Positions 1-64,000 of a stretch of DNA of 64,000 nt are shown here, in pieces. The stretch lies in assembly GCA_964016885.1 (NCBI GenBank), contig OZ024747.1:79732001-79796000 (forward strand). The letters run 5' to 3'. A program made the translations under genes and the position numbers. This stretch comes from Eledone cirrhosa (Eukaryota). The notes under the pieces were generated by a model that had not been told where the DNA came from, made no database searches, and saw only the letters and a program-made list of their open reading frames with translations. Position 1 is the first letter of the stretch, and the number at the start of each line of letters is the position of its first letter.

Positions 1-6
1 AGATTC

Positions 7-77
7 TTCAAATCTTCGCGGGAAATTTCTCCCACAGGGCGCGTAGAGATACATCCTCTTCTACTGGCGTTGATTGG
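7..77 (-). promoter_or_regulatory. Cell-cycle-type promoter (CCAAT, E2F/CDE, CHR) pointing left out of the window
   Basis: Minus strand reads CCAATC (72-77), then TTTCCCGCG-aaga-TTTGAA (25-7): an E2F/CDE-like site with a 4-nt spacer to a CHR hexamer. Confidence 0.45.
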
Positions 78-633
78 CTGAGCTGAGCCAAATCACGCAC
101 AGAGAATGTATGTGAGCCCGCGGAATGTAGGTCACTACACACACACATATGATAGAAAGAAGAGAGAAAAACGAGACCCTTAGAAACGAATAAGAGTCAT
201 CAAAGCGATCATATGTATTGCTTTAAACTGTAATGCGAAGGGATACACTAGTATTTGAGGTACTATCATTTGGGATTTTAACCCTCGGACTTTTCCCTCC
301 CGGTTTTGAAATTTAGGGGTGACTAGGAATATTACATAATGTAGGGATTTTCTATCATTTCTTATTTATATATTTATTTATCTACTCTCGTGATTGATAT
401 TCCGACAAATGGGGTGTATTTTGGTTTTTTATTATGTCATGTATAGCATCCAAAAAATTTCTCCCTTCCCCCAATATATATATATATATATATATATATA
501 CAAACACAGTGTCCCCAAAAATGTATACACACTTCAACAGCAAAGTAATCAAAGTGTGTATATATTTTGGAGGGGACACCGTGTGTATATATATATATGT
601 GTGTGTGTGTATGTGTAAAAACGCAGCGGTATA

Positions 634-845
634 TTCTAATTTGGCCCTTTTAAGGGCCACCTATATTTTCATTTAAGTAACTCAACTTACATCTCTATGC
701 TTTAATTAAAAAAATATAAAAAACGCGTGAAAAAAAAATTTTTTTCATTTAAGTAACTCCACTTACGCGTGGTAGTAATACGGAAATAAACGATGTTTTG
801 CTTTCATCGGCTGCTTCGACTGACAGCTAATAGCATTGTAGTGCC
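634..845 (-). mobile_element. Merlin-like non-autonomous DNA element, one end, carrying a histone 3' stem-loop
   Basis: Reverse complement from 845 is GGCACTACAATGCTATTAGCTGTCAGTC...AACATCGTTTATTTCCGTATTACTACCACGCGTAAGTGGAGTT, homologous to 21213-21325. Flanked by ACCATCCG (846-853). Confidence 0.7.
643..658 (+). terminator. Orphan histone mRNA 3' stem-loop
   Basis: GGCCCT-TTTA-AGGGCC followed by ACCTATATTTTCATTTAAGT, as after the H4 stem-loop; no histone ORF upstream. Confidence 0.8.
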
Positions 846-2069
846 ACCATCCGATGTGATGAAACTGAGAAGAAAAAAGAAGACGGTTAGAGAATGAAAA
901 CTCTTGTCTAACGGAAAAAAGAACGAAGCTAGAAAATTCATTTTCTAAAGACGAGGAACTATCGCCGTGTGGAAGCATTTCTTCACCATTTTATCAACAT
1001 AAGAATCCTTTCAGAAGAAACAGTTTCACTCCAGTCCGTTCCATACATCCTTCATCAGCAACACACAAGGTACAACTCACTCGAAAACAACCTCCATCAG
1101 ACTTTTCGACGCTTTAGATATTTCTGAGGTAAGGGAAATTATTATTTATGGGGGCACCCTTTTTTTTAATGATTATTATAGCTTTGCCTTTCATCCTTGC
1201 GGTGTCGATAAAATAAAGTACCAGTAATGCACTGGGGTCGATTCAATCGACTTTCCCAATCTCCAAAGTTGCTGGCCTTGTGCCTTAAGTAGAAACATAA
1301 TTATCAAGCAAGGGATAATAATTGTTTCTACTTTTGGCACAAGGCCAGCAAACAACCAGTGTATTACTGGTACTTTATTGTATCGACCTGGCAGTATTAG
1401 TAGTGTTGGGCAAAATGTTTAGTTAGAAATTACTACGTTACCCCCGTCAAGGTTAGCCTTGCCTTTTATCCTTCCTGGGTCGATAAAATAAAGTGCCAGT
1501 GAAATACAGAGGTCGATATAATTGACTTTAGTCAATATTAAAAATAATTATTACCCCACATACCACGGGTCAAGATTTAGGACTGGCTATGGTTAAGTTT
1601 TAATTCTTTATATTTAAATTTCGGTTTGTCTTCTAGTTATACAGTAAAATTTAACCTGAAGCTCTCTATATATCTGATATTCCGACATACCTTATGGGGT
1701 CGATAAAATAAAGTACCAGTAATACACTGAGTAATTGCTGGCCTTGTGCCAAAAGTAGAAACAATTATTTATTCATAACATCAGCAAAATTTCGGTAAAT
1801 TTATAATTTAAAAAAGCACCAACTAGTGTTTTAGTTTTCAACAAATCTCAGCTCAAACTTATTTAGATTCGAAAGTTTTTTACGAATAGGCTATGTAGCC
1901 CGTAAACCCCAAAAGGACGCAACACACATCGCTATAGTGTTTCACCAGCCCCTTCATTCATATAAGTGTATGTAATAATTATTTTGTATGTGTCTATGAA
2001 TATGTATGAGATGTGTGTTTGTGTGTGTATGGGTTTCACTTCTGTTGTCTGTATATGTTTATGTATTGA

Positions 2070-3134
2070 CGTGTAGATGTGTGTGTATGTAACTCAGTAG
2101 ATGTGTGTGTGTGTATGTAACTCAGTAGATGTGTGTGTATGTAACTCAGTAGATGTGTGTGTAGGTAACTCAGTAGATGTGTGTGTATGTAACACAGTAG
2201 ATGTGTGTGTGTGTAACTCAGTAGATGTGTGTGTGTGTAATACAGATGTGTGTGTATGTTACTCAGTAGATGTGTGTGTATGTAACTCAGTAGATGTGTG
2301 TGTGTATGTAACTCAGTAGATGTGTGTGTGTGTATGTAACTCAGTAGATGTGTGTGTGTATGTAACACAGTAGATGTGTGTGTATGTAACTCAGTAGATG
2401 TGTGTGTATATGTAACTCAGTAGATGTGTGTGTGTGTATGTAACACAGTAGATGTGTGTGTATGTAACTCAGTAGATGTGTGTGTGTATGTAACTCAGTA
2501 GATGTCTGTGTATGTAACACAGTAGATGTGTGTGTGTATGTAACTCAGTAGATGTGTGTGTATGTAACTCAGTAAATGTGTGTGTGTATGTAACTCAGTA
2601 GATGTGTGTGTGTATGTAACTCAGTAGATGTGTGTGTATGTAACTCAGTAGATGTGTGTGTGTATGTAACACAGTAGATGTGTGTGTGTATGTAACTCAG
2701 TAGATGTGTGTGTATGTAACTCAGTAGATGTGTGTGTCTATGTAACTCAGTAGATGTGTGTGTGTATGTAACTCAGTAGATGTGTGTGTATGTAACTCAG
2801 TAGATGTGTGTGTGTGTATGTAACTCAGTAGATGTGTGTGTGTATGTAACTCAGTAGATGTGTGTATGTAACTCAGTAGATGTGTGTGTATGTAACTCAG
2901 TAGATGTGTGTGTGTATGTAACTCAGTAGATGTGTGTGTGTATGTAACACAGTAGATGTGTGTGTGTATGTAACTCAGTAGATGTGTGTGTGTATGTAAC
3001 TCAGTAGATATGTGTGTATGTAACTCAGTAGATGTGTGTATGTAACTCAGTAGATGTGTGTGTATGTAACTCAGTAGATGTGTGTGTATGTAACTCAGTA
3101 GATATGTGTGTATGTAACTCAGTAGATGTGTGTG
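2070..3134. repeat. Minisatellite, about 22-28 bp unit GTAGAT(GT)nATGTAACTCA
   Basis: About 40 tandem units that vary in GT number. Confidence 0.95.
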
Positions 3135-4533
3135 AATCATCATCATCATCATCATCATCATTTCATTTTACGTCCACTTTTTCCCTGCTTGCAAGGGTGG
3201 GACGGGAACTGATTCTGGCTTGATTTCTACAGCTGGATGCCCTTCCTAACACCAACCTCATTTACAGTGAGTGCTGGGTGCTTTTTTGCCGTGGCACCTC
3301 CACGACCACTTTGCAGTGGAATGATAGGGACCAGACCCCAGTCCCTATCATCTCATTTCTACAGCTGAGTAAACTGGAGCAATGTGAAATAAAGTGTCTT
3401 GCTCAAGGAAACAACACATCACCCAGTCTGAGAATTGAACTCACAATGGTTTTACTTGTTTTGTTAACAATTGATGGTGGAAAAGATTTCAAATTGTCTT
3501 AACTCAGACCGTAAAAGGTCGCAACTCGTGGTGTCTGACACTCTTATCAGCTACATAGGGTGCTTTAGTTTTCAACAATCTATCATTATTGTTCGGTGAA
3601 GTTATATTTAATCTAACGACTTTCTTTCCTTATAAATTATATTTATTACATGCATGAAAAAACCTGGAAAAGAAAAATATTCCCACCAAAGGAAACCCAG
3701 TGCCCCACCCCCCACGCTCGCCTCAGTTTTCGGGTGTGGGGGTCGATTGTGAATGAGTTGAGGTCAGATTTGTTGAAAACTAGAACACCAATGAGTGCTT
3801 ATATGTATAACGGAATACTCCTATATTTTACCAATACTCCTATATTTTACCGGCGAAGAGTCGAAACCGAATCTGGGCTTTCCCGCCTCTGGGACACTCA
3901 ATCGTTGGAAGTTCTCGCCTTTGGCCTTTGTTCTGTCAACGATGATGGATGACATTCCATTTGAACTGTGACCCCAACATCCTTGGGAGATGCTAACCAC
4001 AGGTCAGATCATATATCCATCCTTCTAACTTAGCACTTATAAATACAAGGACTGAGGGAACAAAAGCAGAATCGAATCAACAGTCAAGAAGATAACTGTG
4101 TGGCATCAGTAGACCTTTCACCCTACCTTTCTCCTGGCCCTCACTGGCTTACTCTCTCAGCCAGACAGCCAGTCATGCCTGCCTGAGAGATTGACCATTA
4201 CTACTATGAGAATAAGATAAACTAAGAATAGGCACGCACACACACAGTAAGTTCATACTGTTATATTATACTCTCATCCTATTCTTCCTGCCATATTGTA
4301 TCTGCAAGACACAACCCAACTTATATATTATATCGTCTTCTCTGATACATACATTTACATAGCTCGTAGCAGCTACCAATTTATTTTACGGATATATTTG
4401 TGTCATAAATTCTATCATTCGATATTCAAATTGAATATTGTTATTATAAAATAAACATTAACTCAGTCATGGCATTATTCTTTTCATCAAAACCATCATA
4501 CCAACAAAACAACCATTCCGTTACATATATATA

Positions 4534-7424
4534 TAATAATAATAATAATGAAATAATAATAATAATAATGAAATTATTGTGTAAAGTGCTCAGGTGCACT
4601 ACAACTCGTCAAAGGTGTATGCATAGTACATATAATAATACACAAATGTCAGGGAAGTACATGTGTGTATGTGTTAGCTGTAGTGTTGGCAGATCTCGGG
4701 AAGCATGGAGGCCTTAAAGGGTGCAGTGTCTCGACAGCTAACAACTGATGCAGGTAGTTTGTTCCATGCTTCAGCAACTCTGAGCGTGAAAAAATGTTTC
4801 AGAAAGTCATGGGAACTGTGCTGTTTTCTTACTTTGTGGGCATGTCCACGTGTGTCAGACACATGGAAATCAGAAAGGTACTCAGGGTTGTTGTTGGCAA
4901 CATGGATAACAATTTTGTGGGTGTTTACCAAGTCAGTTGCCAGGCGTCGGAGCTTCAATGAATCCATGCCCAGGGAAGCAAGGCGCTCAGAGTATGGTAG
5001 ATGCCTGATGGAGGGTATTCGCTTGGTTGCACATCTCTGAACAGTTTCCAGGCGGTCAATGTCCTGAGCAAGATAGGGGTTCCAGACTGGTGATGCAAAT
5101 TCTAAGTGTGGTCGCACCATAGCTGTATACAGCCTTAAATAGATATCTGGAGAGCGGCTGACAAAGGTCTTGCTGAGTGATGCTAAGACACCCTCGGCCC
5201 TCTTGACAATTTTAGAGACGTGCCTCGTCCAACGCAAATCGCTGCTGACCGTAATGCCCAGGTCACGTTCACAGGAAGACTTCTTGATATTAGTGCTGTG
5301 GAGGGAGTATGTGGACGCTGAGTTTTTACTCCCAAAATGCATGGTGGTGCACTTGTCCACAGCTAACTTGAGTTGCCAGTCTGAGATCCATTGTTGCATT
5401 GTGTCCAGGTCAGACTGCAAGCAAGATCTATAGTGTTCAGGATCTGTCCTTTTTATCTCAAGGTACAGCTTGATGTCGTCTGCGTACTTTAGTACTGTGG
5501 CATTCCTTAAGTTGGCATCTATGTCATTAATATATGCCACAAACAAAAGGGGGCCAAGAACAGATCCCTGTGGTACACCAGATGACATCTCATATGGTGA
5601 GGAATGCTGTCCCAGAACCGTGACTACCTCTCTTCGACTGAGAATGAAGGACTTCAACCAGTTAAAAAGATCATCCTTCACACCCATTGCAGAGAGTTTT
5701 GCCATAAGCCTTTTGTGTGGCACAGAATTGAAGGCCTTCGCAAAGTCAAGGTAAACAACATCCACCCATGAGCCGCCATCAGTGATCCGGGTGATGTCCT
5801 CAAGAAACTCTATAAGTTGATCACAGCAGCTGGAGTTGGGGATAAATCCAAATTGCGAGGGCCGGATAAGACTGTGAGAGCTCCAGAAGTTCCAAAGTGT
5901 TTCTCTGACACAGGATTCCATCAGTTTGGCGATGCAACTAGTAAGACTGACTGGACGATAGTTCACAGGTGATGTGCGGTCACCCTTTTTGAACAGAGGA
6001 ATGACACTGGCAGTTTTCCACTGTTCTGGAGTAGCACTGTTGTTCAGACAGAATTGGAAGAAGCGTGATAACTGGTGTAGAAGGAAGTATCCACCACGTT
6101 TAAGAAGCAGGTACGTAACACCATCAAGACCAGGAGAGGCATGGTTGCGTTTCTTTTTTAGGTGACATCGCAGCATTGCAGGTGTAAATTCCATGGTTGT
6201 AATAGAGTCCGGTGTCATAGGTGGTGGAGATGGTACACTCTGGTCTTCAATAGTGAAAATGCCTGCATAGCATTCAGCAATGAGCTCTGCGCATTCCTTG
6301 GGGTCGTCAGTAACCTGGCTTGTGTGGGGATTGCGGAGAGGACCAACTGGAGAGTGAGGCCTCTGCTTTGAGTGAACATACTTCCAGAACACCTTACTGT
6401 CAGGGCTGGTTGCTATGCGCTGCTCAAATTGAAGCACTGCCTTTTTTGTCACCTGTTTGAGGTGGTTGGACGATCTATTTCACCTCTTCCTATTAATGTC
6501 TGATTTGTGAAGTTTGTACTCGCATTCAGCATTGCGCCGTTCTTTTCTGGCAAGACGGACTGCTGCAGTCTCCCAAATTGCACTTTTGGGATGTTTTTTC
6601 CGCTTACATGGCACCGATGCTGCACATGCTGTCCATATTGAGCTCAGGATGTTCTGGAGTACAGTGTTGACATCTCCAGAGTCGTAGAACTCAAGCCAGT
6701 TTGGCCGTTGCAACTCGGTGCAGTAACAGTTCCAGTCTGCTTTATTCCAGTCAAAGTGAGCAGTTTGGAGATGGTTGTGCTTCTTGTTACTGCCCATGAG
6801 GGATAGATTGGCAATGATCATAGCATGATCAGAGTCACCTAAAGGTTCCTCAGCAGTAACACTAATGACCGTTTCAGGAGTAGTGGTGAAGAGTAGGTCC
6901 AAAGTGTTGTCACCTCTCGTTGGGGAGGTGACCACCTGGGACCAACTCGAGTCCAGCACTAGCTCAAGGAAGTCATTTGCACTTGGCGGCCAACGAAAGG
7001 TTTCCCAGTCAATCTCAGGGTGATTGAAGTCACCTGCAATGAAAACATAAGTGGCTGTCTTCCTGGCAGCAGCTCTGAGGATATCACAAAGTTGAGTGTC
7101 CTGATGGTAATTTGGGGGACGGTAAACGACTCCAAGTAGCAGTGTTGACATGGTCATACGTATATCGCAGAAAAAAACTTCCTGCTGTGATTGGTTCAAA
7201 TCAGCACAAGGAATTGCCGACAGATTTGACCGAACGTAGACCATTACACCACCACGACGATTAATGCGGTCTTTACGAAACAGGTTGAGGCCAGTCATGC
7301 TGAAAACCCCATCACAGAGTAAGGGATGTGCCCAAGTTTCCGTGACTGTAATGAAGTCAGGGTTGATACTTTTGACGTAGGAGTCAAAAAGGTGAATCTT
7401 ATTGCATAGACTACGTGCATTCAA
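4534..7424 (-). mobile_element. CR1-clade LINE, 5'-truncated, ORF2 (APE endonuclease + reverse transcriptase) with one in-frame TGA
   Basis: ORFs 6480-7424 (NARSL, ITVTETW, GDFNHP, LDLLF, SDH) and 4674-6452 (YLDFAKAF, GVPQGSVLGP, YADD) are in the same frame; (ATT)n tail at about 4534-4575. Confidence 0.93.
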
Positions 7425-7427
7425 TAT

Positions 7428-7462
<35 letters not shown>

Positions 7463-8152
7463 GATAATATATATATATATGATAATAAACAAATAAGACA
7501 GTTACTTTTATTCCATCCCTATTTTATTATACATATTTCAAAGATGTATTGCTTATGTATAGCATCAGTGAAACATGTACTCATCAGATAAAATTCACCA
7601 ACTTTCTCTTTTAGAGATGTTATAATAGTATATTAAATATCAAATCATACATCATCATCATCATCATCATACGTCCGCAATTCACCAAGTGCGACAATTG
7701 ACTGTACCTCTAAGTGTTTAACTAAACACTTAGAGGCAAGCCAACATGCTCGCAGCATTACCATGGGTGATGGCGAGGTTAAGGTGCTGAAATAATCAAG
7801 CATCATCTTACATCTAATGAGAAATATGTAAGAAAACAAAAATATATTTTGTTTAACCCTTTAGCATTTAAACTGGCCGTACCTGACCAGAATTCTCTCA
7901 CCTCTGGGAAGGAAAGCTGTGCTAGAGAAATCACATCTAACTAAAAATGATAACCTGATGTTTGCTTGTGGCAACTATTACGTCTGCTTTCTATGCTGAC
8001 ATGGACTGGGCTGATAATCAGTTTGAGGCATGACATAATTCAGACACCTGCCTATGGATGAACAGTCGATTAGGTGTGAAACAAGCAACCACCTATATTT
8101 CTCTGTGTACAAAAAGAATAACAATGTTCACATTATTTACAGCAAGACTGTA

Positions 8153-8355
8153 TTAACCCTTTAGCATTTAAACCAGCCAGAATTTTCTCACCTCTTTCTG
8201 TTCAAACTGGCTATAACAGGTTGCTCATACTGATGTTAATTCTCAAAATAAATATCAAAATCTCATAGATTCAATATTATGTGAGATAATTATGTGAATT
8301 AAAGCCTTTACAATACAATAGTAAATATAGAGTAATGCAAAAGATAAAGGGTTAA
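8153..8355. mobile_element. piggyBac-like MITE, representative copy (others about 7854, 12539, 13035, 14430, 32421, 42595, 42898, 49020, 51661, 57619)
   Basis: TTAA-CCCTTTAGCATTT...AAAGGG-TTAA termini and a shared internal sequence. Confidence 0.8.
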
Positions 8356-9782
8356 AAATGTCTTATATATCATTTTTACATTACAGCTGAAGAAAGTCAA
8401 AGATAACAGGAGTGATTCTGTGAGAAATGGCCCCAAATCTGACGGTGTGAAAACAAAAGAAAACAGCCCTAATGAAGATTCCAGGAATAAGGTTGGCATT
8501 CCTGTCTATTTCTAACTTCCTAAGGACATCATTATCATCACCGTTTTACGTCCGTTCTTCCATGCTAGCATGGGTTAGACAAGTTGTCCTGTTGTGGGCA
8601 GTAGTCGGTCGGCTGACCTTGTCTTGCTCATACAGGAACTGATTCTGGCTTGATTTCTACAGCTGGATGCCCTTCCTAACACTAACCTCATTTACAGTGA
8701 GTGCTGGGTGCTTCTTTTTTTTTTTTTTTTTCCGTGGTGCCTACACGTCCACTTTACAGTGTGGGCTGGGTGCTTTTTTACCATGGCACCTCCACGACCA
8801 CTTTGCAGTGGAATGATAGGGACCCCAGTCCTATCATCTCATTTCTACAGCTGAGTAAACTGGAGCAATGTGAAATAAAGTGTCTTGCTCAAGGAAACAA
8901 CACATCACCTGGTCCGAGAATTGAACTCACAACCTTTCGATTGCACTAAGCCATGCGCCTTCATCTAGAAATGTTTTAGTTTAAATATCAATATATTGAG
9001 GGTATTTTGACTTTTTATTTATGTTAACCCTTTAGTTACCAACACGGCCAAAACATTTACTGGTTCACCACTGGATAGAACTGGTAATTCTGTATAGTTA
9101 ACTATGATGTAATAGTGGGAAAAGCACTGTTATGTAACTCATCCATCTTTGATGGCCATTGAAGTACTTACAGTAATAAAAATTTGAAGGAATTTCACAT
9201 GTCCGGCCTACTGTCATTTTACTCTATAATATATATATATATAAAAATCCGAATGGATGCAGTAAAAACCAGTTAGACCAGAGTATTCGATACTTGGGGT
9301 AGTAGAGTGTGGTAATATGAAAAAATCCGGGCCCGACGGCTGAGCTCTTGCTGTTTCAACAGCTAGATCCGACACACCTTCTTAACAATGTACCGTTTAT
9401 TTTGAATTGAGATTTTGGGGTCTAGTAGATGATTGACATGCTGAGTTTTCACATATTTTTGTAAGAAAACTTGCACCTTTACATGAATGTATGTGGTGAG
9501 GATAGACAACGGCCAAAGTACCTTGTCGTGGAACTGAACCCAAATTCTTATGATTGGTTTCCAAGCCAAGTTCTTAACCAAATAACCCAGGTATGATTTA
9601 CTGTGTTCCTGCTGTGAGCCAGGCTCCCAAACTGTGGTTTCGCACCTATCTCTCATAGTGTCATCATCCAGTATCGGGCCCCCTAAACTATAGTTACACT
9701 GTGATATGGGTTCTGCACAGCTAACTGGCCTGTCTCTTCTTATGGCGGTGCCATCCAATACTGGGCAATGAAACTATGGCTA

Positions 9783-10628
9783 TGCTGTGAGGTGGGTCAG
9801 TCTCCTTGTATCGGTACTTTCTAGTAATGGGCTGCTGTGAGGTGGGTCAGTCTCCTTGTATCGGTACCTTCTAGTACTGGGCTGCAGTGAGATGTCAGAC
9901 TCCTCATATCGGTACCTTCTAGTACTGGGCTGCTGTGAGGTGGGTCAGTCTCCTTGTATCGGTACCTTCTAGTACTGGGCTGCAGTGAGATGTCAGACTC
10001 CTCGTATCGGTACCTTTCATTACTGGGCTGCTGTGAGGTGGGTCAGTCTCCTTGTATCGGTACCTTCTAGTACTGGGCTGCAGTGAGATGTCAGACTCCT
10101 CGTATCGGTACCTTTCATTACTGGGCTGCTGTGAGGTGGGTCAGTCTCCTTGTATCGGTACCTTCTAGTACTGGGCTGCAGTGAGATGTCAGACTCCTCA
10201 TATCGGTACCTTCTAGTACTGGGCTGCTGTGAGGTGGGTCAGTCTCCTTGTATCGGTACCTTCTAGTACTGGGCTGCAGTGAGATGTCAGACTCCTCATA
10301 TCGGTACCTTCTAGTACTGGGCTGCTGTGAGGTGGGTCAGTCTCCTTGTATCGGTACCTTCTAGTACTGGGCTGCAGTGAGATGTCAGACTCCTCGTATC
10401 GGTACCTTTCATTACTGGGCTGCTGTGAGGTGGGTCAGTCTCCTTGTATCGGTACCTTCTAGTACTGGGCTGCAGTGAGATGTCAGACTCCTCGTATCGG
10501 TACCTTTCATTACTGGGCTGCTGTGAGGTGGGTCAGTCTCCTTGTATCGGTACCTTCTAGTACTGGGCTGCAGTGAGATGTCAGACTCCTCGTATCGGTA
10601 CCTTCCAGTACTGGGCTGCTGTGAGATG
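9783..10628. repeat. Tandem repeat with a 98-bp dimer of related 50-bp and 48-bp subunits
   Basis: GGGCTGCTGTGAGGTGGGTCAG... alternates with GGGCTGCAGTGAGATGTCAG...; about 8.5 dimers. Confidence 0.95.
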
Positions 10629-11176
10629 GTTCTGTTATGAGAGGGGTTCGGTGCTTTCTGCTGGCCTGTCCCTCCTCATGATGGAGCCATCCAGTCACAC
10701 TGTTAAAAAACCTGGCTAAGTTTACAGTCCTCGTCGGAGCAAGGTGCGACATGGCCATGCTTGGTTCCCGGCATGGAAGAATTGACGCTAAATGGAAATG
10801 GGGATGATGATCTTATATGCATTCTTTCTCTTCCCTTTGCAGGTGTGGCTAAAAAGGAGGATCTTCAAGCTTTACCTGTTGATTGGAGTTTGAAACAGAA
10901 GATGCGATTTATCTGTAATTTCTCATCATTTGATTGGTGTAAAAACTTACGTACATCTGAAGAAGCTGAAGATGTGAGCAGTTATTTAGCAAATCAACTC
11001 CCTGAAACAACACCACCATCTTTCACAAATGTTAGTAGGTCTCCCTTCAAGAAAGGCTGTTTATTATCTATTGTTCTTGAGTGATGTCATTATTTATAAT
11101 ACAACAAACCTGTCATCGAAAACATTACCGATCTTCTCGGAAGTCTATCTACTGCTACTATTTCTATTACTGTTAA

Positions 11177-11365
11177 GGGTGGTGTATTGGCAGTATCGGT
11201 AGAGGGTCGGGCGCCATGCTTTCCAGCATAGTTCCTTTATGGTCTCAGTTCAAATCCCACAGACGTTAACTTTGCCTTTCATCCTTACCAGGGTCGATAA
11301 AATAAAGTACCAGTATTGCACTGGGGGGTAATTGCTGGCCTTGTGCCAAAAGTAGAAACTACTAC
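11177..11365 (+). mobile_element. tRNA-derived SINE, octopod-type; more than 20 copies or fragments in the window (e.g. 19730, 27262, 36624, 41400, 43021, 44214, 46975, 53655, 54150, 57050, 59195)
   Basis: A-box TGGCAGTATCGG, B-box GTTCAAATCC, conserved core GCCTTTCATCCTTAC..GGTCGATAAAATAAAGTACCAGT, 3' GCTGGCCTTGTGCC..AAGTAGAAAC. Confidence 0.85.
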
Positions 11366-14039
11366 TATTTCTGTTACTACTACTGCTGCTACTATCCAAT
11401 ATGTCCATTTTTTTTCTTATTTAAGACAAGGGCAGGATTCCCCAACCTGGAGTGGGTAGGGTCTGAGCTAAGTAGTGCAATGTTAATCCACAATTAGTGG
11501 TACTGCTTAACCACCAATTAACAAATGAACCCCATTGCTGACAAAACAGCACCCCCCTCTCTCAATATATATATATTAATAATAGTAATAATAATAAATT
11601 TGAAGACTAAAATCCAAAGGGGGCTCGATAAGAATAAATATATATAAAATATATAAGTTTGATATATATCAAATATATAGTTTCAGAAGATCCCGTTAAG
11701 GGTGAAAGCAGCGATTCTTTACTTAAACTTTAATCTGTTATTTTAATAAATATATATGTATATATATACGTATATGTATATAATCATCATTTTACGTCCG
11801 CTTTCCCCTGCATGCAAGGGTGGGACTGGTCCTCTTCAACACAACATCTCTCAATTTGTTACAGTCCTTCATCTCCTTTAAGGTCAGCTCTCACCACCTC
11901 CGCCCATGTCTTCCTCTATTGCATCTTCCTTCCACTGGGATTATATATATATATATATTTTATATTTTAGTTGAAGGCACTTCCAGAGAGTTCTTGGCGA
12001 TCCCGTTTTCACAGAGAATGTTTGTACTGGTAATGATAAATACACATATATCATCATCATACGTCTATTTCCCATGCTTGCTTGTGTTAGACAGGTTGTC
12101 TTGCTCATACAGAACTGTTTCTAGCTTGGTTTCAACAGCTGGATGCTCTTCCTAATGCCAACACATTACAGCATAGACTGGGTATTTTTTGTCATGTCAC
12201 CTGCCCAACCAGCTTATAGGGTGGACTGGGTGTTTTTTGTTGTCACCAGCACAACCACCTTTACTGGGTGCTTGTGTATATTTTGTTTTTTGAATTTAAT
12301 TTTGAGTTGTTTTATTTTATATATCTTTTCACTACCAGGGATCCAATTCAAGATGCCATTTAATCCAAAACACTCGGAACGGCTATCCTTAGAATCCAAT
12401 GACTCGGGTAATGGAAGCCAAAAATCTAGAAATTCCAGGTGAAGAATTGAACATAATGGGCTCAACATCTGAAATAGAGGCAAAGAAATGGGTGGAATTA
12501 TGTAGCATTCTTTCCTTTCTGCTGACCAATTAGTAACTTAACCCTTTACCATTTAAACTGGCCATAACCAACTGCTCATACTTATGTTAAGGTATTGTTC
12601 TCAAAATAAATATCAAAATCTCATAGATTCAATATTATGTGAAATAAACTGTTCACTAAAAATACAATAGTAAATATAGAGTAATGTAAATGCTAAAGGA
12701 TTAACCCATTTCATACCAAACTGCTCATGGTTTTGTAACAAAGCTGTTTATTTTAAAGTGTTTATATTTATCTAACAACCTGCCATTGTTGTTTGACATC
12801 AGAACCTATGTTTCAAATACCACCTTAATAAGAACATTACTTATATTACTAACTTCCTTCAAATTCTTGATTATTTTCAAAAAGATTTCTAAATTATAGT
12901 TAATCACTTATTAGAAATATGGTAATGAAAGTTTAGGCTTTCCTGAAAATTCACCATTTTCCTCATTACTTTACATCCAGTTTCCATTTTGCCATTAATT
13001 GGACAGTTTATCACAATCCTAATTAGTTCTTATTTAACCCTTTATCACTTACATTACTCTATATATAATATTATATTTTCATGGTAAAGGCTTTACCTTA
13101 CATAATATCAAATTTATGAGAATTTGATATTATTTTAAGAACAATACCTTAACATCAGTATCAGTGGACAGTTTGAACAGAAAGAGGTGAGAAAATTCGA
13201 GCTGGATATGGCCAGTTTAAATGCTAAAGGGTTAAAGTTGTGTTGCATGTATATAGATCAGCGGTTCCCAACCTTTTATAATAAATTCCACCTTAATGAT
13301 ATAACAAAACAGTATGGCATCCAAAAAATTAAAATTTTTGATATAATTTTTTTATGTAGAAATAATTTTGGCATGTCTTTTTATTTGTGAAGTAAAATCA
13401 TAATTAGAAAAGGTAGAAAGTTGATAAAAAGTTGAATATAAAAATTTAAAGCAAGAAAAAGAAAAAATTATGTGAGGAAACTACTCTTCTTTTTTATGTA
13501 TAAAATTTTGTGATTTTTAGTTAATTCCCGTGGCTCCCCCAATAACTTGCTATGGCCCCCTGGTTGGGAACCAATGATATAGATAGATATACACTATGGG
13601 CATTCACACATTTTCTGTCTACCAAATTTTACTCACATGAACTCCTTAACCACACCACTATGGCTCTGCCTATATTTCATATAGTGATACCTGAACGCTG
13701 TTTATTTATTTCTCTCTTTTTTATCACCTAAAATCTGTTTTTTATTTGCAGCATCAGTTCACAGAATTCATTGAGTGAAGAACAAGATTGCCGTGGTGGT
13801 GATGATGATGAACATGATGGGGAAGCTGATTTGTTTGAAGAGGAGGAAAGCACTAGCCTGACTTGCAACACGGAAGAGACACACTGCAAAAATTTACAAC
13901 CAAATAAACAAGTGGAAGGTGAGGAGTATGAAGAGGAGGAAGATGGTTTCACAGCAGACGAAGGTGCTGCTGTGTGGTTAGAAAGTATCGGGCTTGATAA
14001 GAAGAATTTCCCTTCTTTGAATCCCAATAAAGTTCGACT

Positions 14040-14048
14040 GTATCCTTT
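14040..14048 (+). other. U12-type (minor spliceosome) 5' splice site
   Basis: GTATCCTTT directly after the DONSON exon ending ...NPNKVRL. Confidence 0.8.
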
Positions 14049-14899
14049 TCTTTTACGATGTGTGTGTGTGTGTGAATTTCGTATATCTAAAGATATACGT
14101 TATGTTTAATAAATAAACATTTTGAAAGCTTCGGCTATGAATAGAAGGCCAGCGCCATCTAGTGGAATCCAGCAGATGCAAGGGGGATAATTGTCTATGC
14201 ATTTCAAACTTTAAGGGTTCTCGTCAGGACAGTGCTTCCCTCTGCCGACTGCTGGACTTTGAAGCAGATGTGATACCTTACAGAACTTCTTTCAACCCTC
14301 TGCATTCTCAGCTAGCTTGTGATGACACTGGTGCCATGTATTGGCCCTTATTTCTCCCTTGAACTCATCTGTCTTGTGAATAAGGGAGACTTGTGTACAT
14401 TGGTAACTCCTGGTTTCCACAGAAAATCTTGAGATTTTGATATTACTTATTTTGAGAACAATACCTTAACATCAGTATGAATATCCAGTTACAGCTGATT
14501 TGAACAGAAAGAGGTGAGAGAATTCTTGCTGGATACGGCTGGTTTAAATGCTAAAAGGTTAAGGAGTTCATTTTGTAATCATTTAGTTTTGGGTTCAACC
14601 TCACAGTATGAACCCTTTGGAAAGTGTTTCACTGAAGCCTTGAGTTAACCAATGTCTTGTGGAATTAGGTGACCATGTCTTGCTCATACAGAACTGTTTC
14701 TGGTTTGGTTTCTATGGCTAGATGCCCTTTCTAACGGCAACCACATTTACAGCATAGTCTGCATGCTTTTTATTGTGGCATCAAAACAACCAGGTTGGAC
14801 TGCGTACCTTTTCAACATGTCACCAATATCACCATTTTTCAGGGTGGACTATATATATATATATATATATACTAGCCCACCCGTGACTCGTTGGATCAC

Positions 14900-15650
14900 G
14901 TTCACTGGAAAAGTAATTTTTAAATAACACTTCATCAACCACGTGCAGTTCTCTGGCTACAACCAAAGAGACAGAATCAGCGTATACAAAAAAGCCACAG
15001 AGAAATATAAAATCCTCATAGAAATGGACATGAAGGTAATTTGCCCATTATACGAGAGCAAATCATGGAATAGTTTAGATAGGACTAAACATAAGATAGG
15101 GAAAGCCACTTCATGGTACGACAACCAGAAATACGAGATTGTTATGTTCGTGGATGGTACCCCAGGAGGGAAATTAACAAAGCAATGTAGAAAGGCCCCA
15201 AGAAAGACCCATCTAAAGATTAAAGTGGTAGAAAAGCCAGAAACTACCATAAAAACCCTGATCAGAAAAACATACCCCTTTAAGAAAACCCACTGTACGA
15301 ATAAGAAATGTGTTATATGTAGAATAAACCCTCAAATAAATTGTAAAACTAGAAATGTAGTCTACACCATAAAATATACAGAGGGCACTTTCAGAAACAT
15401 AACAATGACATACATAGGTGAGACAGCTCGAAGCATAGGAGAAATAATAGACCAACATTGGGGGGAACTAAAAGGACAAAAAAAAAAAACGGTTCAGAAC
15501 TATATGAACACGCCAGACAAAGACATGGTGGTAATATAGACAACATAGAAATTAAAATAATATCTAAACATAGAAATGACTCAACAGGTAGGTAAATCAG
15601 AGAAGCAACTGAGATAGAACTAAGAAGACCGAAATTGGACAGAAAGAACG
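14900..15650 (+). mobile_element. Penelope-like element fragment (RT C-terminus/linker + GIY-YIG endonuclease)
   Basis: ORF 14943-15539 with C..C..C..C, then NVVYTI...YIGETARS. Confidence 0.85.
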
Positions 15651-16883
15651 AATGGAATAACAACAACAACCATACCCAAACAAACAATATTGACTTAAAT
15701 GAAATATAAATAAATAAATAAATAAATACACAAGTACAATAACAACAAACACATAAACACACACTAGTGAACAAAGATACAATACAAAAACAAAAACACA
15801 TACACTCAAACGCTAACACACACATGCAAACGCATGCGCAGAGAAGAATAAATAAATAAAGAACGAAAATAAAAATGGCGTAGACATTACAATACAATGG
15901 GAGGAAACATAATAGTACCACTGACGATGATAAACATTGATTGCCAAATAAATTAACTATGGAGATATAAAAGATACAGAAGCGAAAACCAACCCAAACC
16001 AAACAGTGAATGTGTTCTGTTACTATCTCTGGCAATATTATAACAATATGACCCTCCCCACCCAAGTATAATAATATTTGTTTCAACACACGATTTCATA
16101 TCAAAAACCTTGCAAAACATATATATATATATATATATATTTAATACATTAACAGAGAAAGCTTTAAGCAATACTCCGACCGGCTTCTGTCTCACTCAAC
16201 AAACATTAGGATATACCTTAGTATAATCCCAATTATACGTTTGGGGTGCTAACTATACGTATTTTGCGGATAGCCAGTTGTATTATTTAATATGAGACAT
16301 AATTAAAATACATCTCTCTTTCCAAACGATCGTTTCATTATAAGTTTTCTACAAATTGGGAAAATAATGTCCAGGTTATGTAGAAGCCTACACATAGTCC
16401 GTAGGAATATATGTAGGTGGGCACTTATAAATCATCAGTGGATGCCTGACAAATATCGATAAAAAAAATCTTACCGATATTAACGTTCAGCGATGGTACC
16501 CCTCCGTGCCAGAATGACCGCCAAATTTGAAATTCCAGTAATCTCACACTGCCATCAAGCGGAAAGGGAAGGTCATCGCAAAACATAAACAAATAAAATA
16601 ATATGCACGCGGGTCAATTAATTCTTTCAATAATTTTAACCATGCGTGAAGAACTCAATTGGATATAAGCATATATTATTTATACACGTATATAGGTATT
16701 TTCTTAGGCTAAAAACAGAGATAAGATACCGGAAGAACAATCAATATTTCATACAAAGAATAAATACGAAAAGTCATACCTAAAAAGTATCTGGAAATAT
16801 TCATCCCTGGCCAAATCAAGAGTATAATATTTAATACATTAACAGAGAAAGCTTTATAGTTATGTAATAAACAACATAAGATA

Positions 16884-16947
16884 ATTCATTTACCAGTGGT
16901 TTCTTGAAGACAGATATTTATATCTGTCTTCAGTCGTCAGAACGAAT
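16884..16947 (-). ncRNA. Type I hammerhead ribozyme motif
   Basis: Minus strand: AUUCGUU-CUGACGA-c-UGAAGACAGAUAU-aa-AUAUCUGUCUUCA-a-GAAA-CCAcUGG-UA-AAUGAAU. Confidence 0.7.
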
Positions 16948-18859
16948 AATATATATATATATATATATATATACAAAAATTCTTCTTCACCCACTTATTC
17001 CTGAGAGGGGTGTATGTCGTGTGTGTGTTGAGGGTGTCGTGTGTGTATGTATGTGTGATTGTGTGTGTCGTGTGTGTTTGGTAAGCTGACAAACAGTTTT
17101 CCCCACTTCGTGTTCTGACCACACTAAGACAATTACTAAACCTGTATTTCCCACTCTACAGTCCACACTCATCCATGCCAAATCATATGACATGTCATAA
17201 CCCCATACAATCTTTAACACAGTGCAACATAGATGTTTAGGTGTTTATTTATTAATTATAAAACTGTGATCCTTAAAGTTTCTGAGGTCTCCCTAGTTGG
17301 CCTTAATGGTAGCAGCGGCCCTAACCTTAGATGGATGCAAATGTTGATAACTAGGGAGTAGGATGGATTTAGGTACCCCTAAAATGACGTGATAATCAAA
17401 TGGGATGTCTTTTACTCATATACCTTGTTAACCTGGATCTAAACCAGAGATGGGGAACCATAGGCCTTCTATGCCATTCTGTGCAGCCCTTTATGAAAGT
17501 TTCCAACAATTTTTTTATTTTAATATGTTTTTGTCTATCTCTTATTATTTCAATTTAAACCACTTGTTGCTGTGAACCAACATTCTCCTACCTAACCAAA
17601 ATCATGACACCTTTGAGATTACAAATGGTGGTTGCCCATCTAGAGGTTCAGTTGAAACTTCAGACTTCCATACTGCAACCAAATATCAATTTGCTTTCCT
17701 ACAACAAAGTAATTAAAACCTTTAAAACTGATTTTTTTTTTTTGTTTGATTTTTTCGATAACTAGTACATAGTAATTAGATTTTTACAAAATAATGTAGA
17801 TTTTAAGAATATGTAATTACGGTTTCTTGAATGCAGCCTTATTATATTACAAGTAACTTAATGTGGCCTTTTTAGAAACGGTTCCCCACCTCTTGTCTAA
17901 ACAATAACTAGCTTAGTGATTTTCAGCATTTCCACTACTAAGGACCCCTTTTTATTTAAATGGATTTTCCCATGGCCCACACATAACAATTATTCCCCTG
18001 CCAGAGTAACAGTTGAAAGAGAGAAATGATTAGACCGTAAAAAAAGAATGGATACTCAACAGCGTGTGTGTATATTATGTCAATTGAAAGTTTGAACTTA
18101 GCTCACAGATCCCTAATACTACATTTGAGGACCCCATGGTTCCGCCGACCACAGTATGGGAACAGCTAAACTATCCCAACATTTTAAATAACTATTTTAA
18201 GTGCCAACACTTCTCTCTGTAAAAAGCAACTTTTATAAGGGAGATAATTAAATATATATTATTAATACAATTGCCGAGATTTACTTGAATAAATAAAGCG
18301 TTATGTTTATAAATGCGATTAATATTTTATAGGATTGTGTTTTTACCTATATAAATTGCTTTGAATTTAGTGAATTTTGATAAAAGGCTCATAAGAAATG
18401 TTATTTTTATGAATTAAACATTTGATCTTATTTTGAAATTTTGATAGCAGTTATTCCCCTTGTTGAAGCTGTCTTGTTTAGATTAAATTAATCATAATTG
18501 TATGTCTTGCGGAACTCCATGATTCCAGGGAACACCGGTTGAGTGGATTGGCAGTATCGGTAGAGCGTCGGACAGCATGGAGTTATGGCCCTTTACGTTC
18601 TGAGTTCAAATCCCGCCTAGCCTTTGAGGACTCTTCCCTAACGATTCTCCCAAGAAGAAGTAACGTATTGTATCAATGAAATCGACTTTTTCCTCCCCAC
18701 AAATTGCTGGCCTGGTGCCTAAATGACATTTTTATTTACAGAAATATTTATATAAAGCAATAAGGAAATGAAGAATAGAAGAAAAAGAAAAGAAATGAAG
18801 AAATTAAAGAACGAATGGAAAGGATAGGGAGCAACAGATGCTACACCTTTATCTCAGCG

Positions 18860-19230
18860 GTATCTTTCAGCTTCCTCCTGTAGACAAAATGGCGAAAGCA
18901 TCGCCTCGTAGAACGGCCAGTGATTCCGACTGCAACATCATCCACTCCGTCTCATGGGACTCCTCCCTTGGGAAGACTGCTGTTTTTTTCGATTTTGCGA
19001 AAGAAATGGCAGTTCGGTGACTTAGATCAACTCAATTCTCGACGGTAAATCCCTATTCCGAGATGCCACGTGTTGCGTCACGTTCTCCGCCTCTAGCCTT
19101 GTTGTTTCGGCTGCAAACCTAGACATTATCGTTTGCAGAAGAGGAGAAAACTGCCAAATACCGGGGTTTCACTGTCCGCTTCTTTTCCACGTTGGATGCT
19201 GTTGAGACTTCAGGTGTCCTAAGAGCCTAA
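18860..19230. mobile_element. Degenerate CRE-clade retrotransposon 3' fragment with internal inversion
   Basis: Plus strand about 19041-19230: DGKSLFRDATC...AEEEKTAKYR...AVETSGVL. Minus strand about 19020-18868: ...EWMMLQSESLAVLRGDAFAILSTG. Both align to ORF 58022-58798. Confidence 0.75.
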
Positions 19231-19246
19231 ATTAGAAATCATTGTA

Positions 19247-19479
19247 CAGGGTGACCACAAAAACACTCCTTGATATCAAATACTTATATGGAAACTTAAA
19301 TGAATATTCTTACAATATTGGTGGCTACAGTTGCATAAACTAACAAAGTTTCATGTGGTATTGGTTGATATCATAGACACTCTATTGCCTCTATTGTTGA
19401 TTGGCAAACATCTATGCGATAATCACGTAGGTTTTGATAGAACTATTTGAAATCAATGAGTGTTTTTGTGGTCACTCTG
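19247..19479. mobile_element. Tc1/mariner-type MITE
   Basis: TA-CAGGGTGACCACAAAAACACTC...GAGTGTTTTTGTGGTCACTCTG-TA. Confidence 0.85.
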
Positions 19480-20017
19480 TATCTTATATTACTAGTGTAT
19501 CTATGTCCTAAAAAGTGCTAATTTTTCTGGGGACTGTGTTGGCAGTGGCAAACATTGGTGGGCTATTTAATATAGACGAGATACTCATTATTTCCATCGC
19601 TCTTAAAATCTGTGTCGATGTATGCAGAGTGATGGAATGGAGTATCGATGTGGGGAGGATGGTCGCTAAATAGTTGTGAACTTTTTTTTTTACCTTTTAT
19701 TATTGATTTCTACCTTTTATTGATCTGTTAGTATCGGTAGAGGGTCGGACGCCATGGTTTGACGCATAGAGTTACGGCCCTTGCTATTCTGAGTTCAAAT
19801 CCCGCCGAAGTTAACCCCTTACGGGGTCGATAAAATAAAGTACCAGTAATAAACTGGAATAATTGCTGGCCTTGTGCCAAAAGTAGAAACAATTATTTAT
19901 ATCAAAATGTTAGCTGCTAAAAGCTGTGATTTGCAGAGATTTGCTATTTCTAGAAGATCAAAAGACTACTCAATGAGTTCCGGGCGTTGAAAAACAAAGG
20001 GAGATAACTTCCACCAG

Positions 20018-20128
20018 TGACGTCATTCTGTTTCGCGCGAAAATTTAGTTATATTATTGTCGCTGCCTTGTTATGTTGGCAGTTTGAAAATATATTCAAA
20101 ATATATAATCGTCGCACCTAAGGTAAGA
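20018..20128 (+). promoter_or_regulatory. Probable DONSON promoter and non-coding first exon
   Basis: CRE/ATF site TGACGTCA (20018-20025), palindromic E2F site TTTCGCGCGAAA (20031-20042), donor AG|GTAAGA at 20122; about 1.05 kb upstream of the DONSON ATG. Confidence 0.55.
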
Positions 20129-20159
20129 AAACATCACTGAATCATCACTTTCGAGCTAA

Positions 20160-20899
20160 GGCGATATCCAATTTTAGCTGTCTAAATGCCGCTTAGTTGC
20201 TGCTTACTTCAATGTATGAGGCTATTCCAACAGATTTACATTCCCCCTTTTTTTAGCCGTTAAAAAAAATATAGATTTATTTATTTTTATTTGTTTGCGA
20301 TTTATTTGCCACTGGGGCATAGATTTCTTTATTTGCCCCTTTTTTGTTTGTTTGTTTTTTTGCAATTTATTAGCCTTTTGGGGTCACACACTCCCCCGTA
20401 GAAAGTGTGCGACCTTTCTGCCAGGGAGCACAGAGAGAGGGGGGTGCTCCCTTCTTCTCTTACCTGTACAAGCCGATATAGAGAGATGGCCCACTTACAC
20501 GGGCCATTATTGCTACTTTCACCCATCTTTCATGGAATTGGCTGGGACTGAGTGCCTTTTTCGGGTGAAAGTAGCAATAATGGCCCGTGTAAGTGGGCCA
20601 TCTCTCTATATCGGCTTGTACAGGTAAGAGAAGAAGGGAGCACCCCGCTCTCTCTGTACCCCCTGGCAGAAAGGTCGCACACTTTCTACGGGGGTGTGTG
20701 TGACCCCAAAAGGCTAATAAATCGCCAAAAAACAAACAAACAAAAAAGGGGCAAATAAATCGCATAAAAAAAAAATAAATAAATCTATATTTCTTTTAAC
20801 GGCTAAAAAAAAGGGGAATGTAAACTTGTTGGAATAGCCTCATACATTGAAGTAAGCAGCAACTAAGCGGCATTTAGACAGCTAAAATTGGATACCGCC
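20160..20899. mobile_element. Foldback MITE, GGC termini, 8-bp target duplication (Merlin-like)
   Basis: Inverted arms about 20160-20525 and 20563-20899; flanks CGAGCTAA / CGAACTAA. Confidence 0.85.
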
Positions 20900-21175
20900 C
20901 GAACTAATATAGAACATACATTTATAACTTTGAAACTTAAAAAATGATATATTTATTTCAATATGTATAAGGATGCTACCTTACGATTATTTATTTTACA
21001 TTAATTATCAGCGAACTTCTGTAGAATATATTTATATATGTATATTTGAATATTTATAAGCAATAAATAATTGTATCTACTTTAGGCACATGGCCAGCAA
21101 TTACCTAGTGCATTACTGGTACTTTATTTTATCGACCCCGTAAGGATGAAAGGCAAAGTCAACCTCGGCGGGATA

Positions 21176-21212
21176 ATGACGGACACATCGCCCACTTGGA
21201 AGAAACCATCCG
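21176..21212 (+). pseudogene. DONSON: Displaced DONSON start (MTDTSPTWKKPS)
   Basis: Joined to 846 onward through ACCATCCG it reads MTDTSPTWKKPSDVMKLRRK, resembling the vertebrate DONSON N-terminus SPGFRKPPEVVRLRRK (recalled, not searched). Confidence 0.8.
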
Positions 21213-21378
21213 GGCACTACAACGCTATGAGCTGTCAGTCCAGTGGAAAACAAGCGAAGGTGACGTCACTCGTCAACATCGTTTATTTCCGTATTACTAC
21301 CACGCGTAAGTGGAGTTTTCACGCGGTTTTTTGAGAGAGAGGGGGAAGACTTAAAAGGGCCAAATTAGAAAACAAGTC

Positions 21379-22432
21379 GGCATACGTCAAAACGGCCGGC
21401 CGCAAAAGTGAAACTAATTTTTGACAGTTACGTACGTCATTATTTTAATTTTGGATTGTGAAATTGTTTGATTTTATGCCTATATATATATATGGTGGCT
21501 GCCAACTCGTTTTCGAGTACGGCCACTACTTTATATCCATGTAGGAGAACCCCTACCGATGCGCTAAACAAGTGTGACTTTTAGTCCAGCCAGCGACTTG
21601 AAAACTCTGGTACAAACACTACACCTGTGACAATTATTGACACATAGTGTTGGGCCTTTGGTACCATGTGACGACAAGTGTAGAGAGATCTCCAGATATA
21701 AAGCAATGCCTGTGCCGTGAAGCTTTTATAGTGAGCAAAGGCACTGCACAAAGCCAGTCCCACTCTCTTAACCCAAGATGATATTTACCAAAAAGAAGAA
21801 TAAGTCAACATCATTGGATACCATCAGGGTTGCAGGTGTTATATCAGAGTTTTCCTTCTCTTAGAATTCTGCCTTGACAAAGGCTAAGGGGTCATCTCTC
21901 CCGGTGATTTTGGATGGCCATTGACTCTTAAGAGCTCCTTTGCCAGGTTTTGTTTTTAGTCCTGCAGGATGTCCAAAGTCACCCTCCTCACCAAGAAACC
22001 TTGGTGGGGTTGCCAGTTTAGTCGCCAACGACCCGACCATGGGACAGGTTGTACTGGGATACATGTTACCAGTAGCACCAACTGGTGACCTGACATAATA
22101 TATATATATATATGCATACATACATACATATATGTATACATATGCGTATATATATACATACACACATATATATGTATATACACACACACAATATATATGT
22201 ATGTATATACAGACATATATATATGTATATATATATATATATATATATGAAATACTGTTGGCTTCACGCTCACAATTATTTCTATACTTTCATTTATATA
22301 TATATATATATATATATGGCATATATATATTGTAAAAAAACAAACAATTTCACAATCCAAATTGAAAGTAATGACGTACGTAACTGTCAAAAATTAGTTT
22401 CACTTTTGCGACCGGCCGTTTTGACGTATGCC
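21379..22432. mobile_element. Nested TIR element with GGC termini and about 90-bp TIRs
   Basis: GGCATACGTCAAAACGGCC...GGCCGTTTTGACGTATGCC; flanks AACAAGTC / TTACAAGTC. Confidence 0.8.
21560..22095 (-). mobile_element. Interspersed repeat (probable LINE 5' region), homologous to 26121-26520 on the plus strand
   Basis: Shared CCCAGTACAACCTGTC.CATGGTCGGG.CGT.GGCGACTAAACTGGCAACCCCACCAAG. Confidence 0.6.
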
Positions 22433-22494
22433 TTACAAGTCGTGGTTATAAAGCATATCGATGTAAGTGGAGTTACTTAAATGAAAATATAGGT

Positions 22495-22510
22495 GGCCCT
22501 TAAAAGGGCC
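22495..22510 (-). terminator. Orphan histone mRNA 3' stem-loop, second copy
   Basis: Reverse complement GGCCCTTTTAAGGGCC-ACCTATATTTTCATTTAAGT. Confidence 0.8.
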
Positions 22511-22665
22511 AAATTAGAAAACAAATTTAAGTTAATTAGAAAACAAGTCATGGTTATCAATGTAGAAAACAAGTCATTCATAAATTTAAGTTTTATAATC
22601 AAATTTTTTTCACAATAGCGTTGTAGTGCCCGCAATTCTGTATCTTTACGTATATTGTGCATAGA

Positions 22666-22950
22666 TACGAGGGTTGACAAAGATACTCTCATGGAATGTG
22701 ACCAAATGAGGTTTATTTTTCAACATAGTCTCCCTTGCGTTCCACACACTTCTTCCATCGGTGTTGCAGTACTGAGATCAATGTTTTCCTCGGCAGTGGC
22801 AGTTGTAGGACGTCCAGACATTGGGTCATCTTCAAGAATCCCCTATCTTTCCTAAATTTGGCTGCCCACTTTTGCACAAAGGAAAATTGTGGTACAATAT
22901 TGTAAGGTCTGCTTATACCCTTATCCATCTTTCAAAAATGAAGGTCCACA
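22666..22950 (-). mobile_element. Mariner transposon remnant
   Basis: TA-CGAGGG terminus; degenerate HTH segment VQKWAAKFR...EDDP.SGRPTTATAEENID. Confidence 0.7.
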
Positions 22951-23639
22951 TTTCGTCGACTTCAATACATTTTATTACATTTTATTCTATTGTAAACATT
23001 AACTTTTATGGAAATTTTATTACAAAATTTCAATTTAGTTCGATTTTTTGCAATTTATTTAACAAACATGGAAAAATAAGAAAAAGAATAAAATAAAAAA
23101 TAATTTGATTGCCTTTAATAAAGAAGATAAATAGGGTGGAACTGATTTCCAGGTCATACTAATGAAACAAGGTTTTTTCCATTACTGATATTATCTGTCT
23201 GCCCCAAGTCCTGGTAGAAGATGCTACACGAACTAAAGTATTTTACTGAAGGACGCAACATGCTGCAGGATCGAAGAAACGAGCCCATGACTTTATAATG
23301 GTTAGTCCAGTACCGTAACCCCTAAGGCATGTGCCTTCACAGAGGAAAGGTAAATCATATTATAACAGATTAGATGGGTACTATGTTAGATATTACTATG
23401 TGTCATATTATACCAAAGAGGAAGTGTGCTGTATAATAAACATTGATATCAGGTTGATTCAATAACTACCCGGTCCCAAATATGAACCATGAACTTATGG
23501 TCGTCAGTCAAACACTTTAACCATTGTATGTATGTATACACGTATGGATGTATGTATGTGTGTATACATGTATGGATGGATGGATGGATGTATCTATGCA
23601 TGTATGTATACATGAATATATGTAAGTATGTATGCGTGT

Positions 23640-25860
23640 ATGAGAACAACTGGAAGGACTTCAGGAGCTCGGTCTATGAGGCTTCAGCAGAGGTCCTTGG
23701 CTTTGTCACAAGAAAACAAGGACTGGTTTGATGAGAATGACCAGGAGGTCAAGGCTCTGCTAGACAGAAAACAAAAGGCACTTGATGCAGTTCTTAAAGG
23801 AGGTAGCTCTGTTGGTGACAATTATGAGCGTTACAGACAGGTAAAGAAGGAAGTGCAGGTGAAACTCAGGGCTATGCAAAATACCTGGTGGAGCAACAAA
23901 GCAGATGAAGTTCAAGTGGCATCTGACCGCAACAATGTGAAACTGCCGCACTTTCTACTCACAGAGGTGTATGGCCCTTTCAGCTCTCCAGTGGCCCCTT
24001 TGAGATCGAAAGATGGCAAGCAATTACTGCGCGACCCAAAAGACACTCGACAGATAGAGAGATCACTTTGAACTCTTAAACCAGCCATCCCAGGTTGATG
24101 ATGATTTCATTTGTTCCATTCCTATTGAACCAGTGAAGCATATGAGATGGCTAATGTATCTTCTCTTGCAGAGGGGACTTCTGTTGTGCATAAGCTGAAC
24201 TGTGGTAAGTCTCCTGGTATGAATGGTCTGAGTGGAGCGGTTTTGAAGTGTGGTGGTGAAAACTTCACGCAGCGCCTGACTGACCTCATGAAAATGGTGT
24301 GGGAAGATGAGAATGTCCCACAAGAAGGATGCGCTCATGGTGATTCTCCATAAAAGAAAGGACGGCAAGGACAAATGTGGCAATTATCATGTCATATCCC
24401 TTCTTTCAGTAGTTGGTAAAGTCGTGTTGAATATTGATGGATAGATTGATCCCAAGAGTTGCTCTGAATGTGTTGCCTGAGTCGCAGTGTGGGTCCAGAA
24501 ACGAAAGAGGAACAGTGCATATGATCGTTTCTGCTCGGCAGCTGCAAGAAAAGTGTATCGAACAATGTATGGACCTTTACCAGGTCTTTGTTGACTTGAC
24601 AAAGGCCTTTGACACTGTCAATCGAACTGCATTGTGGGAAAAAAATCCAAGGTAGGGACATGAAGGCTTTGGTCAGTATTGGTGGTAGCATCTCTGAACC
24701 AATATCAGTTGAAAATGGAGTGAAGCAGGAGGACATTCCGGCTCCAACTCTGTTTTCCTTATATTTTACGATAGTGTTTCTCATGGCATTCAAATATTGT
24801 TCTCATGGGGTTTACATCAGGTATCGCACTTCAGGAAGGTTGTTCAACACCAGGCACTTTGGTGCAAGCACGAAGGTATTAGCATCTATAATCCGAGAGT
24901 TTTTGTATGCAGACGACTGCGATCTTTTTGCACACTCACAAAGTGACATGCAGCATATTATCAACTCTTTTTCTGTAGCTTGCAGCACTTTGGGCGTCAC
25001 GATAAGCTTGGAAAAAACTGTTGTGATGTATCAGCCAGTACCTGGAAACGAGTACACTGCACCAAGTGTGTACGTGTACGGAAAGAGGCTAAAAGTTGCT
25101 GACAAGTTTGTTTACCTTGGTAGTACGTTGAACACTTCATGCACACATGATAATGAAATATCCTTAAGAATCAAGAAAGCCAATGATGCTTTTGGACGGA
25201 TGCACCAATGTTTATGGTCCAGACGAGGTATCACTATCGAAACCAAGGTGAAAGTGTATCTGACTTGTGTCGTCTCCTCTTTACTTTATGTTTGTGAAAC
25301 GTGGGTCATATACAGAAAGCAGCTCAAGGATCTGGAGAGATTTCACCAACAATCTCTTCATAAGTTACTTGGGGTGTGGTGGAAAATGTTCGCCAGTGAT
25401 TTGGAAGTTCTAGAACGGAGCAGGTGCGTGACTATAGAGAGCATAATCTTTCGGTATCGGTTGAGGTGGTGCAGTCACGTGGTCTGGATGTCTGATGATC
25501 GTATTCCAAAGCAACTTCTCTATGGAGAACTGTGTGAAGGAAGGCGACCACCACATGAACCAAAAAGGCAGTACCGGAACTGTATCAGGGGCACCTTGGC
25601 TTGTGCTGGAATTTCATCTGATGAGTGGGAGAAAATGGCTGACGAGCGTGTGAAGTGGAGACGTTTGATCAAGTCAGGTGGTGAACACTTTGAAACTCGT
25701 CGGAGAGAACACCTAACACTGAAAAGGAAGGTGAGGATTGAGACTGTTCTGAACTGCCTGCTGTTGAACATCATCTGGTTTGCCAGCACTGTGGTCGAGT
25801 CAGCCTGAGCAAAGCTGGTTTGATTAGACATGAACAAAGTCATATCAGTAGACCTCATGT
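23640..25860 (+). mobile_element. RTE-clade LINE, 5'-truncated and frameshifted
   Basis: Fragments DWFDEND, LPESQCG, FVDLTKAFDTV, GVKQ, LYADD, YRLRWCSHV, RIPKQLLYGEL. Confidence 0.92.
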
Positions 25861-26685
25861 ATATTATGATCTGAAAAGGTGTAAGAAATGTACAAGCATA
25901 GGTCTTAAAAGATACATGTGAACATACATGTGAACATACAGCCAGAACAAAGCAATGGAAGGTTTCGGGGGGAGCCTAAAGTTACCATGTGTGTGCCAGA
26001 GGGTGCAAGTATTTGGCTGGTTTAAAGAGTCACATTTGTGCTTCACATTTTTTAACATTTTATCGGGCGATGGCAATACTTGAACACGAGTTTGCAGCCA
26101 TCATGTAGTATGTATGTATGTCGGGTCACTCTTGAGTGCTATTGGTAATATGTAACCCAGTACAACCTGTCGCATGGTCGGGACGTCGGCGACTAAACTG
26201 GCAACCCCACCAAGTTTACTTGGTGAGGAGGGTGATTTTGGACAAAAAACAAAACCTGACAAAGGGTGGAAGATCTCATAAGAGTCAACGGCCATCCAAA
26301 AGTGTGTAAATATGTATATGTATATGTGTATATACATGGGTGCATGTGTATGTACATGCGCGGGGACATAGAAATAATCGGGCTGGACACCTGATCGCGC
26401 GGTTAAACCACTGGGAGTGAAGGACCCCTAGCCTTTGTCAGGGCATTCTTCTAGAAGGCAACTCAGGAAACTGGGACTCAGTAGTTACCGATGTTGATAT
26501 TTTCTTCTTTTCGGGTTATAGCTACTGTCGCTCAGAGAGTGGGATTGGCTCAGTGCAGTCTTTCCTCATTTAAAAAAATATCTTCATGCACAGGCATTGC
26601 ACGATAGAATTAATAATTATTAATAACGGTATATCGTGCAATGGTCATACTCGATAACGAGGGGGCAGCCATCATGTATGCATGC

Positions 26686-26717
<32 letters not shown>

Positions 26718-28545
26718 GTGCATGTGGGTATGTATATATATATATATATCTCCATATACATATTTATTCAGCTGATATCAGCTGGATTGGTTGGAATATT
26801 CTGACGCGAATTCTTTCTGCTCTGTTAAATCGAAACAAATCTTGACTTTTTATTTGAAGTTTTCTATATAAGAGACCGGGAGACCATGTTGATACTATGA
26901 AGGCCATTTGTCCAAAGCTAGGAAGGAATTTGTGGAAATAAATAGTTATTTAATATTTATATTTGATTTTATTAAATTCTATTTGGACGAAATTTCATTA
27001 AACACTCGTTACTATTTTGAAAAACAATTCTGAAGATATTTGCAGGCATTTAGTAAAGCTGGGGTGTTAAACATCTTACATGTTCTTAAATGAATATAAA
27101 CATTTCATAAGAAATAACTGCCATCATACAAAGAACGGTTTGTTATTAAAATAAACCTGGTAATTTATTAAATATGTCAGAAGAACCAAATGTCGCTGTG
27201 CTGCTTTAATAATTTAAGTATAAATCTTATCTTTATAGCTAAATATATTTTGTATACATGAATAATTGTTTCTACTTTTGGCACAAGGCCAGCAATTAAC
27301 CAGTGCATTACTGGTACTTTATTTTATCGACCCCGTAAGGATGAAAGGCAAAGTTAACCTCGGCGGGATTTGAACTCAGATCATACAGGGAGGTAACTAT
27401 GCTTCAAAGCATGCGTCCGACCTACCAATACTGCCATTCCACACATGAATAATGACCGATCTTTGGACTTCAACTATCAGCTTGTGATCAAAAGGAAACT
27501 AACAAACTAAAATATTAAATACGCTAATTGAAATCCCAAAAGAATAGAATTTTCTAATTGATTAAATGAGTAAAATATATTAAAAAAAAATATTTGTAAC
27601 TAAACATCCGACTGAGAATAACAGAACCTCTAGCAAAATACGACCATGGCGTGAGGTAAAAAACAATTAAGGCCCGAACCCTGATGTGAAGTCATTCGCT
27701 TCCAGTAAGGCGTCCCGCATAAATAATTTTAATTATTTTATTAACTACAAAATTTTCAACTTATACATTGAACAAAATGTTTCAAGAAACTAAATTAAAA
27801 TGTTATAGCATGCTTTAATTTGTATTCGATTGATGACGCAAAAAAAAAAAAAAAAAAATATTCAAATAAGTTCTTTAAAAAGGAACAATGTAATCGACGA
27901 GGTTGGTCAAAATTAAAACCTTTCAATATTGCTGAATGAGCAACCATTAAAAAAATGGCATAACTCCGAAGGTCAGACTGACGATCGTGGAATGATAAAG
28001 AGATATATATTTTTCGACCTAGTCCCTGGAAAGAGATGAGTGGAAATGGAAGTATCAATCCTTCATAGTCAGCCTATTAACTTTTCAACATTCTCTCGTA
28101 GTTTAATGTACTAAAAACTTTTTTATATGAAATTTTGCACCAGTACGTTTCCGGCGAGTTTCTCCTGGGTGCTCGAGAAGCCACGTAGAGGGTCCCTTGT
28201 TAATCGAGAGGAATATAATACGAAATAAATCTTAAACTTTCATCTTCAGTAAACAAAACCCCTCGAACTAGGTCGACATGAAAAATACTTAAATGATACT
28301 AACAGAAGAGATAAAAAAAAATAAAGATATTTCAATATCTTTACTAAATAATGCATTAAGTTGAGGAAACAAAGTAGGATGGGAGTTATATAAGGACATT
28401 GTCCAATAAGTCAATAAATGCTAGGTTCAGAATTAAATTTAAATAGTGGAAAGCGATAACATACTAAGAATATTAAAGATTTATACCGAATAAGTAAAAA
28501 GCACATCGTTGATGTTTGTAAGGTGACTTAAATGAAAATATAGGT

Positions 28546-28561
28546 GGCCCTGAAAAGGGCC
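28546..28561 (-). terminator. H4 3' stem-loop
   Basis: GGCCCT-TTTC-AGGGCC-ACC. Confidence 0.95.
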
Positions 28562-28589
28562 GGTGACATGAGGCTAAAAGATATTTAGC

Positions 28590-29593
<1,004 letters not shown>

Positions 29594-29622
29594 GATGTTA
29601 CAACTTTAAAACATCATAAAAT

Positions 29623-29638
29623 GGCCCTTTTTAGGGCC
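29623..29638 (+). terminator. H3 3' stem-loop
   Basis: GGCCCT-TTTT-AGGGCC. Confidence 0.93.
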
Positions 29639-31982
29639 CCCTATATTATATCAAAAGTCTTTTCCTTCACATAGATTGCGCTTATTGTTTAAAATTTTTT
29701 TTTTTTTAAATTTTAAATTAAGTTGTATGTGAGTAGGCTTTATCAAAACTAATTTAGATAAAAATTCAAAATAGAGTACTTATTCGCCTCCTAAAGCTTT
29801 CATAATATTAACGATGCTACACGTGCTTCATTATTGTATTCGGGTAGAAAGTTATTATCTTTGTTTCTCTGTTGGTTAAATAACAATTTCAATTGTTTAC
29901 AGCCCAGTAAGAGCATATTTTAGTGTAGAAATATATCGGTGAGCTCTTCATTTTTGAAAATAGATCGATTTTATAAATTGTACGAGATTATAAAATATTT
30001 CGTTATGGTCTACGAATTTTTTCTATTTTATTTACTTTTATTGTGACCGGACGAGCAGGACTATTGTATCAATGATATACCATATTCTACTCTTCATTTC
30101 GTCTCGTTTCTTAGCATATGTATATTTAATCTACTTTGGCGCGAAGCTTCCATTTAGAAAAAGTTCATAGTTCATTTAGTTTGTCTAGCTCTCTAGACAA
30201 ACCTTGTATTTGACTAGAAAGATTTAATATTTACTTGATTTAATTGACATGGAGTTATTAGGTAACGTTGTCAATTATTTTCTATCGTTAACGAAAATAG
30301 CTGTTAATTATAAGTTCGTTTGTAATAAATAAGCAATGGAGTCTCATCGCTGTTTGTACCTGTTTCGGTAAATTCAAGTATGTTTCTTTGTTTACCGTTT
30401 AGTATCCACATTTTACTTCTAACATACACGTGTATTCACATGTCACCACCTTCCTATATAGCCCTGGACTAGAAAGCTAATGCTTCATTCAGACATGTTG
30501 GTAGATCCGCATTATCTACACGGCACGGTGTTATTTGGCTGCTGTTTCTAGTATATCAAGTGACCATGGTGTCTGTCTTTAGCTGGCAGTGACTAGAGAA
30601 ATCACCATTTTTATATTTTTAAAACGTTGCGCCAAGAGCCAATAATTTACAATATAAATATAGATTCCCGATCTAAGTTTATTTTACCAGTGATAAAATA
30701 AGATGGACGGGTTGCAGCCATTTCAATCAATTGTACCCTACTTTAACAAACTATGGCTAAGAAAGTATTTTTAACTCTGTTACAGATCCTTTTATATAAT
30801 TTAACTTCTGGTTGGTCGCTACTGACTTTGGAGGTGATGTGAATTTCACATTCCTGTGCACTGAGTGCATTTTATAGTTACACAAGCGCTAGAAGTCTTC
30901 ACCCTTTGTTTGGAAAGTGTTGTACATCTGCATGTCCTACCTTTCACCAGCCCATTTATAGTGTTATGGGTGCATTTTTTGCAGCACCAACACTAGAAAT
31001 GTCTGACTCGGCTAAAGAGCCCTTTCTACCTTATGGGGCGGGAGGTAAAGAGATCAACCTTGCCTTTTCATCCTTTTGCGACATATTCGGAGGTCAGATT
31101 AGTTGATAGCCCTGGGAAAAATAATTTTCCCACTGAAATCGAGATGAGTGTTCTATAAATTTTTTCACAAATAATCTTCAGTTAATCTTAGAAAAAATTA
31201 AAAAGCTAAAATTGACAACGAAAAAGCAGGTACCTTCATATTCATTCCCTTTCATCTGGACATTTAATATACCTAAAACGAAACGACACAGTATGTGTGT
31301 GTGTGTGCGTATCTGAGCCTGTATTCAACGACTGCATTGAATGTTGGAGTTATTTCCCTTGTCGCATTATTTTAATCTGAGTTAGTGCATAAATGACTAC
31401 CCCCCCCCACACACACACACTGGATTGTGTGAAAAAACTAACAAACAAAAATAAAAACATTATTCAATCTCTCATACATACGTATATTTATATTTTACAT
31501 ATATACATAATTTTTGGTGTACAAAAAGAAAGATCTGATTGAAAAAAATTTGAACTAGAAATTATCATTTAACGTCCATTTTCCACTCTAGCATGGGTTA
31601 GACGGGTTTGTTCCATTGGAGGAAGGTCGGGTGATCATATCCTATTCATATAGGACTGTTTCTGGCTGGATGCCCTTCATAACGCCAACCACACTTACTG
31701 TGTGTGCCGGGTGCTTTTTGCTGTGACACCTACATGATCACTTTACAGTGTGGGCAGGGTGCTTCTTGTCCTGTCACCTGCATGATCGCTTTAGTGTGGG
31801 CAGGGCGCTTTTTGTCGTGATCCTTACACGAAAAAGAAAACACAAATGGTTTGTTTTTTAATAAGAAATTTATTTACAAATGAGATTGTAAATAGCTGCT
31901 GAATAATCTATCAATTGTGCTGCTGAAGCAGCAGAATTGATATATTTTTTACACACCAAATAAACTTCACAGTTGGAACCAT

Positions 31983-49701
<17,719 letters not shown>

Positions 49702-51854
49702 GAGTATTAAAGATCTCTTCTGGACTTTCTAATGAGCACAAAACGAGATGTTATCTAGATGAAGGAAAACCTGATATGAGAAAATTGCCGTCTAATTTCT
49801 ATTAACTTATACAATCATAGTAATTATATATAGTAATCAGATATCAGCTGATGACAGAATGACTAAAGATTTATTGGAATTGTTGAACTTTGGAACAAAT
49901 AAAATATATAGTTATTGCTTGTCAGTAGTATTGCCTTTTTCACACTTGTCTGTAATAGAGAATTACAATTAGTACATAAATCTCAAGAGCTCATAATTGA
50001 ATCATTAAGCAAGGTATTCATTCTAATTAAGAGGCAAATCTAAATTTAATTATGAAAAGATACAGCTTGACTGGTTAACCTAGTATTTTAAAATTATAGT
50101 TATTTCTCATAACTCATTATAAGGAATGTCTTATCAAATATATCCCATAATTTGTCTTCCTTCCACTGGGATAATATATGTGAAAATGCACCCAGTATGC
50201 TCTGTAATGTGGTTGATGATAGGAAGGGCATCCAGTTGTAGAAACCATGCTAAGACGGGTTGAGAAAATTCTTTAGCTGTGTCAAGGGTACAACAACTTC
50301 TCTAGTGTTGGTGATCTATACAATAAACACTCACAGCACTGTGTAAAGTGTTTGGTGGTAGGAATGGCATTCAGTCATTAAAAAACCCTACCCAAAAAAG
50401 TGTTGGGAGAATTTTTCAGTTGTGTTGAAAACATGACAATCCCCCTAAGGCTGGTGCAACACTAAAATGCACCGAATGCATTCTTTAGAGTGCAGGAACA
50501 TATGCAAGCGCGAAATGTGGTTGGTCCACACTGTAAATGTGGTTGGTGTTAGGAAGGGCATCCAACTGTAGAAAACCTGCCAGACAGTCCTATGCGAGCA
50601 AGAAAATCACTCTTGCCTCAAGTGGGACTACCCCCGTCCAAACCCATGCAAGCGTGGAACACGGACGTTAAACGTTGATGATGATGATGATGATGATGAA
50701 GCAGATTCTCAGCCCATCTGAGAGATCAGAGGCTTTGATTAAGTACTGAGGTTTTCACTTGATCATCCAATAAAAACAACTATGAGTAATAACTATGTTA
50801 GACAAGTGAGACAAAGTATGTTCATTAGAATGTCAGATATGTATTCATTAAGGCACCAATTATGTGTTCATTAGGACACCAATTATGTGTTCATTAGGAC
50901 ATAATTAGGTGCTTATTAGAACTCCAAACTTCTTAACAGCCACCTTCAAGAATATGCAAGAAACAAAACATTCAAAAGAGTGATATTGTAAAAAGTGACG
51001 ACTTCAAATGAATAAATATATGTGTGTGTGTGTATCTGTATGTGTATGTGTGTGTGGAGGGTGCCAAAGCAATTACATTTATAGTATGTGTGAGTATCTG
51101 TGCATTTAAGTTTAACATTTTACCAATATATATTTTCTTAAAAAAAGCAAGTTTAAACAAGTAAGCCTTGAAGTTTCTATATCCCATAAATATGGCAGCC
51201 CCCCATTCTGTGCGACATAATTTACAGGCTATGGCATTAATTTAATTTGTTTCTCATATTGCCTCCAGAGTTAAGAAAGATACTCCTGCCACACAGAATT
51301 ATAGCAGCATTGAGCTACTACTATTACAGCATGTAATTGAGTATGACTTGATAGTATTTACCATGCTTTGCTAAAGGTTTTATGTGCCCATGCTGTCACA
51401 AGCAGATACAGATACTGTCATATCCCTCCCTACTGTGACAGCTGGAAATAAAGAGGGCTGTATCAGCACTTGGCAGGTACTTTCTTTATTGATCCCAAAA
51501 GGATGAAACACAATGTGGACCTCAGTGGGGTTTGAGCTCAGATTTATTGCCCATCTATTGTCATGGAGACAGCCTCATTTTTAATCAAATCACTGCCATG
51601 AACTTCTCACTGTTAGTAAATGGAATGGAATAGACCTGTATTACTTTCAACAATGAGGGTTTAACCCTTTAGCCTTTAAACCAGCCGTATCTAGCCAGAA
51701 TTCTCTCACCTCTTTCCGTTCAAACCGGCCATAACTGACGGTTCATACTGATGTTAAGGTATTGTTCTCAAAATAAATAATATCAAAATCTCATAGGTTC
51801 GATATTATGTGAGATAATTATGTGAGATATAGCCTTTACCATGAAAATATAGTA

Positions 51855-52302
51855 ACTAGATCTGAAAAATGCGCAAGCTCAAAAGAGCCACAGAATGTTA
51901 TAATAAATCTTCAAAAGTGTGGGACTAGAGTTGTTGCTAAAAAATATTGTAATCATAATCTATCGTACACTCTGTGGCATCCTTTTATAAAAAAGAGACT
52001 CATAACGAACTCAAGACGACACAATAATTATTTAAGTGAATTTATAATATAGAATTCGGTTTAAGTACATTTCGTATTAATCATTACTAAACATCTAATA
52101 TGAGATATTGAACATTAGCTTAAATAATTATCGTGTTGTCTTGAGTTCGTTATGATTTTTTTTTTTTATAAAAGAATGTCACAGAGTGTACGATAGATAA
52201 TGATTACAATATTTTTGAGCAACAACTCTAGTTCCACACTTTTGAAGGTTTATTATAACATTCTGTGGCTCTTTTGAGCTTGCGCATTTTTCAGGTCTAG
52301 TT
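51855..52302. mobile_element. Foldback palindromic element with about 180-bp arms
   Basis: ACTAGATCTGAAAAATGCGCAAGCTC... / ...GAGCTTGCGCATTTTTCAGGTCTAGT. Confidence 0.85.
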
Positions 52303-52507
52303 TAATATTTTTTTAAGGCAACGCTTGTAATAACTCTAGTTAAACATGATATATATTAATAATAAATTATCGTTGTAATGTAATTAGATTATATAATTGT
52401 TATTTTATAAATGATCTTATAAATATTATTGTAAGATGTATAAAAATATTTTCAGACTTTTAATAGTTAATATAAATTTAAAAAATCATATATAAATTAA
52501 CAATATA

Positions 52508-52680
52508 ACTTACCAAAACGAGAAAAATATTTTGATGATAAAATGACGAAATACTGGAGGAAGATTCGAAAGCGAAACGATAAATAAACATGCAAACAAA
52601 GTGGCGGATGGTTTTGAGCAACAATTACTCTTGTTGGTTGATTAGCCAATAAGACGATGAAATTAGCCAATAAGACGATA
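52508..52680 (-). promoter_or_regulatory. Candidate 5' UTR exon and promoter of the minus-strand SLC22 gene
   Basis: Donor G|GTAAGT at 52514, matching acceptor at about 49771, duplicated ATTAGCCAATAAGACGAT (CCAAT boxes). Confidence 0.45.
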
Positions 52681-54498
52681 CATTACAAAAGATGTTTGGG
52701 AGGGATCACCACGGCCAGCGATACCCCTTGAATTTTTTATTCACAAGCTACGCATGTATGTCAGACACGCAGACTTAAAACATTCTGTTGTTAGTCACTG
52801 CGTGTCTAACAGATACATATAAAGTAACGTAAATGCTAAAGGGTTAAAATGTGAACTAAGTTCATCTGATGGGGTTCCAAACAAAGTTATGGTAAATGAC
52901 AATTGTCCAAGATACCAGGCAGTGGGATTGAACATGGGACCTATTGATTGCAAATCAAACTTCTTAACCATTGGGCCATGCTGTATCTTGTTAGTAGCTG
53001 TTCCCACACTTATGTATCATGGGGACAATCTTTGTTCCCAATTAACTTGCAAACCTCTAAAACCCAAACCGGGAGTACCATGAAAAAAAGTGCCCCAAAA
53101 CGGGGAGAAATGAGGCAAAATGGGGAGATTTTACATAATGAAAGCTATAGCCAATTTCACAAGAGAAGACATTTCTCACCCATCCCAAAGTAGGTGGGAG
53201 ATCTCCCCATTGGACGGGGAGAGTTGACAGGCCTGCAGTATGTAACTAAAAGTTAAAATATTTCATCAAGTAAAACAGGGCAAAACCCCTAATTTCTTAG
53301 TTTGACACAAGGTCCAAAAGGTTAGTGAAGTATAGTCAATTAAAATGGTACCTAATTTATCGATCTCAGAGGGATAAAAAGCAAAGTCAACCTTGATGGG
53401 ATTTGAACTCAAAACCTTTAGAGGTATAACCAAATGCCACTCACCATTAGTACTAATCCAGCAATTTTGGAGAAGGGAAAGTCTATTATATTGAACCCAG
53501 TACTTAACTGGTACTTTATTTTATTGACCCTAGGAAGAAAAAAGGCAAAGCTGATCTCGGTGGGATTTGAACTCAAAACTTGAAGAAATTTAACTGAATG
53601 CCATAAACCATTCTCTCTGATGTTAAAACGATTCTGTCAGTCCACCAACCTACTATTAATAATTGGTTCTACTTTAGGCACAAGGCCAACAATTAACCAG
53701 TACATTACTGGTACTTTATTTTATCGACCCCGTAAGGATGAAAGGCAAAGTTAACCTCGGCGGGATTTGAACTCAGACCGTAAAGGGACATAGCTATGCT
53801 AGAAAGCATGGTATCCGACTCTCTACCGATACTGCCAATCCACCGCCCCTACTATTAATAATTGTTTCTACGTTTGGCACAAGGCCAGCATTTTGGGGGA
53901 GGGGAAAGTCGATTATATTGATCCAGTGCATTACTAGTACTTTATTTTATTGACCCCGTAAGGATAAAAGGCAAAGCTAACCTCAGTGGGATTTGAACTC
54001 AGAACGAAAAGGGTCATAACTCTATGCTGCAAAGTCTGGTGCCCAATGCTCTACTGATAGAACTCAAAACTTGAAGAAATTTAACTGAATGCCGTAAACC
54101 ATTCTCTCTGATGTTAAAACGATTCTGTCAGTCCACCAACCTAATAGTAATAATTGTTTTTACTTTTGGCACAAGGCCAGCAATTACCCAGTGTATTACT
54201 GGTACTTTATTTTATCGACCCTGTAAGGATGAAAGCAAAGTTAACCTCGGCGGGATTTGAACTCAGATCATAAAGGGCTGTAACTCTATGCTGTAAAACA
54301 TGGCATCCAACCCTCTACCGATACTGCCAATCCACTGCCCTAGTGACAGTTAAGATAAGCATAAATTATTAAAAGCAATTTTAATGTATTCAGTTCATAT
54401 CACATGTTCATAAACTTATTAAGTGTTAGATTAAATTATCTTATCAGGTTATTGTTTAAAAGCAAATTAAACATTTGTTATTATTTTCAAAATATAAT

Positions 54499-57400
54499 AT
54501 GGACACAGAAAATGTCATATCAACAATTGGAGGATTTGGACGGTATCAAAAAATCCAACTTGCTATATTCAGTATTCCATGGCTTGGTGGTGGTCTTCAA
54601 CTTATCCTAGCTGTTTTTATATTAAGAGTTCCTGAATTCAGGTAATGAATTTTCTTTTTAATTCTCTTTAAATGCATGTTATGTACATTTGAAAGAGGTG
54701 TTGCTAACAAAAGAAACTGAAAATAATGCTTTAGGCTTCAACATTTTTGGTGAAACACTAATGTGTTTTTTGTTACATAAAGAATAATATGCTTTGTTAT
54801 TTTATTGTTTCACTTTGTTGTTTATTTCACTTTGATTAAATGAAATAAATAAAATAGTTAATGTTAACAGCTATGTACATTAAATGTACATAGCTGTTAA
54901 CATTAACTAATTTATTTATTTCATTTAATAGCTGACATAGGCTGAAGTTTAGGAGGCCAAACATTTCAACAGTGTTTTAAATTTGAAATAATTAATTTCT
55001 TTAAGCTATTCTAAAGATTTTCTTGTTGCTGTTCCGGTTGTTGTTTAGCCCAAGGATAGCTTTGATTAATTAGATCTGTTATCAGAGGTGCGTCAACTGT
55101 GATTATTCTGTCTTTTTATATGTTAATGTTTACATTAATATATATGTATCCCTCTCCATTCAAGACAGTGTGGTGTGATTGATTTATTGCGAGAGAGAGA
55201 TGTTTTTTGTATCAGGCTGAAGGAACCACATAGAAGCTCCTCCATTGATTCAGAGATTGTTTTAAAAACAAATTATATCATAACTTTACTAATCCAATAA
55301 CAATACATCATAACTACAAAATTTGTTCCTAATTAATTCTATAAAGGTTGAAAATAAAATCAAACTATCTTTGTTTATGATTTGAATTATGTCAGTGAAT
55401 TGTATCAGCACTTTGCATTGTATTGTTCCTTGTTTCTATTTTAATATTTGTTTATAAATCATATACTTTTCTTTCTTGCATTTCCATATTTGTAATATTC
55501 ATTTTCCCCCCTTTAAAAAATCGTTAATTACAATTATCTCAAATCTGGGGTGTTCGGGTAGAGAGAATAATGTTGATGTTCAGTAGTGACAAACGGCTAC
55601 ACTGGTTCTTACTTTCATTTCTGGCTCTGGGACATTTTCCAGCTACACTCTAGTAACAGCTTCTACTGGCAGGCTAAACTTAGTGAGGAACTGGGTTCTT
55701 GGAGAGAAGATAGGCACTACTAAGTATTCCTAAAGCCCATTGAAATGCCATGGTGGACACACATCAAATATCTAGAGTGGCATCCCAACAACTGGCTGCA
55801 CCAATTGTAGGAACTTGATTGAATAATAATTATTTTAGTCTTGACCAATGGCACTAATTATAATCTTAAAAACTAAGTCTACCTAATTACAAATTTTGAG
55901 CATGTGCAAGAGAGAAGATTGCACTGGTATGGACATGTGATTACTGGGTGAAAAAGTATCAAGAAATCCCAGTAGAAGGGAACTGCAGTAGAGGAAGACC
56001 AAAGAAGACTTGGACGGAGTCAGTGAGAGCTGATTTGAAATTGCTGAAGCTCACAAGGGATGTAACAAAGGAATATGATAAATGGAATGATGCTGTGCTA
56101 AAAAAGATCCATTGAACCATGCAAGCATGGAAAAGTGGATGTAAAATGGTGATGATGTCAAGCAACAAACCCACAATTGATTCATTCCTTTGCAGCTTAG
56201 AAATAGATAGACTCTTATCTTGATCTTTTTATTGTTTAGAACTGGACCATGAAGCCCAATGTTAGTTATACATACAACAGTATTCCAGACATTTCCCATC
56301 TACCGAGTTCCATTCACAAAGTATTAGTCAAGATGAAGCTGTAGTAGAAGACACTTGAGGTGTCATGCAGTAGGATTTAACTGAGAACCATATCGCTCCA
56401 AAGCTCTTAACCCCACAACCATCCCTGCACACATAGGTGGTCTTACTTGCTCATATATTGATTGATGTGAAATAATCTCTACTACCCATATGTTCGTTGT
56501 CTTTTCTGGTGTCAGATTCTGTTCATGCAATAGCAGAAACATTTCCTGAATTTACCATCAAGTATTTCAGCTGTAGAAAACTTTTCAGTTGTGTCAAAGG
56601 CCCAACAATTTCTCTACTGTTGATAAGATAAAACGTACCCATTACACTTTGTAAAGTGGTTGGTGATAGGAAGGACATCTAGTTGTAGAAACCATGCCAA
56701 AAGGGTAGAGAGGACTCTTCATTTGTGTCAAGACATGACGACCTCTTTAGTGTTGGTGACATGATAAACCACACCCATTTCACTCTGTAAAGTGGTTGGT
56801 GGTAGGAAAAACATCCAACTATAGAAACCATGCCACAGAGGATTAAGAGGATTCTTCAGTTATGTTAGAACATGGGCTGGACAAGACTTTTGAGGTAATG
56901 TTTTACAGCTGGATACCGTTCTTGACACTAACCCTTTTAGTCACTTCTCATGGCATGCAGGGATGGGGTGTACTTATTCTAAACTTGGTACACTTAAATT
57001 GTTATTATATGGAAATTATGTATTAGATAAGTGAACATTAACGAGAAATAATTGTTTCTACTTTTGGCACAAGGCCAGAAATTATCCCAGTGTATTACTG
57101 GTACTTTATTTTATCAACTCCGTAAGGATGAAAGGCAAAGTTAACCTCGGCAGGATTTGAACTCAGACCATAAAGGGCCGTAACTCTTTGCTTCAAAGCA
57201 TGGCGTCCGACCCTCTACCGATACTGCTAATCCACCCCCTTAACTAGAAATAATAATCCTGAGAGAATGTGTGTATATACAGGTGTATGCCTACCTGTGT
57301 GTGCATATACAGGTAAATGAGTGCATTCAGATATGTATTTTCATGATGCATTAGGTTAAGTTTACAAGTGGCAGATAATTTTGATAAGATAGAGAAAATG

Positions 57401-60400
57401 TAATAAAACAAGTCTGTGTTTCAAAGTATTTTCCAAAGAACAATGGGTAGAGGAGATAAAAAGTAACAGCAATGTGATACTGAAAAAAACTTAAATGTCC
57501 ATTGTGAAGGCCATAAAATGAAAAATTTTATGGCTTTATGAATATGTTCTGTCTTTTGTTTATGTAATAAAATAAATAGCTATTAACTATGAAAGTCAAA
57601 CTAATTTTCAAGCTATCTTAACCCTTTAGCATTTAAACTGGCTATATCCGGCCAGAATTCTCTCACCCTTTTCTATTTAAACCGCCCATAACTGGCCACT
57701 CATAATTATGTTAAGGTATTGTTCTCAAAATAAATAACATTAAAATCTTGTAGATTCGATATTATTATGTAAGATAAAGCCTTTACCGTGAAAATACAAT
57801 AGTATATATAAAGTAATGTAAATGCTAAAGGGTAAAGAAAGAAGCTAAACTCAATATATTATTTTCTATAGTGTTGCTAAAACCTGACAAGATTTAATCA
57901 TTTTACTTAGCTGTCCTATAATCAGTGAGATTGTGGAGAGATATTATATATCTGTTGTTGGTGGAAAACAAATCAACAATTATATGAACTAGGTGTTGTC
58001 TTCCTGTTTCTTCTACAACAACTACAATGGTACGCGATGGGGCCCACCCACAGCCCCGGTGGATAGAATGGAGAAGGCGTTTCCCCGGGGGACGGCGAGG
58101 GAGACGTGCTGGAAGAGCCACTCCAACTCGCGGAGTTCACACCTGCGGCTGGCCAGCTCAGTGCCTATGGTGGTGAGTAAGGAGGTAGCCCTGGGGCCGA
58201 GGACACCAGAAGTTTCCACTGCCAGGGGTACGACTGCAAACCTGTCGGAGAGCGACCGGTATTTGAGGAGTTTGGCCCCTTCAGCCCGACATACAGCAGA
58301 ACCTGGGTCAGTCGCAGACTGCACCAGGTTGCGGCTGCAGAAAGTGTCGGTGCAAGTGGCATCCCAGACGAGGGGTTTGCCACCACGGAACGGGAAGATG
58401 GTCATGCCATCTGGCCTTTTGCCGTCCTCTCGATCCAGCCCCACTGGCTCGAGCTGGGAAGGGAAGCCTGCAGCATCCAAGCTATGCTTAATGACCTCGT
58501 TGAGGGCAGCATGGCGTTGAATGTGGCCGACACTGTGGTGACAGGAAAGCGGATGGAGGCTGAAAGAGTCCACGGTGGAACCGCAGTGACATTGGTGTGG
58601 CTGGCAGATCTGGAGGCCGAGCCTCAGGGAAATGCTGATGAGCAGGCTATGGTTGTCTAGCTGCGTGCCAGTGGAGAAGGAGGGCAGGGCATGGAACCAG
58701 GCACCACTGTGGGTTTGGAGACGCACGAAAACAAGCAAAATGGTACTGGTCAAGCTGGCACGTGAGCCTGTCTGAGGCCAGGCTGCACCGGATGGCATCC
58801 CAAGTGCGTTGGGGGAGACTTGATGTAAACAGGGGGAGAAGGAGGAGGGACGTCTACTGGGCTAAGTCCCAGCTGGTCCCAGGTCTCACAGTTCTCTGAA
58901 CACAGAGGGTTCTGTTGTGTTTTGAAGAACCCTGCTGACGAGGATGCGGTACAAGGTTACCGACGAAAGATACGCCGGCAAAGCTAGTGAGATCGAGGAC
59001 CAGAGGCCAAGGCCACCATACCTGACAGGTAAAGTGGCCTGTTGCCACCCTTAGGACTATGGTCATGCTGGAATACTGGCTATGAGGGTTTGTTGACAAT
59101 ATCAACTTCACCCAGTACGTTGTCTAATGGACATTTTATTCATTCCATATTTTCATGCCTCTGTCTTGTGTTCATTCTGATGTCACTAATAAGAATGGTG
59201 GATTGGCAGTATCGGTAGGTAGAGGGTTGGATGCCATGCTTTGCAGCATTGAGTTATGGCCCTTTATGATCTGAGTTCAAATCCTGCCAAGGTTAACTTT
59301 TCCTTTCATCCTTACGGGGTCAATAAAATAAAGTACCAGTCATGCACTAGGCTCAATTTAATCGACTTGCCCCTCCCCCAAAATTAATAAGGCCTTGTGC
59401 CTATATAAGAAACCATTCTGATGTTACTAATAACTAACTTATGTTGACGGCACATTCTTCCCCAGGGAAGGCCTTAGTATTTATTACAGTTTGTTTATCT
59501 CATTGTCTTACAAGTAAGAAATCAATTTGGCTTGTGTGTTTGTCTGATTGGTATGTGATCAGAGGGCTAGCTGGTTCTCTGAAATTTGTGTTGCAAATGG
59601 TTAGTCCATTTGCATCACACCTTCTCCACTTCTTGAGCCTTAACCATAGCTACTGTGAACTCCACTTAATCCATTGTGGTACTGTCCATTGAAGTTGCCT
59701 GCCAGGATGATGAGGTCTATTTCATCAGTACCTGAAGTTGTCTGTAAAAGTTCCTCATAGAACCTGTCCTTTTCTTCTTTACTCAGTCCTACCTGTCGTA
59801 CATAGGTAGAGGTAATTATCACCATTCTATTTCCTACAACTATTCTAAGCTTAATAATTCTGCCCCTTACTCTAACTGCCTCTATCACCTTATTTATCCA
59901 TTTCTCAGCTAGTAGGATGCCTACACCACCTACCCCATTGTTATTTCCTACCCAGTAAAGTATTTGTCTATGTTGTTTGCCTGTGAGTAGTCATGCTGAG
60001 GCACCCCTCCATCTCACCTTTTGTACACTGCATATATACACTTCTCTCTAATAGCTCCACAATTTCACCTGATTTACCTTTCAAGGATCCAACATTGAGG
60101 ATGGCAGTCCTGAGATTTGAATCTTGACAGTTGTTAATTCCTTGAATAGAAGTTCTATCTCTTAAAATTGTGTGAACTGAACCAACCGATATGTCTAGGG
60201 AGTGAACTATCTTTTCTATTGTTAATCGTTGGTCTTTATCAACATAAATCTTGAACAGCATTGATTTTTTTCTTCACAGTTGATGTTGATGGCCTGCTCA
60301 CCTATTCATCATCTTTAACTCCATCTCGTCCTTCTTAGAAATGAGTTATCCATTTGTATATTGCTAATTTTTTTTACGAGAAGTATATCCATAAATATTT

Positions 60401-62843
60401 CTCAAAGCTTCAATAATATCCCTTTTCTTCCAACCAAGTTTTACCATAAATTTGTTGTTGGTTTTTTGACAGAACACATATTTTGTTTTAAGGGTAGTTG
60501 TTTTAAAATTGGCATAAATTTAAATTTATTGCTTCAAATTACTTCTGGGTCATATAAGCTGCTGCAAGCTAATAGCAAAATATTTACATAGTGTTTCTAT
60601 TTTCCAAGACCGCTTTGAATGCCCCTCATGTATATATATCATCATCATCATCATCATTTTATGTCTGTTGTTCCACTCTTGCATTGGTTGGATGGGTACT
60701 TCTCAGTACAGCATTTCTCCATTTGTCGCATTCTTTTGTCATCTCCACGACCTTTAATGATCTGAGATCAGCTCTCTTACCACCTTTACACAGGTCTTCC
60801 TTAATCTTCCTCTACCATGGCCTCCCTCCACTGGGATTACTTGGCATTTCTTCATCCAGCTATCATCATCCATGTGAATCACTTGCCCATACCAATGCAA
60901 TTTCCTCTCCTGCACACTACTTCTGATTCCTCTTATACCCAGCTCATCCATGCTTTGTTTTTCTCACACAATAAAATTGAAGCATGCTTGCCTCTATTCT
61001 CTCCATCCTTCACATATCCTCTGTGTTCATTGCCCATGTCTCACTACTATGAAGTATGGAACTTCACACACAGGTGTCATGCAGCCGACTTTTCATTCAT
61101 AAGGAGCATAGTTACTATGCTCTCTAAGCACCCTCCTCCACTGCTAATTATATCACCTAGCTAGCAGAAATGATCAAACACTTTTATGGATCCTTCCAGG
61201 GATTGAAAAAGGTTTATATTATTTATTTTATTATTATTATTATTAACACTCTTACTATCAGTTGACCCTGCTATATACAAAGTCTTCCTTTCTTGTTAGT
61301 CTGCCTGTTATCCCACTACACCTTTTGTGTACCCAAGATTGACATTATGTACATCATAGATAGTTTCTGCCTACTAATTTTCTACTTATCAAGCAAGGAC
61401 ACTTCCCTGATGAGATTGGTTCCCTATCTTCTTTCCTATTTATTAACATTTTGGTTTTTGCTAAATTTACTCGAAGCCCTTTTGATTCTAAGTTCTGTTT
61501 CCACAGACAGAATTTATTCTCTAGTTCTTCCACAGATTCAACTAAGAGGGCCAGATCATTGTCATACAGAAGTTCCCATGGGCAACCAGTCTTAAACTCC
61601 TCTGTTACAGCCTGGAGGACTAGGATAAACAGGAGGGGGCTAAGAACTGAACCCTGATGTACGCCTACCTGCATCTTGAATTCCTGATTAAACTCACTTC
61701 CTATTCTCATTTCACTTATAGCTCCTCTATACATGGCTTGCACTTCTCTTACAAGCAACTCTTCTACACCTAGTTTCCTTAAGAACCACCAGATGATTGA
61801 TCGAACTACTCTGTCAAAAGCTTTCTCTAGATCAACAAAAGGTAGCTAGAGAGGCTTACTATTAGCTAAGAGCTTCTTTTGTAGTTGTCTTGCTAAAAAG
61901 AAGGTATTTGTGGTGCTGTTCCCTGGCATGAAATCGAATTGCATTCATCTAATTTGGCTTTCTCTAATTAGTTGTGCTAGAACTCTTTCTGTCACTTTCA
62001 TAACATGATCCATTAGTTTTATTTCTTTGTAGTTGTTCCTTTCTAGAGCATCACGTTTTCCCTTGCAACAATTAATGATTATGTTGCTGAGCCAATCAAT
62101 GGGTGACTAGTTCAACTCCTACTTCCCCAAATGTTTTCAGCATCTCAATGACTATTTCAGAGGGTCCCTCGACTTTACTATTTTTACTCTCGTCGATTGC
62201 TTCTTTGACCCTATAACTGTCAATTTCGATAGCTGGTCCCTCTGTTGGGTCAGTTAGGGGTAGTCTCCCTTCTTCCCATTCATTCTCCACATTTATTAAC
62301 TTATCATAGCAGCATTTCCAGACCTCTATCTTTTGAGTATCAGTGATACTAAGTGCACCAGTGTCATTTCAGACACACTGTTTCCCAACAACATCCTGAT
62401 TTATACAGACACACTGTGCCTTGTAATGTGGAACACCTCATGTCTCTGATTTTCATGTCACAAGATATTGGCAAACTTTTTTTTTCAGCCTTTTTTCTTC
62501 TTATCTATAGCTATCATTGTCATTTAACGTCCATTTTCCCTGCTAGCAAGGGTTGGACTATAAAATATATCTGTTTAGCAAATAAATTATTATTAACCAA
62601 AGCATAATAGTGTGGTCTTTTCATAACAGGTGTGCTATTCCAGGCTGGGAAAATGATACTTACAAAGTGCAGAGTCCCATCCATGCTTGGTATATTAACC
62701 ATACTATATCCAGTAAAGATAATGAATGTAAGATTTATCAACTGAACGACACAGATTTTGATGACAGGAACACATCTGAAGAAGTTAACTGTCATGCTTG
62801 GGTCTATGATAAATCAAATGTGCCATCAACAGCTGCTTCTGAT
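54499..62843 (+). CDS. Second SLC22-family transporter, exons 54499-54641 and 62630-62843; continues beyond the window
   Basis: MDTENVISTIGGFGRYQ...VPEFR|CAIPGWENDTY...CHAWVYD...AASD; same 143-nt first exon and same phases as the paralogue. Confidence 0.88.
54835..54929. repeat. Near-perfect AT-rich palindrome, 47-bp arms
   Basis: Arms 54835-54881 and 54883-54929, one mismatch. Confidence 0.9.
58010..59110 (-). mobile_element. CRE-clade non-LTR retrotransposon 3' part (zinc knuckle + restriction-like endonuclease)
   Basis: ORF 58022-58798: CHCG...HPLSC...RH, KRPDG, LVWDATC, K..KY, PLAVETSG. Confidence 0.85.
59640..60130 (-). mobile_element. RTE-like LINE APE domain fragment
   Basis: LNVGSLKGK, GRIIKLR, EEKDRFYEEL, AGNFNG. 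Confidence 0.75.
60150..60625 (-). mobile_element. Mariner remnant
   Basis: DQRLTIEKIVHSLDISVGSVHTIL HTH segment. Confidence 0.65.
60639..62450 (-). mobile_element. RTE-like LINE, degenerate RT and 3' end
   Basis: VGVHQGSVLSPLLF, ELLYDNDL, ERKLHWYG; (ATG)n tail at about 60640. Confidence 0.88.
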
Positions 62844-64000
62844 GTAGGTAGAATGTCTTTCTTTTATCATCTTTTAGAAAATATTGAGTAATTTCATGCT
62901 GTTGTTTACAGAAAAATACTTGTTTGCTTTTGTAGTTTTGCTTTCTTTATTATGTTTTTTGAGTGGATTAACAGAGTTGTTAGAGAGTCAGACAAGATGT
63001 CTTGCAGCATTTAGTCATAGCTCTTTATGTTCAAACCCCACCGAGGTCAACTTTGCTTTTCATTCTTCTGAGGTTGATAAAATAAAGTACCAGTAGTGTA
63101 CTAGGATTAATATAATTGACTTTCTCCTTCCCTCAAACTGTTAGCCTTGTGCCAAATGTTAGAAATCATAATTATGTTTTTATGGTATTGGCAGAGTCGT
63201 TAAAGCATCAGACAAATTCTTTGTAGTATTTGCTCTAGTCCTTTATGTTCTGAGTATCCTTTTGACGTCGATAAAGTAAAGCCTCAGTTAACATGTAAGT
63301 GGCTGAGTATTCCATGACACTGTGTGTGTGTGTGACAGGGCTTGGTCCTTTGAATTACAGGTACTGTCTTTCTGATTGACTCCCAAACAGTTTCTGTCAA
63401 CCCAATTTCATTTATAAGGCATGGATCAACATGATCAAATGACATTTGCTCAAGATGCCTTGCAGTGGGATCGAACCTGGGACCTGATTGTGAAGTGAAC
63501 TTCTTCATTATATCTTGGACCAAAATGGGGACAAACAAAATATAATATTTTCACCAAAAACTGCCCTTTAAACATATGTCAGATGGATTACAATATTCAT
63601 TATTACAAATACTTTGACTGTTCTCTGACTACTAGTACCAGCTTCAACATAGAATTATTTTAACAAAGTATATTTGATTTGATTTGATTTTCGCCAACAA
63701 ACCACGTGTGGACATGGACGGGAAAAAAAAAAAATCACTACATCCCTTAGGGATCGCAGTAAGTACTTCACAAAATCTATAAACAACAATATACACACAG
63801 ATTTAAACAACAATATACACACAGATTTAAACAACAATATACACAGATTTATATACAGATACATACCACACGCATATACACACAAGTGAAAAGAAACCAC
63901 ACTATTTCGTATGAGACACTATACCGGCCAATCTTACGTACATTTGTAAAATCTTTCTGAACATTGACTTCGCTTCTAACCCACATACACATTTTAATTA

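What the first reader, a model, noticed from the sequence alone, without database searches (positions are those of the whole stretch)
830..21230. DONSON segment circularly permuted between two inward-facing transposon ends sharing one 8-bp target duplication
Seen in sequence: ...TTGTAGTGCC|ACCATCCG at 846-853 and ACCATCCG|GGCACTACAA... at 21205-21212. Merging the two 8-mers rebuilds one reading frame, MTDTSPTWKKPSDVMKLRRK. The promoter and ATG half lies 20 kb to the right of the half that should follow it. The right element's outer flank (CGCAATTC) does not match its inner flank, so it is not a simple insertion. Established: reversed-ends transposition of maize Ac can circularise the intervening segment and reinsert into it, giving a permuted segment bounded by a target duplication. 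Inference: the same reaction happened here with Merlin-like ends, using the same end type from two oppositely oriented copies. The circle-closing joint should lie between 14050 and 20000.
Basis: partly seen in the sequence, partly recalled or inferred. Interest (0 to 1): 0.9.

Follow-up and report, generated by a model that had tools for sequence, protein, structure and literature searches.

The report
Gene-plus-transposon circle reinserted among histone genes
A broken partial copy of the DNA-replication gene DONSON sits on a second chromosome with its two halves swapped and a giant Merlin transposon split around it, most likely because a gene-plus-transposon DNA circle reopened inside the transposon and landed among histone genes, beside which this transposon family is common and whose H4 mRNA-end signal it carries.

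Summary
The permutation is real. Intact DONSON lies on C11 with one ACCATCCG; the window (C7) holds C11:26146956-26158969 followed by C11:26142000-26146963, joined at 14701-14925, 2.07% diverged, and dead (core exon deleted, last two exons absent, frameshift). The pieces left and right of DONSON are complementary, non-overlapping parts of such an element, with no outer ends; the 66-kb block sits between histone H2B and H4. So the transposon is permuted too. Best reading (0.6): one ordinary insertion into DONSON exon 1, then a circle that reopened inside the element and integrated on C7 (eccDNA-type duplication). Reversed-ends transposition remains a rival (0.25 for two versions). No second case was found; read support is untested. 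Side result: the family carries a 64-bp copy of an H4 3' end (Rfam Histone3) about 130-150 nt behind its transposase stop, and occurs at 4 of 10 histone clusters examined.

The parts
1..845 (+). B-side piece of a giant non-autonomous Merlin; it starts outside the window at C7:79692737 (window -39263, about 265 bp after an H2B stop), matches reference copy E1 from about 11.5 kb to its end, with an internal tandem triplication; B tip at 845
638..682 (+). Histone 3' stem-loop with downstream flank inside the Merlin subterminal repeat, a copy of an H4 3' end
   Evidence: Rfam RF00032 at gathering score on L001:1293-1337; H4 match
846..853 (+). Target-site duplication, copy 1 (ACCATCCG)
846..14700 (+). 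DONSON downstream block = C11:26146956-26158969: 3' part of exon 1 (846-1128, frameshifted) and exon-like stretches near 8387-8491, 10843-11030, 12340-12437, 13752-14040 (boundaries inferred from frame and GT/AG)
12025..12030 (+). Site of a 3.1-kb deletion against C11 (26153254-26156365) that removes the conserved core exon
4536..7417 (-). LINE-like insertion absent from C11 (label from recalled RT motifs); a second C7-only insertion with a 98-bp satellite lies at 8814-10773
14701..14925 (.). Circle-closing joint: continuation of a dispersed repeat, a (TA)n run and a 57-bp multicopy repeat end (hairpin plus CTAG on the minus strand, Helitron-like by recall); no Merlin sequence
14926..21212 (+). 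DONSON upstream block = C11:26142000-26146963: upstream DNA, promoter region, ATG at 21176-21178 and first 12 codons; C7-only insertions at 16144-16854, 20160-20899 (foldback) and about 21060-21172 (SINE-like, directly before the ATG)
21205..21212 (+). Target-site duplication, copy 2 (ACCATCCG)
21213..26918 (+). A-side piece of the giant Merlin (reference positions 1 to about 4.4-4.8 kb): A tip at 21213, internal TIR at 22630, then cargo; broken at 26918 inside a LINE-like frame that runs on in full copies
22495..22510 (-). Second histone-type stem-loop, in the A-side subterminal repeat
28593..28901 (-). Histone H4 of the recipient cluster (right flank)
29183..29593 (+). Histone H3 of the recipient cluster

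Best explanation
The block is a circularly permuted copy of 17 kb of the C11 DONSON locus with a giant Merlin transposon split around it, likely made when one element inserted into exon 1 and the element with its flanks then likely formed a circle that reopened inside the element and integrated between H2B and H4 on C7. Shown: the permutation, the 8-bp duplication at a B and an A end, the complementary element pieces, the histone flanks, the decay of the gene copy. Step 1 (inferred from the duplication): Merlin transposase put a 27-kb element 29-37 bp behind the DONSON ATG, on the chromosome or on an already formed circle. Step 2 (inferred): a repair joint closed a circle of about 45 kb, 5 kb upstream and 12 kb downstream of the insertion. 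Step 3 (inferred): the circle broke inside the element, lost about 6.5 kb and was joined by end-joining into the histone cluster; a multi-switch copying event would give the same sequence. The C11 allele with the insertion would have been lost; the present C11 gene is whole. Because histone clusters are frequent Merlin sites here, the break on C7 may have been the element's own excision site (untested).
For: Two swapped collinear blocks against C11. Inner ends are B and A. Of the conserved core of four full copies, the left piece and the right piece share 0 bp in all four. No other family tip in 194 kb (-90000 to +104000) except a degenerate 30-bp end at -41297. Both outer junctions cut through sequence that is continuous in full copies and carry no TIR or duplication. 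Histone genes flank both sides: H2B stop 265 bp left of the block, H4 1.7 kb right of it, in an 8-gene cluster; a whole giant copy sits between H2B and H4 in a C2 cluster. Ages agree: C7 vs C11 198 of 9581 sites (2.07%), so about 1% per lineage, and the C7 pieces carry 0.95% (A side) and 1.18% (B side) private changes, within the range of the other copies (medians 0.87 and 1.32). The order efghij-abcd at a distant site is the published signature of eccDNA-mediated duplication (PMC7188851, abstract, introduction and start of methods read).
Against: Non-overlap of the pieces is only about 50% likely evidence by itself if two copies were truncated at random. The test for one source copy failed to discriminate: the family is star-like, with 14 and 8 minority-shared columns spread over many copies. 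No empty C7 allele and no C11 allele with the insertion was seen. Histone clusters are enriched for this family and two giants in direct orientation 490 bp apart exist on C3, so a reversed pair on C7 is plausible. Several full copies have unmatched flanks (10 of 20 exact, 4 with one mismatch, 6 worse), so end exchange between elements may occur in this family.
Confidence: 0.6

Rival explanations
1. Two giant Merlins sat in direct orientation in the C7 histone cluster; transposase used the facing B and A ends (reversed-ends transposition) to attack DONSON exon 1, either on a free DONSON circle or on C11 with later re-joining, and both outer element parts were deleted afterwards.
For: B and A ends facing a segment with a shared 8-mer is the maize geometry (PMC3744419 and PMC4270019, passages read). 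Merlins cluster at histone genes. A direct-orientation pair exists at C3:252.54-252.61 Mb. The giants themselves look like composite products: a whole small element at one end, one end only at the other.
Against: Needs two further deletions that remove both outer tips, spare the neighbouring histone genes and leave no overlap. None of 5 other back-to-back A/B pairs checked shares an inner 8-mer.
Confidence: 0.2
2. A circle carrying DONSON with its inserted element recombined homologously with a resident element on C7, giving element-segment-element; the outer parts were later lost.
For: Gives the same inner junctions; orientation equals that of the resident giant in the C2 histone cluster; 27 kb of 97% identical sequence is ample for recombination.
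Against: No outer tips and no outer duplication; needs two deletions.
Confidence: 0.1
3. One reading: the DONSON segment already lay between two elements here, was cut out as a circle by reversed-ends transposition and reinserted into itself.
For: Predicts the permutation, the duplication and one joint, all seen.
Against: Leaves unexplained how a C11 segment came to lie between two elements on C7; C11 has no family tip in 150 kb around DONSON; ends are not of one type; outer ends are missing; the joint holds unrelated repeats.
Confidence: 0.05
4. Assembly artefact or a mis-placed haplotype of the C11 locus.
For: No read-level check was obtained.
Against: 2.07% substitutions, copy-specific insertions and deletions on both sides, a base-exact duplication, no N in 194 kb.
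Confidence: 0.03

Closest known systems
eccDNA-mediated (circular-intermediate) duplication: human cases of Takahashi and Innan 2020 (PMC7188851, part 1 of 4 read); cattle KIT and tilapia vasa as summarised in bioRxiv 10.1101/2022.06.22.497135 (passages read)
   Same: Two blocks in swapped order on one strand at a distant site, donor kept, one new internal joint.
   Different: Here the opening lies inside a DNA transposon, so host gene and element are both permuted, and a target duplication marks where they were joined; the copy is a dead gene fragment.
Maize Ac/fAc reversed-ends transposition and Composite Insertions (PMC3744419, PMC4270019; passages read)
   Same: A 5'-type and a 3'-type end face a segment and share an 8-bp duplication; the giant elements resemble Composite Insertions in build.
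   Different: The segment is foreign to the site, the two pieces add up to less than one element, and outer ends are absent.
Merlin/IS1595 superfamily (PMC8101967; passages read)
   Same: 5'-GG termini, 8-bp duplications, DDE_Tnp_IS1595 transposase, internal tandem repeats; the paper lists Merlin as abundant in Octopus bimaculoides.
   Different: Copies of 22-40 kb and more with repeat-rich cargo; a histone H4 3' end in both subterminal repeats; enrichment at histone clusters. The word histone does not occur in that paper's main text.

Membership tests
Merlin DNA transposon | Terminal inverted repeats beginning 5'-GG | tested here: met
   289 exact matches to the 28-nt end, paired + and -; feature taken from PMC8101967
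Merlin DNA transposon | 8-9 bp target-site duplication | tested here: met
   7 of 8 pairs exact; 10 of 20 exact and 4 with one mismatch (two pairs overlap); 3 of 5 exact among transposase-type giants
Merlin DNA transposon | DDE_Tnp_IS1595 transposase between the same ends | tested here: met
   PF12762 frames end about 390-550 bp from this TIR; 4 of 5 F-type giants carry it; best relatives are Octopus PF12762 proteins, 73-85% identical. The window's own copy and E1-E4 show no such frame, so they are non-autonomous
eccDNA-mediated duplication | Blocks in swapped order, same strand, donor elsewhere | tested here: met
eccDNA-mediated duplication | Recipient flanks unrelated to the donor and once contiguous | tested here: inconclusive
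   Histone genes on both sides; no empty allele seen
eccDNA-mediated duplication | Circle observed | not testable with these tools
   Old event; template switching gives the same sequence
Reversed-ends transposition product | Opposite end types facing the segment, sharing one duplication | tested here: met
Reversed-ends transposition product | Two separate elements, each with its outer part | tested here: not met
   No outer tips in 194 kb; pieces complementary; test of separate origin inconclusive
Reversed-ends transposition product | Permuted segment native to the site between the elements | tested here: not met
   Segment belongs to C11; site is a C7 histone cluster
Histone-type mRNA 3' end | Stem-loop with downstream element in sense behind a coding frame | tested here: met
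   RF00032 at or above gathering score, 133 nt after the transposase stop in L176; 5' flank differs from histone genes (TAATTT, not C/A-rich)
Histone-type mRNA 3' end | Transcript ends after the stem-loop, SLBP/U7-dependent | not tested
   No RNA data laid

The most novel reading that the evidence does not exclude
This Merlin family has taken over the histone programme: it ends its transposase mRNA with a captured H4 stem-loop, so it is active in S phase and homes on histone clusters; an element jumped from the C7 cluster into DONSON exon 1 and its own excision break (or its reversed ends) captured a circle made from the new site. That would be a transposase-driven route for moving host DNA through circles, and a DNA transposon with a non-polyadenylated, histone-type mRNA.
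Probability: 0.22. Interest if true: 0.85.

Novelty: new variant of a known kind. Interest (0 to 1): 0.58.

Why it matters
The locus is an unusually self-documenting circular-intermediate duplication: host gene and transposon are permuted together and the target duplication fixes the original order to the base. It shows that facing transposon ends with a shared duplication need not mean reversed-ends transposition. As a single dead gene copy its biological effect is small. The wider value lies in the family it exposes: giant Merlins of 22-40 kb, a captured histone 3' end behind the transposase and enrichment at histone clusters give a direct test of whether a DNA transposon can time itself to S phase through histone mRNA processing.

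Tried and rejected
Outer partner with flank CGCAATTC: 0 genome matches; explained, since it is internal. One versus two source copies: 24 other copies projected on the C7 pieces (one of 25 dropped as mis-oriented), star-like, inconclusive. C7 as birthplace of the giant family: not supported, since C7's pieces are ordinary in private changes, both outer junctions break continuous element sequence, and a transposase-bearing F type shares the B-side cargo further in than C7 reaches. Recurrence: among 82 A ends, 77 B ends of one variant and the first 100 of 135 B ends of both variants, 5 other back-to-back A/B pairs were found by eye, 0 of 5 share an inner 8-mer; 3 B/B pairs also do not; degenerate ends are missed. 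Helitron-driven circle: the short repeat end at the joint is multicopy and abuts (TA)n, not a head-to-tail junction; not favoured. Histone genes as cargo: none in E1-E4 or F1-F5. Stem-loop in other Merlin families of this genome: only in the 2 of 30 transposase loci that have this TIR. Literature searches without a relevant hit: (strict all-term searches of open papers only). Earlier findings of this scan: none.
Full report
OBSERVATION. The window is G000:C7:79732001-79796000 in a 3.0-Gb genome; its Merlin transposase is closest to Octopus proteins, so an octopod is likely. ACCATCCG follows TTGTAGTGCC at 846 and precedes GGCACTACAA at 21212. A search with 846-1130 gave 2 matches, the window and C11:26146956. 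On C11 the 8-mer occurs once, inside an open exon 1. A C11 exon matches Xenopus-type DONSON in PDB 8q6o_R, E=1.5e-12 (species recalled). The C7 copy differs at 198 of 9581 aligned sites (2.07%), lacks that core exon through a 3.1-kb deletion, stops before the last two exon-like frames at C11:26159330 and 26160890, has a frameshift giving TAG at codon 25 and carries several insertions absent from C11. It is a pseudogene fragment.

THE ENDS. The 28-nt end has 289 exact matches, many paired + and - at 18-60 kb. Paired ends have 8-bp duplications: 7 of 8 and 10 of 20 exact plus 4 with one mismatch (one pair was mis-oriented and read correctly). Two end types follow the shared tip: A and B. Window 845 is B, 21213 is A. 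The TIR at 22630 with flank CGCAATTC is an internal feature of the A side in full copies. PF12762 frames end 390-550 bp from the same TIR in smaller copies, and 4 of 5 giants of a second type carry the transposase and share the B-side cargo. With GG termini and 8-bp duplications this meets the Merlin definition given in PMC8101967 (passages read).

THE ELEMENT IS PERMUTED TOO. Four full copies (26.7-28.7 kb) were aligned to 194 kb of C7. Left of DONSON lies element sequence from about 11.5 kb to the B tip (window -39263 to 845, lengthened by an internal triplication and satellite growth); right of it lies the A tip to about 4.4-4.8 kb (21213-26918). Conserved core shared by both pieces: 0 bp in each of the four references. 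No other tip exists in the 194 kb apart from a degenerate 30-bp end at -41297. Both outer junctions cut sequence that is continuous in full copies, without TIR or duplication. Outside them lie histone genes: H2B, H2A, H3, H4, H2A, H2B on the left, H4 and H3 on the right. The joint inside DONSON holds a dispersed repeat, (TA)n and a 57-bp multicopy repeat end, no Merlin sequence; the labels LINE, SINE, Penelope and Helitron used for such repeats are recalled, not tested.

MECHANISM. Read as a circle, the 66-kb block is simply DONSON upstream - duplication - A ... B - duplication - DONSON downstream - joint, opened inside the element with about 6.5 kb lost. One ordinary insertion, one circle and one integration explain all five junctions (0.6). 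Ages fit a single episode: about 1% per lineage for the gene copy, 0.95% and 1.18% private changes for the element pieces, against medians of 0.87 and 1.32 for other copies. This matches eccDNA-mediated duplication as defined in PMC7188851 (part 1 of 4 read), with cattle KIT and tilapia vasa as known cases (passages of 10.1101/2022.06.22.497135, which also notes that template switching can mimic it). Against certainty: non-overlap alone is weak; diagnostic sites could not tell one source copy from two; histone clusters attract this family and a direct-orientation pair exists on C3. No second case: 0 of 5 other back-to-back A/B pairs share an inner 8-mer, from lists that miss degenerate ends.

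WHAT THE FAMILY CARRIES. Both subterminal repeats hold a histone 3' stem-loop: Rfam RF00032 at or above its gathering score in L176 (twice) and at window 638-682. The stretch is 96.9% identical over 64 bp to the 3' flank of the H4 gene at C7:67458180; a 34-nt piece has 455 exact matches. In transposase-bearing copies it lies in sense about 130-150 nt after the stop. The five bases before the stem differ from histone genes, which may weaken SLBP binding (recalled). With the H4-derived part masked, matches above 60 bits mark 8 separate elements in 3 of 9 other histone clusters (170 kb scanned, including the left part of this cluster), and 0 in 311 kb of background whose best noise score was 59.9; this cluster is the fourth of 10. 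The background was not random, the threshold was set after seeing the noise, and local hopping makes insertions within a cluster non-independent. One whole giant lies between H2B and H4 on C2. Whether the signal is used is untested. Searches found no paper on this in the open library; subscription papers and Repbase were not searched, and no supplements were read.

VERDICT. Real, confirmed by an intact donor; a new variant of circular-intermediate duplication rather than a demonstrated reversed-ends event. Interest 0.58, lifted by the giant, histone-associated Merlin family; the boldest reading (histone-type transposase mRNA, histone-cluster homing and transposase-linked capture) has probability 0.22.

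Noticed in passing
window 638-682 and 22495-22510; L176:2148-2192; source-like H4 at L151:1842-1910: Merlin subterminal repeats carry a 64-bp copy of an H4 3' end (stem-loop and downstream element), in sense behind the transposase stop.
   Followed up: partly
C2:321.54-321.57 Mb, C7:93.70-93.74 Mb, C7:7.88 Mb, this cluster: This Merlin family occurs at 4 of 10 histone clusters examined, often within 20-750 bp of a histone stop; at C7:7.88 Mb it sits right behind an H2A stop.
   Followed up: partly
C1:72240579-72267247 and about 80 A ends genome-wide; F type e.g. C1:155773155-155798795: Two types of giant Merlin (22-40 kb and more) with repeat-rich cargo; the F type keeps the transposase at one end, the E type begins with a whole small element, a build like maize Composite Insertions.
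   Followed up: partly
L197/L217, L200/L220, L204/L224, L211/L231, L046/L047: Several full-length giants have flanks that differ at 3-6 of 8 bases, which may reflect end exchange between copies.
   Followed up: no
C7:79692737-79714560 (left of the window): The element's 11.5-19.2 kb part is present three times in tandem, with an expanded satellite; other copies seem to have such repeats too (C1:63.50 Mb).
   Followed up: no
window 20160-20899: 740-bp foldback insertion (arms 95-97% complementary) in the DONSON promoter region, absent from C11.
   Followed up: no
window 14040-14048: The donor site after the acidic exon reads GTATCCTT, which looks like a U12-type intron (recalled consensus); also on C11.
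   Followed up: no
window 18830-19230: GC-richer block about 2 kb upstream of the DONSON ATG, conserved with C11, possibly the first exon of a divergent transcript; no clear frame.
   Followed up: no
L174 (C1:45539700-45543300): Two transposase frames pointing away from each other within 3.6 kb, each followed by a stem-loop.
   Followed up: no

Follow-up and report, generated by a model that had tools for sequence, protein, structure and literature searches.

The window, by which we mean the whole 64,000-nucleotide stretch analysed here, holds two histone genes next to the parts of a transposon that carries a histone-type stem-loop. Its features, with terminal inverted repeats abbreviated as TIRs and target-site duplications as TSDs, are the following.

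1..845 (+): right-hand portion of a giant non-autonomous Merlin element, matching the right ends of TSD-bounded giants
643..703 (+): H4-derived cassette; stem-loop 643-658, followed by sequence from downstream of H4 (AAGT at 675-678)
824..845 (-): TIR (GGCACTACAA... end), outward to the right
846..853 (+): TSD ACCATCCG, copy 1, facing inward
846..21212 (+): circularly permuted copy of G000:C11:26142000-26158969, with the join between 14700 and 14926
21205..21212 (+): TSD ACCATCCG, copy 2
21213..26918 (+): left part of the giant element type whose right part is at 1..845
21213..21234 (+): TIR, outward to the left
21350..21361 (-): half hairpin that consists of 5' arm and loop, fixed at this end type in many copies
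21379..22432 (no strand assigned): nested non-autonomous element of a different Merlin family (ends GGCATACGTCAAAACGG), with the same ends as L095
22448..22510 (-): H4-derived cassette; stem-loop 22510-22495
22615..22630 (-): internal former end
28526..28901 (-): histone H4 gene (28901-28590) with 3' stem-loop (28561-28546), paralogous to the donor
29183..29638 (+): histone H3 gene (29183-29593) with stem-loop (29623-29638)

The preliminary description had taken the transposon sequences for two separate small elements; they are instead the two halves, right and left, of a single giant element type in swapped order, on either side of a permuted segment of C11. The supposed end at 22615-22630 is not an insertion boundary because many copies share the flank outside it, and the sequence common to other copies continues past it up to 26918, where the left part stops whereas four other copies continue past the equivalent point. 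The shared sequence of the right part extends ~38 kb upstream beyond the window. Neither half encodes a transposase, and no transposase start/stop motif was found in the window or in the 60 kb upstream of 1..845. The 5' flank of the cassette at 643..703, AATTT, is element-derived, and the nested element at 21379..22432 shows an imperfect duplication around ACAAGTC.

The permuted segment, which also holds extra repeat insertions, has an unpermuted counterpart on C11 that is an empty site with a single ACCATCCG. Tandem duplication was rejected as the source of the inward-facing TSD, since the partner of the segment is this empty site; the family shows circle-mediated duplication between chromosomes. 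Contigs from four sequencing runs of unknown kind cover the element-to-TSD junction (819-875); they are short, below bridging length, and possibly come from the assembly's own sample.

A Merlin transposon with giant members and a hairpin-bearing clade

The stem-loop is carried by a DNA transposon of the Merlin (IS1595-type) superfamily. Its transposase matches PF12762 (DDE_Tnp_IS1595) at 68.8 bits (cut-off 27; E 7e-19), and the nearest named proteins are the ISXO2-like transposases of Octopus bimaculoides and O. sinensis (63-85%). Two open frames (L055, L059; 300 and 302 aa) contain the motifs VEIDES, SDLW and NHIE, which we take to be the catalytic DDE residues, and dN/dS between transposase subfamily majorities is 0.15-0.23. 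The GGCACTACAAC... ends start with 5'-GG and are present as 385 exact 25-mers, with variant ends numbering 168. Exact TSD pairs of 8-9 bp were found at many family copies; the L141/L132 pair does not match, in one sampled set of 7 copies 4 gave no left end, and C18-type copies with shared flanks are segmental duplicates. A CACTA identity by way of 'CACTACAA', presumably a motif of CACTA elements, is rejected by the GG ends, the 8-bp TSD and the transposase.

Giant family members of 17-48 kb have exact 8-bp target duplications, and the family offers natural cut-and-paste events of this size by a 300-aa transposase. Their cargo consists of repeats and tandem arrays; no viral or polymerase genes were seen among the long frames of six giants, the frames being judged by eye. 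Several giant ends lack the hairpin, and such cassette-less ends still moved with exact TSDs.

The histone module follows the transposase phylogeny: in a tree of 47 rows it accompanies all 36 sampled copies of one clade (support 100/100) and none of the 11 copies outside it. No hairpin was found beside the transposase at 20 loci of other Merlin families, so there were no independent captures among them. The youngest burst is entirely hairpin-bearing, and both intact frames of at least 300 aa that were found belong to this clade.

Origin and spread of the H4-derived cassette

Both element halves contain the same 36-mer (643-678, plus strand; 22510-22475, minus strand). The 3' end of the window's H4 gene (28561-28526) has it with a single change in the loop (A vs C), and beyond this module the likeness is weaker (28495-28561 against 22447-22510, 82%). 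These coordinates bear out the preliminary description, as do the half copy that it placed near 21351 (21350-21361, minus strand) and the shared orientation of the two stem-loops, both of which are directed toward the GCTGTCAGT-type end. Hairpins sit in both element arms and point outward. The stem has six perfect pairs with a 4-nt loop, and folding predicts an additional seventh base pair in the element hairpin; in many copies the hairpins are broken in a fixed manner. With the Rfam Histone3 model, each element copy in the window reaches 34.0 bits, which equals the gathering score, and the H4 gene 39.7.

Genome-wide in G000 the module is present in 502 exact copies, against 0 for the reversed control, and TSDs differ among cassette-bearing copies; a metagenome scan for the module gave 0 matches. 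When ends were chosen by TIR alone, the hairpin was found in 25 of 30. The earlier proposal that a DNA transposon captured a histone 3' end thus holds, as a Merlin element has taken an H4 3' end to hundreds of sites across the genome, where the 8-bp duplications differ. The window does sit in a histone cluster, where two local remnants of a decayed cluster might be expected, but the genome-wide count, the distinct TSDs and the linked transposase leave such remnants, or chance, with next to no probability.

The window's own H4 was rejected as the donor because the H4 at C7:67.46 Mb (L035) is closer, with 97% over 64 nt to the cassette at 22448..22510, and by this likeness the C7 gene is the best-matching candidate donor. 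Blocks collinear with it span ~340 nt in small mirror-type copies. No family piece was found closer than 10 kb to the donor H4, nor any family end in the 20 kb examined. A host-derived fragment is therefore found inside TIRs with its donor untied to the element, and the distinct TSDs at cassette-bearing copies point to amplification by transposition after capture. Judged from these sequence comparisons, the element is a Pack-TIR-like capture of unusual cargo, a histone 3' cassette in Merlin arms. The H4 3' end was likely picked up once, by template switching. A tendency to insert at histone clusters may have given the opportunity, and ~340 nt of H4 3' flank would have entered during repair or replication, been mirrored into both arms, been shortened by deletions, leaving 63 nt in the transposase lineage, and been amplified by cut-and-paste.

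The family shows a pull toward histone clusters. Leaving the window's own cluster aside, 4 of 15 histone clusters hold pieces of it, and 14 exact end-words occur in 262 kb compared with 0.067 expected from C1 density. Such numbers could mean that the cassette acts as DNA, either by homing to histone loci or as part of a subterminal repeat bound by the transposase. However, a copy with an ancestral-type (hairpin-less) end also lies at a histone cluster, as do two other Merlin families (P about 0.04 each), and both the mobility of cassette-less giant ends and the absence of family pieces around the donor H4 tell against a DNA role, which we consider very unlikely. We give even less weight to the idea that the host has co-opted scattered copies to terminate nearby genes in step with the cell cycle. 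The abundance of exact modules would suit it, as would one locus (L214) at which the module lies in sense between the stop codon of an H2A gene and that gene's own hairpin, yet this H2A, the single histone gene observed to be interrupted by the element, is broken by two stop codons and the decay in 30 copies (below) is neutral. Rescue of the H2A gene by the element hairpin was likewise rejected, and the suggestion that the family spreads working terminators for its host finds no support in these data.

Passenger or working end of the transposase message

The histone stem-loop binds SLBP and, with the U7 snRNP, makes non-polyadenylated, S-phase-regulated 3' ends. In 28 of the 30 best transposase matches (four pairs being the same or duplicated loci), the hairpin lies in sense past the stop codon. 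The distance from the stop is usually 137 nt (range 76-661 nt in 33 rows), whereas host histone genes have 19-114 nt, and in 29 of the 33 rows an AATAAA lies in between, 67 nt before the hairpin. Of 48 host histone ends, 47 carry A at -3 and none has T at -2 or -3; in the transposase lineage and the window, TTT replaces these 5' adenines (flank AATTT). The native CAACACC flank is found only in non-coding mirror-type copies, and those seen have no transposase. Two 5' adenines are part of the minimal SLBP site described for human (PMC10388802), a requirement that may not be the host's. An AGT block at +17 to +20, common to 35 of 48 host ends, is kept in the element, and one deletion in mirror-type copies begins directly after it. 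A U7 search in which 65 candidates were scored gave none over the cut-off; the best (L102, 29.7 of 34 bits) has a pyrimidine-rich 5' part and no obvious pairing with the host downstream block.

Conservation of the stem above background, raised in the preliminary description, was not observed. Among 30 copies, per-copy decay affected 7 of 480 hairpin sites and 45 of 2709 sites outside (P=1.0), although neutral decay among dead copies is uninformative on an active master; between early and young subfamilies, changes numbered 0 of 63 in the cassette and 14 of 474 in other non-coding blocks (P=0.39). Neither test for selection on the hairpin is significant.

The cassette is, in our view, probably a captured passenger rather than a working mRNA end, because of its AATTT flank, seventh pair, upstream AATAAA and spacing past the host range, and because decay is neutral, broken hairpins have become fixed and several giant ends are hairpin-less. 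The transposase mRNA would probably be polyadenylated at the AATAAA, and a hairpin without 5' adenines may bind SLBP weakly at best. Against this stand the perfect six-pair stem that follows the stop in sense in 28 of the 30 top matches, the kept AGT block with a deletion starting right after it, the hairpin frequency among TIR-picked ends and the all-hairpin youngest burst, as well as the reliance on dead copies and on an adenine rule derived from human.

Alternatively, the transposase mRNA might end functionally at the hairpin, with cleavage through SLBP and U7 allowing storage in oocytes and confining transposase to S phase, the time at which cut-and-paste increases copy number; the upstream mirror hairpin would then terminate divergent transcripts. 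Its sense placement in the 33 rows, the preserved host AGT block, its retention through several deletions of the captured flank, the youngest copies and intact frames of its clade and the Rfam score would all be consistent with this. The missing adenines, the extra pair, the AATAAA and the spacing are not, nor are conservation no higher than in other non-coding parts and the lack of transposase in the native-flank copies seen, and we regard a working end as rather doubtful. The broader proposal that Merlin hijacked the histone 3'-end pathway, so that transposase mRNA confined to S phase and stored in oocytes drove the youngest burst of a lineage with a histone-cluster preference and 17-48 kb cargo, is similarly tentative.

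Should the hairpin end the transposase message, no earlier non-histone mRNA with a replication-linked histone-type end would be known from animals; even with a passenger cassette, the family is an animal Pack-TIR whose high copy number is rare and whose donor and history can be traced. The pairing of transposase and hairpin makes it possible to test if S-phase control is open to borrowing by a selfish gene, for which the hairpin-less ancestor and the two flank variants provide natural controls.

Comparison with known systems

With replication-dependent histone 3' ends (RF00032) the element shares a six-pair stem, a TTTN loop, ACCTA and the downstream AGT block, but it has no histone frame, lies farther from the stop and has an upstream AATAAA, and its transposase lineage is without the 5' adenines. 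Merlin/IS1595 elements are described as having GG-starting TIRs, 8-9 bp TSDs and a single DDE_Tnp_IS1595 transposase of ~300 aa (PMC8101967), all of which are matched here; the histone 3' cassette in both arms and the 17-48 kb members are differences, and the main text of that paper contains no case of capture or giant size in Merlin. The giants match Polintons (15-40 kb) and small Teratorns in size (PMC6431247, a review whose text as available to us does not name Merlin) but differ from them in that no viral or polymerase genes were seen in the by-eye frame check. As in the known circle-type case, two reversed ends in the window share one 8-bp TSD around a permuted segment, whereas here that segment has an unpermuted, empty copy on another chromosome.

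Pack-TIRs (PMC8277862, in the available text of which the word Merlin is absent) and plant Pack-MULEs likewise hold a host fragment inside a TIR element with the donor unlinked to the element. The captured size here is near the Pack-TIR median of 224 bp, and both were amplified by transposition. The animal Pack-TIRs reported include four multicopy cases in reference genomes with few copies each (Tan et al. 2021, PMC8277862); here, in contrast, the copies number in the hundreds and the cargo is an RNA-processing signal in a transposase-coding lineage.

The histone module and its Merlin carrier

The window contains two full copies of the module, an H4-derived stem-loop plus downstream sequence with a 36-mer as its exact core, and one half hairpin.

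Module copies in the window
643-678, + strand: module copy 1, 36-mer match, Rfam Histone3 34.0 bits
22510-22475, - strand: module copy 2, 36-mer match, Rfam Histone3 34.0 bits
21350-21361: half hairpin copy, sequence match

Rfam Histone3 (cut-off 34 bits) calls all three full hairpins in the window, at 34.0, 34.0 and, for the window's H4 gene, 39.7 bits, and the module differs from the 3' end of the window's H4 by one loop base, in agreement with the preliminary description, whose half copy is also present. The 36-mer occurs exactly 502 times in the host assembly (3.0 Gb searched) and its reversed control 0 times, so that copies are dispersed as had been supposed and are not confined to two local ones. 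The module is real, dispersed and derived from H4.

Module-bearing loci have element ends GGCACTACAACGCTATTAGCTG, and some contain a transposase matching PF12762 (DDE_Tnp_IS1595, E 7e-19). Because Merlin is defined by GG ends, TSDs of 8-9 bp and this domain (passages of PMC8101967), the carrier belongs to Merlin, and the earlier proposal that a DNA transposon captured a histone 3' end stands. The transposase has at least 153 genomic matches (150 of 728 candidates scored), with open frames of 300 aa (locus L055) and 302 aa (L059); among named proteins the closest, at 63-85%, come from O. bimaculoides and O. sinensis, which points to a probable octopus genome. Comparisons between subfamily majorities give a dN/dS of 0.15-0.23. 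At synonymous sites the subfamilies diverge by 0.16, far above the 0-0.06 of non-coding sequence, and the branch of the young transposase lineage is much longer than its sister's. A 16-base element-end word has 79,988 matches in the assembly, only 100 of them within the first 392 Mb of chromosome C1; these counts point to a large satellite that likely grew from a Merlin end. At L164:477-1422 this putative satellite has tandem units of 87 and 54 bp.

Probable capture from H4 and family pieces at histone clusters

In a transposase tree of 47 of the 51 supplied loci (those aligning over 450 nt or more; bootstrap values had not fully settled, and certain rows duplicate one locus), the 36 rows with a hairpin upstream or downstream form a single clade (support 100/100). 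None of the 11 rows outside it has a hairpin; L068, one of these, is a simple element of 1.9 kb flanked by an 8-bp TSD. At 20 loci of other Merlin families the transposase likewise has no hairpin beside it; L096, the single one of these loci where hairpins occur, owes them to a separate small copy of the module-bearing family.

The best donor among 21 H4 matches is the gene at C7:67.46 Mb (97% over 64 nt), and the small, non-coding mirror-type copies carry blocks collinear with ~340 nt of its 3' flank, with deletions between. Since other H4 genes match the cassette through the hairpin and 20 nt beyond it before they diverge, and since no element ends were found in 20 kb around the donor, the sequences argue for transfer from host to element. 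Double-hairpin copies that keep the native flanks number in the dozens (L124, L125, L226 and L230-L236, on C18, C27, C28 and unplaced); they share surrounding sequence, having been multiplied as part of a larger unit of segmental duplication.

A histone search gave 23 regions, of which 15 remain after excluding the window's cluster and any region that lacks a histone gene ending in a hairpin; family pieces lie at four of the 15, one of which (C2:142.16) was already known from the exact 36-mer search. Exact end-words number 14 in 262 kb of histone regions vs 0.067 expected, an excess confined to four of 19 regions that are not independent, with background from C1 only. Histone clusters also hold an ancestral-type end and members of two further Merlin families that are about as abundant (401 and 572 ends), and the pull towards these clusters is therefore likely older than the H4 capture. 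At L214:1937-2650 (C7:7.88 Mb) an element lies between the stop codon of an H2A gene, which has two stops, and that gene's own, now altered, hairpin. Merlin families share insertion hot spots, different families often lying within a few kb of one another (for example at C1:144.71, 292.38 and 360.03 Mb).

The hairpin as a possible RNA 3' end

Of the best 30 transposase matches, 28 have a sense hairpin after the stop, mostly 137 nt away, and most have a second, antisense hairpin ~240 nt before the start; both thus point outward. With ends chosen by TIR alone, an outward hairpin lies within 600 nt in 17 of 30, and for variant ends so chosen the hairpin is inside the element in 25 of 30. Fixed half hairpins, and junctions falling inside the hairpin, suggest a template-switch hot spot.

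We lean towards the cassette being a passenger and not a working end. That the hairpin ends the transposase mRNA appears rather doubtful, even though in the transposase lineage the stem is perfect and in sense position, the AGT block (around +17 to +20) found in 35 of the 48 distinct histone ends of the host is kept in the cassette, and one deletion in mirror-type copies starts directly past this block. Against it, the 5' flank of the window copies and transposase lineage is AATTT, whereas 47 of the 48 host ends carry A at -3 and none carries T at -2 or -3; TTT stands in place of the host's 5' adenines. Two 5' adenines form part of the minimal human SLBP site (PMC10388802, in a passage citing earlier work). 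A seventh base pair is predicted for the element hairpin, the stop-to-hairpin distance is mostly 137 nt vs 19-114 nt in host genes, and 29 of 33 rows contain an AATAAA after the stop and ahead of the hairpin, usually by 67 nt (inherited by descent and counting as a single event).

The stem conservation above background that the preliminary description proposed as a check did not appear: per-copy changes were 7/480 in the hairpin vs 45/2709 outside (P=1.0; 30 aligned copies, 3 of low score dropped). Between early and young subfamilies the cassette has 0/63 changes against a synonymous 0.159, which is no proof of selection because other non-coding blocks also differ little (14/474; P=0.39 vs the cassette). 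A histone-type 3' end stays a candidate function.

The downstream element of the 48 host ends appears to consist of AGT at +17 to +20, then pyrimidines, unlike the purine-rich type of vertebrates, and host U7 may differ; L102 (C3:314686447-314686503, - strand) is a weak U7-like candidate (29.7 bits vs cut-off 34).

Giant members, the window rearrangement and known systems

End pairs with exact TSDs of at least 8 bp span 28.1, 26.5, 26.7, 28.7, 48.2, 17.2 and ~22 kb (for example C1:5550636-5578734 and C3:18130166-18178319, among 17-48 kb members with exact 8-bp TSDs); further exact TSDs flank pairs of 23.6 kb and 25.6 kb, the latter with an AT run as TSD, and one pair has unmatched TSDs. In a set of seven copies, three coding giants could be paired (48.2, 28.9 and 17.2 kb), the 48.2-kb one having an AT-rich TSD and the 300-aa frame; four copies had no left end in the searched range, and the three left ends had no hairpin within the 170 nt shown. 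Giant interiors have repeats and tandem arrays in common, the arrays with units of about 800-900 bp.

In whole giants the 21213-type part precedes the 845-type end. This order is swapped in the window, whose pieces, earlier taken for two separate elements, are parts of that arrangement. ACCATCCG stands directly after 845 and directly before 21213, and the intervening 20 kb copy C11:26142000-26158969 in circularly permuted order; on C11 a single ACCATCCG marks the empty site. The swapped order and permuted segment probably arose through a circular intermediate, with a small residual chance of an assembly artefact. Either element ends would have entered a C11-derived circle or the circle would have carried the element, and it would then have integrated into the C7 histone cluster. 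Window 846-21212 is a permuted inter-chromosomal duplication flanked by inward-facing TSD copies. At 20160-20899 it holds a near-perfect inverted-repeat element, probably of a further Merlin-type family, with no counterpart at that place in the C11 copy, and at 4674-7523 (- strand) long frames missing from that copy, presumably LINE-like reverse transcriptase and endonuclease. Scattered exons at 35264-62891 (- strand) resemble what we take to be an organic-ion (SLC22-type) transporter.

Full-text literature listings and abstract starts yielded no transposon with a histone stem-loop; a consensus of the family, its hairpin unremarked, may exist in Repbase, Dfam or subscription journals, which lie outside that scope. 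An O. vulgaris repeat paper describes two recently active Merlin families, and its main-text passages do not contain 'histone' (PMC13282606). The window arrangement is comparable to reversed-ends transposition, as described in part of PMC3744419. Passages of a review of giant DNA transposons do not name Merlin (PMC6431247). The element is a member both of Merlin and of the multicopy Pack-TIRs: Tan et al. report four of the latter in reference genomes, and Merlin is not among them in the passages of that paper (PMC8277862), whereas here the carrier is a Merlin.
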